From the NCBI GenBank assembly GCA_963808625.1, contig CAWEHK010000051.1, forward strand, positions 32,001 to 96,000: a stretch of DNA of 64,000 nucleotides, given 5' to 3'. The notes beneath the pieces are model-generated. The model saw nothing but the letters and a program-made list of their open reading frames with translations, was not told where the DNA came from and did not search any database. Below, in pieces: positions 1 through 64,000 of this stretch. Numbering within the stretch: position 1 is the stretch's first letter; each line of letters opens with the position of its first letter. Both the position numbers and the translations under genes were made by a program. The stretch comes from an uncultured delta proteobacterium (GTDB taxonomy: Bacteria; Desulfobacterota; Syntrophobacteria; Syntrophobacterales; Syntrophobacteraceae).

Positions 1-8
1 CCCACTGG

Positions 9-851
9 TTGCAGGAGATCATCAGGAAATTCTGCATGGAGTCGCCCGACAACTCGCTCAAAAGAGAAACCGATGAAAGGGCATGGGATGAGCCATTGAT
101 TGGGTTCTCCAGCGGCAGTGACCCGCTTTATCCGCAACTGAAGGAGGATATCGGCCCCTTTCTCTGGACTCCCCTCGAAGCATTCGAGAAAAGCTTCCCT
201 CAGATGGCCGTTTCACCGTCTGACTTGACCGTGATCAGTTGGATCCTGCCCCAAACCAGGGCCACCAAAAGCGATCACCGGAAGGAAACCGCCTATCCTT
301 CGGAAAGGTGGGTGAGGTCACGGCTCTATGGAGAAGATTTCAACGCCAAACTCAGGAACTACGTTGTTGTCACTCTGCTGGAGGCAGGCTTTGAATCCGT
401 TGCACCGGTAGACTCACCGTTTTGGTCACCGGAGATTTCTCTTCGGTATGGCTTTTCATCCAGATGGTCCGAGAGGCATGCGGCGTACGTTTCCGGACTT
501 GGAACGTTCGGGCTGTGCGATGGCTTGATCACAGCGGCAGGCAAAGCCATGCGGTGTGGCTCGGTGGTCAGCCGGATTCCTATCAAACCAACCATCAGAC
601 CATATACGGATCATCACGCGTACTGCCTTTACTTCTCCCACAGCAAGTGCGGCAAGTGCATTGCTCGATGTCCTGTCGGGGCAATCTCCGAACGGGGTCA
701 CGACAAGATAAAATGTCGGGAATACATTCGCAACGTGACCGCCAAATACGGAAAGGACCGATTTAACATTGATACCAATGCTTGTGGGCTGTGCCAGACA
801 CGCGTTCCCTGTGAATCCAAAATCCCGTTGGCAAAAGGAGAATCACCGTAA
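9..851 (+). CDS. Epoxyqueuosine reductase (QueG)-like 4Fe-4S dicluster protein; true start may lie before the window
   Basis: WSERHAAYVSGLGTFGL motif, then Cys clusters C-x6-CGKCIARCP and C-x21-CGLCQTRVPC, typical of QueG-like/reductive-dehalogenase-like proteins. Confidence 0.75.
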   Translation: MQEIIRKFCMESPDNSLKRETDERAWDEPLIGFSSGSDPLYPQLKEDIGPFLWTPLEAFEKSFPQMAVSPSDLTVISWILPQTRATKSDHRKETAYPSERWVRSRLYGEDFNAKLRNYVVVTLLEAGFESVAPVDSPFWSPEISLRYGFSSRWSERHAAYVSGLGTFGLCDGLITAAGKAMRCGSVVSRIPIKPTIRPYTDHHAYCLYFSHSKCGKCIARCPVGAISERGHDKIKCREYIRNVTAKYGKDRFNIDTNACGLCQTRVPCESKIPLAKGESP

Positions 852-1047
852 AAGGAGGGTCATCCCAAAAGGAGGACCACCGTCAAAGGAGGGCGGGTTT
901 TCCAACCCGCCAGATGGCTCTTGTCACTACACAAATACACCCGAATAACAGGGAGCCGTAACGTTCCTCTTTGGATTCATCACTTCATCTACCGGGAAAC
1001 GCATGCCCCCCACCAACACGAAGACCCTGCTTCTATTGCTCGAACGC

Positions 1048-1692
1048 TCAGAGCTTTTCAATTCGCACGGGTCGAACCAGTGGCTCCCGTACTGAGTTAA
1101 GGAGGCCTGATAGTTCCTCGGCGAGGGCCTCGACGGTCGTGAACAGGATCCCCTGCATTCCCAAGGCACGGGCAGCCAGCACATGCTCGATGGTGTCGTC
1201 AATGAACACAGCTTCTTCGGGCCTAACGCCCAGGCGCTCGACTACCACCTGAAACACGGCCGCATCGGGTTTGACCAGGCCTTCGTCGCCGGAACAGAAC
1301 ACGACGTCGAACAATTCGAGAATACCCCAGTCGTCCAGCCACTGGCCAAGGCCCGGCGGGTTGTTGGAAAGCACGGCCAGCCGGTAATGGCCATGCAAGC
1401 GGCGAAGCAAATCCTCGATGCCATGGTTGATCGCCTCATCGCCATGGTAGCGACGATGAAAGGCCTCGATTGCCTCGGGAGCAAACAACCCGAGCTCAGG
1501 CCCGATTGCCTGCCAGAACTCATCAGCAGTCTTCAGGCCCAGCAGCGCATCCCGCCAGGCCTGACTGTCAAACATGATGGCGTTGATCGTGTCGGGCTCC
1601 AGCCCCAGGTCCTCCTCGTAGCGATGAAACAGGGATGATGGCTTTGGCGCCGAAATAACCCGGCCAAAATCAAAAATGACGGCCTTGATCAT
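1048..1692 (-). CDS. HAD-superfamily phosphatase
   Basis: MIKAVIFDFGRV (motif I), LSN (II), KPD (III), FIDD (IV). Confidence 0.9.
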   Translation of the reverse strand: MIKAVIFDFGRVISAPKPSSLFHRYEEDLGLEPDTINAIMFDSQAWRDALLGLKTADEFWQAIGPELGLFAPEAIEAFHRRYHGDEAINHGIEDLLRRLHGHYRLAVLSNNPPGLGQWLDDWGILELFDVVFCSGDEGLVKPDAAVFQVVVERLGVRPEEAVFIDDTIEHVLAARALGMQGILFTTVEALAEELSGLLNSVREPLVRPVRIEKL

Positions 1693-2032
1693 GGGATCAT
1701 CCACCTCGGCAGGCATGACTGCAAAGGATAAAACCTCTCCCTCCCGGCTTTACCGCAGTCCTTCATGTCTCTTCGGGACACCCGAAACCATGAATACGCC
1801 GGAAGGAACGCGCAACCCGAAACCCAAAACTCCGGACTTTTCGTAACAGAAAGCATGGCCTATTTTACCATCTCCTCAGGAGATTGAGCCGGTGGGGAAG
1901 ATTGGGAGGCGCGGCGGTCCATTTTTGCCGGAAACCCGCGCCAGCGAATCATCCGCCGGTTTCATTAGAACCCTCAAGGCAAATTGCTTATCGCCACCCA
2001 CACCGCTTCAGCCGATCTCAAGCAGGGCGATT

Positions 2033-2572
2033 TCAGGGGCTCTCGTCAAGAATGTTCCAATCCTTTTCCCGATTGGCGTCGAGCTTTCTGCGGCCGTATT
2101 TAATGGTCACGATATCGGTAAGCGTTCCATTCCCCTTAAACGTGCCCGTCACATAGACGTTACCGGAAACGTCTGCGACCACACCCACGGCACGATCATC
2201 GCGCGGTCCCTTCGTGCGGTACAATCGCGTGCACCCTTGGGTCACAGCCGCTTCGGAACCAGAGCCAGAAGAATTTCCTCCTTGCTGGAGAGTCTGCTCC
2301 CCTTGTGCCGGCAGGGAGCGGTAACCAACGCTCTGGTGAGACCGCGTCGAATGCTACTCGTTCCATCTGCCAGAAGTCGGTCCGGTAGGTTGAAAAAGCC
2401 GCCCCTTTGTCGGGAAAGACGGCCGAGCTCCCTCACGCCACGATCGCTGACGGAGGGGACTATAAAACCCCTGTTCCACTGGGAATGCCGCCATCCTCGC
2501 TGTAGCCGAAGAGAACTCAGACCAGCTCACCGTCGCCAACAGCACCGCACTCAAGAGAACCAACCGCTTCAT
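2033..2572 (-). pseudogene. Remnant of a secreted SBBP/beta-propeller repeat protein
   Basis: Signal-peptide-like start MKRLVLLSAVLLA at 2572. A single SBBP-like blade (DDRAVGVVADVSGNVYVTG...DIVTIKYG) lies at 2033-2245 in another ORF. Confidence 0.5.
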
Positions 2573-2820
2573 GTTGTACCTCCGCGGCCCGGGGACCTGA
2601 CCCATTTTCTGCCGCTCTAAAGAGCCGCTCAACCCTCAACTGCCCATGAAACTCGGGTGGCGGGGTGGCTGACCGTATCTATTTTGCTCGATGGGTCTGA
2701 CAATGGAGGCCATCAACCTGGAGCATTGTCATTAAGGTTGATGACCTTTGACAGGACATGTGCTAGCATTATGCAACCAGGTGCGAGTGAACTGGTCTAC
2801 CAGAAAGGGGAGAAGAAGCC

Positions 2821-3062
2821 ATGGCGACACTCCATGTACGGAATGTACCCAATGAATTAAGCACGAACGCACAGGCGATCGCTCATGCAAACAACCGATC
2901 ATGAGTGCTCAGGTGATCAGCATGCTCAGCAGGGCCGCCGAGGAAGAAGAGCTCAGAGAGTCAAGATCCCAAAAGCTTGCCGCAGTGCGGCGCCAGCGTA
3001 TTACCTATGCAAAGCAGGTCCCTGAAAGTGCGACCCTGTTACGGGAGGATCGGGCGCGATGA
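2821..3062 (+). CDS. FitA/VapB-like ribbon-helix-helix antitoxin (one frameshift near 2900)
   Basis: MATLHVRNVPNEL...NNRS / MSAQVISML...SATLLREDRAR*. The stop overlaps the vapC start (ATGA). Confidence 0.75.
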
Positions 3063-3505
3063 AAGGGGGGCGTTATGTGGTCGATGCGAGTGTAGCGATC
3101 AAGCTCTTTATCGACGAACCGTTTTCGGAGCAGGCAGAGGTCCTTTTTTCGATCCTCAAGGACGATCCGGTAGGGGAATTCTATGTGCCGGACCTCTTCT
3201 TTATCGAGTGCACCAACGTTTTATGGAAACACATCAAAAGGTTCGGCTATCCGGAAGAGAAGGCATACGAGGACCTTGCCGCGCTGAGAGGCCTTTGGCT
3301 TCAAAGCTTCGTAACCGGTGAGCTCGTGGTGGATGCCTTGACGATTGCTGTGGCTCACGACATAACCGCTTATGACGCATGCTATGTAGCGCTTGGCCAG
3401 CAACTGGAAATCCCGCTGGTGACGGCTGATGAAAGACTCGTCAGGAAGATGGCCGATACGGTCCATGCCGTCCAATGGCTCGGAGACCTTTCATTTCTGC
3501 ACTGA
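3059..3505 (+). CDS. vapC: VapC family PIN-domain toxin
   Basis: YVVDASVAIK, FFIECTNVLWK, ITAYDACYVAL and LVTADERL PIN motifs. Confidence 0.9.
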   Translation: MKGGRYVVDASVAIKLFIDEPFSEQAEVLFSILKDDPVGEFYVPDLFFIECTNVLWKHIKRFGYPEEKAYEDLAALRGLWLQSFVTGELVVDALTIAVAHDITAYDACYVALGQQLEIPLVTADERLVRKMADTVHAVQWLGDLSFLH

Positions 3506-3534
3506 TCCCTTCTTGCGCCGTTTCCGGGCTGCGC

Positions 3535-3792
3535 TCAGATCTTATCGCCCAGCACCCCAAGGTTGGCCAGATCCTGCTCTTTACCGATCATGACGAGGAT
3601 ATCGCTCGGTTCAATGACGAAATCGGGGGATGGCAGAAAGACAAAGCGTGGGGGAATGATCTCCCTGATCGCAGGGATGAGGATGCCAAATTTTTTCTGT
3701 AGGTCGAACTCAGCGAGCGTATTGCCACAGAAACGGTCCGGCGGCGTGAAATTAATGACCCGATAATCTCCATCGAGGGGAACGAAGTCCAA
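3535..3792 (-). pseudogene. C-terminal fragment (TrkA-C/RCK-C) of a TrkA/KtrA potassium-uptake protein
   Basis: PPDRFCGNTLAEFDLQKKFGILIPAIRE...PSPDFVIEPSDILVMIG; the N-terminal NAD-binding domain is absent. Confidence 0.65.
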
Positions 3793-3794
3793 TT

Positions 3795-3900
3795 GGGCAG
3801 GCACCCGAGGTAATGATGTTGATTCATCAGTTCCCGGAAGTGCTTTTCTTCGACTCGCCCAACAGGTCGTACAAGGATCTCGCGCGCATTCAAAGCGGTT
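3795..3900 (-). pseudogene. N-terminal fragment of a DUF4338-domain (transposase-associated) protein
   Basis: LNAREILVRPVGRVEEKHFRELMNQHHYLGCLP matches the DUF4338 'HHYLG' N-terminus and abuts the truncated trkA fragment. Confidence 0.55.
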
Positions 3901-3974
3901 TGTCTCGTTGTTTTTCCCTTTTCCCCCTTGACAGCATTCACGCAAGTGCATAGTAGCTGCTATGCAACCATAGT

Positions 3975-4080
3975 GAAGCAGATGTAGCAAGAAGCTACTC
4001 AAAGGCATGCTTCGTCGTCAATAAAGCCAGGAAGGCTTTGAGGTGACAGGAGGACCTGTCCGAGCCCTGCTGGCTTTTTA
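3975..4080 (+). promoter_or_regulatory. Candidate dual-hairpin attenuator, copy A (before tonB)
   Basis: GTAGC-AAGAA-GCTAC (3984-3998) nested in GAAGCA/TGCTTC. AAAGCC-AGGAA-GGCTTT (4023-4039) overlaps terminator AAAGCCAG...CTGGCTTTTTA. TTGACA lies at 3928. Confidence 0.65.
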
Positions 4081-4131
4081 TCGTTTTCCGGCAGGACTGA
4101 TTATCATAGAATTTTTAAGTGGTTAGAACGA

Positions 4132-5205
4132 ATGGCAACGCAATCGGTCCTTTCCGCCGCATCCATTTGCGATAATCTAAGTCACCTGGTGGATGAGACA
4201 CATGCCGGCGAAGCGGATTGCCTCGAATGGGCCATGGGGAGGATCGTTATCTCAGGGGAGCGCATTTGGCAGAACCTCGCCATCTCAAGCCTCCTCCACA
4301 TGGCCCTTGCCTTGCTTCTCCTGGTTGCGCCATTTGCCAAAACCACCACGAATCCTCAGGTCCTTCAGGTTCAATTAGTCTCCATGGGTGGCGACGGGGA
4401 CCTTTCCGCCGCTGGCTGCGATGCCCCCGGGGGAGGCCCGCCCGCGGCCTCCGAAGCAGGCAAAGCAACCCCACCCGGGAAGGCTGCCGACAACTCAGCA
4501 GAAAACACGAAATCCGATACCTCCAACAAGGCTCAACTGATCGAGGCGGAAAATAAGCCAGTCCAAGCTGAAGCGACAGCCCCGATGCCGGAGGAGAAGC
4601 CCGTACCTGTCGATGAAAGTAAAGAACCAGCCCCCATCCCGGCACGCGAAGCCATAAAGAAGACCCCGAAGCCACCGGATCGCCCTCTCCCTGCCGCGAA
4701 AAGCAACCTCCAGAAAGCTGCTCCGGATGATGCGAAAACGCGGTCGGAAGCCGATTCCCGACCGGCCTCCGATTCCTCCTCCTCCTCCGAGGGCAATCCC
4801 CAGCTCCGAGATCAAGACGGGGGCAAGTCTTCGTCTACCGGTTCCGGCGAGGGATCGGGGGCGCAAGCCGGTCATGGCCGGGGCGGTCCTTCGGGGAGTG
4901 GACCGTTTGAAGCCCAGTTCGGCTCGCCCAATGGGCCCCGTTTTCTTCGCAAGGCAACACCGAATTATCCCCATCAAGCCCGGCAGATGGAAAAGGAGGG
5001 AACGGTGATCCTGCACGTCACCATCGATGAGATGGGCCGCGCCGTGGAAATCGAGCTGGTGAAAAAGGCCGGGCACGGTTTCGATGAAGAGGCGATCAAG
5101 GCGGTGAGAAATTCAACTTTCGCGCCGGCCAAAAAAGACGGCAGACCTATAACGTGCAAAGCCGTTCTGCCGATCCGCTTCGTCCTGAAAAACACGGAAG
5201 ATTAA
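4132..5205 (+). CDS. tonB: TonB family energy transducer (true start may be the ATG near 4234)
   Basis: TM helix SSLLHMALALLL, Pro/Ser-rich linker, C-terminal PNYPHQARQMEKEGTVILHVTIDEMG...FDEEAIKAV. Confidence 0.9.
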   Translation: MATQSVLSAASICDNLSHLVDETHAGEADCLEWAMGRIVISGERIWQNLAISSLLHMALALLLLVAPFAKTTTNPQVLQVQLVSMGGDGDLSAAGCDAPGGGPPAASEAGKATPPGKAADNSAENTKSDTSNKAQLIEAENKPVQAEATAPMPEEKPVPVDESKEPAPIPAREAIKKTPKPPDRPLPAAKSNLQKAAPDDAKTRSEADSRPASDSSSSSEGNPQLRDQDGGKSSSTGSGEGSGAQAGHGRGGPSGSGPFEAQFGSPNGPRFLRKATPNYPHQARQMEKEGTVILHVTIDEMGRAVEIELVKKAGHGFDEEAIKAVRNSTFAPAKKDGRPITCKAVLPIRFVLKNTED

Positions 5206-5305
5206 TGACGCCCCGGCGGAAGTCTCCAGCGGCTGCCATTCCCGTTTCTTTTCTCGAGTGCAATTTTCCCATGCGACATCCAACCCCGCCTTTCTTTTTC
5301 TGTCT

Positions 5306-5381
5306 TCTCACGCGAAGACGCGAAGACGCAAAGGTAGTGGAGAATCTTCGCGCCTTCGCGCCTTCGCGTCTTCGCGTGAGA
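5306..5381. repeat. Palindromic short-repeat element (CGCGAAGA units / TCTTCGCG units)
   Basis: TCTCACGCGAAGACGCGAAGACGC...CTTCGCGCCTTCGCGTCTTCGCGTGAGA, between convergent genes. Confidence 0.75.
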
Positions 5382-5423
5382 CTTTTCGGCCAATCTCAAG
5401 CACGTCCGCGATGATCCAAAATT

Positions 5424-6203
5424 TTACAGCGCCTGATCAACATTGGGCACGACCAGTGCCCGGTCCCGGTAAGGGATCGAGCGGAGTTCGGTGCCGTATA
5501 CCCGCTGCAGCACCTCGGCGTCCCACGGCTTTTGGGAACTGCTCCATGATTCGATTTGCCCATCTTTTATAAAGACAAACCGGTCGCCATAAAGAAAGGC
5601 GATGTTCGGGTCGTGAAGCACGGCCACGACCGCGAGCTCCGAGCCCGCCAGCTCCCTGATCAGGCGCAGCACATGTGCCTGATTGACAAAATCAAGATGG
5701 GCAGTGGGCTCATCCAGAAGGACAATCTGGGGCTCCTGGGCCAGGACCCTCGCAATCATCACCAACTGCTGTTCGCCCCCGGAGAGTTCCGTGAAAGGGC
5801 GCCATCGCAAGTGGCTCACACCCACCTTCTCCAAAGCCATCAATGCTTTCTGTCGGTCCTCCTGCCCCGGAATCAGGTTCACATAGCTTGCCCGTCCCGT
5901 GAGCACAACATCCTCGACGGAGAACGGAAATATCGGGCGGTGGAATTGCGGCAGGTAGCCAATGATGCGGGCCCGCTCCCGGAGCGTGAGATCACCGAGC
6001 TCCCTGCCCATGACCTGCACCGTCCCTTGCTCAGGGTTGAGCAGGCCGGCCATGATTCGCAACAGCGTTGACTTGCCGCTCCCATTCCTTCCCAAAACGA
6101 TGGTGAACTGCCCCGGTTGGATTTCAACGGTAACGTTATCCAATACCCGCCTGCCGCCATAGCTGAAGGAAAGATGATGACATGTGAGCAGACGACTCTT
6201 CAT
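5424..6203 (-). CDS. FecE/BtuD-type metal-chelate ABC transporter ATPase
   Basis: Walker A GRNGSGKST, signature LSGGEQQ, Walker B VLLDEPTAHLD, H-loop VLHD. Confidence 0.92.
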   Translation of the reverse strand: MKSRLLTCHHLSFSYGGRRVLDNVTVEIQPGQFTIVLGRNGSGKSTLLRIMAGLLNPEQGTVQVMGRELGDLTLRERARIIGYLPQFHRPIFPFSVEDVVLTGRASYVNLIPGQEDRQKALMALEKVGVSHLRWRPFTELSGGEQQLVMIARVLAQEPQIVLLDEPTAHLDFVNQAHVLRLIRELAGSELAVVAVLHDPNIAFLYGDRFVFIKDGQIESWSSSQKPWDAEVLQRVYGTELRSIPYRDRALVVPNVDQAL

Positions 6204-7210
6204 ATTTCCCACCCGAGTTTCGATCGTCGCAGCAGAAAAATGAAGAAGGGGCCGCCAATCAGGGTTGTAAAGATGCCTATCGGCACCTCGAAGGAAGCGG
6301 CAACACGAGAACAATCATCCACCAGGAGCAGGAACGATCCGCCAAGGGCGAGGGAGGCGGGTAAGGTTCGGGTGTTGTCCGGGCCGATCAGCATGCGCGT
6401 CATGTGCGGGACCACCAGCCCCACCAGGCCGATTACCCCGGCCACGGCTACCGAAGCAGACGCCGCCAGGGTTGCCGGGATGAGCACGAAAAGCTTCTGA
6501 TGCTCGGGATTTAACCCCACGGCCCGCGTTTCTTCGTCCCCCAGGGCCAGGACATTCATGCGCCACCGGAAGAGCAGGAGCCAGCCCACCCCTGCCAGGA
6601 TTCCCGGAGCCGAGGAATTGAGCTTCGCCCAGCTGGCATTGTGGAGATTCCCCATGGTCCAGTGGACAATCGTCTGAAGCTTGAAGGGGTCGGTCAAAAA
6701 CTGCACGATGGTGAGAAGTGCGGTAAAAATCCCGGAAACAATGATTCCTGAAAGAATCAGGGAGATGATGGTGACGCTTTTCCGGGTGCGAGCCAGGAAA
6801 TAGCTGGCCCCAACGGCAGCCATGCCAAAAGCGAAAGCGGAAACCTGGAGGGGCATCCACGAGGTGGCCAGGGCCAGCGCCGCACCGAAAGCCGACCCCG
6901 ACGACAGCCCCAGGAGATAGGGGTCAACCAGGGGATTTCGAAAAAGGGCTTGCAGCGCATTGCCGGACCCGGACAGCGCGGCGCCGACCAGGAATGCCAG
7001 CAAAATTCTCGGAAGGCGCACATCCCACACGATCGTACCAACGAGCCCGTCGCCGACCGCAGCAGACGATGCCGGCAAAAACCATGAACCGGTCAGCCAT
7101 GTCAGAACATCACTGGCGCTCACCGTATCGGCCGGCCCCAGGAATAAAGACACGATCAAAACCGGGAGCGGAGTTGCGTATATTAGATAAAGCGCCATTC
7201 TGGGACGCAA
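6200..7210 (-). CDS. FecCD-family ABC permease
   Basis: VRLPRILLAFLVGAALS, QALFRNPLVDPYLLG, GLVGLVVPH, EVPIGIFTTLIGGPFF. Confidence 0.92.
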   Translation of the reverse strand: MRPRMALYLIYATPLPVLIVSLFLGPADTVSASDVLTWLTGSWFLPASSAAVGDGLVGTIVWDVRLPRILLAFLVGAALSGSGNALQALFRNPLVDPYLLGLSSGSAFGAALALATSWMPLQVSAFAFGMAAVGASYFLARTRKSVTIISLILSGIIVSGIFTALLTIVQFLTDPFKLQTIVHWTMGNLHNASWAKLNSSAPGILAGVGWLLLFRWRMNVLALGDEETRAVGLNPEHQKLFVLIPATLAASASVAVAGVIGLVGLVVPHMTRMLIGPDNTRTLPASLALGGSFLLLVDDCSRVAASFEVPIGIFTTLIGGPFFIFLLRRSKLGWEI

Positions 7211-7233
7211 AGCCTGATTCCTGTCGCCGCTCG

Positions 7234-7405
7234 CTAAGAGCGTGTCTTAAAACAGAAAGTAAGTGACCTTGTCATGATTTCCGACTGAGCCCCCGATCGT
7301 CATTCCCGCATGCATCTAGCGGGAATCCATGTTCTTAAAGGCCTGGACCCCCGCCAAACACATGCGGGGGTGACGCTCAGAGGGACTGTTTGGACACGCT
7401 CTAAG
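7234..7405. mobile_element. MITE-like element with REP-type internal palindromes
   Basis: Terminal inverted repeats AGAGCGTGTC (7237) / GACACGCTCT (7393) with TA flanks. Core is GTCATTCCCGC...GCGGGAATCC and CTGGACCCCCGC...GCGGGGGTGAC. Confidence 0.65.
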
Positions 7406-8443
7406 GCAGAAGCTCGATGAGAGCAGGCCTCTCGCCATACAGTTCCCGGACGAGGACCAGCTTCTCTCTTTCAGGTCCAGGTCGCGAAACAGCTCGGGAT
7501 AGCACCATTTGGCAACCATCTTCACGGCATACTGATACTTGAGGGTCCAAAGATCGCAGGAAAAGATGTCAGGAAACTCGTAAACCCGCTGCTGCCGCAC
7601 CGCGCTTATGGACTGCCACATGGGGTTATGCAGAATGTCGGCAGGATCTTTCCTCGCATTGTACCACATGACGATTACCTGCGGGTCCCATTTGAGGACC
7701 TTCTCCATATTGACTACGAGATGCTCCTGCTCGATGGAAGCGCAGACATTCACCGCCCCGGCCAGGGTGATCAGCTCATCGACGGTGCTCGGTCTGCCGG
7801 AGGTCTCCAGATCCCCCTGAGCCCACATGTAATAGACCCGCACCCGTCTCCCCCGGCGCCACGGCAGCGGTTCTGCTCGCACCTCGGCCCAGGGCCTCCT
7901 TGGTGCGAGCGACAAGCTCGACGGCCCTTTCCCGCTTCCCCGTCAGGTCCCCAAGGGCGAGCATTTCCTGGTAGACATCCTCGAAACTCCGGATAAAAAT
8001 CCCAAAAACCGGGATTCCCCGTTCTTCGAGAGCGCGAATGGCCTCTTCCTGATGCGCCCAGATGATCACCAGGTCGGGCTTCAACCCGACCACTTTTTCG
8101 ATATTGATGAAATCCCAGTTTCCGGGTGTGGGCAGACTCCTGCTGCGAATCCTCTCATCCATCGCCGCATAGTAGCGAAAGGTCTCTTCCTGATACACAT
8201 TAGCGGAGATGCCGACGACTCTCGCTTCCGCCCCCAGCATGTAAATGCCGCTGAGTGCGCTTTCGATGAGGCAGACGATCCGTTCTGCCGGTTGCCGGAG
8301 CAGAATATTTGCCTCGGAAGTCCTGCACTTCGATGGGTTGAGCGGAACCTTCTTGCGCAAAGGCCATGGCGAAAGAGGGAGGAATACTCCCCCTCGAACA
8401 CCTGGGTGAGCAGCAGTGCAATGAGCAGAAAAAACTTCAACAA
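7401..8443 (-). CDS. FecB/BtuF-type ABC substrate-binding protein (frameshifted)
   Basis: Pieces MLKFFLLIALLL (signal), PAERIVCL...INIEKVVGLKPDLVIIW, VNMEKVLKWDPQVIVMW...ISAVRQQRVY. Confidence 0.8.
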
Positions 8444-8458
8444 ATCCGCTTCAAACGC

Positions 8459-8585
8459 TCACTCCTCATTTCCCCATCCTTACTCCTGACTGCTTACTCC
8501 TGACTATTTTTGCCGTTACTCACTGCTTACTCCTCGCCTTAGCTTACTCCGCTTAGCTGCGCTCTACTCCACTCCCTACTCATCA
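8459..8585. repeat. Degenerate heptamer tandem array (TTACTCC/TTACTCA)
   Basis: Repeated TTACTC units immediately 3' of the TonB-dependent receptor stop; reads GAGTAA on the coding strand. Confidence 0.6.
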
Positions 8586-8604
8586 CCCGTCGCGCCCTCC
8601 TTTG

Positions 8605-10671
8605 CTAGAAGCGCATTTCCACACCACCGGCCGCAGAAAAACCGGGGTCCTGGAACTGCCAGGGCATTTCATAGGTGTTATTGGTAATGTTGTAGAGATC
8701 CAGATGCAGATCCAGGTAATGGGCATCGTTCTGGATTAGGACCTTGGTCAATTTCATGTTCAAGACTTCGTAGGCATCAAACTGCTGCCGGCCGCTCCTC
8801 GAGTCGCTGTCATAAATGGAGCCGCTGACATGCAGGTAGAGAGCTGCCGAGAAGTTCTTGGGGAAGTCCAGGATGACTCCGACATTCCCCATATTTTCGG
8901 GGACAAATGGAATTTCGGTGCCGTCCTGATCGGGATAGAGGTCATTGCCAGACGCGCGAGTGGGTATAGGTGTAATTGCCAAACCACTGGAGCCAGGGGA
9001 GGAGCCGGTGCCGGATTTCAAACTCCACACCGTAGGAGGTGGCGCTGCCGGCGTTGACGTCTATGGACTGGGAAGGATCGTTACTGACCCGGTTGGTAAT
9101 GATGGCATTATCCAGCATATTGCCGAATCCGCGCAAACTGAGCTTGACGTTTTTGATCGGCTGATAATCGATTCCCAGGTCCGTCCCGAGGCCCGTTTCC
9201 GGTTGTAGACCCGGATTGGGAAGCTGACCGTTTTTGCCGGGAACTCCCACATCACTGGGAAGGAGCGTCCCGCCAATGGATTTGATCCCGGGGACGAGAA
9301 AACTCGAACCGGCATTTCCATAAACCGAGAGGTCTTCGGAGAAGTTATAGCGCACCCCGCCGCTCCAGAGAGGTTTGTCCCATGACTGGCTGTCTATGGC
9401 CGGGACCGTGCCGCCAATGAGGTCGTAGTTCTGCCACGACCAATTGTAGCGCCCGCCGGCGCGGAAGATCCAGTTGCACAAGTAATATTCTTCCTGCAGA
9501 TAGAGGCCTGATTGGTAGGCGCTGGCATCATTTCCAATCACCTGGTAGCCGTTGGCCGGCGTCGAAAAAGTCCGATAGGTCCCATACTGGAAATCGGTGC
9601 CGACCGTCAGGACGCTGTTTTCCAGGTGCCTGATCGAAAACGAAGCATCGGCGGGGAAGATTTTCTGTTCCACCCCGTTATTGGAATTGAGGCTGAGATC
9701 CGGATAGTTGTCCTCCGTCCAGCTCCGATCATAATTGCGGTAGCCCGCCTTCACCTGTGCCGTCAGTAATTGTTGATTTCATTGTAGTAATTGGCGTTGG
9801 CAATGGAGTAGGTGTGATCGAACGAGACGATTGGGGCGCCCCACGTTGCCGTCATGCCAGGTCTGGTTGCCAAAAAGGGAGAGCTTGTGGTTTTCGTCGC
9901 CGCCAAAGTAATAGGTTGCACGCCCGAAGAGCTTCAATTTCTGAATAATCGGGGTTATCGAGGATATGCAGCCACGAGTCCTGGGTCCCATAGTTGGTGT
10001 AATCGGATTTTTCCCCCCAGCCCCCCACATAAAAGTGGAGATTCTCAATCCGGTACTGGCCGATGCCATGGCCGGTGACGGTATTGTAGGAGCCGTAGTC
10101 AAGAGACCCCCGGGTTTGGTTTTCAAAGGTTCTTTCTTTCAGAATGAAATTGGTCGTTCCGGCCAGGGGACTCTGATTTCCGGCGAAGTCCTGGGAGAGG
10201 TAGTTGGGGTAGAGGACCGATGCCGGACCTTTTTGCGTCTCGATCCTCGCCAGCGCCCACGGGATCAAGGGCCATCGGGTCCACAAAGGAGTCGATGGGC
10301 AGGCCATCCAGAAGGTAGGTGTTATACTTGGGACCAAGTCCGCCATAGGAGCCCCAGTTGGCGTCATTCCTGGAGAGCACGTTGACGAAAACCCCCGGTG
10401 TATACATCAGCGCCTCGGCGATATTCCGATTTTCCAGGACGATCTGATCAAGAGTTTTCTGGGTGATGACATCCACCTTCTGCGTCACGTTGCCTTTCGT
10501 CTGGGGCAGCTTGGATGCCGTCACCACGATGCTCTCGAGTTGAGCAGCGCTCCCAAAGTAGCTCGCATCGTTCTGGTCTGGATTGGCTCCGGGATTCGCC
10601 TGTTGCGCGAAACAGGGCACGGGGATAAGGACGAGCATCAACAATGGTAAAATCGTCAAATAGTGCTTCAT
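8605..10671 (-). CDS. TonB-dependent receptor 1 (several frameshifts)
   Basis: Signal peptide, TonB-box-like LESIVVTASK, plug pieces (PGV..., RIETQKGPASVLY), NPGLQPETG, C-terminal LYNITNNTY...GGVEMRF. Confidence 0.85.
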
Positions 10672-10814
10672 GTCTCGGCTCCTTTCAACAATGAAGTTCA
10701 GCACTTTTCGCACAACCCATCGCCCCGGTCCGGCATCGCCGAAACCGCTGATGGGGTGCTTTGCTGTCCTTCGCGAGGGTGATGGGAAAATTTCGAGGAG
10801 TCGGCAGTCGCACG

Positions 10815-10947
10815 AAAAAAGCCACGACGACAGTCAACCCTCTTGGTCGAAAAGCCTTCGTGGCTCTGATTGTTTCCTAAAAACGCTCTGGCCTTTGCTG
10901 CGTTGCCTTCTCACCTTCCTGGTGAGGATCGCCTTCCCTTTAGCGCA
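10815..10947 (-). promoter_or_regulatory. Candidate dual-hairpin attenuator, copy B (before receptor 1/ABC operon)
   Basis: On the minus strand: CTCACC-AGGAA-GGTGAG, then AGCC-ACGAA-GGCT overlapping terminator AGCCACGA...TCGTGGCTTTTTT. Close paralogue of 18592-18725. Confidence 0.75.
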
Positions 10948-11391
10948 GATGGGCTAAGATTTCAAGCTGAAAATGAGAAAAGAAGCACATACCGTCCGGA
11001 TTTTTTGCACCTCACGATCCGAGACTCCGATGCACGCCATATATATTAATGGAGAGCAGGTTCCGCAGACTATTATGCAGAGACCACAGCGCGGCGTAGC
11101 CGCAACCAAAACTGGGTGGGAATATTAACGATACCAACAGGTTCCAAAGAAAATCTTGGCAAAAAAACAAGAAACTCGGCATTAGTATCACAGGCAGCCG
11201 CTCGTCACGGCGAGCTGAACCTTTCAGCAGAGGATTTATACCGGAGTTTCAGTGGCTTCACATATTGCTTGACGAGCGCTCAAGGGGAAGCTAAGGAATA
11301 GCGGTCCCCGGGTTCGGAGAAAATTTCGCTCAATGAATGGGCGGGCCGGTGTGGTCCGGGGTTCGGTTTTTCCTGCCTTAATTTTATAGTA

Positions 11392-11497
11392 TCTGGATCG
11401 AAAACATAGACTGTTTCACTGCCAGGTTACCTCGCAAATGAGGCCACGAAGGCCCCTGAGCCCGCTGTGAAAGCGGGAGGGGCGCCGGTATGTGGCA
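11392..11497 (+). promoter_or_regulatory. Candidate attenuator, copy C (before receptor 2)
   Basis: GGCC-ACGAA-GGCC (11442-11454); GCCAC can alternatively pair with GTGGC (11492-11496) just 5' of the RBS AAGGAG. TATAGT lies at 11385. Confidence 0.55.
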
Positions 11498-11516
11498 CAT
11501 TCGCAAGGAGCCTATC

Positions 11517-13563
11517 ATGATTACCCGTTTCTTTTCCCTCCTGGTTCTTTTCCTGTTCGTTTTCATGCTCAGCATCGGGTTCATCGCACCCCTGGGCGGC
11601 AGCGCCGAGGCCCAGGACGACGACAGGGCAAATCCTCTTCGGATCAAGTCCCACTGGTGCGTCGTCCGCCACCGCAACCCCCAAGGAGAAGACCTATGCG
11701 CTGGAAGAGATCCTGGTGGTAGCGCCGCCTGTCATCGAGGGCAACCAGGTCAACCGCCTCGGGAGTCAGTCGACCGTTGTCAGTGAAAAACAAATCGAAG
11801 ACCTCAATGCCCAGGACCTCCCGCAAGCACTGCGCATGGTGCCCGGCGTCGTCATTTCCCGATTCAATCCCATCGGCAGTTTTGGCGGGCGGTGAGGGCG
11901 GCTCCATTTTCATTCGTGGCCAGGGCAGTTCACGGCCGGGAGCAGAAGTCCTGACGCTTATCGATGGCATCCCCAAGTTCGTAAGCGTCTGGACTCACCC
12001 TCTGATGGATGTTCTGAACGTGGATATCGCCGACAATATCCAGGTCTATAAGGGAGCGCAGCCGGTGCTCTACGGCAATATGGCGGTTGCCGGCGCGGTG
12101 GACATCACGACCAAGCGGAAGAAAGAAGACGGATTCTACACCAACCTTCAAGCCGCAGGCGGTTCCTACAACAGCGCCATCGAGGTCGCTCAGACCGGCG
12201 GCAGGATAAAGGCCCTGGACTATTACCTGGTCCAGAGCTTTCGCCGCTCGGACGGCCATCGGCCTGATGCCGACGGCGCCTTGCAGAACTACTTCGGGCA
12301 TATGGGCTACCAGATGTCGGGGAACTGGGATGCGGGCGTCACCTTCAACGCATCCAATAACTGGGCGGACGATCCCGGACGCATCGACGGCTTGGCCCCG
12401 ACCCCAGGGAACGTTCAAAACCAACGGACTACTTTACGGTGGCAACCATCGCCAACCAATACGAGTCACACGGACGGTTATTTCAAGGCCTATTCGGACG
12501 TCGGCCACATCAAATGGCTGGACCAGTTCAACACGACCACCAAGAAGAACACGGACGACACCCTGACCGATTACAACAATTACGGTTTCAGGGCTCGTCA
12601 AACGGTTAAGAGCATGGGATGGCGGGGAATTTCTCCTGGGCATGGATCTGGATGCGATCAGCGGACAGGTTGACCTGGTTTCGCCGTCGGCGGCAAGGCG
12701 GCATTGGGGCGATGAAACGTGGCATATATTTGCGCCTTACCTTGCCTTAAGTCAATTGTTCGGATCGAAAGACAGCTTCTATGCCATTCCCTCCGCCGGC
12801 GCCCGTTACTTTTCTCACGATCAGTTCGGGACCGAAATGGGGCCCCAGGCCGGGTCTGATTCTGGGGTACAAGGATACGGAATTCCATGCGATGTATTCT
12901 CGAGGCGTCAATTATCCCGGCCTCTTCGTGAAGGCGAACAGCGATCTCTTCATGCCGGGAGACAACAAATGGCAGAATTTGAGCCCCGAGACCGTCAATC
13001 ATTACGAAGTGGGCATCAGTCAGCGATACAAGAAATGGGCGAAGATCGATTTCACCCTTTTCTACGACGATGGTGACAATCGCATTGTCACGACTACGCC
13101 TCCTCCCTTCCCTCCCCTCTGGACCAATTTCGGGGCGTACCGCAACAAAGGCGTGGAAGGCACCGTGACGGTCTTTCCTCTCGATGATCTCTCCCTTTAC
13201 GCAGGAGCGACCTACCTCGACACCACGCCTTCCGATCTGCCTTATGCTCCCGAATGGAGTACGAGCTTCGGCGCGAACTACCGGTTCCTGAAATACTTTC
13301 AGGCAAGCCTGGATGCCCTTTATCTCACCGACTATTTTGTCAATTCCCGCGCCCGCAGTGCCACGGCCCTCAATATTGACAAGGTGGATGGCTATTTTCT
13401 CTTGAATGCCAAGCTCACTTATGATTTCAATATGCCTTTCCGCCAGATGAGGGGCCAGCTCTTTATCGCCGGCGAGAACTTGACCAATGCAAGCTACCAA
13501 CAAAAAGCCGGCTATCCCATGCCGGGGATAAACGGAATGGGTGGATTCAAACTGACTTTCTGA
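11517..13563 (+). CDS. TonB-dependent receptor 2 (several frameshifts)
   Basis: Signal peptide, plug (IFIRGQG...LIDGIP...IQVYKGAQPVLYG...AGAVDITTK), LSPETVNHYEVG, C-terminal GENLTNASY...GYPMPG...GFKLTF. Confidence 0.85.
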
Positions 13564-13586
13564 AAGGATTGACGAGGGAACATCCG

Positions 13587-15076
13587 ATGCGCCGAAAATT
13601 CTTGCTTCTGGCCGCTTTGCTGGCGGTACAATTACTGTTTGTGGGCTCTCCCGGAGCGGCCCATGAAGCAGCGAACACCTATCATTGTCGACACCGATAT
13701 GGCCCTGGATGACGTCCGGGCGATCATCCTGCTGCTCAGTTCCCCGCACGTGGCCGTGACCGCCTTCGTTACCTCCGACGGCTCATCGTCTCCCGAAGCC
13801 GGCTCCCATAATCTGGAAAGGGTGCTCGCCTTCTTGGGCAAGAGCGACATCCCCGTCGGCACGGGTCGGCAGCTCAATCTGCCGCCTCCGCCCTGGCGGC
13901 CCATTTCGGAAGCGCTGGGCTGGGCGGACCTCCCCGCAGGAAGCCAGGGCACTCCCGGGGGAACACGCCCGGCGGTCCCGCTCATCCTCGAGGTGCTCTC
14001 CCAAAGCCGGGAACCGGTGAGCTATGTCTGCCTGGGGCCGCTCACCAACCTGGCCGACGTACTCCGCGAGCAACCGTCTGCGGCCCAACGGATAGCAAGC
14101 GTCATTTATTACGGCTTGCCGCCCGCAGCGCCCGATCCGGGATGGAACACGAGCCGCGACAAGGAGGCCGCGGAAATCGTGTTTCGCTCCGGCATACCCT
14201 TCTATGCCGTGCACTTGACGCCTGAACAATGGCTCACCTTCGATGCGGCGCTGTACCAGGAAATCGCCAAAATCGACACCGAACCGGCCCGCCTGATCAC
14301 CCGGCTCCACCAGCATGAAAAGACCCAGAAGCTGCTGCAGGCAAATCATTTCGTCGCCTGGGATGAATCGGTGGCATTGTACCTGGACGAACCGGCCATC
14401 GGCATTTTCAAGAAAATGGAGCAATCCGATTCCGTGTTCAGCGTGGCCGCATGGGATCGCGCCGCGGCGCGCGCCGTCTACCTGGCCATCCTCGCCAACC
14501 CGGCGACACCGGGGCTCGGCGGCCGCACCCCGGTGGTCCTCAGCGAGCTATCCCACTCAGCCGGCGCTCTTTCAGGAGGATCTCCGCCCGCTGGTTTCAA
14601 AGATCATTGCCCTCTACGGCCTCGAGGAGTGGCAGACCACCGTCCTCACCAACGAGTTGCACCGGCACTTGGGCATCTATTCCATCCTCGGCGCCAAGAT
14701 GGGAATCCGGGCGCGAGAACTGCTGTCGGCATCGCTTGATGAACTTGCCGTGGAGAGCTTCGCCGGCCTGGCACCACCGGTGAGCTGCCTCAACGACGGC
14801 TTGCAGGTGGCGACCGGGGCCAGCCTGGGAAGAGGCACCATCAGCGTGCCGACCACCGCCTCACCCACGGCCGAAGCCGTCTTTGTCAAGGGCAGCCGGA
14901 GGCTGCACCTGCGCCTGAAGGATGAGATCAGGAACCGCATTCGGGCCGATATCCAGCGGGCCGTTCAGCAGCACGGGAATCTCACCCCGGAGTATTTCAA
15001 GGAGGTGCGGAGGCTTTCCCTGCAATACTGGGCGGAGATGAACCGCGCGGAGATCTTTGAAGCCCGGTTCGAATAA
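13587..15076 (+). CDS. Nucleoside-hydrolase-like domain fused to an FmdE-family domain (frameshifts near the start and ~14550)
   Basis: IIVDTDMALDD and CLGPLTNLA (IU-NH motifs), followed by NELHRHLGIYSILGAKMG...SCLNDGLQVATGASLGRG (FmdE motif). Confidence 0.75.
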
Positions 15077-15272
15077 CGGGCTTCCCGGAATGATCCCTGC
15101 ACCCTGGCAGGATCGCCTCAGCACTTGGCGATCGACATGACCACCGGGAAGTTTTGTCAGTAAAATTGGGCCAGGAAGGCTCCTGAGTTGAACACGGCAC
15201 GGTGGCGCTTGAGGCTTCTATATTGATGCAGCCTGCCACCGCCTATTTTTCAGTAAAAATGCAAAAAATGAT

Positions 15273-15300
15273 TTGACATTCCGTTTCTTCCATGTAGAAT
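15273..15300 (+). promoter_or_regulatory. Sigma70-type promoter
   Basis: TTGACA-16 nt-TAGAAT. Confidence 0.6.
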
Positions 15301-15302
15301 GC

Positions 15303-15409
15303 TCTCACTTTGAGCATTGAAGCTCGAGAAACTGAGGTTATAGATCTTTCTGTTCTGAATTGGGTCATGAAGGCCGGAGGTGGAATGAACGTCACCTCTG
15401 GCCTTTTTT
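15303..15409 (+). promoter_or_regulatory. Candidate dual-hairpin attenuator, copy D, with intrinsic terminator
   Basis: TTGAGC-ATTGAA-GCTCGA, then GGTC-ATGAA-GGCC (15363-15375) overlapping terminator AAGGCCGGAGGTG...CACCTCTGGCCTTTTTT. Confidence 0.6.
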
Positions 15410-16063
15410 GTCTTTGAGTAAGAGACTCAACTCGCTGAGACTGTTCGGGAGACGGATATCTTCTTCCTGTGTGCATAATCTGCTTTGTGCGCACCTGTTA
15501 ACAGGACCAATGACGAGAGTAGTGATGAACCGGGAGTTGCAAACAGAGCAAGTTTTGCAGAGTGGCGGAGTAATATTGTCACCTCTTGATGTGATCTTGT
15601 GAATGATGTGCTCCTCCGGGCAGTCATCTCAAAGTAGTAGACAGAGTTGTAGGTTCAAAAAAATTTAACGCAGGGCGCAAACCGATCTCCTCGGGTCGTA
15701 TACGCCGTAACACCAAAGGGGGCCAGAAGGCCCCCTATCCTTCCTCATCAAAAGATAGAAACATGATCGGATGCTTGCTTCGCAGCCGATGTTTCGTGGT
15801 GAATAGATATTATCATATTTGTGGTCCTGGCAGTCTGATAGTTCTTAGCCTACGAGAAGGTGAACTTCCTTGAGCGTTTGCAGGAAAGAGCCCAACGCAT
15901 GGCGCGCCAGGGGAATTGGAAAACAAGGTTAGGAGTGTGGTCACGAAGGCCAGCAGTGATGCTGGCTTTCGTGTTTTGGTGCGCTGGTGGGAGCCGGAAA
16001 CTGCCGTTCACTTTGAGAATCCTTCGACTTCGATGCAGGCCGGTGCTGCAGGAGGAGGTTGCC

Positions 16064-17174
16064 ATGCCCGTCAACCGGAAGCGCGACGCGCTGGTTTTGG
16101 ACCAGGGGGAAATCGAGAGGCTTCAAACCATTCAATCCTCAGGAAAGGAATCTCCTTGGTCCGTCGTTCGTGCGGGAATTCTATTACGATACGCCCGCGG
16201 TGAAGCCATCAGCGAAATTGCCCGCCAAGAAGGTGTGAGCCGCCCCACCGTCCAGCATTGCCTCGACAAGGCTTTGTCGGGGGGCATAGAGACGGCGATT
16301 CGCGACCTGTCCCGTACGGGACGGCCCTCCATGGTGACCGCTGAAGACAAGGCCTGGGTAATGCACCTTGCTTGCTCCAGGCCCAGAGAGCATGGATATG
16401 AGTCAGAAGAATGGACTTTGAGCCAATTGACCAGCCATGTTCGAAAACACGCAACAGAGACAGATCATCTCTCGTCGAGATGCTCAGAAATACATTATTC
16501 GTACGATAATAAAGGAGTCGGCAGGTAGTCCCCACAATGTGGCCTATTATTCCGACCGACGGGAGCCGGAAGACGGGGCAAGAATGGCTTCCCTCTTTGC
16601 CGTCGCCAAGGATGTTGAACTGCTGCTGGAAACCGGCGCAGAGAGGGGCATCAGGAACACAGAAATCCCCCACAGCCGCCCCCGGAACTCCAAGGGGCGT
16701 GCTGCCACCGATATTACCGCGGACCTGGTTTCAGAACCGAATTCGCATCCCTTCTGGTTCAGAGACTACGAACGCGACCAGCTCGGGAGGGTTCATCTGC
16801 TGGCTGGGATTGATCTTTGCGATGGTCACGTCATCGCGACGGTTTGCGACAAGAGCCGGAAGCAGGGGTTTGTCGATTTCCTGGAGGTTGCCGACGACCA
16901 CTACCCGCCGGACTGGCGAATCAGGATTTTGCTAGGCGGCCGCTCGGCCGATGTCTCCAGACAGAACATGAAAGCACTGAGAAGATACCCCAATCGCTTC
17001 GAGTTCGTTCACGCCGATGGGGATGAATCGTGGCTGAACCTTGTTGATCTTTTTTTCACCAGAATGACACGAGGGTTCGTCAGGTCGATACGGGCAAAAT
17101 CAAAGGCAGAGTGTATCAACCGCATCAATGATTACGTCGGAGAGATCAATTTCCTGCCGGCCGGCATCACCTGA
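16064..17174 (+). CDS. IS630-family transposase-derived protein, apparently lacking the DDE triad (one frameshift ~16470)
   Basis: RBS GGAGGAGG; HTH region (RAGILL...ISEIARQEGVSRPTV...RTGRP...WTLSQL); RNase-H-like region with LLAGIDL and SWLNLV. Confidence 0.75.
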
Positions 17175-17254
17175 CTTTGCCGTCCGAAAGTGAGCAAGCT
17201 CAGCCGTAGATACCCTCTCCCCTTTTGACACCGAATACGGCGCCCCATCCCGAA

Positions 17255-17464
17255 TCAGGCATGAATTTCGACGGTAAAATCTTCCACGAACAGAATCCGG
17301 CGGAGGTTGAGATTGATTTCCTGAATCCGGGCCGTCATCCGGTACTGCCGCCCGTATATGTCATGGATGAAGACTTCCTCTCTTTCAGACGCAACGATGT
17401 TAACATTCTCAAGGATGAGTTGCGCCCTTCCACCCCGCACCAGATAGGCTTCGACCTCGCACAT
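17255..17464 (-). CDS. cooT: CooT-family nickel-binding protein
   Basis: MCEVEAYL...LILENV...DIYG...IQEINLNLRRILF. Confidence 0.8.
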   Translation of the reverse strand: MCEVEAYLVRGGRAQLILENVNIVASEREEVFIHDIYGRQYRMTARIQEINLNLRRILFVEDFTVEIHA

Positions 17465-17515
17465 ACTCGTCCTCCTCAATCGATGCTGCTCGGTTCGACC
17501 TTTTGCTCCTGATTC

Positions 17516-18019
17516 TCAGGCCTTCAAGTGTTTGACAGGTTTCTCAACACCGAGGGACGAATTTTGAGACCGAGATTGATGTCGGATTTGGGCAAGGTCG
17601 CTGCCATTCATGATGGCGGACAGATGTTCGTTGACCAGCTTGTCAACCAGATGAGGCAGAGGGGTAAAGACGGTGCCCACAATGACCACAGGTTCCAGGG
17701 TGAGGGGCAGCAGCAGTTTGATCGCCTTCGCTGCACCGGTTGCGTGGGCCATGGCCGGACTGACCTCTCCCATCATCGCGTTGCTGATGATAATCGAAAT
17801 CGGTCCGATGATCACATCCACCTGATGGACACAATGACAGACGGCGTTTTCTCCGGTCGCACCCCGGTTTGCACCGACTTTCATCATCTGGGAAGTCGCC
17901 ACAGCATTGGTTCCGATGGCCCAGATTTCCACCCTCTCGCCATAGGCCTGCCTGATCTCTCTGATGATAGCGGAACCGATACCCGCTCCCTGTCCATCTA
18001 TTACTGCGATCCGGATCAC
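17516..18019 (-). CDS. DUF3842 family protein
   Basis: IAVIDGQGAGIG, AIGTNAVATSQMMKVGANRGATGENA, NAMMGEVSPAMA. Confidence 0.85.
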   Translation of the reverse strand: MIRIAVIDGQGAGIGSAIIREIRQAYGERVEIWAIGTNAVATSQMMKVGANRGATGENAVCHCVHQVDVIIGPISIIISNAMMGEVSPAMAHATGAAKAIKLLLPLTLEPVVIVGTVFTPLPHLVDKLVNEHLSAIMNGSDLAQIRHQSRSQNSSLGVEKPVKHLKA

Positions 18020-18037
18020 AATCCCACTCCCTGAAAC

Positions 18038-18226
18038 TTAGCCTTCTTCCAGCACGATCCGGTGATTGACGAGATTCATCTCTTTAATGCGTCCCTTCAC
18101 CCAGCGCTGTTGTCCAAAGATGCCCTGAATGAAAACGTTCTCACTATCGGGCTTGATGATATCCGCGCTTTCCATAATGAGCTCTTCTTTCCCTCCAACG
18201 AGCAAATAAACGTTTGCCTCACACAT
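18038..18226 (-). CDS. cooT: CooT-family nickel-binding protein
   Basis: MCEANVYL...EELIMES...IFGQQRWVKGRIKEMNLVNHRIVLE. Confidence 0.88.
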   Translation of the reverse strand: MCEANVYLLVGGKEELIMESADIIKPDSENVFIQGIFGQQRWVKGRIKEMNLVNHRIVLEEG

Positions 18227-18591
18227 CTTCTCATCCTTTCTCCCCAGTCTGCGTCCTTAGCAAACTGCGGCATTGAGATCCTGAAAGCATTGCTTCGAGA
18301 AAACGCCCTCTCACCTCCGAAAACACTCTCCGCTCGTGCCAAAGATTGCCGTGAAGCTTTTCGTCTCTCCTCCTTCCTCCTGAGGGCATGGCGTCGCATG
18401 AACAAGAAAAGCCACACAACGCGGTTCACCCATCTCCGGGCAGGTTAAAGACTTTCGCAGCCTTTGCTTCACAAGCTGAACGGAAAGCTTTCCGCAACAC
18501 AAATGTTCGCTGATTTACGAGAAAGGCACAAGAAACGCCTCAGTCGAGGCAGGTATCAACAGAGGGGCGGGAGCGCGTGGTGCTGTCGGAC

Positions 18592-18725
18592 AAAAAAATC
18601 CACGACGACATTCAACCCCTTTGGTCGAAAAGCCTTCGTGGCTCTGATTGTGTTCCTAAAATGCTTTGGTTGTTGCTGAGTTACTCTCTTACCTTCCTGG
18701 TAAGCATCGCCTTGTTTTTAGCGCA
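18592..18725 (-). promoter_or_regulatory. Candidate dual-hairpin attenuator, copy E (before cooT-DUF3842-cooT)
   Basis: On the minus strand: CTTACC-AGGAA-GGTAAG, then AGCC-ACGAA-GGCT overlapping terminator CCACGA...TCGTGGATTTTTTT. Confidence 0.75.
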
Positions 18726-18848
18726 TTCGGTGTGGAATTACAAGATCAAAGTCTCCATGCAATTGCCATGGGAGAGAGATTTTGTTCTGTTGACCTATGT
18801 CGATAAGCATGGTAGGCGTTGTAGGGCAATACATAGTATTGTAAATAA

Positions 18849-18957
18849 CCTGGAGTCAGGAACTCCGGAACACGCCATAACCAAGCGAATGAAATGTAAA
18901 GCCATGAAGGCTTGCGATCCTCTTAAGGGGACGTTTGCCCTCATGGCTTTTTATTTT
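18849..18957 (+). promoter_or_regulatory. Candidate dual-hairpin attenuator, copy F (before cbiM operon)
   Basis: CTGGAGT-CAGGA-ACTCCGG, then AAGCC-ATGAA-GGCTT (18899-18913) overlapping terminator AAAGCCATGA...TCATGGCTTTTTATTTT. Confidence 0.7.
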
Positions 18958-19022
18958 ATGGCGTTCTGGATAGCAGGCGGTGTTTTCGACTCTAATGGTT
19001 CACACATCCGGGAAGGAAAGAG

Positions 19023-19628
19023 ATGCACATTTCTGAAGGAGTGCTCAGTCCGGCGGTCCTGGGCGCCGGGGCCGCGTTGGCGGCCGTGGGAACCGCCATT
19101 GGTCTGAAAAAGATGGAATACGATGCCATTCCCAGGGTGGCCATCCTGTCCGCCGCTTTCTTTGTGGCCACCCTGATTCATGTGCCGGTAGGACCAGTCG
19201 GTTTGCACCTCGTGCTAAACGGCCTCATGGGGCTGCTGTTGGGGTGGACGGCGGTGCCCGCTATCCTGATCGCCCTGTTCCTGCAGGCCCTCCTCTTCCA
19301 GTTCGGAGGGCTGACCGTGTTAGGGGCGAATACGGTCATCATGGCTCTCCCTGCCGTGGTCTGTTTCTATTTGTTTCGCCCCTTGTTTCGTCGTCCCGGT
19401 ATCGCTCAGTCGGTGGGGGCTTTTGCCTGCGGTTTCACCGCTATTTTGCTCAGCGCGCTGTTGGTGGCCGTAGCCCTCATTTCCACCGGCCAGGCCTTTT
19501 TGCAAGTGGCCGAACTGGCCGTTCTGGCCCATATTCCGGTGATGTTCATCGAAGCCATCGTCACCCTGTTTATTTTCCTGTTTCTTAGAAAGGTTCGCCC
19601 CGAAATGCTGGAGGATTTGTATGCCTAA
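19023..19628 (+). CDS. cbiM: CbiM/NikM ECF-type Co/Ni substrate-specific component
   Basis: N-terminal MHISEG metal-binding motif; HLVLNGLMG; QFGGLTVLGAN. Confidence 0.92.
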   Translation: MHISEGVLSPAVLGAGAALAAVGTAIGLKKMEYDAIPRVAILSAAFFVATLIHVPVGPVGLHLVLNGLMGLLLGWTAVPAILIALFLQALLFQFGGLTVLGANTVIMALPAVVCFYLFRPLFRRPGIAQSVGAFACGFTAILLSALLVAVALISTGQAFLQVAELAVLAHIPVMFIEAIVTLFIFLFLRKVRPEMLEDLYA

Positions 19629-20349
19629 ACAGACGCCACCAATATTCGCCAGTGATTCTTTCCTTTATCGTCCGATCTCCGCTAAAACCTCCCACCCTTG
19701 GCTCATCCCGATCATGCTTTGCCTCTGCCTCCTGACCCTGGCCTCCCCGGCCCTGGCCCATCGGGTGCTCGTCTTCGCCTATGCCGAAGGCGACACCATC
19801 CATACCGAAAGCAAATTCGTGGGCAGCGGTGCGGTGCAACAAGGGAAGGTGCAGATCCTGGATCAAAAAACCGGGAAGGTCCTCTTGACCGGGACTACCG
19901 ACGACCAGGGCAAATTCTCTTTCAAAATTCCCCCCGAGGCTGCCGCCCAAAGGCTGGATCTGCTCGTCGTGGTGGAGGCCTCTATGGGCCACCGTGGCGA
20001 ATGGCAGATGAAAGCCCACAGCTATCTTCCAGGCGCTGAAACGGCTGCCGGCGCGGCTACTCCCGTCGCGCCAAGCCCTGCTGCTGCCGGCGCACCAACT
20101 TCGGAGGCCCCTGCAACCCCGACGCCGCTGGCTCCTCCCGATATCAGGGCGCCCGCCGTCGACCGGCAGATGCTGGAGGAGACCCTGAATAAGGTTTTGG
20201 AACGCCAACTCGCCCCCATCAAGGAAATGCTGGCGGAATCACAGGTGCACAAGACTACCCTGACCGACATCATCGGCGGCATCGGTTATATCATGGGCAT
20301 CTTTGGCCTGCTGGCCTATTTTCAGAGTAAGAAGAAGAAGGATTCGTGA
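19621..20349 (+). CDS. CbiL/NikL-like accessory component of the Co/Ni ECF transporter
   Basis: Signal ending ALA-HRVLVFAY, GTTDDQGKFSF, ASMGHRGEW, C-terminal TM IIGGIGYIMGIFGLLAY; lies between cbiM and cbiQ. Confidence 0.7.
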   Translation: MPKQTPPIFASDSFLYRPISAKTSHPWLIPIMLCLCLLTLASPALAHRVLVFAYAEGDTIHTESKFVGSGAVQQGKVQILDQKTGKVLLTGTTDDQGKFSFKIPPEAAAQRLDLLVVVEASMGHRGEWQMKAHSYLPGAETAAGAATPVAPSPAAAGAPTSEAPATPTPLAPPDIRAPAVDRQMLEETLNKVLERQLAPIKEMLAESQVHKTTLTDIIGGIGYIMGIFGLLAYFQSKKKKDS

Positions 20350-21122
20350 GCGGCATTCAAGAGCCTTTCTCCGAAGGCAACTCTTTGATCCACCGCCTCG
20401 ACCCCCGGGGCAAGACAATCGTGGCCGGCCTTTTCGCTGTTATGGTGGCCGTGGCCAAATCCATGCCCGCGGCCTTGGCCGGGCTGGTGCTGTCTCTGCT
20501 CTGCCTGGCCCTGGCGCGTCTTCCTCTGAAAAAGGTGATCGTGCGGCTGCTGGTGGTGAACAGCTTCATTTTTTTCCTCTGGTTCGTATTGCCGCTGACC
20601 TACCCGGGGGATGCGGTGCTTACCTTCGGGCCCCTGTCCGCCACCCGGCAGGGCCTGATCTTCACCGCTCTGATCACCCTGAAATCCAATGCTATTATCA
20701 TTGCCCTCATGGCTTTGGTCGCCACGGTGCCGGTCGTCACTCTGGGACAGGCAATGCACGATATGCGGTTGCCCGACAAATTGTGTCATTTGCTGCTCTT
20801 TACCTACCGCTACCTCTATGTCTTTGAGCAGGAATTCCACCGCCTGGTCCAGGCCATGAAAATCCGCGGCTTTCAGCCGCGCACCAATCTCCACACCTAT
20901 CGCTCCTACGCCTATCTGGCGGCCATGCTGCTGGTGCGCAGCTATGACCGGGCCGACCGCGTTTTTCAGGCCATGTTGTGCCGTGGTTTTCACGGCATTT
21001 TTTACAGCCTGCGCACCTTTTCCTGGCAGCGCCGTGATTGGGTATTAGTGGTGGTATCCACGCTGGCGTTGGCGATGCTCCTCTATCTGGAGTGGCAGAT
21101 GCCCAACCTCGCTAGTGAGGAT
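20346..21122 (+). CDS. cbiQ: CbiQ/NikQ ECF T component (no stop before cbiO in this assembly)
   Basis: HRLDPRGK, FTYRYL, AMKIRGF, RSYDRADRVFQAMLCRGF. Confidence 0.85.
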
Positions 21123-21812
21123 ATGATGAGTGAACCATTGATTGAGTTGCATGACATCACGTTTGCCTACCCCGGAGCCACCCACCCGGTTTTTCAGGGC
21201 CTGAACTATCAGCTCCTGCCGGGCAAACAGATCGGCCTCATCGGTCCCAACGGCTGCGGCAAGACCACCCTCTTGCACCTGATCATGGGGCTGTTGCGCC
21301 CCCAGGCGGGCAGCATCGTCGTTTTCGGGCAGGAAGTCAAAAAAGAGAAGGATTTCGTCGAGGTCCGGCAAAAGGTGGGCCTGCTGTTCCAAAACGCCGA
21401 CGATCAGCTCTTCTGTCCCACCGTCTTAGAAGATGTGGCCTTCGGCCCACTGAACCAGGGGAAACCACCGGCGGAAGCGATAAAGATCGCGCGGGAGACC
21501 ATGGAGCGGCTGGGACTTGAGGGCTTCGAAGACCGGGTGACCTATAAGCTCTCCGGGGGCGAGAAGAAACTGGTCTCCCTGGCCACCGTCCTGGCCATGC
21601 AGCCTCAGGTGCTCCTCCTGGATGAGCCCACCGCGGGCCTGGATGAGAAGACCAAGAAGCGTCTCATCCATATTCTTAAGAACCTGGATATTACTTTCAT
21701 GGTCGTGTCGCATGAAAATGATTTTTTGGAGCATACCGTGGGGGAATGCTGCCATGTTCATACCAGCTTTTGCGAATTTATTCCAATGGGCCAAGGGGGG
21801 AGATTGTTATGA
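21123..21812 (+). CDS. cbiO: CbiO/NikO ECF ATPase
   Basis: GPNGCGKTT, FQNADDQLFCPTVLEDVAFGP, LSGGEKK, LLLDEPTAGLD; the C-terminus looks short. Confidence 0.85.
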   Translation: MMSEPLIELHDITFAYPGATHPVFQGLNYQLLPGKQIGLIGPNGCGKTTLLHLIMGLLRPQAGSIVVFGQEVKKEKDFVEVRQKVGLLFQNADDQLFCPTVLEDVAFGPLNQGKPPAEAIKIARETMERLGLEGFEDRVTYKLSGGEKKLVSLATVLAMQPQVLLLDEPTAGLDEKTKKRLIHILKNLDITFMVVSHENDFLEHTVGECCHVHTSFCEFIPMGQGGRLL

Positions 21813-22844
21813 GAAGCGCACGTTATCTCTTAATGGTATTGTTCGTACTATCACTGACCGCATCGAAGCCGGTTTGGTCGGCAAGGGAATCACCCGGAAC
21901 AGCCGGCGAAAAGGTTGCAAGGGAGTCGGGGGCGCCTGCAGAGCGGTGCTGCGATTGGAGGCCGCGGCGAAGGCTTCGAACCCGAAGCTGAGGCAACTAA
22001 GGGAGAGGAAATCCCCGCCACCTTCGGGCCCATCGTCACCGATACCGCCATACCCGTCGAGAAGGGCAAGTTCGTGATTCAGCCCACCTTTGGCTACAGT
22101 TTCGTAAATAGCATTTTTAACGAGAACTGGAAACGGGCTTCAGCCGGCGGCAATTTCCAGTCCTTCTCCATGGATTGGAAATTGACCTACGGCCTGATCG
22201 AAAACATGGAGGTCTTCGTGGTCATCCCCTATGCCCACAACTGGGCCAGAAAGGTCATTGAACCGGGCCCCGATGGCGAGACCTCGGCGAATTCCGGCGG
22301 CCTGGCCGATATCAACCTGACTTTGAAATACCGCCTGGTGGAAGAAACGGAATGCCTGCCCACCGTAACCGCCTTGTTTGCCACCGATTTCCCCACCGGC
22401 AAATTTAAGAACCTGAATCCCAGTGCCCTGAATACCGATGTTATCGGCGGCGGCGCCTATGTCTTCACCCCCGGGGTCAATGTTTCCAAGTATATCAAGC
22501 CATTCATCGTCTACGGCAATCTCTGGTACTCGATGCCCACCTCTTTTACTGACGACGGCGGGAAGGCGTATCCTGGAGATTTTGTCACCGTCAATCTGGC
22601 CGCCGAATATCCCATAACCAAAAAATGGGTGGCCCTCCTGGAGTTGACCAGCTCCTGGGGCGGCGGACGTCTCTTCGGCCCCAAGACCAATTTGCCGCAA
22701 GAGTCTCTGGTTTCCATTATGCCGGGAATTGAATACATGGCCACGGACAAATTTTCCGTGGCTCTGGGCTTGAATATCGACCTCGTCGGAAGAAACACCG
22801 ACGTCGCAATAACGCCGCTATTGTCCATGGTCTATGGTTTCTAA
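21809..22844 (+). CDS. Outer-membrane beta-barrel 'transporter' (MetA/phenol-degradation-like family), frameshift ~21920
   Basis: Signal peptide, GPIVTDTA, GLADINLTLKYRL, DFPTGK, alternating beta-strands, terminal Phe. Confidence 0.65.
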
Positions 22845-22942
22845 ACCGCTGCCGGTAAGGAGATCGTTGCGAGACGGTGACAATTTCGTAGCGCAACTGC
22901 AGGCTTTGCTTGCCAACAATCAAGCTTAAATGGAGGGAAATC

Positions 22943-23515
22943 ATGAAAAAATTCTTTGTGCCTTGCCTATGTCTGATGTTCGTCCTCGTTCTGACCCAGG
23001 TCAGCCTGGCTCATTTCGGCGTGATCATGCCTGACAAATCCATGGTAATGCAGGGCGTCAGTCCCAAGCTTGAACTGACCCTGGCGTTCTGCCATCCCTT
23101 TGAACAGAATGGCATGGTCATGGCAAAACCTAAGGCCTTTATGGTACAGTCCGGGAAGGACAAAACCGATCTTCTCAAGAGTCTTCAGGAAACCAGGGTG
23201 TTGAACAACCAGGCCTGGAAGACGAGTTACACTCTGAAGAAACCGGGGGTCTACGCCTTTTACTTCGACCCCCAGCCCTATTGGGAAGGCGCTGAAAACA
23301 AATATATCATCCACCAGACCAAGACCTATGTGGCTGCCTTTGGCGGAGAAGAGGATTGGGACCAGGAAGTGGGTTTGAAGGCCGAAATCATTCCCCTGAC
23401 CCGTCCCTTTGGCCTTTACGCCGAATGTGTTGCAGGGCATATTCAAATTCAAAGGCAAGCCGGTTGCCGATGCCGATGTGGAAGTGGAATACTGGAACGC
23501 CGAGAAGAAGGTGAC
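22943..23515 (+). pseudogene. DUF4198 (nickel-uptake-associated periplasmic protein), C-terminally truncated
   Basis: SLA-HFGVIMP, FCHPFE, PQPYWEGAENKYIIH, GLKAEIIPLTRPFGLY; recognisable sequence ends after VEVEYWNAEKK. Confidence 0.75.
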
Positions 23516-23883
23516 CGCTGTGCTATTCCTGCTCTTCGTGGTGAGTTCTTGAACTTGGCAACATTCTTCAGGTGCTAAATAATTTCTTCGGCATCAGCGT
23601 CACTCTGGGCACCTTCTTAACGGGAGGCGGCTGGAACTCTTTCCTCATCGAGGAACACCATCGCTTGAAAAATCCGTTTTCACCACGCATCACAGACCCG
23701 ATGCGGTGCATCCGCAGAGCTGACCAGGCCTTCAGACCGGTCATAAAATGCCAGGCAATTTGTTGTGCTGTTGCGATATTGCTAGACTGGAATCCGTTAT
23801 GAAAAAAAGGAGTTGACTATTCTTGCGATGGTTGGGTTTATTGAGCGGTCTGACATTTCGCACATACCAGCAATGAATGGCAG

Positions 23884-24828
23884 GTGATCAAAGTGCGGCA
23901 AGAGCTTACCCGTGAGGAACTTCTCCTAAAGATTGAATCACTGGAACAAGCAACCTCCCGGCGCAATGAAGCTGAGGAGTTCGCCGAGGCGGTCCTGAAT
24001 TCACTGTCCGCTCACATAGCCATCTTGGATCGTAATGGCATCATCATCCAGACGAACCGCCCATGGAAGGAATTCGCCCAAGCCAATCAAATACGGATGC
24101 GACCGGATACCGTCACCGTCAATTATATCGAGTTGTGCGATTCCGCCATTGGTGATTCCGCGGAGGGAGCGCGTGATGTAGCCGGCGGCATAAGGGCAGT
24201 CATCGCCGGTGACATCGATGAGTTCGTTATCGATTATCCCTGCCATTCCCCTCAAGAAAAGCGCTGGTTTTATATGCGCGTCACACGCCTGTCGGGCGCA
24301 GAGAGTCTGCGAATAGTCGTGAGCCATGAAAACATCACCGCTCTGAAGACGGCGGAAGAAGCCCTTATAAAACGAGAACTTGAACTGGAGCGGCAAACAC
24401 AGAATCTCGAAGAAGCCAACACCGCGCTTAAGGTTTTATTGAGGCAGCGGGAAAACGACAAGAAAGAGTTGGAAGAGAAAGTTCTTATCAACGTCAGGAA
24501 TTTCATTTTTCCATATCTGGAAAAACTCAAGAATACCCGTTTGGATGACCACCACAGAAACTATTTGGAGATAATGGAATCCCACCTTCAAGACATCATT
24601 TCACCGTTCTTATACCGGTTGCGTGCTGAGCATCTCCATCTGACGCCTCAGGAAATCCAAGTGGCAACTTTGGTTAAGGATGGCAGACCGACGAAAGAAA
24701 TTGCTCAAATTCTTGGTGTTTCCGCGAATGCCGTGGATTTTCACCGGAAGAACATCCGGAAAAAATTCAGGCTAAACAACGTTAAGACCAACCTGCGGTC
24801 CCATCTGCTTTCCTTATCTAATCTGTAG
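23884..24828 (+). CDS. PAS + LuxR-type HTH transcriptional regulator
   Basis: VLNSLSAHIAILDRNG...YPCHSP...RWF...VSHENIT (PAS); LTPQEIQVA...TKEIAQILGVSANAVDFHRKNIRKK (LuxR). Confidence 0.88.
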   Translation: MIKVRQELTREELLLKIESLEQATSRRNEAEEFAEAVLNSLSAHIAILDRNGIIIQTNRPWKEFAQANQIRMRPDTVTVNYIELCDSAIGDSAEGARDVAGGIRAVIAGDIDEFVIDYPCHSPQEKRWFYMRVTRLSGAESLRIVVSHENITALKTAEEALIKRELELERQTQNLEEANTALKVLLRQRENDKKELEEKVLINVRNFIFPYLEKLKNTRLDDHHRNYLEIMESHLQDIISPFLYRLRAEHLHLTPQEIQVATLVKDGRPTKEIAQILGVSANAVDFHRKNIRKKFRLNNVKTNLRSHLLSLSNL

Positions 24829-24962
24829 CTTCCACCTACCATTTTGCTACTGACTTTCTCGTATTGCCTTATCCTCAATCGATGTCATTTTTAAAGGGAA
24901 CAATTGGGTAGAGGTATGAAAGAGATGAGAATTTGCAGTCGCCTATCAAAGGAGGTGTAGTC

Positions 24963-25160
24963 ATGTTGTGCAGTCTTTCAACAAAACTGGATGAAAGGGA
25001 TCTTGGCGCCATCACCGCTCTGGAGAAACAATTGGGAAAAACACTCTTGGCTTTTTCATGCCATCCTCTGAAGCCTGCGGAAATCAGCAAGGAACAATTG
25101 GCCAAGATTCAGGAAGTCGAAAGCAAGCTGGGTATTTCATTGGTAGCCGTGAATTCTTAG
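24963..25160 (+). CDS. Small hypothetical protein with an internal duplication
   Basis: RBS AAGGAGG; halves ITALEKQLGKTLLAF / IQEVESKLGISLVAV. Confidence 0.7.
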   Translation: MLCSLSTKLDERDLGAITALEKQLGKTLLAFSCHPLKPAEISKEQLAKIQEVESKLGISLVAVNS

Positions 25161-25291
25161 CCAAAAGATTTGAGTTGACATCGCACAGGATGCCATAGAC
25201 GTCGCGCGGGGAAAGGTGGGGCTTTGCAGGAGTCTGTCATCGGTGCTCGCCTGAACTCATTTTTCCGTGAACAGACCGGCGCATCTGAGGA

Positions 25292-26125
25292 TCACTTCAC
25301 TTTGAAAGTTTGGGGGAGCCGCATGTCTCTCCCAACTATTGCGTCTCCAGGCACCAAGGTAATCCTGGGCACTCCTTTAATGGGATTGTTGTCCACAAGC
25401 AGAACACAGCCATAAGTTTCCTCCAGGGTCTCAAAAGTAAGCACCTCAGCGGGCTTCCCCAGGCTCACTATGCCGCCGTCTTTCATAAGCAAGAGGCGAT
25501 CGGCGTAGAGTGCGGCCAGATTCAGATCGTGGGATACCATGACGGCGGTTACCCCCTCATCGTTTCGAAGCTGTTCCAGGAGGTCCATGATCTGGACCTG
25601 ATGGGCCAGATCGAGCGCTGAGGTGGGTTCATCGAGGATTATGATGCGCGGCTGCTGGCATATAGCGCGGGCGATGAGGACCCGCTGGCGCTCCCCGGCG
25701 CTGAGATGGTCCAGTTTGCGCCCGGCAAGATGGACCACATGAGTGAAATGCATGGCTCGCTCGGCGATTTCCAGATCTTTTCGCCGTTCCAATCCCATCC
25801 AGGGGAGATGAGGCGAGCGTCCCATGAGCACCACTTCCGCCACGGTAAAGGGAATGTCCACCGGGGCCACTTGCGGCACCACCGCGACACATCGGGCCAG
25901 TTCCTTTCCCGAGTAACTCCGGAGCGGGCGACCGAGAATCTGCACCTCCCCCTGCTGCGGCCTGGCAGCTCCGGACATGGCCTTCACCAGTGTGGTCTTG
26001 CCGGAACCGTTGGGCCCGATGATGGTAAAGAACTCTCCTTCGAGCACGGAAAAGGAGACGTCATTCAGGACCCTTCTGTTTCCATAGGAGAGCTTCAGAT
26101 GCTCAAGCATCAATGCCGATTTCAT
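25292..26125 (-). CDS. BtuD-like cobalamin ABC ATPase
   Basis: GPNGSGKTT, LSAGERQR, ILDEPTSALD, VSHDLN; lies in the B12-riboswitch operon. Confidence 0.88.
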   Translation of the reverse strand: MKSALMLEHLKLSYGNRRVLNDVSFSVLEGEFFTIIGPNGSGKTTLVKAMSGAARPQQGEVQILGRPLRSYSGKELARCVAVVPQVAPVDIPFTVAEVVLMGRSPHLPWMGLERRKDLEIAERAMHFTHVVHLAGRKLDHLSAGERQRVLIARAICQQPRIIILDEPTSALDLAHQVQIMDLLEQLRNDEGVTAVMVSHDLNLAALYADRLLLMKDGGIVSLGKPAEVLTFETLEETYGCVLLVDNNPIKGVPRITLVPGDAIVGRDMRLPQTFKVK

Positions 26126-26195
26126 CGCCGCCGCCTCTTGAGCTTCAAACGGAGGGCGGACATTCCTGTCCGCCGTTCTTGCATCAAAGCGTGAT

Positions 26196-27269
26196 TCATC
26201 GTTTCGATCTCTGGAGCAAAAAGATAAAGAGCGGCGCACCGATCATGGCCGTGATCACCCCCACGGGCATTTCGCCCTGCGCCGGGAGGAACCGCGCCAG
26301 GAGATCGCACCATACCAGATAGGCGCCGCCGCCGAGGATGCAGGCCGGCACCAACACGCGATGGTCCGGCCCCAGAAGAAGCCGCAGCAGATGGGGCATA
26401 ACCAGCCCGACGAACCCCAGGAGCCCCGACTGGCAGACCGTGGCACTGATCATGAATGAGCTCACCACCACGAGAACGAAGGAAACCAGGCGCACATTCA
26501 CTCCCATGTTTGCGGCCATTTCCTCGCCCATAAGGAGCAGGTTCATGGGCCGGGCAAAGAGCAGCAGCAGGACAAAGCAGGGCAGCAGGGAGGCGGCAAG
26601 GACCAGGACCTGATTCGCGTCGGACAGAGAAAGGTCACCCATCAGCCAGAAGAGGATGTTGTGAAGGCGAGAGTCCTGCGTGAGGGAGAGGAGAAACATG
26701 ATGACCGACGAGCAAAAGGCATTGACCATGACTCCGGCCAGGATCAGGGAATCCTGTTTGAGCGACAGTTTGACGGAGGCGATGACGAGCACCAGAATGA
26801 TCGTGGCCATACTGCCGCCAAAGGCTAAGAGGGCCACTCCGGGGAACCGCGACAGGCCAAGAAGGATACCGATAATGGCCCCGATGGCCGATCCGCCGGA
26901 AATGCCCAGGATGTAAGGCTCGGCCAGGGGATTGCGCAGTATGGCCTGAAAGACGAGCCCTCCCAGAGAAAGCGTAGCCCCTGCCAGAGCAGCCAGCAGG
27001 ACCCGGGGCAGGCGAATGCGCCAGACAATGTTCGCCATCGTCGAAGCCGGGTCCCCATGACCGGTAAGCAAGGCAAACACTTCCCTCAGGTTTTGCCCCG
27101 TTGAGCCGATGGAAAGCCCCAACCAGATGCTGATAAAGAGGAGCAGCCCCAATAACAAGGAGACGGCAAGGACGCGTTTGAGAGATGATCGGGACGCGGA
27201 GAGGGGGAGAAGAGAGGGGGGATCGCATCCCTCCCTCCCCCGTGTCTCCGTGTCACCCCGTCTCCCCAA
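26196..27269 (-). CDS. BtuC-like cobalamin ABC permease (start uncertain)
   Basis: IRLPRVLLA, FQAILRNPLAEPYILG, GFVGLVMPH, EMPVGVITAMIGAPLF. Confidence 0.9.
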   Translation of the reverse strand: MGRRGDTETRGREGCDPPSLLPLSASRSSLKRVLAVSLLLGLLLFISIWLGLSIGSTGQNLREVFALLTGHGDPASTMANIVWRIRLPRVLLAALAGATLSLGGLVFQAILRNPLAEPYILGISGGSAIGAIIGILLGLSRFPGVALLAFGGSMATIILVLVIASVKLSLKQDSLILAGVMVNAFCSSVIMFLLSLTQDSRLHNILFWLMGDLSLSDANQVLVLAASLLPCFVLLLLFARPMNLLLMGEEMAANMGVNVRLVSFVLVVVSSFMISATVCQSGLLGFVGLVMPHLLRLLLGPDHRVLVPACILGGGAYLVWCDLLARFLPAQGEMPVGVITAMIGAPLFIFLLQRSKR

Positions 27270-27285
27270 TCTCCGTTTCCAGGCG

Positions 27286-28213
27286 TCACCACAACTCCGG
27301 GTGAATGAGTCTGGCTAAGAGCTCGAGGCCTTCCACCAGCCGCGGAGAGGGCCGATCGAAGAGGTTCGATTCCACGACATAGACACGGCGGTTGCGAACC
27401 GCAGGCAGACTGCCCCACTGGTTCCATTCGTCTCGCACCGGTTCGAAGTCCTGCCCCCGGGTCATCGACGTAATGATAATGACCTCGGGTTCCAGCGCCA
27501 CGACCTGTTCCCTGGAAAATCGGGGATAGGGGATGGAGCCGGCGGCCAGGTTGCGCCCTCCTGCCGTAGTGATGAGCTCGTCAATGAAAGTGTGCGTTCC
27601 CACGGAAACGATGGGAACGATGCCGATCTGGAAGAAAACCGTCGGCCGCTCTTTAGTCTTTGCCACCCGTGATTTCACTTCCGCGATCCTGGCGCGCATC
27701 TCCCCGACCAGCGCCTGCGCTCTCGGTTCGGCCTGCAGCAGGCCGCCGATTTCCAGCAGGGTATCCAGGACCGTATCGAGATCCTTCGGGTTTACGGCAT
27801 AGACCGGTATCTTCAACGCTTCCAGTCTTTCCACCACCTCTTGCGGGTTGCCGTCCCGGGTCCCGAGGCAGAGGTCCGGTTTCAAAGCCACGATCCTTTC
27901 CAGGTCCGGATGCACATAGGAGCCGATTTCGGGCAAAGACCCCGCTTCCGGCGGAAAATCGCAGTGATGGGTGACCCCCTTCAGACGATGCCCCTCACCC
28001 AGACCGAAAACGATTTCGGTTATGCTGGGAGCCAGCGACACCAATCGTTCGGGGTTATCCGGCACGATGACATCCCGTCCCAATTGATCCCTGACCAGTC
28101 CTGCTTCGCCAATGGCGGCGCTCGTCAGGAGTGAACAGGCATGCGGCTCCCGCCAAAAGAAGGATACCGACCATTTCGATGGTTTCTCGTTCTAGCATTT
28201 TGGCGATGTGCAT
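27286..28213 (-). CDS. BtuF-like cobalamin-binding protein (N-terminal frameshift, start approximate)
   Basis: PERLVSLAPSITEIVF, PDLERIVALKPDL, LPAVRNRRVY, RPSPRLVEGLE. Confidence 0.85.
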
Positions 28214-28383
28214 TGCCTGCCCATCACGTTCTGCATCATTTCCTCCTTGGGGGCGAAGAAACTTGTCCCAGAACATCTTTGATTCATTTCAGCCCCTTTT
28301 CGAAACACGAAGAGCACGAAGAAATCATTTCGTGTTCTTCGTGCTCTTCCTGTTCTCCGTGGCAAAAGAGGGGCTTTTATATT

Positions 28384-28518
28384 TGATGGTCTCGCAAAAA
28401 GGCCCACAAGGTGTTTCTTCGTCATTCCGGCGAGCGCCGGAATCCAGTGCTTTCAATGAGTTAGAAAATGCCTGGACCCCGATTTTCACCGGGGTGACGG
28501 CTTTTTGCGAATCTATCA
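28384..28518. mobile_element. MITE-like element with REP-type core
   Basis: Imperfect TIRs TGATGGTCTCGCAAAAAG / CTTTTTGCGAATCTATCA. Core is GTCATTCCGGCG..CGCCGGAATCCAG and CTGGACCCCG...CGGGGTGAC. Confidence 0.7.
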
Positions 28519-28532
28519 TATTTGAATACCCC

Positions 28533-29459
28533 CTAACTGGTCAGCTTGAATTGAACCGGCAGCACCATCCATGTGGCCACCGCCTTGCCTCGATAGATGC
28601 CGGGTTTGAATCGCCAGCGACGAATGGCTTCCAGGGCGCTTTGTTCAAAATAACCTTCGGGGTTGGCCGCCAGGATCGAAGGCCGGGAAACATGACCGTC
28701 GGGTTCGACCAGGAATCTTAGCACAACCTTGCCGCAAACACCCTGCATGCGAGCTCTCGGAGGATACATCGGTTCAACTTTTTGCAGGGCTTGAGGAATC
28801 TGATCCACCGCGTCCGCATTGAACTCGCCGGCATCGGCGCCCGACCCCGCCGATGAGCCATCTGCAGACGAGAAACCGCGGCCATCTCCTGAGCCCTTTG
28901 CGCCCTGTCCCTCCTCTCCGCTCGTTCCGGCGATTTGCGGGCTGGCATCCCGGTCAGATGGCGCCGCCGCTGAAGGCGACCCATCGGAAGGGATCGCGGA
29001 TGCCGACGCGCTTTCCAAGGGCTCGCTTTGGGGAGAGGCGGGAGCCTTTTTCACCGCCTTACCTGCCGAGGAAGACACCCGCTCGACCCGTTTGACCGTC
29101 TTGGGAGGATCCGGCAGGGGGGCCTTTTCCCGGGGTTTTTCCGGGGAAGGGCGAGACGCCTCGATCTGGGGCGCTCCCTCAGCCCCTTCGACACTACCGG
29201 CGTCGCTGGACCCCCCTATACTTCCTCCCCTCTCCACCAGGTTTACGGTGACAAAAGAACCATGAGACATGGGCTGCGGCTGGATGGTGGGCATAAGCAG
29301 GAGGGCCACGGCAACCAACATATGGGCCAACGTGGACCCGCCGGCCCCCAGGATCAGGTCTTTGGGGGTCACCCTGCCCGCTGGGCGGAGCAGCGATGCT
29401 CCGTCGGACAGGTCCAGTTCCGTCAGAAACGACGCGCTGAGGGAAGGTCCTTGATCCAT
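28533..29459 (-). CDS. tonB: TonB family energy transducer (second copy)
   Basis: TM STLAHMLVAVALL, Pro/Ser-rich linker, PMYPPRARMQG...FEQSALEAIRRWRFKPG. Confidence 0.9.
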   Translation of the reverse strand: MDQGPSLSASFLTELDLSDGASLLRPAGRVTPKDLILGAGGSTLAHMLVAVALLLMPTIQPQPMSHGSFVTVNLVERGGSIGGSSDAGSVEGAEGAPQIEASRPSPEKPREKAPLPDPPKTVKRVERVSSSAGKAVKKAPASPQSEPLESASASAIPSDGSPSAAAPSDRDASPQIAGTSGEEGQGAKGSGDGRGFSSADGSSAGSGADAGEFNADAVDQIPQALQKVEPMYPPRARMQGVCGKVVLRFLVEPDGHVSRPSILAANPEGYFEQSALEAIRRWRFKPGIYRGKAVATWMVLPVQFKLTS

Positions 29460-29522
29460 GCTCGGGATGCTCCAACATCGATCACCATCCAGGCGACAGG
29501 TATTCAGACCGAGTCGACTCCA

Positions 29523-31574
29523 CTAATGAAAGGGAGAGACTGTCATACGACTTACTGCCTTTTCCCTGGCGGCCAACCCGCTCAACAGGGCGTTGAGCGA
29601 CATTCTCATGACGATCGGAATCTCGGGCGAGGTGATATGATCCGTCCCGTTCATGATCCGACTCCCCGCGATTTCATCCGCCACGCTTCGGCACCACCAT
29701 CCAAAAGGTTCGAGGTTCGTTATTTGCCCTCTTTCGTAGGCGTCGCTGAGGGCGAAGGCGGCTCGATGAAGGACGCATAGCGAGGTTGGAGGAGAAGCTC
29801 TTCGAGGCGGGCCAGGTTCTGTCGCTGCTTGTTCTGATCGACAGGACCATCGCACTTCGCCAGAAGTCCAGGGAGGTCAAGATGTCGCTCCTGAAGGCGG
29901 CGAAAGACATTACGCCCAGCGGCGATGCCGTTTTGCCGGTAGACGGCTTCCTTCACCCCGTCATAGACAGCCTTTGCAATCAGTTCGCCCATCTTGCAGT
30001 GCCCCCCGGCGTTGTCGATGGGGGTCCCCGTGCCCTCAACCACCAGCACTTCGTCCGTTCCCGTGCCCGTTGCCTGATTCGCTGAGGGCTTGCGGAACTG
30101 CGCACATCCAGGTCCTCCATCGCCGCCGTCTTGGCTTCCGTGGCGCTGATGATGGCGCGCGTCCGGGCCCGCGAACTGAGCTTCATGTTGGTCATAAGAA
30201 TCACATTGATGGTGCCGGGTTCATAGAACCGTCCTTCATCCACGGACATGCGCACGGCGTTGCTTTCGACCCCGGCCGTCACCAGAGCATAGACGGTCAT
30301 GTCCGGTACTGCGCCTTCTGCACCGAAAGGTTCCCCATGTCGGCGCCGGTAAAAAGAAAGCAACTGTTCTCCTTGGCCTTTCCGATGGCCTTGCAGATGT
30401 GGTTCCGGGATTCTTCGAAACCTAGCCGGTGAACGATGTTCCAGCAGGGGGGCGGTGAATAGTGGTTGCCCACCGCGAGGATCCCCTGTCGCTCGCCCTC
30501 GAGGGTCGAGGTAACGCGCATGGGCTCCTTGAATTCGACCACCAGCGTCTTGTTGGGGAAATCGAAGATGGGGGTTTCGTCCACCCTTGCCGACCGCACA
30601 TAGGCCAGAGGAATATCCAGGGGTATGGTTCGAAGGAGCCTTTCCTCGAAGACCCGAGCCCGCCCACAGGCGAATTCTTCCTCATAGATCGTCGCCGCCA
30701 GCCAGGCCACAAACTCCCCGGCATGCACCGAGGCGCGGCAGGTCAGGGCACAGGGGAAATAGTGAATCCTGCCCGTGCGCACCGCCTCCACGTCCTTCCA
30801 GCCCGGACTGGGAGAAAAATTTCTCCGCCAACTCCCGGTCCCCGCCGCAACCATAGATAACCTGAGGGTCGAAGCGTCGCCATTCCTCGAGCGACACCTC
30901 AACCGCCCCTCCGTTCTTCCCGAATTCGGGAGGGATGCCGCCGGCGGCGCGGATGAAATCGTTTTGAAAGGAATCCTCACCAGGCGTCATCACCTGATCC
31001 CGGCCCATGATCCGCATGACCCGCCGGCGTTTCTCCCGTGGGATTTTTTCGACCTTGTTCGAGATGAGTTGCAGCTCGTTCTGGATATTCTCAACGATTT
31101 CTTTGGCCTGCGCTTCCCGGTCAAAAATCACCCCCAGGGTCTTAATATTCCGAAACAGATCAGCCACTGAGCGGGATTCCAGGTCAATCACCCGGCACGA
31201 CCGCCCGGCAAAATGGTTGCGAACCTCCTGGTGCAGCGGGAGAGAAACACCAGATCGGGATCGAGGGCACCCATTTGCGCCAGGGAAGGAGTGAGAAAGC
31301 CGCCCACAATCACTTTCTGGTTCACTTCGGGCGGCAGCGTGTCGTGATAGGTGAGACCCAGCAGGCAGTCGCCGGCGCCCAGCCGAAAGATTATCTCGGT
31401 CACGGCAGGCACCAGGGAGATGACCTTCCGGGGCTTTTCAAGGAAGGTAACCTGGCACCCTTTCGAATCGCCGACACTGACCGGATAGGCGGCCAGCAAA
31501 GCAGGGCTGCCTGGCAAGAGCAGAAAAGCCACCAGCAGGTGTAGCAGTGCCAGCAACAGTTTGATGATTCTCAT
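29523..31574 (-). CDS. cbiZ: BtuF-like binding domain fused to adenosylcobinamide amidohydrolase CbiZ (multiple frameshifts)
   Basis: N-terminal PRKVISLVPAVTEIIF. C-terminal pieces: VGNHYSPP, FLFTGADM, ALVTAGVESNA, PGTINVI, AIISATEAKTAAMEDL, GGHCKMGELIAKAV. Confidence 0.75.
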
Positions 31575-31640
31575 GAAAGCACCTTCTGACAGCAGGAGGG
31601 GAGTTACCCCAAATGTCAGTGAAAGAAGTATCCGCGCCTC

Positions 31641-31716
31641 TGTCGGGCGGGGATAAACCCCGCCCCTACGCGGCAAAAGCCCAATTCTCTGTAGGGGCGG
31701 ATTTTATGTCCGCCCA
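31641..31716. repeat. Pair of GTAG-type REP-like palindromes
   Basis: GGGCGGGGATAAACCCCGCCCCTAC and GTAGGGGCGGATTTTATGTCCGCCC. Confidence 0.65.
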
Positions 31717-31796
31717 CAATTCGTCATGATTTACCGACCTTAGTATTGTCCCCGCCTTTCTGCTGTCCCCCACACTCAGTTCGTATCGTCCACGGC

Positions 31797-33904
31797 CTAA
31801 TACCGCCCTTGCAGCCCCAGTCGAAAAGTCCTTCCCGGCATCGGGTAACCATCAACAAAGGCGTAGTTTCTGTCCGTCAGGTTGTCGACCGCCAGATAGA
31901 GATCGACATATTTGACCGGACGAATGGTAAGACGAGCTCCCAGGACCACATCTCCGCCCTTATCGATCGCCTGGGTGTAGGTGGGAGAAAGATAGTTCCA
32001 ATCCTGGACCAGCTCGGCTCCCATATAAAAGCCGGTAAAGAACAGGGTGAATTTTTTATTGAAGTCCAACTCAATCCCTCCGGTCAGGTCCCACTGGGGT
32101 ACATAAGGAACGGTGTCGGTGCCGAGGATCTCTTCGTAGGCTGGATCCCGCAGTTCCCTTTGGGTGTAATAAACAAGATTCGTGTAAGGCCTTAAGTGCA
32201 TGGGCAGGTCACAAACCGTGAAAGGCTGTCGGTAACTCAAAGTGCCTTCAAAGGCAGAGTAGATGGCTCCCTCCACATTTTGGAAGGTTGTCCAGGTGCA
32301 GTCCCCCTTGACACAAGCGGGAAAACCGGATGAGATGGCATCCTTGTAGTTCGTATAGAACCACCCCAATCCACCATGGAAGCCAGCGTATTCAACATCG
32401 GCTCCGATGTCGTAGGTGGTGCTTGTTTCGGGGCTGAGGGAGGGGTTTCCAACGACCTTCATCCACGACCCGCTCTGATAGCTCCCTGAGAGCTCGTCTG
32501 CGGTGGGGGCGCGAAAGCCGGTGCCCACCGCGGCGCGGCCGGTCAGCCAGTCGAGGAAAGAGTAGGTGAGACCGGTGCGCCAACTGGTGTGATTAAAACT
32601 CTCGCTTTGGGAGACCACATCGAGCCCCTCTGTCGGCTTAATTTCCTCGTTAAAAAGATCGTAGCGGGCCCCCAGGAACAGCGTCAGCTTGTTCCACACG
32701 ATTTTTTGTTCTGCCAGCAGCGCATAATTGTCATAGTGGCTGTCCGGGCTGTAGCTGAAACCGGAGGGCTGGGTGGAGTTGTTGACGCCGATGCCATCCC
32801 ACTGGAAACCCAGCAGCAACCTGCCCGAAGGAGAAGGTGGGAAGACTGAACGGCTTCGTACCCCCTGGGTGTCCGTTTCGGTGGTTGTGGAGGTGTAACC
32901 GTAGGTCGCCAGGGGATAGTCCCACGTCGGTTTATCAAGCACGTTGTAGTAGCTCAGGTGCCAGTTGAGGTCACAGTCGGGGAAAACCCCGTCGTAGGCC
33001 ACTGACCCGTATCCCCGGTAAGGATGCCTTTGTTGTCGGTGTCGTCGGTGGGAAGATAGGTGGGATCGGGGGTCCCGATGTCAAACCCACGATAATAGTT
33101 CCCTACCGCAGAAAAGGTGTGGTCCGGATGAGGAGTTGCCAGAAGGCTCAACGAATAGGCTTCATCGTTGTAGCCGGTATTCGGGACCTTGGTTCCGCCT
33201 CCCATGTCGTAGCTGTCTTGACGAATGGTTCTGCCGGTGAACGAGAATCCCACCTTGTCGTTGAACAGACCTCCGGAAGCACCTCCATAGCCTTTGATAT
33301 AATTCCAACTGCCGCCCTCGACACCGCCATTGACGGAGGGGGTGCCTTTCCCCTTACGGGTGATCAGGTTCACCACGCCGCCCATGGCTGCCGATCCATA
33401 GATGACCGACCCGGGACCGCGCACGATTTCAATTCTTTCGACATTTTCCAGGGGAAGGACCGCGACATTCCCGGTCCCCGCGCGGTGGCCGTCAATGAGC
33501 ACCAGGACGTGGCCTTTGATGTCCGAGCCGGTGGTATTGGTTCGGAAGCCCCGGATGCTGACGGATGAGAGGGCGCCCGGGTATTTCTGCATGGGTTCCG
33601 GAAGGTATTCGGTCAGGAGTTCCGACAAATCATTGGCGCGGGATTCTTCGATTTCCTTTCTCGAAATGACTTGAACAGGAACGGGAACCTCTTTCGTTGG
33701 TGTGGGCAGGAGCGTTGCCGTGACCACCATCTCTTCCAGGTTGGCCTGGGCTGAGCCGCCATGGCTCTTGGCGGCCGACGGAGCGGCGGACCCGGATGCG
33801 ACGGTCGGTGACGGTGGGGAAGAAACCTCTTGAGCTGAGCACATCGAGCACATGCCAAAGAGCAACGCAACGCCAAGTGACAGAGAGACAACCGTTTTAA
33901 ACAT
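31797..33904 (-). CDS. btuB: TonB-dependent cobalamin receptor, BtuB-like (frameshift ~33000)
   Basis: LEEMVVTAT, VSIRGF...VLVLIDG...VERIEIVRGPGSVIYGSAAMGGVVNLIT, GFRAPT, GNPSLSPE, VDNLTDRNY...GYPMPGR; directly downstream of a B12 riboswitch. Confidence 0.85.
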
Positions 33905-33951
33905 GAAACCTCCTCTTCCCCCCTCGGGGATACGGTTAAGGTCTGACATCG

Positions 33952-34117
33952 CTCAGGTCTTCTGGCTCTCGTTCATCCTACTCACCGCGCCTTCCCATTA
34001 CGCCTTGAGCGTCACAGTGGCATTCTGCGGTTTTCGTCCCGATTACAGTCGCGGGGCGGCGGAAGCTTCCCACTTCCTTCCCTTGAATCGATGCAGTGTT
34101 TCCAATGCCTATGGTTC
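33952..34117 (-). ncRNA. Cobalamin riboswitch
   Basis: Minus strand AAGGGAA...GCCCCGCGACTGTAA...GCCACTG...TGGGAAGGC...AGCCAGAAGACCTG (B12 box). Confidence 0.88.
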
Positions 34118-34137
34118 GTGCTTCGTGTATCTACAAT

Positions 34138-35019
34138 CTAAAGATGAGAATATGCCTCCCGTAGATGATCCAACCATACGTCCACGATCTCAGGATATTC
34201 GCCTGTTCCCTTGATGGTAATCTCACACTGATAGCCATTTTTTGTGAGAATCGATTTCCAGCTGTCCGGCCTATCCCCGGCCATATCGTTCATTGCATGG
34301 TCTCCGGCTACCAGCATGAAAGGCATGAGGTAGGTCTTCTTGCTCTTCTTCTCCTGCAGCTTGGGCAAGAGATCATTGAGGGAGGGATATCCATCGACGG
34401 TCGCTATCCAGACATTGGGATCGAGCTCGGATAGAATCTGGTTCATCGCAACGTAGAGAGCGTCAGACGGATGTTTTTCGCTGCCATGCCCCATGAGCAG
34501 GACAACATCCTCCGGCTTCCTGCCGGCCGGAATGTTCTTGAGCATGGCTTTGGCCACTCGCACCATATCGTCGTGCGAAGAGAGCAAAGGCCGCGCGACA
34601 ACGATTTTCTCGAAACCGCCCGCCATCTGGGCAAAGAGGTGAGCATTCTGATAAAGGTTATGAAATTCCTCGCCCGGAATGGTCTGCAAAGAAAGTATGG
34701 CCACATGGGTGTAGCCTTCATCCATGAGCTTTGCCAAGGCGGTTTCGGGAGAATCCAGGACTTTGCCTTCTTTGGCCAGCTTGGTCCTGACAATGGTTGA
34801 GGTGTAGGCCCACCGAATTTCGACTCCGGGAAAAGCCTGCTTTGCCTTGGTATCGATTTGGTCAAAAACCTTTTGGGCTTCGGGAACCGTTGTTCCGAAC
34901 GCTGCCATCAGAATGGCTTTTTTCGGAGCGCGCTTTTCACCGTGCGCCGCAAAACAGGTGGCTGCTGCCAGCGCCATCCAGGCGATCCATAACACTGTGA
35001 ACAGACATCTCTTACACAT
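34138..35019 (-). CDS. cbiK: Sirohydrochlorin cobaltochelatase CbiK with signal peptide
   Basis: AILMAAFGTT, WAYTS, IPGEEF, LMGHGS, PFMLVAGDHAMNDMAG..PDSWKS; hydrophobic N-terminal signal. Confidence 0.9.
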   Translation of the reverse strand: MCKRCLFTVLWIAWMALAAATCFAAHGEKRAPKKAILMAAFGTTVPEAQKVFDQIDTKAKQAFPGVEIRWAYTSTIVRTKLAKEGKVLDSPETALAKLMDEGYTHVAILSLQTIPGEEFHNLYQNAHLFAQMAGGFEKIVVARPLLSSHDDMVRVAKAMLKNIPAGRKPEDVVLLMGHGSEKHPSDALYVAMNQILSELDPNVWIATVDGYPSLNDLLPKLQEKKSKKTYLMPFMLVAGDHAMNDMAGDRPDSWKSILTKNGYQCEITIKGTGEYPEIVDVWLDHLREAYSHL

Positions 35020-35087
35020 TGCTTCATCTCCCCTTCAGAAAAGGTTTTCTCTTCACTCCACCATGGACACTTTCGAGGTCGGTTCGG

Positions 35088-35345
35088 TCATCCGCAGAGC
35101 CGCAAAGCCGTTCCGTAGGGTTCGAGCTTGCCGCAGGCACCATTATAAGCGGCTTTCATGCACGAAATGTGATGCATCCCCCGAGTGATCATGTGCCACC
35201 AACTGTAGGCAATTTCATCTTCCGATGTCGCCACACAGATGGCGGAGGCTCCCAATGAGTTAAGCTGCTCCCTGAAATCCGGCCAGTCCTCCTTGTGGAT
35301 CTCCTCTTTCCCTTCAGTAACATAAAGAATTAGCCCTTTCTTCAT
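35088..35345 (-). CDS. Small hypothetical protein (85 aa), first gene of the B12-regulated operon
   Basis: Strong RBS AAAGGAGGTGG before ATG; MKKGLILYVTEG...WWHMITRGMHHISC... Confidence 0.7.
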   Translation of the reverse strand: MKKGLILYVTEGKEEIHKEDWPDFREQLNSLGASAICVATSEDEIAYSWWHMITRGMHHISCMKAAYNGACGKLEPYGTALRLCG

Positions 35346-35565
35346 GAACCACCTCCTTTCATGAGGTTTGGCACCCGGCAGCAAGGTTGCTCTCGGGCGG
35401 TCACAGAGTTGGTGAAACCGATGCGGGCAAGATGTACCCATGAGGGTTCCTTCACTCCCCCAAAAAAAAATCCCTAGAGCTAGAAGCCCTAAGGATTGCA
35501 CCCTGGTTCACTTGATCCTTCAGCGGTTCATCGGATATCGCTCGTACCGATTCCCCAAAACCACC

Positions 35566-35726
35566 TCAGGCAGGTTTTCTGGCTCACGGATCATCCTACT
35601 CTCCGCGCCTTCCCATCTCGCACTCGCGAAACAGTGGCTCTCACCGGATTTCGTCCCCGTTCACAGCGGCGGGACCGCTCCCGAATCTCACGGGATTCCC
35701 TATTAAACTCAAGTACCTGATGGTTC
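35566..35726 (-). ncRNA. Cobalamin riboswitch
   Basis: Minus strand AATAGGGAATCCCGTGAGATTCGGGAGCGGTCCCGCCGCTGTGA...GCCACTG...TGGGAAGGC...AGCCAGAAAACCTGCC. Confidence 0.93.
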
Positions 35727-36134
35727 GTCAGTAATGTGTCGCCCTTCATATATGGCGTTAAAGACGGTGTCAAGCATTAAAAGCGGCATTTTGCTTGGCA
35801 GAATAAGAACGCTGGTCGGTCTTCACTCTCCTGGGCCATAATGGGTATCGACATTCGCAGGTCCCGGAGGCGTAGGTTTCGAAGAACTTGCAGACGGGAG
35901 ACATGGTCTGGAGAAGCACCAAATCGCATGGAACGGGAAAGTTGCCACGGAAATTATCGAGCACCTGGAAAGACGCCGGACGGAGGTAAGGTTAAAGTGG
36001 CTTTTTTGGACGCGCTCTCAGCTGTTGCGAACGATGGGGGACGTTGGTGAGATTGCTTCCGCCCGCAAAACTGCTTATCTTCGCGAAGAAGAGGAAACTG
36101 AAGTAGATGGGGCCTATGAAAATTTTATTCCTTT

Positions 36135-36255
36135 GAGGCTCTTGCAGAACTCTCCAATTCCGTCACCGCGGCGAAAGCCGGGGTCCAGAAATTCACGAAA
36201 AACCTGGATTCCGGCGTTCGCCGGAATGACGCCCAGGGATTTTTGCAAGGGGCTC
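36135..36255. mobile_element. MITE-like element with REP-type core
   Basis: Imperfect TIRs GAGGCTCTTGCAGAA / TTTTGCAAGGGGCTC; core is the reverse orientation of that at 28384-28518. Confidence 0.65.
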
Positions 36256-36275
36256 CTTTATAAAGGAGGATTGCC

Positions 36276-37122
36276 ATGACCAAGCATTACAACACAGCCC
36301 TGGTGCTTCTTGCCGTAATCGTAAGTCTAAGCGCCCTTGTTCTCTCGCGGGCCGAGACCGTTCCCATTCCGCCCGGCGAGGCTGGGGCCAAAGCCGCACT
36401 GGACACCTCGGTACGCCACCACGAATGGGTCAAGATCGGCGTCCCCGGCACCGAGGTGAAATTGAACACTTTCATCGCCTACCCGGAGCGTAAGGACAAG
36501 GCACCCGTGGTGGTTGTGATCCACGAGGTGTACGGACTTACCGACTGGATCCGAGCCGTGGCCGACCAGTTGGCCGGAGATGGGTTCATTGCCATCGCTC
36601 CCGATCTGCTCTCAGGCCGGGGACCCGGCGGCGGCGGGACCGAAGCGTTCGCCAGTCGCGATGATGTCGTTAAAGCTGTAAGAGACCTTTCGGCGCCGGA
36701 CGTGGTGACCATGCTGAATGCGGTAAGCAGTTACGGAACCAACCTGCCGGCCGCAACCCAGAAGTTCGCGACGGTCGGTTTCTGCTGGGGCGGCGCCCAG
36801 AGTTTTTACTACACAACGGCGCAGCCCAAGCCTCAGCGCAGCGGTAGTCTATTACGGCACGTCCCCGTCTGCGGAGGCTCTGGCGGAGGTCCGTGCACCG
36901 ATAATCGGCTTTTACGGTGAGGACGATGCTCGCGTCACCACCACGGTAGGTCCTGCGGCAGAGAAGATGAAAGCGCTCGAAAAGGAATACGTCACCCACA
37001 TCTACAAGGGTGCGGGACATGGTTTTCTGCGGGCACAGGAAGAACGCAGTGGGGCGAACCTGGAGGCTTCACGACAAGCGTGGCCCGCTACCATTGAATT
37101 TCTGAGGAAGCATCTGGAGTAG
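36276..37122 (+). CDS. Dienelactone hydrolase family protein (frameshift ~36830)
   Basis: VVVIHEVYGL, FIAIAPDL, VGFCWGG, then YGEDDARV...YKGAGHGF. Confidence 0.85.
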
Positions 37123-37167
37123 ACACGAGCTTGTTTCAGCTTGGTTGAAAAGATAGCGGAGCAAGAT

Positions 37168-37485
37168 TCAGGCGACCTCAATGCCATGCTCCCTGATTTC
37201 ATGAATCAGAGGAACCCAGGTGTCGTGAAGGTAGGAATCGGTTGACACCGGCACCGGATGCAACCGGGGATCAATCCGCCAGGCAAGCTGCATGAGCATC
37301 TTGCCTTCATTGAATCGATCTCGCCCGAAGTCGGTGGAGACTACAGCAATATCAAAGTCGCTATCCTCTGACTGCATACCTGAGGCAAAGGAACCGTAAA
37401 GCAACGCCTTGTCAACATGCACGCCGCGCGACGCAAGTGCAGCAACTAACCGTTTCACTATGTCACGGATTTCTTGCGTAACCAT
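37168..37485 (-). CDS. Minimal nucleotidyltransferase (MNT, HEPN-MNT antitoxin type)
   Basis: LYGSFASG...SDFDIAVVS; C-terminal LIHEIREHGIEV. Confidence 0.85.
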   Translation of the reverse strand: MVTQEIRDIVKRLVAALASRGVHVDKALLYGSFASGMQSEDSDFDIAVVSTDFGRDRFNEGKMLMQLAWRIDPRLHPVPVSTDSYLHDTWVPLIHEIREHGIEVA

Positions 37486-37545
37486 TAATAAACCTTCTTG
37501 ATTTGGGCGAACTTCTCTTTCGCGAATTCCCGTGTGCATTTCTGG
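37470..37545 (-). pseudogene. C-terminal remnant of a HEPN protein
   Basis: Frame reads CTREFAKEKFAQIKKVY*WL and overlaps the MNT start, as HEPN C-termini usually do. Confidence 0.45.
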
Positions 37546-37906
37546 CAGAATTCCGTCTTCTATGTCCGCAGTCATCGGTCATACCACGCATGCCGCCGTG
37601 GCACCAGAAAACAGCCAACGTAGCTCTTCGAATGGTTCATAAGACAAGTGCCAAAGCCCGTTGTGACAAGAGGGGGAAAGACCTGACGTTCGCATCTCGA
37701 TCCTCATTGTTAGTTACTCGCGTGTGGACATGATTTTCACGACACAGAGGAACGTGGAAAAGTGCCCCGGCGCTATCATTGCATATCCGGGAAAACTACC
37801 CTATTTCCCAAAAGCTGATGCTACAAATTCAGACACTTATCTCTGCCCACGTAGCTAAAAAAGGCGGAGCCTGTATGCTGAGTTGGGAAATCGCTACGGC
37901 CAACGG

Positions 37907-38269
37907 TCACGCGCTTTGTCTCTGCCTTGGATGTTTTTTGAGCCATTCGCGCAAAACCTGGTTCAAACGAGTCTGCCATCCGTGCCCAGTGGCCTTAAAG
38001 GCTGCCAGAACGTCGGCGTCCAGGCGGATTGTTGTGGAGATTTTGGTGGTGGTAGCCTTGGGGCGGCCTGGCCGAAGTGCCTTGCGAAAGGCTGCCTTGC
38101 TTTCCTCCGTCGGGACTTCCACCCCGGCGACGAACCATCGCCCACGCTCGGCTGGTTCATCGGTCAGCTCAGGGATCTCCTCATATTCATCGGGTTGGAT
38201 CTCATGGGCATCTACCCTTTCAAGATCACTACCCAAGGAGCGAATGGAATCGTTTGCTTTCTCGTTCAT
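37907..38269 (-). CDS. brnA: BrnA family antitoxin
   Basis: YEEIPELTDE, GRPK, KISTTIRLDADVLAAFKATGHGWQTRLNQVLREW. Confidence 0.9.
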   Translation of the reverse strand: MNEKANDSIRSLGSDLERVDAHEIQPDEYEEIPELTDEPAERGRWFVAGVEVPTEESKAAFRKALRPGRPKATTTKISTTIRLDADVLAAFKATGHGWQTRLNQVLREWLKKHPRQRQSA

Positions 38270-38501
38270 TGGCTTTCCTCATGGAGAAAACGTGGCGGGC
38301 ATCGCCGCGTTCGACATAACCAATCACCACCAGGCGTCCTTCAAGCAAGCCGTAACAGATGATGCGCCGCTCTCCATAGTCTCTCCGGGTGTCTACGAAC
38401 TCGAAGGTCGGCCCGGAGAACACGCAGCGAGCATCTTCAAAATCGAGACCTCGATCCCGAAAAACTTTCTCACGCTTGGCCGGATCGTACGTTATTTTCA
38501 T
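38229..38501 (-). CDS. brnT: BrnT family toxin
   Basis: MKITYDPAKR...RGLDFEDA...DYGERR...FSMRKANERE. Confidence 0.9.
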   Translation of the reverse strand: MKITYDPAKREKVFRDRGLDFEDARCVFSGPTFEFVDTRRDYGERRIICYGLLEGRLVVIGYVERGDARHVFSMRKANERESKRFHSLLG

Positions 38502-38853
38502 GACGATTTATTGTAATAACAATAATTCACGGATGCAAGGTCGATTTATGGCTGTTATCAAGGCACCGAAGAAGCTCGCCAGTTTGCAGGGGAACAAAAT
38601 GCCAATTTATAGTGCAACAGACGATATCGCCATGGATATCCTATTAAATTCACACGCTCTTCTTTCAGGTACTGCAGAAGATCAGTTTGAGAAGCCTTTC
38701 GATTGCCAGATGACCAAAGAACCGTGCACAAAGGTAATTCTTCGGGCGCAAAGGGGGTTCACGAGGGTAACAGAAGCCTCCTGATAGCCCATTCTTAACC
38801 TCTAACATCGCATTCTCACAGGAGAGATCATCGGCAAGCAGTGAAAAAATCTT

Positions 38854-38930
38854 TGGTCGGGACGACTGGATTTGAACCAGCGACCTCTGCGTCCCGAACG
38901 CAGCGCTCTACCAAGCTGAGCCACGTCCCG
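38854..38930 (-). tRNA. tRNA-Pro (anticodon CGG)
   Basis: CGGGACGTGGCTCAGCTTGGTAGAGCGCTGCGTTCGGGACGCAGAGGTCGCTGGTTCAAATCCAGTCGTCCCGACCA; cloverleaf with encoded CCA. Confidence 0.97.
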
Positions 38931-39203
38931 ACCGATTAATGTGGTCATTTAGCAGAAATGGACTTGGGTGTCTAGGTTTTTCGCAGGTTTTTCACTCTCA
39001 GGCCCCTTGCAATTCGATTCAGAGCACGGTTAGATTCCCCAAACAGGGTTAGAAGGACTGCGAAGTTTCAGCAGAGGACCGTGATTTGCTGGGCAGGGGC
39101 TTCCGGCGTTGGTATGGCAGGCTGGAAAGCCTGCCCCACACAGCTTGGTGCTTTGTTGAAGAACCGCTACCGTAATCATTGCTGTTTTGGCCTTCGGGAG
39201 GAA

Positions 39204-41192
39204 ATGATCGAAAAGATGGAAGAGGCGGTATCCTCAGAGCTGGTTTCTGAGTCTTCGGAGCGGCTTTCGGAGTCTTCCGAGCAGGTTTCGGGGTATTCAG
39301 AGCAGGCTTCGGAAGTCTCGGCGGCAGATGGCGAAGAGGCTCAATCGGCAGTAAGGAGGCCCATCCCTTGGCCTCCAGGATCGCTGCCATGCCCCATCTG
39401 CCGGGGGTGTATTTTTTTAAGGATGCGGAAGGTTCTATTCTTTATGTGGGGAAGGCCAAGGACCTGAGGAAGCGGACGACGAGTTATTTGCGAGGCTCCG
39501 TTTCGGGGGATATCAAGACCCGGGTATTTCTTGCAAAGGCCACTGATCTTGAATACATCGTGACCTCCGGCGAAAAGGAGGCGCTGCTCCTCGAGGCCAG
39601 CCTCATCAAGAAGCACCGTCCCCGCTACAATGTGATCCTGCGTGACGACAAGAATTATCCGGCGCTGCGCATCGATCCGCGCGAGCCCTTCCCGCGTCTG
39701 GACGTGGTGCGGCGGTTTCAAAAGGATAAAGCGCTCTACTTTGGCCCCTACCCTTCTGCGTACGCCGTTCGGGAAACCCTGAAGGTCCTGAACCAGCTCT
39801 TTCCCTTGCGCCATTGTAAGGGCAAGAAGTTGATGCCACGCGAAAGGCCTTGCCTCAATTATTCGCTTGGTCGGTGCCTCGGCGCCTGTGCCGGCAAGGT
39901 CACTCAGGAGGAATACCGGAAGGCGGTGGATGAAGTGGTGCTCTTTCTCCAGGGAAAGACCGACGCGCTGCAGCAGCAATTGCAGCAGCGCATGACCGAA
40001 GCCGCCGGCACCCTGGATTTTGAGCAGGCTGCCTGGTACCGGGACCGGCTGCAAGGGGTGGCGGCAGTACTGGAAAAACAGCGGATTGTCTCCGATCGTT
40101 TTCGCAACCAGGACGTTCTCGGGCTCCACCAGGAGGCTGGCCGCACCATCCTCTTTGCTCTCTTCATCCGGCAGGGAGTGTTGAACGGGAAGCGGGACTT
40201 CGACCTGAAGGAGGCCCAGGGCGAAAAGGATGAAATTCTACGATCCTTCATTCAGCAGTACTACAGTGAAGGTCGCTTTATCCCTGACGAAATCATCGTC
40301 CCGGTGCCTCTCGAAGACTCGCGAATGGTGGAAGAATGGCTGTCCGAAGCGAAGGCCAGGCGCGTTCGGATATTCCCACCCCGACGGGGCAATCGCCGCC
40401 ACTCTTCTCGATCTCGCCGAAAGCAACGCCCGGGAACGGTTCAACACCCTCCAAAAGCATCAAAAACGGGATGCGAGCATCATCGAGGGCCTTCAGCGCG
40501 TGCTGAAACTTCCGCAGCCCCCGAAGCGCATGGCCTGTGTCGATATTTCCAACATCCAGGGACTGCATGCCGTCGGCGCCATTGTCGTCTTTGCCGATGG
40601 CCGGCCGGATAAGGATTCGTACCGCCATTTCCGCATCGAGGGAAAAGATGAACCGGACGACCCGGCCATGATGGCTGAGGTGGTCGAACGATTTTTCCGC
40701 GATGATTCGGGGATCGCCTCAACCCTCGACCTCCTGGTGCTGGATGGAGGCAAAGGCCAGTTGAACCGGGTGATCCACCTGTTCAAAGAAATGGACCTGA
40801 CCACCCACCCACCAGTCGTCGCCCTTGCCAAAGAACAGGAGGCGGATCGCGGCCCCAAAGGGCGGGGGCTCTATGAAAAAGTCTACCTCCCCGGGCGCAA
40901 GAACCCGGTGTTTCTCTCCCGTTTCCCCGATGTCCTGCACCTCCTCCAGAGGCTGCGCGACGAAGCGCACCGCTTTGCCATCTCCCATTACAAAAACATT
41001 CATGGCCGGGAACTCCTCTCCTCGGCCCTGGACGCCATTCCGGGAGTGGCACGAAAACGCAAACAGGTGCTCCTCCAACATTTCGAAAGCATCGAAACAC
41101 TGAGGCAGGCCAGCCTGGAAGAGCTGCAGAAGATTCCCGGGATTTCGGAGAGGGTGGCGAAAGCGGTTGTGGGAGTGATGAGTGATGAGTGA
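39204..41192 (+). CDS. uvrC: Excinuclease ABC subunit C (frameshifts ~39365 and ~40395)
   Basis: PGVYFFKD...YVGKAKDLRKR (GIY-YIG), FGPYP, CVDISN, DGGKGQ, LRDEAHRFA, HhH domain. Confidence 0.93.
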
Positions 41193-41248
41193 CGAGTGAT
41201 GAGTGATGAGTGACGAGTGATGAGTGATGAGTGACGAGTAATGAGTAG
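41173..41248 (+). repeat. Heptamer tandem array (GAGTGAT/GAGTGAC/GAGTAAT)
   Basis: About ten units overlapping the uvrC stop. Confidence 0.9.
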
Positions 41249-41448
41249 GGGGAGTTGGGAGTTAGGAGCAGGCAGTGGGCAGTAGGGAGCAAAGAGGCGG
41301 TGCGGGATGTGGGGAGCAGGAGATGATGTAGCAGGCATGAGGCGGAGAATATTTGTGGTGGACAGCGCGCATACGCAAGGTTTCACCTGGACCTGTTTCA
41401 CTCCTCACTGCACATCACACCTCGCTGGCCACTCTCACTCCTCATTCC

Positions 41449-41541
41449 CCACTCATCACTCATCACTCGTCCTCATCACTCTCACTCGTCACTCATCACT
41501 CGTCACTCATCACTCATCACTCGTTACTCATTACTCATCAC
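41449..41541 (-). repeat. Inverted heptamer tandem array (ACTCATC/ACTCGTC/ACTCATT)
   Basis: Reverse complement of the 41173 array; overlaps the DUF721 stop. Confidence 0.9.
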
Positions 41542-42079
41542 TTCCCAACGGCATTCGTTTAAGCAGGCGGGCCCCGATTTCCCTCAGGTCCGGGTCCTCA
41601 AGGGTCTTCAGCAGCGCTTTTTCCTCAGGTGTCAAGGGACGGCTGGGGGTTTTCTTTCTTTTCTTCTGGCGGGTCTTGCCCGTTCCGGCTTTCTCCGAAC
41701 CCGAATAATTCGGATTCAATTGTGGAGCGGCTTCCGATAGCTCGCCCACGCGCACGACGATCTTTTCTACCAGAGGATCGGTGCGCCCCAGGTTGATCTT
41801 TTCCATCAGGTGGCCTTTGTGCAGCTCCAGGTGATGCTTCCATACCGCGTCGTAGGCTGCAACCACCAGGACTTTTTGTTTAAGCGAACGGGGTTGGCAG
41901 TAGCGAGCCACCTGGTCTCCGACGAGTTCCTCCCAATCTCCCAGGGGATTGCTGGAAAAGGACGGATGCCGCGCAAGCACCAATCCCACCAGAGGACCCA
42001 ACAGCGAGCCACGCTCCTTGCCTTTTTGGTTCCCGGCTCGCGGCCGGTGGTTTTTGCGCTCAAAACGGTCCACGATCAT
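41531..42079 (-). CDS. DUF721/DciA family protein
   Basis: WEELVGDQVARYCQP..LKQKVLVVAAYDAVWKHHL...LMEKIN...VEKIVVRVG. Confidence 0.75.
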   Translation of the reverse strand: MIVDRFERKNHRPRAGNQKGKERGSLLGPLVGLVLARHPSFSSNPLGDWEELVGDQVARYCQPRSLKQKVLVVAAYDAVWKHHLELHKGHLMEKINLGRTDPLVEKIVVRVGELSEAAPQLNPNYSGSEKAGTGKTRQKKRKKTPSRPLTPEEKALLKTLEDPDLREIGARLLKRMPLGSDE

Positions 42080-42096
42080 TCCCCGCTCATTGGTCT

Positions 42097-43075
42097 CTAC
42101 TGATTCTTATCCTCGGGACCCTTCCCTGCGGAAAGAAAGCGCTCCAGGCGCTGCAACGTCGCGTGAAGCTCCTGAAAATTCTTCTGCAATAGTTCCAGCA
42201 GGATTGGGGTATCGCTGCTCTGGAAAGGCAGCTTGGTCAGGAACCGGTCATAGAACAGGGCGTCCACTCCTGACAGGTAAAAGGTATCAAGGCGTTTCAG
42301 CAATCCCGACGCGATGCTGAACACAATCACAAGGGAAATGACCTGAATGAGCGGTAGCAAAGCCTTGAAAACCATCCCAAAGAGCTCTTGCAGATCCTTT
42401 TGCCCGGAGAGGGCGGGCTGGAGATAGAGGTGAAGGAGCCAGATCGTCTGCACTACTCCCGCCAGGAGCAGCAAGCGCAGGAGCCAACGAAAGGGCGTCC
42501 AGGAACTCCAGATGATTTCCCAGTCCATCTCCGCCAGGCGCCGCTCCTTTTCACCCAAGGTTTCAGAGGAGAGGCTCCGTTGCGGATTGGTGAGCAGCAC
42601 TCTGAGACGCCGCAAGGGATGGAACATGACCCGCAGAGGAATGCTGTCCGTTTTCTTCAGGAGGAGCTGAACCGGCAGGGAGACCTCAGACCTCGTGGCA
42701 ATGAGGGGGTAGACTTGAGGGTTTGGGCTTCTCTTCCGAAGATCCGATGCCTGCAGCCAGCAGGCTCCTGACATAGTATTTACCCCCATATTGGACGATT
42801 AAACCCAGGAGGCGTCCGCCCAAAAAGATAAATGCGACCCACACAAGATAAACCATCATCCTCCCAAGCGGTTCCACGCGAAGCCACCGCAGGTCAAACC
42901 AGAAGTCGAGGGATTTCAACATATCCGGCTGAAAGGAACGAAAGGCAGTCGAGGCTTCAGGAGGAGCCTGCGACGCGATCGGTGCTGCCACATACGCGAG
43001 GCCAAGGCAACCGAGAAAAAAGAGAAACCAGAGCAGTCTCTGGGTAGCTTCATAACGTCTCAGCCCGTATTCCAT
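42097..43075 (-). CDS. Hypothetical membrane protein (frameshift ~42780)
   Basis: Two overlapping ORFs with several hydrophobic helices. Confidence 0.55.
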
Positions 43076-43339
43076 GGATTGGTATCGCTCCTCTTCCAGT
43101 GAAGTTCGTGAACGGCAATGCCCGGCCAGATTTTGGGACCGCATTGGATGACGATCTGCACCTTCTCCGATGCGTCGTCAAAGGGTTCCGGACTGTTCAA
43201 AAAGAACAGCTCTTTTTACCACGAAGAGCACGAAGAACACGAAGAAATTACATCGTGTTGTTCGGGTTCTTCGTGTCCTTCGTGGTTGGAAACAAGGTCA
43301 CCATGAGAGCAAGTTATTCTTCCACAAATCCTCGCCAAT

Positions 43340-44425
43340 TCAAACGCCGGCATTCATCCGCTCTCTCACGGCACAATCCAGCATGGCGGGCAATCCGCCG
43401 CGCTCGTCAGGAGAAAACCCAAAGGCTTCACGCCAGATATCTCTTCCTTCCATGCAAAGATAGACGCAAAGTCCGGGATCGTATTCTCGAATACGGTCAA
43501 CCATGAACCGGTAGAGTTCCACCCGGATATCGCGGAAATAGCGCATCTTGCCGTCGAGGCCGCGGATGAATTCGCCCCCCAGGATGCGGCTGGCGGGATG
43601 CCGCGACGCAATGATCGGCTTGAGCTCGGGCATGAAGCGCAAGGCGCCGAGGCTCACCCAGACCACCTTCTCTGGCTCGACCGCCGCAAACAGCCGGTCG
43701 ATTACCCGTCCATAGCCTTCACGCCAGTTCTCATGCTCGATCATCGGATCAAAATGAAAGGCCAGCCGGTACCCCCACTCAGCACATTGACGGGCAGCGT
43801 CGAGGCGTTCCTGGAGCGAAGCAGCATGGGACTCTTCGCCGCGCACAATCGCCTCGGCATTGAGGGACCAGGCGACAATGGTGCGGCCCCCATGGTCGAG
43901 GTCCGCCAGATTCTCGATAAAGTGCGTTTTGGTCTTGAGCTCGAGGACGGCATTGGGCTGACGGGCAAAAAAGGGAACCAGGTGCCCCGATAAGCCCGTC
44001 CATGGATCGAGCAGCAGGGAGTCGGTGAACTCCCCGGTACCGATGCGATAAAGTCTGTCGGGCCGGCAGTGGAGCTCCTCGGACAGCGTCTGCAGGATCT
44101 CGTCGATGTTTCCAAAAAGCCTCAGGTTGGGCTGATTGAGATAGGCCTGTAAAATGCAATAGGTACACCCCAGCGAACACTGCATGCCAACGTGAAGAAT
44201 GCGGTAGCCGCAGCAGCAGTAGTGCCGGGTTCCCGGGCAGGATTTCAGGAGACGGCCACGGAAGGCGACCACTTCCAGCACATCCGGGTCATAATCCCGG
44301 CGTTCCGCGATGCGTTCGACGACTTGAAGCGCAGAGGATGGCAACCGGCGTTTCAAGGCGCCAACGATGGGACTGGCCGCAACCTCGACTTCGACGATGA
44401 TTTTTCCCGGGGGTTCTACGCGCAT
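43340..44425 (-). CDS. Spore photoproduct lyase (SplB)-like radical SAM protein
   Basis: CSLGCTYC radical-SAM motif, RIGTGEFTDSL, VLELKTK, FHFDP, DGKMRYF, YLCME. Confidence 0.85.
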   Translation of the reverse strand: MRVEPPGKIIVEVEVAASPIVGALKRRLPSSALQVVERIAERRDYDPDVLEVVAFRGRLLKSCPGTRHYCCCGYRILHVGMQCSLGCTYCILQAYLNQPNLRLFGNIDEILQTLSEELHCRPDRLYRIGTGEFTDSLLLDPWTGLSGHLVPFFARQPNAVLELKTKTHFIENLADLDHGGRTIVAWSLNAEAIVRGEESHAASLQERLDAARQCAEWGYRLAFHFDPMIEHENWREGYGRVIDRLFAAVEPEKVVWVSLGALRFMPELKPIIASRHPASRILGGEFIRGLDGKMRYFRDIRVELYRFMVDRIREYDPGLCVYLCMEGRDIWREAFGFSPDERGGLPAMLDCAVRERMNAGV

Positions 44426-44509
44426 CGGGTCAGGGCGCTTCAGGTTTGGGCGGCATCTTGCCGTAGAGAGTATCCAAGTATTCCCCACTCTTCTTGATAA
44501 TACTCATTA

Positions 44510-44752
44510 GCGATGAACTGTTTGTTCTTTTCACCGCGGAGAGCGCAGAGTACGCAGAGAGATCTTGCTCTTAAATCGTTCGAATTCCCTGCGATCTCAG
44601 CGTACTTTGCGCTATTAACGTTCATTTTCTCGAAATGTATCAAATTTCTTCTTCAGCACTTTGCTTCTCTGCGTTCTCTGCGCTCTCTGCGGTTCATGCG
44701 TTTGGTTGCAGCCCTCCGCTGCCTTCTGCCCTCAGCACGCTCTGCGGTGAAT
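44510..44752. repeat. Intergenic palindromic short-repeat element (CGCAGAG / CTCTGCG units)
   Basis: CACCGCGGAGAGCGCAGAGTACGCAGAGA ... CTCTGCGTTCTCTGCGCTCTCTGCGG ... CTCTGCGGTGAA. Confidence 0.6.
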
Positions 44753-44763
44753 CCTTACTGCGC

Positions 44764-45735
44764 TCATGGCTCGTCCGACGGCTTCATCGCCCTTCCCAGC
44801 AGCGCAAAATCGGTGCGGGTTAAAACTTTTTCCAAGAGGCCCTGGAGCTCTTCGGGTTGGCCAAAAGTAACCAGCAGCCGCCATTCATCCCCTTCAAACG
44901 CGGGCGGATGGAGCAGTTGGCTTCCCTGTGGGAGGGCAAGCAAGGCAAGGTCTCGGGCCAGCCGAGTTTCCCTCTCCTGTAGTCGCGGCAAGCGCCATCG
45001 GGTCAGTAACTCCCGGACGGCCTGCGTCTTCTGCCGATGGTTCCACTCGAGATGACTCAAAATGGCCTGAAGCTCGGGGCGACGCAGGACCGCGTGGCGA
45101 TTTTCGTGCCAACGAAGGGCAATTTCCCTCACCCGCTCGACCATTTCCATTTGAACACTCGCGCTGCACCGCAGTTCGATGAGGAGAGCGAGGACCTCTG
45201 CCCGCTCCTCTTCACTCCAAGCAACCAGTTCCAGGGCAATGCGCTCGGCTATTGCTCCCGAGGCAGTGTTTTTGAGAAGGCTTTCCCCCGCCCTTGAAAG
45301 GCCGCACCATTTGGCGATGACCTCGGCGCGAGGCGGGATTTGCAGGGCAGGCAGGAGATGATCGTGAAGGTATGGTCGCGTTGCCTCATGGTTCAATTTC
45401 GAGATGAGCTGGGCCTTTTCTGCGGCATTCAGGGGAGGACCGAAGAGTTTAGCCTCCGCCCGGAGGAGAAATAGCTCTTCATACGAGGATGAGGACGGGA
45501 AAACCATGGCCTGGATTCGCTCCAAACCCTTTTCTCTTGCCCATGTGATGCGCTTGAAGCCGTCTACCAGGGAGTACCCGCCGTCCCCTCTCGCCCACAG
45601 CCAGAGCGGGAGAAACATGCCATGCCGGGCGAGAGAGAGCGCCAGCCGCTCATTTGGCAAATAGCTCCAAATTGCGAAACGGTCATCTTGCAGGTCCAGT
45701 TCATCTCGCTGGACGACAACGTAAGAAGCCTGCAT
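44764..45735 (-). CDS. ParB/Srx N-terminal-like domain protein
   Basis: LALSLARHGMFLPL...YSLVDGFKRI...LNAAEKA. Confidence 0.65.
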   Translation of the reverse strand: MQASYVVVQRDELDLQDDRFAIWSYLPNERLALSLARHGMFLPLWLWARGDGGYSLVDGFKRITWAREKGLERIQAMVFPSSSSYEELFLLRAEAKLFGPPLNAAEKAQLISKLNHEATRPYLHDHLLPALQIPPRAEVIAKWCGLSRAGESLLKNTASGAIAERIALELVAWSEEERAEVLALLIELRCSASVQMEMVERVREIALRWHENRHAVLRRPELQAILSHLEWNHRQKTQAVRELLTRWRLPRLQERETRLARDLALLALPQGSQLLHPPAFEGDEWRLLVTFGQPEELQGLLEKVLTRTDFALLGRAMKPSDEP

Positions 45736-45736
45736 T

Positions 45737-46636
45737 TCAGGCTGCCAGGGCCCGACCGGTCAGGCGCTCGAGGGCCTCCGCATAGCGCCCCCGGGTATTG
45801 GCCACCACCTGCGGGGGAAGTTCGGGTGCCGGCTCGGAAACCTTCCATCCCGACTGCAACAGGTAATCGCGTAGATATTGTTTATCGAAGCTTTCGGGGT
45901 TGGTCCCCGGCTGATAGCGATCTGCCAGCCAAAAGCGGCTCGAATCCGGAGTCAGGACCTCATCGACAAGGGTCAGACGGCCATCGATCAAGCCAAATTC
46001 GAACTTGGTGTCGGCAAGCAGGATGCCGCGCTCACGTGCATACCCGGCAGCCTTTTCGTAAATCTTCAGGCTCATTTCGCGAACCCGCCGGGCAGTTTCC
46101 TCCCCTACCCTCTCGCCCATCTCGGCAAAGGAGATGTTCTCGTCGTGCTCCCCGAGAACCGCTTTGGTGGATGGCGTAAAAATGGGTTCGGGCAATTTCG
46201 CGGCATTTTGAAGATCAGGCGGCAGCTGAACGCCGCATACCCGACCCGTCTTCTGGTAGTCCTGCCACCCGGAGCCGGACAAATACCCCCTGACGATGCA
46301 CTCCACGGGCAGCACCCCGGCCTTTTTCACCCGCATGCTCCGCCCGCTCAATTCGCCGGCATAGGGTTGACAGGGAGCAGGGTAGGTCGCCGGGTCGCTG
46401 CTGATGAGGTGATGTTCCACGAAATCGCTCAAGAAGTTCAGCCAAAATACGGAGATCTGAGTAAGAATTATTCCTTTGTCCGGTATGGGAGTGGGCATGA
46501 CCACGTCAAAAGCCGAAATGCGGTCGGTTGCCACAATCAGCAGCGAATCTCCCAAGTCGTAAATATCTCGAACCTTGCCGCGGGAATGAAGTCTCAAACT
46601 GGGATAATGCGTTTCATAAACTGGATTCCCTATCAT
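45737..46636 (-). CDS. purC: SAICAR synthetase
   Basis: RGKVRDIY, TDRISAFD, PVECIVRGYLSGSGW, ADTKFEFG, DEVLTPDSSRFW, SFDKQYLRD. Confidence 0.97.
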   Translation of the reverse strand: MIGNPVYETHYPSLRLHSRGKVRDIYDLGDSLLIVATDRISAFDVVMPTPIPDKGIILTQISVFWLNFLSDFVEHHLISSDPATYPAPCQPYAGELSGRSMRVKKAGVLPVECIVRGYLSGSGWQDYQKTGRVCGVQLPPDLQNAAKLPEPIFTPSTKAVLGEHDENISFAEMGERVGEETARRVREMSLKIYEKAAGYARERGILLADTKFEFGLIDGRLTLVDEVLTPDSSRFWLADRYQPGTNPESFDKQYLRDYLLQSGWKVSEPAPELPPQVVANTRGRYAEALERLTGRALAA

Positions 46637-46755
46637 GCCGTTCCTCCTCGTTTCCTTCTTATGGTACTTCGCGGGATCCTCGAAAATCCGTGTTGACCCC
46701 CTCTCTTCCCATCTGTTATCCTTGACCTCACTGGATATCCAGTATTTCTAGGGAG

Positions 46756-47622
46756 ATGTCAAAACAAAATCAAGGAGATTGCAGGATCGCCGGGATGAAG
46801 CATGCAAACGAAACCGCGAGGACATCGCTGCAGGGTATCGCTTCGCTTTATAATGATTTCGAGCGCAAGGAACTCTTCAAAAAATATCTCTTCTTCCTCG
46901 GCTGGCTTGAAGTACTGATCTTCGGCGCCTGTTGGGTTTACCAGCTCGGCAGCGGCAGTCACGATCAGTACGGTCCCATAGACCTTCCGTTTCCCTGGAA
47001 AACCTATTTCCTGGTTGCTTTTCTGGCGCCCGTCGCGATTACCTTCCTGATTGGAGTCGTCATCGTTGGCTTTAACAAGTATTTTGCCGAAATGGAGCAA
47101 CCGGGTGAGGTCTCCGGGGCAGAGCACCCGGGAAGCCCCCAGGCAGAAGGCACCGGACGCCTTGCCACCCTCAACCGTGTCGTAAGCTGGGTGCAAAAAC
47201 TCCCGTTCCTCGCCCTGTTATTACTTCTGGCGGTAGCGGTAGTGTTTTTCTACAAACTGGACGTCATCCTGGCTTTCGTCGGCAGTGTCGGCGAAAAAAC
47301 CGTCAAAATCATTCTCTTCTCCGTCATCGGACTCGTGGCAATTATTTCCGTTTTCCTGCTCATCCTGATTGTCCTGAACTTTCAGCTCAGGAAGAAGTCC
47401 ATGGACTATCAATACCGCAGTGAAGTGGCCGAGCGTTTTGGCCTGATCATTCTCGACGACATGACCGTTCTCAACAGCCAGGGCAAACTGCTCGTCGACG
47501 GCAAGAAGGGGAAGCGAACACCCCCGATGCTGCCTGCCAAAACTACCGACACCGGTCAAACCGATCCGGAGCACTCCCCGCCCAGGGTGATACCCCGTCC
47601 TGCCGATGCTGAAACCACATGA
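46756..47622 (+). CDS. Hypothetical membrane protein (about 4 TM helices)
   Basis: Long ORF with hydrophobic helices; its stop overlaps the tilS start. Confidence 0.7.
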   Translation: MSKQNQGDCRIAGMKHANETARTSLQGIASLYNDFERKELFKKYLFFLGWLEVLIFGACWVYQLGSGSHDQYGPIDLPFPWKTYFLVAFLAPVAITFLIGVVIVGFNKYFAEMEQPGEVSGAEHPGSPQAEGTGRLATLNRVVSWVQKLPFLALLLLLAVAVVFFYKLDVILAFVGSVGEKTVKIILFSVIGLVAIISVFLLILIVLNFQLRKKSMDYQYRSEVAERFGLIILDDMTVLNSQGKLLVDGKKGKRTPPMLPAKTTDTGQTDPEHSPPRVIPRPADAETT

Positions 47623-49061
47623 CGCCGGTTCACCCCTTCGCGAGGCGCGTGCTCCGTTACGTTCATCAGGAGCAGCTCATCGCCGGGGGAGACTCGATCC
47701 TCGTCGCCGTCTCGGGCGGTCCGGATTCGGTGGCGCTGCTCCACATTCTCGTTTCCCTCCGGGAGCTTTGCGGCATCACCCGGATCGCGGTGCTGCATTT
47801 TGATCATCGGCTCCGCGGACACGCATCGGCAAGGGACAGGAATTTCGTGGAGGCGCTCGCCACAACGCTTGGACTCCCGTTTCATATGGCATCCGAAGAT
47901 GTCCTTTCCTACCGTCACCGCCATCGCCTTTCGCTGGAGATGGCAGCCCGCGCCTGTCGCCACCGGTTTTTCAAGGATGCTCTAAGCCGACTCGAAGCCG
48001 ATGCCCTCGCCTTAGGCCACACCGCCAATGATCAGGCCGAGGAAATCCTGCTCCGGCTGTTTCGCGGGGCGGGCCCCCCAGGGATGGCGGGGATGCGCTC
48101 CAGAACGGCAGGCGGGCTCATTCGCCCCCTTTTGTTCGCCACTCGCAGGGAGATTCTTGCCTACCTGCACAACCAAAAACTCAGCTTTCATGAAGACGAC
48201 TCCAATCGCGACCCCGCCCACCAGAGGAATGCCGTCCGCCTCGCCATCCTGCCGGTTGTTGGGAAACACTTTCATCCGCGCGTGGTCGAGGTTCTTTGTC
48301 GCCATGCGCGTCTCGCCGCCGATGAAGAATCCTGCTGGCAGGACCTCCTGGCAGCTCACTGGCCGGCCGTCTGCATGGCGGAAGCTCCTTCCCGGATTAC
48401 CCTGAGCGGTCGCGCGCTCCTCGATCGGCATCCGGCTCTTCAAAAGCGGCTCCTGCGCACGGCCATTGAACGCTTGCAGACCAACCTCCAGGGAATCTAT
48501 GCGGGACACATTGAAGCGCTCTGCAAGCTGCTCGCGCGCCGGGCGACCGGCAGTTCACTCCCGTTGCCGGGTGGCCTCTGGGCCATGCTCGAAGGGGAAT
48601 GCCTCGTCCTTTCACGGGAGCCCAGGGCGGCTTTACCCTCGATAGAGCCCGATTTCTCCCAGAACATGAACGGCCCGGGCCAATACGACTTTTCGATTTT
48701 CGAGCTCGGTCTCAGCCTCAAAGACGTTCCGGCAGCGACTCATGCCAGCCCCTTTCACGAAGCTCCAGACACGATCTGGCTCGATGCCAGCGCCATAAAG
48801 TGGCCGCTCTTCCTGCGCTTCTGGAAACATGGCGATCGCTTTCATCCTCTGGGACTTGCCGGGAGTAAAAAACTGCAGGATTTTTTTGTGGATTCCAGGG
48901 TTCCTCGGGGAGAGCGAGGCCGCGTGCCTCTCCTCTGCGACCGGGAAAAGATTATCTGGATTGTGGGCTATCGCCTCGACGACCGGGTGAAAGTCACGCC
49001 CCGGACCGAGCGGATGCTAATCATCGAGAAGCGCGATAGAGCCTTGAAGGGCGGCTCTTAG
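47619..49061 (+). CDS. tilS: tRNA(Ile)-lysidine synthetase
   Basis: VAVSGGPDSVALL, HFDHRLR, LGHTANDQAE, IRPLL, EDDSN, RNAVR, C-terminal GDRFHP...KKLQDFF. Confidence 0.95.
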   Translation: MTPVHPFARRVLRYVHQEQLIAGGDSILVAVSGGPDSVALLHILVSLRELCGITRIAVLHFDHRLRGHASARDRNFVEALATTLGLPFHMASEDVLSYRHRHRLSLEMAARACRHRFFKDALSRLEADALALGHTANDQAEEILLRLFRGAGPPGMAGMRSRTAGGLIRPLLFATRREILAYLHNQKLSFHEDDSNRDPAHQRNAVRLAILPVVGKHFHPRVVEVLCRHARLAADEESCWQDLLAAHWPAVCMAEAPSRITLSGRALLDRHPALQKRLLRTAIERLQTNLQGIYAGHIEALCKLLARRATGSSLPLPGGLWAMLEGECLVLSREPRAALPSIEPDFSQNMNGPGQYDFSIFELGLSLKDVPAATHASPFHEAPDTIWLDASAIKWPLFLRFWKHGDRFHPLGLAGSKKLQDFFVDSRVPRGERGRVPLLCDREKIIWIVGYRLDDRVKVTPRTERMLIIEKRDRALKGGS

Positions 49062-49114
49062 CTCTTAGCTCTTAGAACTTGACTGTTAGCTCTTCGCACC
49101 AGAAACTCAACACC

Positions 49115-49198
49115 CTTCACTCGTCACTCGTCACTCGTCACTCATTACTCGTTACTCGTTACTCGTTACTCATTACTCGTTACTCATTACTCATCACT
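49115..49198 (-). repeat. Heptamer tandem array (ACTCGTT/ACTCATT/ACTCGTC)
   Basis: About eleven units overlapping the proS stop; a CTCTTAG x3 run follows the tilS stop. Confidence 0.9.
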
Positions 49199-50939
49199 CT
49201 TCCATATAAGGCCGCCCTTCCAAGGTCGGTTGAAGCGTCGCAACAATCTGTTCCAGGGTCGCATCGAGAGCTTCTCGATCTACGATGAGCACTTCGCCTG
49301 TTTTTCTTACCTTAATTTCCACGTTGTTTCCCTTGAGCAGCTTCTGACTGATCACCACCCGAACGGGGAAACCCAAGAGGTCGGCATCCTTCAGTTTCAC
49401 CCCGGCTGATTCCTCGCGGTCGTCATAGAGGACTTCGTAGCGGCCGCTCAACTGCTGGTGGAGCTTCTCAGCAGCGTCGACCACCTCGGGGGTCTTGCCG
49501 ATGGCCACTATTACGACTTGAAACGGCGCGATAGTGATCGGGAAGATTATCCCGGAGTCGTCGTGCCAGCGCTCCACGACAGAAGCCAGGAGACGCTCGA
49601 CCCCGATGCCGTAGCAGCCCATGATCACCCGTTTCTGTTCCCCGGCGGGATCAAGGTAGGTTACGTCCATGGTGTCAGGCGCCGTATACTTGGTCCCCAG
49701 TTTGAACGTGTGACCCAGTTCGATGCCACGCCCGATGCGCAGGGAACCCTGCCGACATTTCGCACAGACATCTCCCTCCCGGACTTCGGCGATATCAGCC
49801 CTTTCAGCTATTTCAAAATCGCGCCCAAACCGGACGTTCTTGTAATGCATGTCGATTTCGTTTGCTCCGGCAACAAAAAGACCGCGTTCTTCGACGGAAG
49901 TGTCCATAACCATCCGCATGCCCTTGATGCCAACCGGGGATAGAAACCCTGCGTGAAGCCCCCGCGCTGCCAGGAGCTCTTCGGATGCCAGGTCCACATG
50001 CACCGCTTTCAGATGGTTGGCAAGCTTGGCATTCGAAATCGCATATTCTCCGCGAATCACCGCCAGCACCAGCTCCCCGTCGGCTTCGTAGGCCACGGTT
50101 TTCAGGAAATCGGTTTCGCCGACCCCGAAGAATCGCACCAGATCGGCAATGGTCCTTACCCCGGGCGTAGCAACTTTTTCCTTTGGCGGGGGTGCCGCAA
50201 CGAATCCTTCCGCCTCCGGCTTCACGCCCTCTGCCTTCTCGGTGTTCGCCCGGTAGTCGCAGTGCGTGCATACGACAAAGCGGTCCTCGCCATTGGGGGA
50301 TTCGAGCATGAATTCATGCGATCCGGTCCCCCCCATGATGCCGCTGTCGGCTTCGATGGGGATGCTATCCAGCCCGCACCTGGCAAAGATCCGCACATAA
50401 GCGTTAAAAATCTTCGGGTAATACGCATCCAGATCATCAAAGTCCCGGTGGAAACTGTAGGCATCCTTCATGAAAAACTCGCGGATGCGCAGGAGACCGC
50501 CCCGGGGACGGGCTTCATCGCGGATTTTCGTCTGAATGTGATAGAGCATCACCGGCAGGTCCCGATAGGAGCGCAGGAAATGCTTGGCGAGGTCGGTAAC
50601 GGTTTCCTCATTGGTCATTGCCAGCACAAAATCCCGGTCCTTGCGGTCTTTGAAGCGGATCAGCTCCTGGCCAATGTCGAAATAACGTTTGGTTCTTTTC
50701 CACAGTTCCGCCGGATTCAAGACCGGCATCGTGATCTCGATGCCGTCGATGGCGTTCAATTCTTCTCGAATGATGTTCTTGACCTTTTCGGCAGCACGGT
50801 GTCCAAGCGGCAGCAGCGAATAAACCCCCGCCGCTACCGGATAGATAAAGGAGCCTCGAAGGAGGAGAATATGCGACGGGGTTTCAGCCTCTTTGGGCGT
50901 CTCAAAAAGGGTGTGGATAAAATAGGAAGAATAACGCAT
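49194..50939 (-). CDS. proS: Prolyl-tRNA synthetase (with editing insertion)
   Basis: [62 protein letters not shown]. Confidence 0.97.
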
Positions 50940-51456
50940 CTTTTCCGACCTCCTCGGCTTGCGTGCCGATCATCCTTACAGGGTTCAGGGAAACGGGGAC
51001 TCATCACACACAAATACTACCATGCCTCACGCAGAATTCTCAACCTGTTATCAGGGCCCATTCAGGGGAGCCACTACCGTCGCATCGGCGAGTTTCGGCC
51101 TTCCCTCAGGCGCACCTCCTGGAAGAGCGCGAAACCGTCCGGTCCCGCACATGGCTCGAAGGTCCGCCGCTGTGGCTGCCTTGACAGCTCCCTGCTGGCT
51201 CTTTAATTTGTTTTCGGAAACGAATTCAGGCCTTATAATGCAAACTGCAATTGGTCGGCTCGCAATCCCAAACGGCGGAGGTATTGTGATGACGCTGAGG
51301 AAGAATCGTATCGTTTCCAACAACCCTTTTGTCGACCGACGGGACCATGTAGGAACTGCTTTCCAGCCGTGATTGAAGCATCACTCGCGGATGGAAAGCC
51401 GCTCCTGCAGAAATACAACCTTATATCCTGAACGGGAATAGCTGATGGAGGGATGA

Positions 51457-51927
51457 TTGGTCCAGACACCAGAGAACACCCTTATCGAACAGCTCCATAC
51501 CATGAAGCAGCGTATGGAGGTACTTTTTTCGGAAAGCTTCAAAGTGGAAAGAGTTGATGCGGACGTGCGCAATGCGGACGCGCAGGCCGTATCATGGGAA
51601 CCATTGATGGACATCTGGGAAACAGCCGATGAATGGTTCCTGGCTGCCGACCTGCCTGGCGTTCCTGACGAGGACCTTCATGTAGAACTTGCCGAAAAGT
51701 ACTTGACTGTCCGCGGGAAGCGCACAACTTCGGGGGGACCTGAAGCGATGAAGGCTGTCAGGCGTGAGCGTCCTGCGGGAACGTTTTCCCGAACTTTTGC
51801 CCTGCCTGAGGATGCTCAGGAGGACTCCGTAAAAGCGGAGCTCCGGCATGGCGTCCTCACGGTGATCGTTTCCAAACCTTCCGGACCTCAGCCCACCTCG
51901 CAGAAGGTTCCGGTAATTACTGGCTAA
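51457..51927 (+). CDS. Hsp20/alpha-crystallin small heat-shock protein
   Basis: [41 protein letters not shown]. Confidence 0.9.
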
Positions 51928-51970
51928 AGAAAGACTTTTTTTGTACCGTCCAAAAAGGAGGACCCCGGGC

Positions 51971-52831
51971 ATGAGCAGCAGAGTAAGAACAACCGTTTTG
52001 TTGGCGTTGCTGACCGTCTTGATCGTCTGGATAGGAGGCTATTTCGGTGGTCAGAGCGGGATGATCGTGGCGTTCGTGTTTGCTGCCATCATGAATTTCG
52101 GGAGCTATTGGTTCTCGGACAAGATGGTCCTGGCGATGTACCATGCGCAACCGATCGATGAACAGCAGGCTCCGGGTCTTTACCGTATCGTGCGGGAACT
52201 CGCTGCCGAGGCCCAGATTCCCATGCCGCGCCTCTACCTGATCCCCGAGGAAACCCCGAATGCCTTTGCCACCGGGCGTAATCCTCAAAATGCCGCAGTA
52301 GCCGTTACTGAAGGACTGACACGCCTGCTTACCGCCGAAGAGATCAGTGGGGTGCTGGCCCACGAGATTTCCCACGTCAAGAATCGTGACATTCTGGTCA
52401 GCACCATCGCCGCAACCCTTGCAGGGGTGGTCATGATGCTCGCGAACATAGCCAGGTGGGGCGCCATATTCGGAGGGGTCGGGAGCAGAAATGACCAGGA
52501 AGGTGGAGGCGGAAGCGCTCTGGCCCTCGTGGTCACGGCTTTTTTGGCTCCCATTGCAGCCATGCTGATCCAGTTGGCAATCTCAAGGTCCCGGGAGTAT
52601 CTTGCCGATGAATCCGGAGCGGAGATCTCCCACCGTCCGGAAGCTCTCGCTCGCGCCCTGGAGAAGCTCCAAATGGCTTCCCAGCGCATCCCCATGGAAA
52701 ATGCTCAACCCGCAACCGCTCATATGTTCATCGTCAACCCTTTGACGGGAAGAAGTCTGGCCAACCTTTTCAGTACCCATCCTCCGATGGAGGAGCGCAT
52801 CCGGCGTTTGCGCGCCATGCATCCCCGCTGA
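51971..52831 (+). CDS. htpX: Zinc metalloprotease HtpX
   Basis: [33 protein letters not shown]. Confidence 0.95.
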
Positions 52832-53147
52832 GGCCCGGCGGCGTCACTTTAGTGCGATTTTCCAGCCATCTTGCCCGCCGGTGGCGCCGCCGTCCTCGGC
52901 GGCGCTGCCGGGAGTGCAGGCATGTCCCCTTCATCGCCATGCTTCTTAATGGACCACGCCGCTCCTTCCGGCCTTTCTGCCGCTGATGCCCATGGAGGAA
53001 AGCACTTCCTGTTGCCAATTTATCTTTGACACAAGCATCTTTTTTCATTACAGGTACCAGCGTATAAGTGCGCGGTCTTTCATAGCCCGATTGGAGATGA
53101 TCCGGATCTTTTGCAGCACTCATTGCCCTGCCTCGTTCAGGGGCTAA

Positions 53148-54465
<1,318 letters not shown>

Positions 54466-54469
54466 GAAG

Positions 54470-54577
54470 TAGTGATGAGTAATGAGTGATGAGTAATGAG
54501 TGACAGGTGCTGGGTGCTGAGTGCTGAGTGCTGAGTGCTGGGTGCCGAGTAATGAGTAACGAGTGAATGAGTGATGA
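54470..54577 (+). repeat. Heptamer tandem array (GAGTAAT/GAGTGAT/GAGTGCT)
   Basis: Fills the spacer between purA and the spermidine synthase-like gene. Confidence 0.85.
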
Positions 54578-56056
54578 TGCTTGCCGTAATCGTTTTCATT
54601 TGCGGTGCCGCGGTGATGGTTCTGGAGATCGTAGGATCGCGCATCCTCGCTCCCTATCTGGGGTCATCCATCATCGTCTGGTCGAGCTTGATCGGGATTG
54701 TCCTGGGGTCGCTGAGTCTCGGCTCCTGGTGGGGAGGAAAACTTGCCGACCGGAACCCGAGCTATCGGGCTTTGGCCTTCATCATTTTTCTCGCCGCCGT
54801 CTTTACCGCCGCCATCGCCTTTTCTAAAGCTTCCACCCTGGACACCCTGCAGCACTACGCAGGAAGTATCCATCTGGCATCATCCCTGGCAACGCTCATC
54901 CTTTTTGCTCCGCCGAGCGTCCTGCTTGGTATGGTACCCCCTTACGCCGTCCGGCTGAAGATCAGGGATCTTCAGGAAGCCGGCCGGACCGTCGGAGGAT
55001 TGTATGCGATCTCCAGCGTGGGCAGCATCTTCGGGACCTTCCTGACAGGTTTTGTGCTGATTGCTTCCTTCGGAAGCACAAATATCCTCTTTATCCTGGC
55101 CCTCGTGCTTGCCTTGACCTCACTGTTGGCATCATGGCGAGACCGGCTCATGAAGATTGCCGGGAATGGTCCTGTTGATCGGGTTCTGGGCCGGTGTACA
55201 AGGCTATGAAGCCTATCTTGCCGACCTCGGTTTTCACGATATCGATACCCGGTACAGCCGGATCTTCATTTACCCTTCCGCCAAAGAGCAAACCGGAGAA
55301 CCCATCCGGGTCATGGCCACTCATCCAAAAGCGGTGCAATCGGCCATGTACCTCGCCGACCCGATTGCGCTGGCTGTTGATTATATTAAATATTATCAAA
55401 TGGTTACGCATTTCAAACCCGACATGAAGAACTTGTTGATGCTGGGAGGCGGCGGCTATTCCTTCCCCAAATTTGCTTTGGCTCAATACCCTGAAGTACA
55501 GATGGATGTGGTGGAGCTCGATCCGGAGGTGACGGCACTGGCCAGAAGATTCTTTGCTCTCGCAGACAATCCGAGACTCTCGATCTTCCACGAAGATGCC
55601 AGATGTTTCCTCAATGAACAGAGGAAGAAATATGATGTCATCCTCGGCGATGCTTTCGGTTCGCATTATTCCATTCCGTTCCATCTGAGCACCATCGAAG
55701 CCGTCACCGGGATGTATGATGCACTCGTTGACGACGGCTTGGTTCTGGTAAACATTCTCGGCGCTCTCGAGGGCGATGCGGGACGCTTCTTGAGAGCGGA
55801 ACATGCGACATTTAAATCCGTATTCCCTTGGGTGTACCTTTTTCCTGTTGCCGATCCCGCCGATAGCCGGAGGTGGCAGAACATCATGTTAGTTGCGCTT
55901 AAGGGAAGGTCAGAGCCTTGCCTCAAGAGTGACGATACGGTGCTCGCGCAGCTGCTGTCCCATCTTTGGGCAGGTCCCACCGTCGAAGACCTTCCGCCTC
56001 TGAGGGATGATTACGCTCCGGTGGACTATTACGCTTCACTGCTTAAGTGGTACTAA
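54571..56056 (+). CDS. Fused MFS-like membrane domain / spermidine synthase-like protein (frameshift ~55165)
   Basis: MVLEIVGSRILAPYLG, GGKLAD, LYAISSVGSIFG; LMLGGGGYS, VVELDP, EDAR, YDVILGDAF. Confidence 0.85.
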
Positions 56057-56065
56057 CTTTTCGTT

Positions 56066-56083
56066 GTGTGAAAAACTTCATAT
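56066..56083. promoter_or_regulatory. Possible Rex-like operator upstream of the fdh promoter
   Basis: GTGTGAA-AAAC-TTCATAT versus consensus TTGTGAA-N4-TTCACAA; TTGACA at ~56145. Confidence 0.3.
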
Positions 56084-56385
56084 TAATACTCGCCAATGCG
56101 CATTGGTTCATCTTCCGATCCCGGCGATTTCTCTCAAACGATCATTGACAATTCCTTGAGAATTAGAGTATTGCTGTATTGTGCAAAGGGAATGGTTTTT
56201 TTATCTCGCCAGGTGATTGCGGAATGAGCCTTTAGAATGACTTACTTTTTGCCGGCCTACCGAAACATTTCACAAAGCAAGGAGGTGTACCCCAGTCGAG
56301 AACTGTATTGCGCTGATTTCTGGAAATCCTTTTCGAATTCAATTGGTTAACACTTACTAGAGCCAACCTTTTGAGGACAAAGAGT

Positions 56386-59300
56386 ATGAAGCTGACACGA
56401 CGAAATTTCCTCAAAATCTCTGGTGCAGCCACTGCGGGTCTTGCCGTGGGGGGATTGGGATTCAATCTCACCCCGGTACAGGCCTACTCGGGGCAGTTGC
56501 GCACCAAGGATGCCAAGGAAACACCGACCATTTGCTGCTACTGTGCGGTAGGGTGCGGGATCATCTGCCACACCGACGCAAAGACCGGCAAGGTTATTTA
56601 CACCGAAGGGGATGCCGATCATCCCATCAACGAGGGCGCCCTGTGCGCAAAGGGGGCTTCCCATTATCAGACTCGCCCAGAACCCCAAACGCATCACCAA
56701 GGTGCTGTACCGGGCACCCAACAGCGACAAGTGGCAGGAAAAGAGCTGGGACTGGGCCCTCAAAGAGATTGCCGAGCGCGTCAAGAAGACCCGCGACGCC
56801 ACTTTCACCGCCAAGAACGACAAGGGACAGGTGGTCAACCGCTGCAACGGGATCGCTTCGGTGGGCAGCGCCGCCATGGACAATGAGGAATGCTGGATCT
56901 ACCAGGCCATGCTGCGTGCTCTCGGACTGGTTTACATCGAACACCAGGCCCGTATCTGACACAGCCCAACTGTAGCGGCTCTGGCAGAGTCGTTTGGACG
57001 CGGCGCAATGACCAATCACTGGATCGACCTTGCAAACAGTGATTGCATCCTGATCATGGGCAGCAATGCTGCCGAAAACCATCCCATTTCCTTCCGCTGG
57101 GTAATGAAGGCCAAGGACAGCGGCGGTATCGTCATCCACGTGGATCCCCGCTTCACCCGAACCTCCACCAAGGCGGATATCTATGCTCCGCTTCGCTCCG
57201 GAACCGACATTGCCTTCCTGGGCGGGATGATCAAGTACATCTTCGAGAATAACAAGTACTTCAAGGATTATGTCGTTAACTACACCAATGCCAGCTACAT
57301 CGTGGGCGAGAAGTACGATTTCAAGGACGGTCTCTTCTCCGGCTTCGACGCTCAAAAGCGCTCCTACGACAATACTCAGTGGGCTTTCGTCATCGAGGAA
57401 AACGGCCTCCCCAAGAAGGACCCGACCCTTCAGGATCCCCGTTGTGTGTTTCAGTTGCTGAAAAAGCACTACTCCCGCTACACTCCGGAAATGGTTTCCG
57501 CCGTCACCGGGACCCCCAAGGCTGACCTGCTCAAGGTCTATGAGGCCTACAGCGCCACCGGCGTTCCCGACAAGGCCGGAACCATCATGTATGCCATGGG
57601 CTTCTGCCAGCATACGGTCGGGGTCCAGAACATTCGGGCCATGGCCATGATTCAGCTGCTCCTTGGTAACATGGGAATCGCCGGAGGCGGGGTGAACGCT
57701 CTCCGCGGCGAGTCCAATGTGCAGGGTTCAACCGATGCCGGCCTTCTCTTCCATATTTGGCCGGGTTATTTGCCGGTGCCAACGGCGTCGGTCACCAGTC
57801 TTGCCGAATACAACAAGAAGTTCACCCCCGTCTCCAAGGACCCCCTCAGTGCCAACTGGTGGCAGAACCGCCCGAAGTACGTGGCGAGCTTTCTCAAAAC
57901 CATGTTTGGCGACGCTGCTCAGCCGGAAAACGAATTCTGCTACAGCTGGATGCCGAAGCCTGAGGATGGCAAGGCCTACAGCTGGCTGGATCTCTTCGAC
58001 GTCATGTACCGCAAAGAGCTCAAGGGGTTTTTCTCCTGGGGACAGAACCCGGCCTGCAGCGGCGGGAATTCCAACAAAACCCGGGAAGCCCTGACCAACC
58101 TCGACTGGATGGTGGTGGTGAATCTCTTCGACAACGAGACCGCATCCTTCTGGAAGGGACCGGGCATGGACCCGAAGAAGATCAAGACCGAGGTCTTCTT
58201 CCTGCCCTGTGCGGCATCCATGGAAAAAGAGGGCTCCATCTCCAACAGCGGCCGGTGGGCTCAGTGGCGTTACAAGGCCCAGAATCCGGTGGGTCAGGCG
58301 AAGCCGGACGGCGATATCATCTTCGAGCTCTTTAATGAAATCCGCAACCTCTACAAAAAACCCGGCGGGGCTTTCCCCGATCCGATCATGAAGTTGAATT
58401 GGAATTATGCCACCAACCACGCCTTCGATCCTCACCTGGTGGCAAAAGCCATCAACGGTTACTTCACCAAGGACGTGACCATTGGCGACAAGACCTACAA
58501 GAAGGGCGACCTGGTCCCCGCCTTTGCCATGCTCAAAGATGATGGGTCTACTTCCTGCGGCACCTGGATCTATTGCCAGAGCTACAACCAGGATGGCAAC
58601 AACATGGCCCGCCGTGACAAGGCCGATGACAGCGGCATCATGCTCTATCCGAAGTGGGCCTGGGCCTGGCCGGTCAATCGAAGGATCATTTACAATCGCG
58701 CTTCGGTTGACCCGACAGGAAAACCATGGAACCCGAAAAAACCCGTCATTGAATTCGTGGGTGAAGTCAAAGACGGCAAGTACACCACCCAGAAATGGAA
58801 AGGCGACATCCCCGATGGTCCCTGGTATCCTTTGAAGAACCCGGACGGCACCCCTCGCGAAGACGGGAAACTTCCGTTTATTATGAAAACCGACGGGATG
58901 GGAGCGCTTTTCGGACCGGGACTCAAGGATGGACCTTTCCCCGAGCACTATGAGCCCCTCGAGTGCCCGGTGGAAAAGAACCCGTTCAGTGCGCAGCTGA
59001 ACAATCCCGTAGCGGTGAGCTTCACCACGTCCAAGGACGCCATCAAGACCTGCGATCCGCGTTTTCCGTTTGTGTGCACCACCTACCGCGTCACCGAACA
59101 CTGGCAGACGGGCGTGCTGACGCGCTGGCTGCCCTGGCTGATCGAGGCCGAACCCCAGATGTTTGTGGAGATGAGTGAAGAACTGGCAAAGAATCGCAAC
59201 ATCCAAAACGGGGAGAAGGTGATTGTGGAGTCACCGCGAGGCTCGCTCGAGGCGGTTGCGATTGTGACCAAGCGCTTCAAGCCTTTCAAGATCGGCGATC

Positions 59301-59458
59301 AGGAAGTCCATGAGATAGGCATTCCATGGCATTTTGGCTGGGTTTGGCCCGCCGAGGGAGGAGAGAGCGCCAACCTGCTGACTCCTGCCGTCGGAGACCC
59401 CAATACCAGGATCCCTGAGAGCAAGGCTTTTATGGCAAATGTGCGGAAGAAAGGTTAA
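56386..59458 (+). CDS. fdhA: Periplasmic Mo/W formate dehydrogenase alpha subunit, selenocysteine-containing (frameshift ~56660)
   Basis: Tat signal TRRNFLK, CCYCAVGC...LCAKG, EHQARI-UGA-HSPTVAALAESFGRGAMTNHW, LRGESNVQG. Confidence 0.95.
56957..56995 (+). promoter_or_regulatory. Sec codon (TGA 56957-56959) and SECIS hairpin
   Basis: In-frame TGA at the catalytic position, followed by hairpin GCGGCTCT-GGC-AGAGTCGT (56975-56993). Confidence 0.85.
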
Positions 59459-59461
59459 GTC

Positions 59462-60193
59462 ATGGCTGGAAAAAGCTTTTTCATAGACACGACACGTTGC
59501 ACGGCCTGCCGAGGTTGCCAGGTAGCCTGTAAGAACTGGAACCAGAACGGGGCCTCAATGACCAAGAATACAGGAAGCCATCAGAATCCGCCCGATTTGG
59601 ATGGCAACACCTTTAAACTCGTTCGCTTCAGCGAGGTGGAAGCGGAGGGCAAAGTAGATTGGTATTTCTTCGCCGATCAGTGCCGCCACTGTCTGGAACC
59701 CCCCTGCAAGGATGCCATAGGGGGGTATGAAAGTGAAGGTGCGGTGCAGGATGAAGCCACCGGGGCCGTCTATTACACGGCCAAGGCCAAGGAAGCTCCT
59801 TTTGATGAAGTCAGGACTTCATGCCCGTACGACATTCCCAGGCAGGCAGCCGACGGCCGCGTGGTGAAATGCACCATGTGCATCGACCGGATCAGCAATG
59901 GCTTGATCCCCGCCTGTGTCAAGATCTGTCCCACGGGGGCCATGAACTTTGGCGACCGGGATGCGATGCTGGCCATGGCCAATGAACGGCTGGAAAAACT
60001 GAAAGGCAAATACTCGAAGGCCCAGCTTCTCGACGCCGATCAAGTACGGGTAATCTACCTGGTGGTCGACGATCCCAGGAAGTATTGGAAGAACGCTATC
60101 GCCAGCTCGAATCACGGCATCGTGCACAAACTGGCCGCGCGATTTTTGCGCAGGCCGGCCCACGAACAGGCGCGGCCCGCTGTCGTCGGATAG
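59462..60193 (+). CDS. fdhB: Formate dehydrogenase Fe-S beta subunit
   Basis: CTACRGCQVAC, CRHCLEPPC, CPYDIP, KCTMC..R...PACVKICP. Confidence 0.92.
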   Translation: MAGKSFFIDTTRCTACRGCQVACKNWNQNGASMTKNTGSHQNPPDLDGNTFKLVRFSEVEAEGKVDWYFFADQCRHCLEPPCKDAIGGYESEGAVQDEATGAVYYTAKAKEAPFDEVRTSCPYDIPRQAADGRVVKCTMCIDRISNGLIPACVKICPTGAMNFGDRDAMLAMANERLEKLKGKYSKAQLLDADQVRVIYLVVDDPRKYWKNAIASSNHGIVHKLAARFLRRPAHEQARPAVVG

Positions 60194-60305
60194 GGAGGCG
60201 AAGAAGCTGTCTTCATTTTTTGTCGTTAGCCCGTAACACGGCAATCTCCGGGAGGGAAGCTGAGCGAGTTCAGCTTCCCTTTTCCGGTATTAGGAAAGGA
60301 CTTAG

Positions 60306-61211
60306 TTGAATACCGATACCAGGGAAATATACGAGAAGATCAAGCAGAGCTTTGCGCTGGCAAGAACTGAGAAATCTGCATATGAGGAATTTTATCCCTT
60401 CCTCGAGGCCCTGTTTTTGATCCAGGCCGCGCTCAAGGGCTCGCTCAAGCTTCTCCCACCGGAGCTTTCATCCGATCTGGTTCAAACCAAATGGGCTGAA
60501 GGGTTCCCGCTGCTCCGACGCTGGGAATTTCCGGTGGATGTCGAAGCCGCCGAGACGATCCTGACGCAGGTGAGGGGTCACATTCCCGAGGCGAACTACG
60601 CCTTCCGGGATGCGCATGCAGCTTTAAGACAGGCCCTCGATCGCCCCGCCGATCAAAAGACGGCAATCTGGCAAAGTTTCCTCGAACATGACTGGGACCC
60701 CTGGGAAGAATGGGTGATGACAGAAGGCATTGACATGTCGTCTTTGCTCTTTCTGGCCAGAAGCTGCCTTCGCCCCTCGCTGGATTGGGTCGCAGAAGAG
60801 ATTGCGCGACGGTTCCCTATTCCTGATACCTGGCTCAAAGGTTATTGTCCCATTTGCGGCTCCCTTCCGGCGCTGCTTTTTCTGCAGGGCGAGGGTGAGC
60901 GGAAGGGATATTGTTCATGGTGCGGAACGATTTGGGGGATGCATCGACTCCAGTGCCCCTCCTGTGATAATCGCCTTCATGAATCCCTCGGATACTTCCA
61001 GGTCGAGGGCGAACCCCAGTATCGGGTTAACTATTGCAGGCTGTGTAAGAGTTATTTTAAAATGATTGACACGAGGGAGCGGTTGGATTTTCCTTACCTG
61101 CCCCTCGAGGAGTGGACTACCCTGCATCTCGACCTGCTCGCCCAGAAGGACGGCTGGCAACAGCCCGCGTCTCCTTCGCCAGCAGTCTATTCGGAGTTAC
61201 GCGCAGAATAG
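60306..61211 (+). CDS. fdhE: Formate dehydrogenase accessory protein FdhE
   Basis: CPICGSLP, CSWCGTIW, CPSC, CRLCKSYFK, TLHLDLLA. Confidence 0.9.
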   Translation: MNTDTREIYEKIKQSFALARTEKSAYEEFYPFLEALFLIQAALKGSLKLLPPELSSDLVQTKWAEGFPLLRRWEFPVDVEAAETILTQVRGHIPEANYAFRDAHAALRQALDRPADQKTAIWQSFLEHDWDPWEEWVMTEGIDMSSLLFLARSCLRPSLDWVAEEIARRFPIPDTWLKGYCPICGSLPALLFLQGEGERKGYCSWCGTIWGMHRLQCPSCDNRLHESLGYFQVEGEPQYRVNYCRLCKSYFKMIDTRERLDFPYLPLEEWTTLHLDLLAQKDGWQQPASPSPAVYSELRAE

Positions 61212-61298
61212 TCGTCGCCCGTAAAGGACCAGTGATCGCTGTTCATAAAATGAGCTCACCACCTTCAACTTGAGCAAGGTGGGCTCAGGCCCGCGGAG

Positions 61299-62597
61299 TT
61301 GCCAGTGAAAAGACGAGCGCGAGCGATTCTAGGCGCCTTGATATGCTTTTGTTCGGCATGGTCCTGCGGCCAGACCCGCGATGCCACTATTTCCTATGAG
61401 CCCCCCCCCGGCGTGACTGACCACGAAATTGTCCTCGGCTCGTCGCTCCCTCTTACTGGTCATGCCAGCTATCTGGGCATCGAGACTTTCCAAGGTTACA
61501 TGTCCTATCTTCGTCAGGTCAACGATAATGGTGGGATCCACGGACGCAGAATCAGGGTGATCCCCTATGACGACAGCTATGACCCTCCGATGTGCCTGGT
61601 GAACACGCAGCGCTTTATCGTGGAGGATCAGGTTTTTGCTCTCTTCAGTTACGTCGGAACGCCAACAACCCTCAAGGCTCTTCCCCTTGTGTCGGGGGCC
61701 AGGGTCCCACTCCTTGGTGCGTTCACCGGCGCCCATGCGCTGCGTGAACCGCTCAGCCGCTACGTCATTAACATTCGGGCCTCTTACTATCAGGAAACAA
61801 GAGTTGCCATCCGCCATCTCGTAGAAGATCTTGGCATCAGCAAGATTGCCGTATTTTACCAGTATGATGCCTTTGGTTTCGATGGCCTCACCGGGGTGGA
61901 CCTTGCACTCAAAGATTTGGGCATGGTTCCCGTCGCCAGGGCATCTTATGCGCGCGGAACCTCCGATATCGACAAAGGGCTGGACCGGATCAAGGCGTCG
62001 GAGGCCGAGGCCGTCGTCATGATCGCCACCTACGAACCCTGTGCAAACTTCATCACTCTCGCCAATCAGCGGGGATTCAACCCGATTTTTGTCGCCGGTT
62101 CTTACGTGGGAGCGGAAGAATTGGCTCGTCGGCTCGCCCCGGATGCGAACGCGAACGTCATCACATCTCACGTTGTGCCTCCCCTGGAAGGAACCGAATC
62201 TTTGGCTCTGCTCGGCAGCACCTCGGAATACCTGGTGCTGCTCGCCCGCTATTTTCCCGGAGCCAAACCCAACGCTGTCGGATTGGAAGGTTACATCAAC
62301 GCGCGGGTCCTGGTCGAAGGATTGCAGCGCACCGGAAGAGAACTGACACGGGAGGGCTTCATCGACGTCATCGAGTCCATGCAGCATTACCCTCTGGCAA
62401 CAGACCTGATCATTTCTTACAGCCCGACCGATCATCAGGGACTTGACAGCGTTTATTTCACCCACCTTGAAAACGGTCGTTTCGTCCTCATTGAGGACTG
62501 GGAAACGATCAGGGAGGCTCATAAGCGGAGAGGTGCCATCCATGACCCCCCTGCGGGCACATCGGACAATGCTGGAATTCATGAAAAGATTCAGTGA
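61299..62597 (+). CDS. Periplasmic ligand-binding protein (LIV-BP/PBP1 type) coupled to the sensor kinase
   Basis: GVTDHEIVLGSSLPLTG, GGIHGRRI, YDDSYDP, YVGTPT, NIRASYYQE; overlaps the kinase start. Confidence 0.85.
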   Translation: MPVKRRARAILGALICFCSAWSCGQTRDATISYEPPPGVTDHEIVLGSSLPLTGHASYLGIETFQGYMSYLRQVNDNGGIHGRRIRVIPYDDSYDPPMCLVNTQRFIVEDQVFALFSYVGTPTTLKALPLVSGARVPLLGAFTGAHALREPLSRYVINIRASYYQETRVAIRHLVEDLGISKIAVFYQYDAFGFDGLTGVDLALKDLGMVPVARASYARGTSDIDKGLDRIKASEAEAVVMIATYEPCANFITLANQRGFNPIFVAGSYVGAEELARRLAPDANANVITSHVVPPLEGTESLALLGSTSEYLVLLARYFPGAKPNAVGLEGYINARVLVEGLQRTGRELTREGFIDVIESMQHYPLATDLIISYSPTDHQGLDSVYFTHLENGRFVLIEDWETIREAHKRRGAIHDPPAGTSDNAGIHEKIQ

Positions 62598-64000
62598 CAT
62601 CAGTCTGAAGAACAAGATCTTTTTTTCGATCCTGGCGGTGATTCTTATCATCAGTGCCGCCATCGCCTTCCTGGCCAGGTGGATCCTCATCTCCGGCCTC
62701 CTTGCCGAGCTCGAATTGCGGGGCTTTGCGATTGCACGAACCATTGCCGAACAAAGCAGCGAGTATGTTCTTAATAAGAACTACCCGCAGTTGTTGAGTC
62801 TGATCTTCGATGAGGCACAGGTCGAGGAGCGCAGGTATCTCGTCGATTACATCTTCATTGCAGATCAAGAGAACGGAGTGCTCAGCCACACCTTCACGCA
62901 TCCCCTCCCCGACGACTTGCGTCTTGCCAACCAGATCCCTACCACCGCAAAGAAAAGTGTGAAGCTCATCGCGGTTGACAAACAGGCGGTTTACGATATC
63001 GCGCTGCCCATCAACGAGGGTCTTTACCGCATCGGCACGGTACATGTGGGTTTGAACAAGGGAAACATCGACAACCTTGTTTCCAAACTGCGGTTTACGT
63101 TTCTGGGTTTCATCTCGCTGGTGATCGTGATCGTATTCATTGTGAGCCACAGGATAGCCAAGTACATCACGAGACCCATCTCGAGACTGACGGAGATTTC
63201 GGACGAGCTCAGTCGTGGCAATTTCGACATCGAACTGGATCATGGGAGTGCGCCGGTTGGGTGGGAGTCGTCGGATTGCCCGGCCTACGTCAATTCGGAC
63301 ATCCGCTGCTCATACCTCGATGGTTCCCCTGGTTCCGGCAAAGGTCTCCAAAGTACCACGCCGACCGATATGCTGATCTGCCAGCAGTGTGTGTTTTACC
63401 AAAAGCGCGAGGGCGATGAAGTAGCCCAGCTTGCTGATTCTTTCCGCAACATGGTCTGGAGTATCAAGCTCTATCGCCGGCGGTTGTATGAATCCGAAGA
63501 GAAATACCGTTCCTTGTTCGACAACGGTCCGGATGCCGTTTTTTTAGTGGACAGCAACACTCTTGGCATCATCGACGCCAATCCTCGAGCCGTGGAACTT
63601 TATGGCTATGCGAAGAGCGAATTGCTGACCAGGTCGTTCCTCGAATTGGGATCCGCTCCCGGCGAAAGTCTCGGGATAGCTTCCGCCAAGGAGACGGATG
63701 ATCTGGGTTGCGTCTTCTACCAAAAGGTGCTCCAGCACAAGAAAGGTGATACACCCTTTTTCGTTAATCTTCATGCCTGCCACATCAGTCTCAAGGGCAA
63801 ACCGATTATTGTTGTCGCGGTTACGGACATCACGGAAATAGTGGAAAAAGAAACGCAGCTGATCCAGGCGAGTAAGATGAAATCTCTCGGCGAGATGTCT
63901 GCAGGGATCGCTCATGAGCTTAACCAACCGCTTAACGCGATAAAGATGGGGAGTGATTTCCTGATCATGATGACAGAAGGAAACCTGGAAATTCCTAAAA
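62581..64000 (+). CDS. Sensor histidine kinase (TM-periplasmic-TM-HAMP-PAS-HisKA), runs off the window
   Basis: Open frame from ATG 62581; ITRPISRL...GDEVAQLADSF (HAMP), SEEKYRSLFD (PAS), MSAGIAHELNQPL (H-box). Confidence 0.9.
   Translation, partial: MKRFSDISLKNKIFFSILAVILIISAAIAFLARWILISGLLAELELRGFAIARTIAEQSSEYVLNKNYPQLLSLIFDEAQVEERRYLVDYIFIADQENGVLSHTFTHPLPDDLRLANQIPTTAKKSVKLIAVDKQAVYDIALPINEGLYRIGTVHVGLNKGNIDNLVSKLRFTFLGFISLVIVIVFIVSHRIAKYITRPISRLTEISDELSRGNFDIELDHGSAPVGWESSDCPAYVNSDIRCSYLDGSPGSGKGLQSTTPTDMLICQQCVFYQKREGDEVAQLADSFRNMVWSIKLYRRRLYESEEKYRSLFDNGPDAVFLVDSNTLGIIDANPRAVELYGYAKSELLTRSFLELGSAPGESLGIASAKETDDLGCVFYQKVLQHKKGDTPFFVNLHACHISLKGKPIIVVAVTDITEIVEKETQLIQASKMKSLGEMSAGIAHELNQPLNAIKMGSDFLIMMTEGNLEIPK

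What the first reader, a model, noticed from the sequence alone, without database searches (positions are those of the whole stretch)
3975..18957. Candidate new cis-regulatory RNA system: ANGAA dual-hairpin attenuators before the putative Ni/Co-uptake units
Seen: six leaders share one architecture: A 3975-4080(+), B 10815-10947(-), C 11392-11497(+), D 15303-15409(+), E 18592-18725(-), F 18849-18957(+). Each has an upstream hairpin, often nested in an outer stem; its loops are AAGAA (A), AGGAA (B, E), CAGGA (F), ATTGAA (D) and TAGAC (C). After a linker comes a short hairpin GCC-ANGAA-GGC (GTC in D) with loops AGGAA, ACGAA, ACGAA, ATGAA, ACGAA and ATGAA. That second hairpin is mutually exclusive with a longer stem followed by a U-tract in five copies. 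Five copies precede tonB, both TonB-dependent receptors, cooT-DUF3842-cooT and the cbiM operon. I saw none in the core half or in the B12 operon. Established: two small hairpins with the second overlapping a terminator is the logic of ANTAR antitermination, but ANTAR loops are hexanucleotide with A1/G4, and CsrA sites are ANGGA. These loops are A-N-G-A-A pentaloops, and I do not recognise them as a NiCo, Moco or B12 riboswitch. Inference: a protein- or metal-controlled antitermination regulon for Ni/Co acquisition.
Basis: partly seen in the sequence, partly recalled or inferred. Interest (0 to 1): 0.9.

Follow-up and report, generated by a model that had tools for sequence, protein, structure and literature searches.

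The report
Nickel-uptake attenuator RNA replacing NikR
These repeated hairpins are real RNA stop-or-go switches in front of nickel-uptake genes, found in many anaerobic bacteria that mostly lack the usual nickel repressor NikR, and two small neighbouring proteins (DUF3842 and the nickel-binder CooT) are the best, still untested, candidates for reading them.

Summary
The leaders are real; the window holds a seventh copy (15939-15979). The core is a short hairpin, GCC-ANGAA-GGC, that overlaps the 5' arm of an intrinsic terminator. An upstream C-(A)NGAA-G hairpin is optional: 59 of 148 copies, 2.4 expected. The motif occurs in several anaerobic phyla before cbiM/nikM, TonB-system, FecCD, porin, FmdE and cooT genes, and before nickel-free [FeFe]-hydrogenases. 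Rfam has no match. In 151 genomes of the window's phylum, 38 of 39 motif carriers have DUF3842; 6 of 39 have NikR, against 65 of 112 non-carriers. ANTAR, CsrA and NikR were not found in this 85%-complete genome. Best reading: a protein holds the hairpin and lets transcription through when nickel is scarce, with DUF3842 and CooT as likely reader and sensor. Binding and nickel response are inferred; some carriers lack DUF3842. It works like ANTAR antitermination but is not an ANTAR target. The scan noted this family before on other DNA (e1-6657532, e1-5110759).

The parts
3984..4080 (+). Leader A: P1 3984-3998 (loop AAGAA), P2 4023-4039 (loop AGGAA), terminator and U-tract; precedes tonB
   Evidence: (42.2 bits); TTGACA at 3928
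4132..5205 (+). tonB
   Evidence: TonB_C
5424..10713 (-). Unit behind leader B: TonB-dependent receptor (in several frames), periplasmic binding protein, FecCD permease, ABC ATPase
10815..10926 (-). Leader B: P1 10910-10926 (AGGAA), P2 10851-10867 (ACGAA), terminator and U-tract
   Evidence: (53.7 bits)
11402..11497 (+). Leader C: P2 11442-11454 (ACGAA) with its pairing partner but no U-tract; probably a decayed or translational copy
   Evidence: no model hit; the receptor's orthologue in G035 (78% identity) has a complete terminator-type leader
11517..15076 (+). Unit behind leader C: second TonB-dependent receptor (in several frames), nucleoside-hydrolase-like and FmdE domains
15309..15410 (+). 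Leader D: P1 15309-15328 (six-base loop ATTGAA), P2 15363-15375 (ATGAA), strong terminator; sigma-70-like promoter 15273-15300; lies 530 nt upstream of G with no recognised gene between
   Evidence: (26.2 bits)
15939..15979 (+).
   Evidence: the same leader precedes the homologous gene in 8 of 11 genomes
16064..17174 (+). IS630-like HTH gene in two frames; one locus in the genome, conserved in relatives
17255..17464 (-). cooT copy 2
   Evidence: PF10133 7e-14
17516..18019 (-). DUF3842, candidate reader of the hairpin
   Evidence: PF12953 5.8e-50; profile; Rossmann-like model
18038..18226 (-). cooT copy 1, candidate nickel sensor (Cys2 kept)
   Evidence: PF10133 1e-24; 6fan E 2e-13; fold Z 11.9, rmsd 1.4, 60 aligned
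18592..18704 (-). Leader E: P1 18688-18704 (AGGAA), P2 18629-18645 (ACGAA), terminator and U-tract; precedes cooT-DUF3842-cooT
   Evidence: (52.7 bits)
18852..18953 (+). Leader F: upstream hairpin 18852-18866 (loop CAGGA, off-consensus), P2 18898-18913 (ATGAA), terminator and U-tract
   Evidence: (58.3 bits)
19023..23578 (+). cbiM/nikM operon: CbiM, unannotated membrane protein, CbiQ plus ATPase, porin-like protein, DUF4198

Best explanation
Each leader is a transcription attenuator. Shown by sequence and folding: P2 forms first as the RNA emerges, but the terminator that takes over its bases is 4-14 kcal/mol more stable, so the default outcome is to stop. Inferred: a protein binds the C-(A)NGAA-G loop of P2 (and of P1 where present, probably as a dimer), holds P2 and lets polymerase read through. 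Inferred from the targets: readthrough happens when nickel is scarce, switching on uptake genes and nickel-free [FeFe]-hydrogenases. Inferred from distribution: the factor is the DUF3842/CooT pair, most simply DUF3842 as reader and the nickel-binding CooT dimer as the sensor that switches it off. The system does NikR's job in lineages that mostly lack NikR.
For: Structure: 23 compensatory changes between the loop's variable base and the terminator 3' arm, plus many G-U pairs. P2 stem: 17 compensatory cells against 6.8 in shuffles, on 34 hits of a model that holds no P2 pairs. P1, which no query asked for: 59 of 148 against mean 2.4, maximum 7, in 200 shuffles; other loop endings at most 5. Energetics. 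Targets: of 104 downstream ORFs scanned, 84 had a Pfam hit, 58 of them uptake components, 5 FmdE, 5 CooT/DUF3842; 7 of 21 Bacillota ORFs were CbiM; leaders precede [FeFe]-hydrogenase operons in G034, G088 (two) and G089, and PMC545781 (passages) predicts NikR control of nikMNQO/nikK and of an Fe-only hydrogenase in related bacteria. Profile in 151 genomes of the phylum: motif 39, DUF3842 58, both 38; NikR in 6 of 39 carriers and 65 of 112 others; NikR in 8 of 58 DUF3842 genomes and 63 of 93 others. In four families (f31, f39, f44, f53) the NikR-only member lacks both motif and DUF3842. In 5 of 5 DUF3842 genomes that the model missed, a C-(A)NGAA-G hairpin sits before a cbiM operon; 0 of 3 cbiM loci of NikR-only genomes have one. 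Only 4 of 30 DUF3842 loci hold a leader, as expected of a regulator rather than a target. CooT binds one Ni per dimer, Kd 9 nM, through Cys2 (PMC6006190 passages).
Against: No binding, expression or nickel response was measured. DUF3842 is a generic Rossmann-like domain with no RNA-binding match (best Z 9.5, rmsd 3.6, 136 aligned, many ties) and is not notably basic. It was not found in 8 of 50 cross-phylum carriers, in G278 (95% complete) or in G365, which has a full leader before cbiM and no CooT either. G106 and G107 have CooT but no DUF3842; G119 and G293 the reverse. In 151 Bacillota the link is weaker: 12 of 14 model hits have DUF3842, but so do 76 of 151 genomes, and CooT fits as well (11 of 14; 53 of 151). 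Kin are not independent, so the Fisher values overstate. Co-occurrence cannot separate regulator from co-inherited target, and leader E controls cooT-DUF3842 itself. Some targets point to cobalt or other cargo (chelatase subunits, ECF S-components, methyltransferases).
Confidence: 0.5

Rival explanations
1. The same nickel-responsive attenuator, but read by another, unlinked protein; DUF3842 and CooT are only members or helpers of the nickel module.
For: Carriers without DUF3842 and/or CooT; no RNA-binding fold for either protein; cooT-DUF3842 lies under leader E like any target.
Against: 38 of 39 carriers have DUF3842 and 1 of 93 genomes without it has the motif. Among ORF families near the motif loci and the DUF3842 loci, no other small protein recurred as widely. 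I did not profile all proteins of the genome.
Confidence: 0.22
2. A very small riboswitch: the GAA loops bind Ni2+, Co2+ or a metal complex directly, P1 and P2 docking as in guanidine-II riboswitches (recalled).
For: Two small hairpins with conserved purine loops and a variable linker; no proven protein; carriers lacking both candidates exist (G365).
Against: The conserved core is about 11 nt with nothing else conserved upstream beyond A-richness; P1 is missing in 89 of 148 copies and its distance runs from 11 to 105 nt. Metal-stabilised P2 would turn uptake on when metal is high, the wrong sign for these targets. It does not explain the DUF3842 profile.
Confidence: 0.13
3. Protein-read attenuator whose signal is not nickel (cobalt, a corrinoid, or a nucleotide bound by the Rossmann-like DUF3842).
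For: CbiM also covers cobalt carriers; chelatase-like targets; ECF S-components in CooT-less Bacillota, one with cobalamin riboswitches downstream.
Against: Near-exclusion with NikR, [FeFe]-hydrogenase targets, a nickel-insertion gene beside the G119 copy; the window's B12 genes use ordinary cobalamin riboswitches.
Confidence: 0.1
4. A loop variant read by ANTAR or CsrA, or an unregulated terminator or DNA palindrome.
For: Same layout as ANTAR targets; D's P1 has a six-base A1/G4 loop; AGGAA loops contain GGA.
Against: ANTAR in 23 of 50 carriers and not found in G000; CsrA not found in G000; GGA in 15 of 83 order-wide P2 loops; spacer of 12-42 nt, G-U pairs and diverse P1 stems argue for RNA, not a DNA site.
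Confidence: 0.05

Closest known systems
ANTAR antitermination (EutV, NasR, AmiR targets; PMC3369931, passages seen)
   Same: Two small hairpins with conserved loop purines; the second overlaps the terminator's 5' arm; a bound protein is proposed to block the terminator.
   Different: Loops are 4-5 nt ending in GAA, not six-base A1/G4; P1 is optional; ANTAR is missing from 27 of 50 carriers; targets are metal uptake.
NikR regulon of delta-proteobacteria (PMC545781, passages seen)
   Same: Same targets: nikM/K/Q/O and an Fe-only hydrogenase; same presumed logic of expression at low nickel.
   Different: NikR represses initiation on DNA; this acts on nascent RNA, and the two mostly exclude each other.
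HutP (PMC12591593, passages seen) and PyrR (recalled)
   Same: A ligand-switched protein decides terminator formation; PyrR is an enzyme-fold protein turned RNA reader, the precedent for a Rossmann-like DUF3842.
   Different: Different RNA site, protein family and ligand; no sequence or fold link found.
NiCo/czcD riboswitch and guanidine-II riboswitch (both recalled)
   Same: RNA-level control by Ni/Co (NiCo); two small hairpins with a linker (guanidine-II).
   Different: No Rfam hit; NiCo is a larger junction RNA that turns on export at high metal; here the second hairpin is dispensable.

Membership tests
ANTAR target RNA | Six-base loops with A at 1 and G at 4 | tested here: not met
   P2 loops are five-base; of 59 P1 loops in relatives 1 is six-base and it lacks A1. 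Only D's P1 in the window fits. Feature from PMC3369931.
ANTAR target RNA | Two hairpins, both required | tested here: inconclusive
   P1 found in 59 of 148 by a strict rule; looser P1 forms were not counted; requirement cannot be tested by sequence.
ANTAR target RNA | P2 mutually exclusive with an intrinsic terminator | tested here: met
ANTAR target RNA | ANTAR protein in the genome | tested here: not met
   Found in 23 of 50 carriers (so the search can ring) and not in G000, 84.6% complete; single absences may be assembly gaps, 27 are unlikely to be.
CsrA/RsmA site | GGA in the loop (recalled) | tested here: not met
   15 of 83 P2 loops have it where the base was left free.
CsrA/RsmA site | csrA gene present | tested here: inconclusive
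   Not found in G000 or G106, found in 3 of 5 genomes searched.
Rfam riboswitch or cis-element (NiCo, Moco, cobalamin, others) | Match to the family model | tested here: not met
   None on the leaders at gathering score (20 relative loci) or at E up to 10. The likeness of P2 to the GCCAC...GAAGGC segment of the cobalamin consensus is not backed by any other element.
Metal-sensing riboswitch | Direct, selective ligand binding by the RNA | not testable with these tools
   Needs in-line probing or protein-free transcription.
Protein-dependent antitermination system | A protein binds the leader and raises readthrough | not testable with these tools
   Only inferred from energetics and profile.
NikR regulon | nikR gene in the genome | tested here: not met
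   Not found in G000; in 6 of 39 carriers. NikR DNA boxes were not searched.

The most novel reading that the evidence does not exclude
A nickel-sensing RNA-binding antiterminator system, not found in the papers searched: DUF3842 defines a new RNA-binding family that reads C-(A)NGAA-G hairpins, CooT (now described as a CODH metallochaperone) is its nickel sensor, and the pair has replaced NikR across many anaerobic lineages, controlling nickel uptake, the switch to [FeFe]-hydrogenase and even a captured IS630-like gene.
Probability: 0.45. Interest if true: 0.92.

Novelty: new variant of a known kind. Interest (0 to 1): 0.82.

Why it matters
Anaerobes that run on nickel enzymes but lack NikR have no described way to regulate nickel uptake. 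This gives a candidate regulon, a function for an unstudied family (DUF3842) and a testable role for CooT, whose function a review calls unclear (PMC6006190). It would add a metal-sensing antiterminator protein class; a 2025 review of RNA-binding antiterminators never mentions nickel (PMC12591593, term search). The motif also marks unannotated receptors, porins and methyltransferases as nickel-related, and the whole claim can be tested with two small proteins and a 100-nt RNA.

Tried and rejected
ANTAR and CsrA as readers: rejected. CooT as an Hfq/Sm-like RNA binder (its older 'predicted RNA-binding' label is recalled, from no call): the fold search gave only CooT clearly; Hfq scored Z 3.2, so no support. 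A fold clue for DUF3842: generic Rossmann-like ties only; the ESM Atlas returned nothing usable. Complex prediction of CooT x2 with DUF3842 x2: no answer, not evidence either way. Public RNA runs: none was listed. The IS630-like gene as reader: found in only 11 of 96 genomes of the order. Model R1 misses divergent copies (C, G, the C50 copy; 2 weak hits in 5 DUF3842 genomes) and gave one false hit without P2 (G439/L204), which is left in the Bacillota count of 14. Dropped rows: 8 of 156 pattern matches (3 not folding as a terminator, the rest own-genome or duplicate) before the count of 148. Literature: searches showed no description of the motif; one search was swamped by the Coot software name. 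Main texts of PMC11109978, PMC8632094 and PMC5737381 gave no nickel or cobalt motif by term search. The supplements of PMC11109978 and PMC5737381 could not be read and could hold this motif; the one readable supplement of PMC8632094 had no hit. PMC11247825 and PMC6344411 passages held nothing on this regulation.
Full report
Observation. The six leaders are present as described. Pfam confirms the downstream genes: tonB, two TonB-dependent receptor units, cooT-DUF3842-cooT and a cbiM operon. Several of these genes lie in more than one frame; whether that is assembly error or decay I cannot tell. The short hairpin G(C/T)C-ANGAA-GGC occurs 8 times in 3700-19200 against 0.23 expected. A strict scan for two such hairpins plus a U-tract found 5 loci in the whole genome: four here and one on contig C50, directly before a second cbiM/nikM-type operon. 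Rfam finds two cobalamin riboswitches and a tRNA elsewhere in the window and nothing on the leaders, nor on the leaders in 20 relative loci.

What the element is. A pattern for P2 plus terminator end matched 83 times in 48 of 96 genomes of the order; the reversed control matched 3 times. Among 148 non-redundant copies, 59 have an upstream hairpin closed by C-G with a loop ending in GAA (mostly AUGAA, AGAA, AAGAA, UGAA), against 2.4 in shuffles; their stems share pairing, not sequence. P1 was not part of any query. The terminator shows 23 compensatory changes opposite the variable loop base and many G-U pairs (68 rows, mostly pattern-selected). P2 shows 17 compensatory cells against 6.8 shuffled on 34 hits of a model that contains only terminator pairs (3 rows are reverse-strand or false hits). 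These controls ignore relatedness. In the window, P2 is predicted to form in the nascent transcript (closing-pair probability 0.8-1.0 in six leaders, 0.3 in B), but the full terminator-type fold is 4-14 kcal/mol more stable. So something must hold P2 for readthrough.

What it controls. I sent 104 of the 151 ORFs picked to Pfam, leaving out 36 from loci with 300-nt flanks, duplicates, and loci whose genes I read by eye (cbiM, cooT, DUF3842, porin, tonB). 84 had a hit: 18 TonB-dependent receptors, 6 TonB/ExbB, 7 CbiM, 7 FecCD or binding proteins, 3 family-5 binding proteins, 3 ECF S-components, 1 ABC ATPase, 13 porins, 5 FmdE, 5 CooT/DUF3842, 5 methyltransferases, 2 chelatase ATPases, 1 TrmO-like, 1 NuoE-like and 7 others. 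The ORF scanned was the longest one near the leader, not always the first gene. In Bacillota, 7 of 21 were CbiM. The NuoE-like gene opens an [FeFe]-hydrogenase operon, and leaders also precede periplasmic [FeFe]-hydrogenase genes in G088 and G089. PMC545781 (passages) predicts NikR sites before nikMNQO, nikK and an Fe-only hydrogenase in related bacteria. The target set therefore mirrors a NikR regulon and implies 'on when nickel is low' (inference).

Who reads it. ANTAR was found in 23 of 50 cross-phylum carriers and not in G000; CsrA and NikR were not found in G000, which is 84.6% complete. In an even sample of 151 genomes of the phylum the model hit 39, DUF3842 58, NikR 71. 38 of 39 carriers have DUF3842; 1 of 93 genomes without DUF3842 is a carrier; NikR is in 6 of 39 carriers and 65 of 112 others. 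Carriers span 21 families, and within f31, f39, f44 and f53 the NikR-only member lacks both motif and DUF3842. Of the 20 DUF3842 genomes without a model hit I looked at 5; each has a C-(A)NGAA-G hairpin before a cbiM operon (two clear P2-terminator variants, three looser; a second cbiM locus in G158 has none), while 3 cbiM loci from NikR-only genomes have none. CooT tracks DUF3842 closely: adjacent in 29 of 30 DUF3842 loci, in 41 of 50 carriers against 42 of 50 for DUF3842, in 90 of 96 genomes of the order. CooT binds nickel tightly through Cys2 (PMC6006190 passages), which both window copies keep.

Against this. Neither protein is universal. G365 has a full leader before cbiM with neither found; G278 lacks DUF3842; G106 and G107 have CooT only; G119 and G293 have DUF3842 only, directly upstream of a leader. 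In 151 Bacillota, DUF3842 is in 76 genomes and the model hits only 14, of which 12 have it and 11 have CooT. DUF3842 folds as a small Rossmann-like domain with a conserved glycine-rich loop and no specific structural relative. Co-occurrence does not prove which gene is the regulator.

Comparison and novelty. It works like ANTAR antitermination but fails the loop and protein tests for membership (PMC3369931 passages). It does the job of NikR by a different mechanism. The paper searches listed under Tried and rejected found no description; two large motif supplements could not be read, and subscription journals are mostly outside the library. Two earlier notes of this scan on other genomes reached the same family and the same DUF3842/CooT idea. 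I saw them after my own profile; they are AI notes, not independent support. A word search for the NikR, hydrogenase and IS630 points together found no note.

Verdict. A real, widespread, uncatalogued cis-regulatory RNA. My odds: regulated attenuator about 0.93; nickel as signal about 0.8; protein-mediated about 0.8; DUF3842/CooT as the factor about 0.6; the whole model 0.5. The logic is of a known kind; the RNA site, the candidate proteins and the signal are new. Interest 0.82.

Noticed in passing
window 16064-17174(+); L233-L244: IS630-like HTH gene behind leader G: found in 11 of 96 genomes of the order, one locus each (a second partial match in G030), 40-77% identical to the query, and preceded by the same leader in 8 of the 11. 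It may be a domesticated transposase under nickel control; catalytic residues were not checked.
   Followed up: partly
G000:C50, about 72080-71970 (minus strand): Leader with three GAA hairpins before a second cbiM/nikM-N-Q-O operon; the covariance model misses it.
   Followed up: partly
window 15168-15182(+): Bare GCC-AGGAA-GGC hairpin after the FmdE gene with no U-tract; role unknown.
   Followed up: no
window 15410-15939: Leaders D and G lie in tandem on one strand with no recognised gene between them; a G+C hairpin lies at 15717-15736.
   Followed up: no
L125 305-356; L037 2501-2557: One inverted repeat reads as P2 plus terminator on both strands; in L125 an ORF follows in each direction, so it may attenuate two overlapping transcripts.
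   Followed up: no
L003, L024, L026, L229:14537-14896, L231:8533-8835: A histidine-rich protein of about 100-120 aa with no Pfam hit recurs behind the leader and next to cooT-DUF3842; candidate nickel store. Not found in G000 by tblastn.
   Followed up: partly
L219 (G119), L220 (G293), L062, L094: In CooT-less Bacillota the leader precedes a PF12822 ECF S-component; in G119 the order is nickel-insertion gene, DUF1893, DUF3842, leader, S-component.
   Followed up: partly
G000:C5:5765-6148 and C41:113782-113961: A second DUF3842 and a third cooT lie elsewhere in the genome, apart from each other; the relaxed scan found no leader on either contig.
   Followed up: partly
window 33935-34106(-), 35552-35733(-), 38857-38930(-): Two ordinary cobalamin riboswitches before the B12/cbiK genes, and a tRNA.
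   Followed up: yes
window 7316-13563, 13639-17174: Many genes are split over reading frames (both receptors, the binding protein, the FmdE fusion, the IS630-like gene); assembly error or decay not resolved.
   Followed up: no
window 3059-3505(+): PIN-domain (VapC-like) gene upstream of the cluster.
   Followed up: no

Follow-up and report, generated by a model that had tools for sequence, protein, structure and literature searches.

What accounts for the resemblance of two long leaders, B and E, that lie on the minus strand of a delta proteobacterial genome ahead of a TonB-dependent receptor gene and of cooT, respectively? Within the 64,000-nt stretch of DNA analysed here (the window), B (10815–10947) and E (18592–18725) align with 83.4% identity over 145 nt (blastn, E = 3e-36). 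The 29-mer that the initial annotation had reported as common to both is identical and belongs to an exact match of 31 nt (10843–10873 and 18621–18651), for which 100 shuffles returned no match. No third full-length copy was detected by blastn in the 4.8-Mb genome. The genes behind the leaders had been described as unrelated, which holds for their sequences but not for their functions (metal uptake and nickel binding).

Architecture of the leaders and their neighborhood

Leader B comprises a predicted sigma-70 promoter (10937–10965, with the −35 box at 10965–10960, a 17-nt spacer and the −10 box at 10942–10937), an upstream hairpin P0 with a 6-bp stem and a C-AGGAA-G loop (10910–10926) and a second hairpin, P1 (10854–10864, GCC-ACGAA-GGC). 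P1 is mutually exclusive with a predicted intrinsic terminator (10815–10865) made of arms 10865–10858 and 10828–10821, an inner hairpin at 10850–10834 and a U tract at 10820–10815. Leader E follows the same plan, with a predicted promoter at 18715–18743 (−35 18743–18738, −10 18720–18715), P0 with a C-AGGAA-G loop at 18688–18704, P1 at 18632–18642 and a predicted terminator at 18592–18643 that has one G·A mismatch near its base and a U tract at 18598–18592. The two hairpins are separated by 44 nt in both leaders, and the promoter spacing is the same in B, E and a same-genus genome (G007). The second hairpin, which carries the same loop and overlaps the terminator, is the main feature that the initial annotation had missed. 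Transcription of the leaders, its start and its termination are inferred from these predicted elements: a simple scan reported no promoter at these sites and none of the main terminators, the one of B being absent because of its internal loops, and the promoters were assigned using a looser score of our own with a shuffle control. A leader peptide was rejected, as inspection by eye found no reading frame common to B, E and the third copy, F.

Around its AGGAA loop, the first hairpin pairs as originally described, with CUCACC/GGUGAG as the stem of B and CUUACC/GGUAAG as that of E. The compensatory change is present as C-G in B and U-A in E but is replaced by C·A in the G007 orthologue, the one same-genus orthologue covering the position, and the covariation drawn from two or three sequences alone does not exceed that of shuffles (341 of 500 reach the same level). 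The outer stem proposed between CUAAA and UUUAG is not supported: its pair probability is 0.001 in both leaders, and the CUAAA half falls on the predicted −10 hexamer. In the alignment, the two UUUAG motifs of B and E are offset by one column.

B and E are also alike in parts that are not conserved elsewhere. The linker, which had been said to diverge, differs only mildly (34 of 45 positions identical), the inner hairpins share 22 of 25 positions, and B shares more with E (83%) than with its own orthologue in G007 (77%), a genome whose cooT is not preceded by an E-type leader. Where B and E are nearly identical beyond the motif of the family, this stems from a duplication in this lineage, so the claim that the likeness does not reflect a recent duplication was half right.

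The receptor gene behind B (8605–10671, minus strand) is split into several frames, being frameshifted in the assembly, and is followed by genes for a periplasmic binding protein and FecCD/ABC components. Behind E, a spacer of about 360 nt (18227–18591) with two more terminator-like hairpins (18551–18536 and 18424–18412), found nowhere else in the genome or among the fetched loci, precedes a first cooT copy that retains Cys2 and His55 (18038–18226), a gene for a DUF3842 protein (17516–18019) and a second, divergent cooT that retains Cys2 but not His55 (17255–17464), all on the minus strand. Control of cooT by E is uncertain because of the mismatched terminator and of this spacer with its additional hairpins. 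Copy F lies on the plus strand, divergent from E (18852–18954, with an upstream hairpin carrying a variant loop at 18852–18866, P1 at 18901–18911 and a terminator ending at 18947, followed by a U tract), and precedes a nikM/cbiM–NikL-family–nikQ/O–outer-membrane protein–DUF4198 operon (19023–23578). Copy C, on the plus strand and divergent from B (11443–11496), has its P1 (11443–11453) within a long helix that lacks a U tract and stops just 5′ of the ribosome-binding site of a second TonB receptor gene (start 11517). In all, the genome contains five copies, located before TonB receptors, two nikM/cbiM operons and the cooT–DUF3842–cooT cluster.

A family of twin-hairpin leaders

The leaders share an anatomy in which a hairpin with a C-ANGAA-G loop, just past the promoter, is followed by a GCC-AYGAA-GGC hairpin overlapping the 5′ arm of the terminator. 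Of 122 genomes in the class, 39 carry the strict pattern, compared with one control match; of 30 loci fetched from that scan, six lack a U tract or lie in coding DNA. A GTDB scan yielded at least 120 loci, the matches listed including Desulfobacterota, Nitrospirota, Bacillota, Acidobacteriota, NC10 and Spirochaetes. Desulfatibacillum alkenivorans and Desulfoluna butyratoxydans are among the cultured species that carry the motif. Neither the window nor B, E and 20 homologous loci gave a relevant Rfam match at gathering and E-value thresholds.

The second loop-capped hairpin is enriched well beyond chance. In its strict form it is found upstream in 39 of 141 leaders (0.84 in shuffles) and in none of 141 on the reverse strand, the loop being restricted to the transcribed strand; in a relaxed form, 78 of 139 leaders have it upstream and 32 have it within the terminator (7.6 and 5.0 in shuffles), and 44 of the 139 lack it by the same test. 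The best promoter ends 4–21 nt 5′ of the first hairpin at 54 of 77 loci (13 in shuffles). The spacer between the hairpins ranges from about 15 to 105 nt across the family, and each hairpin has five to seven conserved bases. The AGGAA loop, which had been called invariant, is so in B and E only: the family loop is ANGAA or NGAA, and AGGAA caps 4 of 78 upstream hairpins.

Covariation across the family points to a selected RNA structure. Among 59 P0 copies selected by their loop alone, 86% of cells are paired (53% when shuffled), the covariation score is 0.82 (0.195 shuffled and at most 0.196 slid) and all four Watson–Crick types are present. The pair next to the one closing the P0 loop is Watson–Crick in 93% of cases, as opposed to 28% for the same 7-mer elsewhere. 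A terminator pair varies between C-G (93 leaders), U-A (39), U-G (6) and C·A (1; n = 139), the outer pair of P1 between G-C (55), G-U (9) and A-U (6), with five unpaired (n = 75), and P1 stem variants are present in Clostridia. Only 51 of 139 leaders pair the whole AGGC arm of P1 within the terminator, which therefore does not explain the conservation of that arm. The initial annotation's observation is partly confirmed and its interpretation partly supported, selection on RNA structure being well founded on the family and not on the single pair that had been cited.

Folding calculations agree with a switch. The terminator is more stable than P1 by 5.4 kcal/mol in B and 6.3 kcal/mol in E, P1 is calculated to fold before the terminator in the nascent RNA of both, and the probability of P1 in B falls from 0.93 in the nascent RNA to 0.0003 in the full leader. 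We conclude that B and E are almost certainly genuine cis-acting attenuator RNAs. A DNA operator is unlikely. Extremely improbable, and already largely refuted, is the alternative that the repeat contains no regulatory RNA and is simply a promoter region that was duplicated together with a constitutive terminator or a DNA operator. B and E do have a recent common origin, but the stems pair despite free sequence variation, the asymmetric loop occurs on one strand only and the matches listed place the element ahead of genes in six phyla.

Target genes, signal and candidate reader

We counted by hand the first genes behind 104 scanned leaders and assigned 62 to uptake families, including 15 TonB receptors, 12 CbiM/NikM, 4 DUF4198 and 3 NikA-like proteins; no metal-efflux family was present among the 104, and 19 belong to no family. 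In Bacillota, the targets include ECF S components whose substrate is unknown. NikR is absent from this genome and is encoded in 2 of 122 genomes of the class; across 261 genomes of the phylum, DUF3842 and NikR co-occur in 12, with DUF3842 alone in 90 and NikR alone in 110. A search for the NikR operator (inverted repeat with a 13–14 nt spacer) found no site in the window at up to three mismatches.

These data make nickel the likely main signal. Cobalt, a corrinoid or several metals acting on the same DUF3842-linked attenuator would fit the NCBIfam name of the S component ('cobalt transporter CbiM'), the CobN, ChlI, tetrapyrrole methylase and BtuCD/F-like targets, and a second DUF3842 gene of this genome, which lies before cobU–cobS without the motif. 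We nevertheless regard this alternative as quite unlikely given the anti-correlation with NikR, the NikL-family and NikA-like targets, and the resemblance of the operon to nikMLKQO, which the accessible part of PMC545781 places, with nikMQO, in the NikR regulon of other deltaproteobacteria. Furthermore, the cobalt/B12 genes of the window, cbiK and btuB, carry cobalamin riboswitches instead, these two being true RF00174 matches, with none at B or E.

The distribution of the motif implicates DUF3842. Of 261 genomes of the phylum, 102 have DUF3842, and 45 of these carry the strict motif, as does 1 of the 159 without; these counts include kin genomes and so overstate significance. DUF3842 is present in 21 of 22 motif-bearing families. 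The strict filter was our own choice; the loose, unfiltered pattern gives 54 of 102 versus 24 of 159. In Clostridia, all nine motif genomes (of 271), two of which had been chosen through the motif, have DUF3842, compared with 90 of 270 overall. DUF3842 is missing from 8 of 50 motif genomes, two of which we judged to be chance matches and the rest of which are metagenome assemblies. Within the class, DUF3842 (114 of 122) and CooT (113 of 122) are so widespread that co-occurrence is uninformative. Within 4 kb of the motif, DUF3842 is encoded at 9 and CooT at 11 of 77 loci.

We consider it highly likely that a protein reads the leader, and rather likely, though less so than that nickel is the signal, that DUF3842 is this reader or an essential part of it. 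A different protein could read the same attenuator, with DUF3842 only assisting the metal-uptake module or belonging to it as one more regulated component. Structure searches with the DUF3842 model returned generic Rossmann-like folds (best Z 9.5), no Foldseek match at E 0.001 and no known RNA-binding protein; no solved structure related by sequence was found, and the ESM Atlas gave DUF3842 clusters alone. The strict motif is also missing from most DUF3842 genomes (57 of 102 in the phylum, 81 of 90 in Clostridia, where a variant leader lies nearby at only 4 of 20 DUF3842 loci), and the copy before cobU–cobS lacks it. We hold another reader to be unlikely since, in two phyla, hardly any genome without DUF3842 carries the motif and since, of the families seen in 4 or more of 77 motif neighborhoods, the remaining small soluble candidates are, by eye, CooT, methyltransferases, FmdE and tetrapyrrole methylase.

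CooT is a chaperone of CO dehydrogenase and is labeled as Sm-like and 'predicted RNA-binding'. That label, its presence in 39 of 50 motif genomes, including one that lacks DUF3842, and its proximity to the motif would suit a nickel-free CooT that binds the loops as the antiterminator. Cys2, through which the RrCooT dimer binds one Ni (PMC6006190), is invariant in 38 motif-neighboring CooT proteins. Four motif genomes, one titled as a chromosome, however have DUF3842 without CooT, the CooT model clearly matches CooT structures only (Hfq Z 2.9, no other Sm protein listed) and CooT is also present in methanogens, which leaves this reading slightly less credible than the cobalt one.

A protein-free, ligand-binding riboswitch has a parallel in the guanidine-II riboswitch, in which two loops dock on each other: the twin loops with their conserved closing pair could dock around a metal or metabolite, with the terminator as expression platform. 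The few conserved bases, the variable spacer and the tight link to a protein family argue against it, and stabilization of P1 would activate the genes, whereas a metal would be expected to shut off its own importers. We rate it as improbable as cobalt signaling.

A working model and its significance

In our working model, transcription would start just past the −10 box and the RNA would fold P0 first and then P1, both capped by the C-ANGAA-G loop. With no protein bound, the longer terminator would disrupt P1 and end transcription; a protein gripping both loops would hold P1, prevent the terminator and allow the metal-uptake genes to be read. DUF3842 would be the likeliest reader or core component and nickel shortage the likeliest signal, relayed in many genomes by nickel-binding CooT from the neighboring gene, and the system would replace NikR in lineages lacking it. 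We favor this combination as a whole, ANTAR-like antitermination switched on at nickel shortage with DUF3842 as reader and CooT as frequent partner, at slightly better than even confidence. More speculatively, and at somewhat less than even confidence, DUF3842 may be a new Rossmann-like RNA-binding antiterminator that clamps two ANGAA loops, with CooT as its nickel sensor, used by anaerobe classes in place of NikR.

The closest precedent is the dual-hairpin antiterminator bound by ANTAR proteins (EutV, NasR and AmiR), as described in the available text of PMC3369931. In both, paired small hairpins are capped by a common loop, and the downstream one overlaps an intrinsic terminator at its 5′ arm. 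The two systems also agree in their conserved closing pair, in a default off state, as modeled here, and in the recurrence of the element within a regulon, with a copy at the operon of the regulator or candidate regulator itself. ANTAR target loops have six bases with A at position 1 and G at position 4 and, in Enterococcus faecalis eut, a 5–12 nt linker, whereas the present loops have five (ANGAA) or four (NGAA) nucleotides, mostly closed by C-G, the spacers are longer (44 nt in B and E) and the targets are metal importers. We found no ANTAR gene in this genome, which is 85% complete; the same search was positive in three of five genomes.

Other systems are more distant. NiCo/czcD riboswitches also control Ni/Co genes at the RNA level through a terminator, but form a four-way junction, which is lacking here, and control exporters rather than importers; their Rfam model matched neither the window nor B, E and the 20 homologous loci. 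PyrR, an enzyme-like alpha/beta protein that binds a leader hairpin and thereby promotes termination, is a precedent for a Rossmann-like reader; its loop, genes and sense of binding differ, and no pyrimidine gene is among the scanned targets. CsrA/RsmE sites have ANGGA loops, which P0 of B and E recalls with AGGAA, but only 5 of 78 upstream loops contain GGA (AGGAA in four, GGAA in one), P1 lacks GGA and overlaps the terminator, and the PrrB_RsmZ score is weak (12 bits, cut-off 44). The deltaproteobacterial NikR regulon, in the portion of PMC545781 available, has the same kind of target operon; NikR acts on a DNA palindrome and not past initiation, it and its box are missing here, and it is mostly exclusive with DUF3842.

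Our literature searches found nothing related on DUF3842 or on nickel antitermination and RNA motifs, no link between CooT and LSm proteins and no matching riboswitch candidate. The main texts of PMC11109978 and PMC8632094, whose supplements may list the motif, do not mention nickel, cobalt, cbiM, DUF3842 or TonB, and the accessible parts of PMC12591593 and PMC11247825 describe no such system. A 2009 survey had suggested, in the part available, NikR-independent control of nickel importers (PMC2667541).

B and E thus appear to be members of a family, uncatalogued in Rfam, of leaders that precede nickel-import genes in many anaerobes, mostly in lineages without NikR, and are probably read by DUF3842. 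The element is small, as are the candidate proteins (62 and 140 residues). Many anaerobes that depend on nickel enzymes lack NikR, and the element is a candidate mechanism for them. It would give DUF3842 a first function and CooT a second role, and it singles out probable nickel importers among TonB receptors, porins and ECF components whose substrate is unknown. If the model is true, it would constitute a third bacterial route of nickel sensing, beside NikR and metal-binding riboswitches.

Architecture and copies of the leaders

The minus-strand leaders B (10815-10947) and E (18592-18725) form a repeat with 83.4% identity over 145 nt, including an exactly matching block of 31 bases, and their downstream genes differ: a TonB-dependent receptor follows B and cooT-DUF3842-cooT follows E. 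The alignment, the identical block and the unlike downstream genes of the initial annotation are confirmed, as is the C-G/U-A change in the first hairpin (P0). The 3' half of both leaders, overlooked there, folds as an intrinsic terminator: a long hairpin with a tract of 6-7 U behind it. Its 5' arm has an alternative fold, the small hairpin P1 (GCC-ACGAA-GGC), with a loop matching that of P0 (C-ANGAA-G in both). Folding predictions give P1 a probability of 0.93-0.98 in the nascent RNA and displace it in the full leader, favoring the terminator by 5.4 kcal/mol (B) and 6.3 kcal/mol (E).

Blastn detected no third full-length copy of the repeat in the genome; a profile search and motif scans recovered three further leader copies. 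Copy F (18901, plus strand) precedes a nikM/cbiM-nikL-Q-O-DUF4198 operon, copy C (11443, plus strand) lacks a U tract and precedes a second TonB receptor, and the fifth copy (locus L303:3454-3600, contig C50), whose inner hairpin carries the second loop, precedes a second nikM/cbiM-Q-O operon. B/C and E/F are divergent pairs. Many genes between 5424 and 23578 are broken across frames (both TonB receptors, a binding protein and a hydrolase-FmdE gene) and nikQ is fused to nikO, which suggests assembly indel errors rather than many pseudogenes.

No Rfam model matched B or E, and within the window the gathering score is reached only by two minus-strand cobalamin riboswitches (33935-34106 and 35552-35733), whose downstream genes are a BtuB-like receptor and cbiK, and by one minus-strand tRNA gene (38857-38930). 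The window also contains intergenic 7-base repeat arrays in both orientations (41138-41289, 41430-41556, 49075-49219 and 54456-54572), a short palindromic repeat family with units including ACGAAG (28306-28362 and 43220-43285) that has, as far as seen, no link to terminators or metal genes, and a plus-strand PIN-domain gene (3059-3505), probably one half of a toxin-antitoxin pair.

Pairing constraints and the origin of leader E

The proposal that selection acts on RNA structure is supported by family-wide pairing and covariation. Among 59 upstream hairpins selected by their loop, 86% are paired, five of the six pairs vary on both sides, and the P0 covariation score is 0.82, compared with 0.195 in shuffles and no more than 0.196 when the partners are slid. 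A Watson-Crick pair adjoins the loop 7-mer in 93% of 55 cases here and 28% of 416 elsewhere. The terminator pair at the variable loop base is C-G (93), U-A (39), U-G (6) or C.A (1), and the P1 outer pair, with the stem unconstrained in the search, is G-C (55), G-U (9), A-U (6) or unpaired (5); these counts come from related sequences and hence are not independent events. The C-G/U-A pair originally cited exists but is weak evidence, as the B orthologue in a same-genus genome (G007) has C.A, and covariation computed from three sequences alone shows no excess over shuffles.

The outer stem CUAAA/UUUAG, also proposed initially, has a pair probability of 0.001 even on the assumption that CUAAA is part of the RNA. 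B, E and the G007 orthologue share a TTG hexamer, a 17-nt spacer and a TA... hexamer ending 10 nt before P0, and in 54 of 77 family cases (13 in shuffles) the top-scoring sigma-70 match stops 4-21 nt short of P0. Because this predicted promoter occupies CUAAA, the element most likely belongs to it and lies outside the transcript.

The view that the repeat is no recent duplication holds insofar as both leaders obey the family constraints, and fails in that likeness beyond the family motif identifies E as a lineage copy of B. The two share parts that the family does not keep (34/45 linker and 22/25 inner-hairpin positions), and B is 83% alike to E and 77% to its own orthologue. In G007, the B-type leader follows immediately on cooT-DUF3842, and cooT is preceded by a tonB-like gene (assigned by eye) without an E-type leader. 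Identity between the two genomes is 92/130 at receptor third codon positions, 26/46 in the linker and 13/13 in P1. Plus-strand transposase-like ORFs (HTH_29/HTH_32, 15860-17174) directly behind cooT-DUF3842-cooT may be connected with the rearrangement that placed E. One mismatch interrupts the terminator of E, and between E and cooT lies a unique spacer of 360 nt containing two further terminator-like hairpins, which leaves E only a possible control element of cooT.

Distribution and target genes

Within the class, 39 of 122 genomes carry the strict pattern of P1 and terminator arm, with one control match; six of 30 fetched class-scan loci were dropped for a missing U tract or a position in coding DNA. 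A GTDB scan yielded at least 120 loci, with Desulfobacterota, Nitrospirota, Bacillota, Acidobacteriota, NC10 and Spirochaetes among the matches listed; Blastomonas and Thermoplasmata matches were judged chance and excluded from later counts. Of 141 leaders, 39 have an additional C-ANGAA-G hairpin upstream (0.84 in shuffles, none on the reverse strand). When NGAA loops are permitted, 78 of 139 leaders have this hairpin upstream, 32 have the loop on the inner hairpin of the terminator, and 44 show neither arrangement.

First downstream genes were scanned for 104 of 137 called and their families tallied by hand. Uptake families account for 62, SAM methyltransferases for eight and genes without a family for 19; others include FmdE, CobN, ChlI, tetrapyrrole methylase, DUF3842 and CooT, and none of the 104 is a metal exporter. 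Holding P1 would block the terminator and turn the downstream uptake genes on, so the switch would be thrown by shortage. A protein binding at low metal would fit better than a metal-binding aptamer. At five Bacillota loci (L049, L084, L085, L115 and L321) the gene behind the leader encodes an ECF S component whose substrate is unknown; DUF3842 is nearby, CooT usually is not, and in L321 DUF1893 is near as well. This arrangement may represent a novel importer of metal or point to another signal.

Candidate reader and metal signal

Within 4 kb of the motif, CooT occurs at 11 and DUF3842 at nine of 77 loci. In the 50 motif genomes examined out of 76, DUF3842 is found in 42 and CooT in 39, with DUF3842 alone in four and CooT alone in one. 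Across 261 genomes of the phylum, the loose pattern matches 78 (54/102 with DUF3842 versus 24/159 without); 46 remain once pairing is demanded in P1 as well as in the terminator, of which 45 are among the 102 with DUF3842 and one among the 159 without. DUF3842 is present in 21 of 22 motif-bearing families, and 10 of 31 DUF3842 families lack the motif. In 271 Clostridia genomes, all nine with the motif encode DUF3842, versus 90/270 overall. The strict motif is absent from 81 Clostridia DUF3842 genomes; in four of 20 such genomes, variants with an altered stem stand before nikM or ECF operons of which DUF3842 is part. In the Clostridia loci L305, L306, L321 and L323, DUF3842 lies immediately 5' of a long gene resembling mutS2 by eye. 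From the co-occurrence with the motif, we infer that DUF3842 is a candidate reader that would bind leader RNA. Its predicted structure is a small Rossmann-like domain (pLDDT 94.7) with an invariant glycine-rich loop, and structure searches found no match to known RNA-binding proteins.

The metal concerned is probably nickel. CooT of R. rubrum binds one Ni per dimer via Cys2 (PMC6006190), and Cys2 is invariant in 38/38 aligned sequences. The nikMLKQO-type operons of other deltaproteobacteria are under NikR control (PMC545781). Of the 122 class genomes, two encode NikR; this genome is not one of them, and the window holds no NikR box; in the phylum, 12 genomes encode both DUF3842 and NikR, 90 DUF3842 alone, 110 NikR alone and 49 neither. 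Three observations speak against nickel as the sole signal: the CbiM label of the importer component, corrinoid-related leader targets and a second DUF3842 gene (L301:2215-2655, contig C5), without the leader motif, directly before cobU and cobS.

Assignment of the leaders to NiCo, cobalamin, CsrA or NikR elements was rejected. The family would work in the manner of an ANTAR dual-hairpin antiterminator (PMC3369931); its loop size and its linker nevertheless exclude it from the ANTAR target RNAs, and a search of the 85% complete genome returned no ANTAR gene. The main texts and passages covered of a mainly open-access literature, including PMC11109978, PMC8632094, PMC12591593 and PMC11247825, do not describe the family, which is apparently new. 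Leaders B and E belong to a real, widespread attenuator family for the uptake of metal, probably nickel, in which the class of mechanism is already known and the RNA motif, the probable candidate reader and the inferred signal are new.
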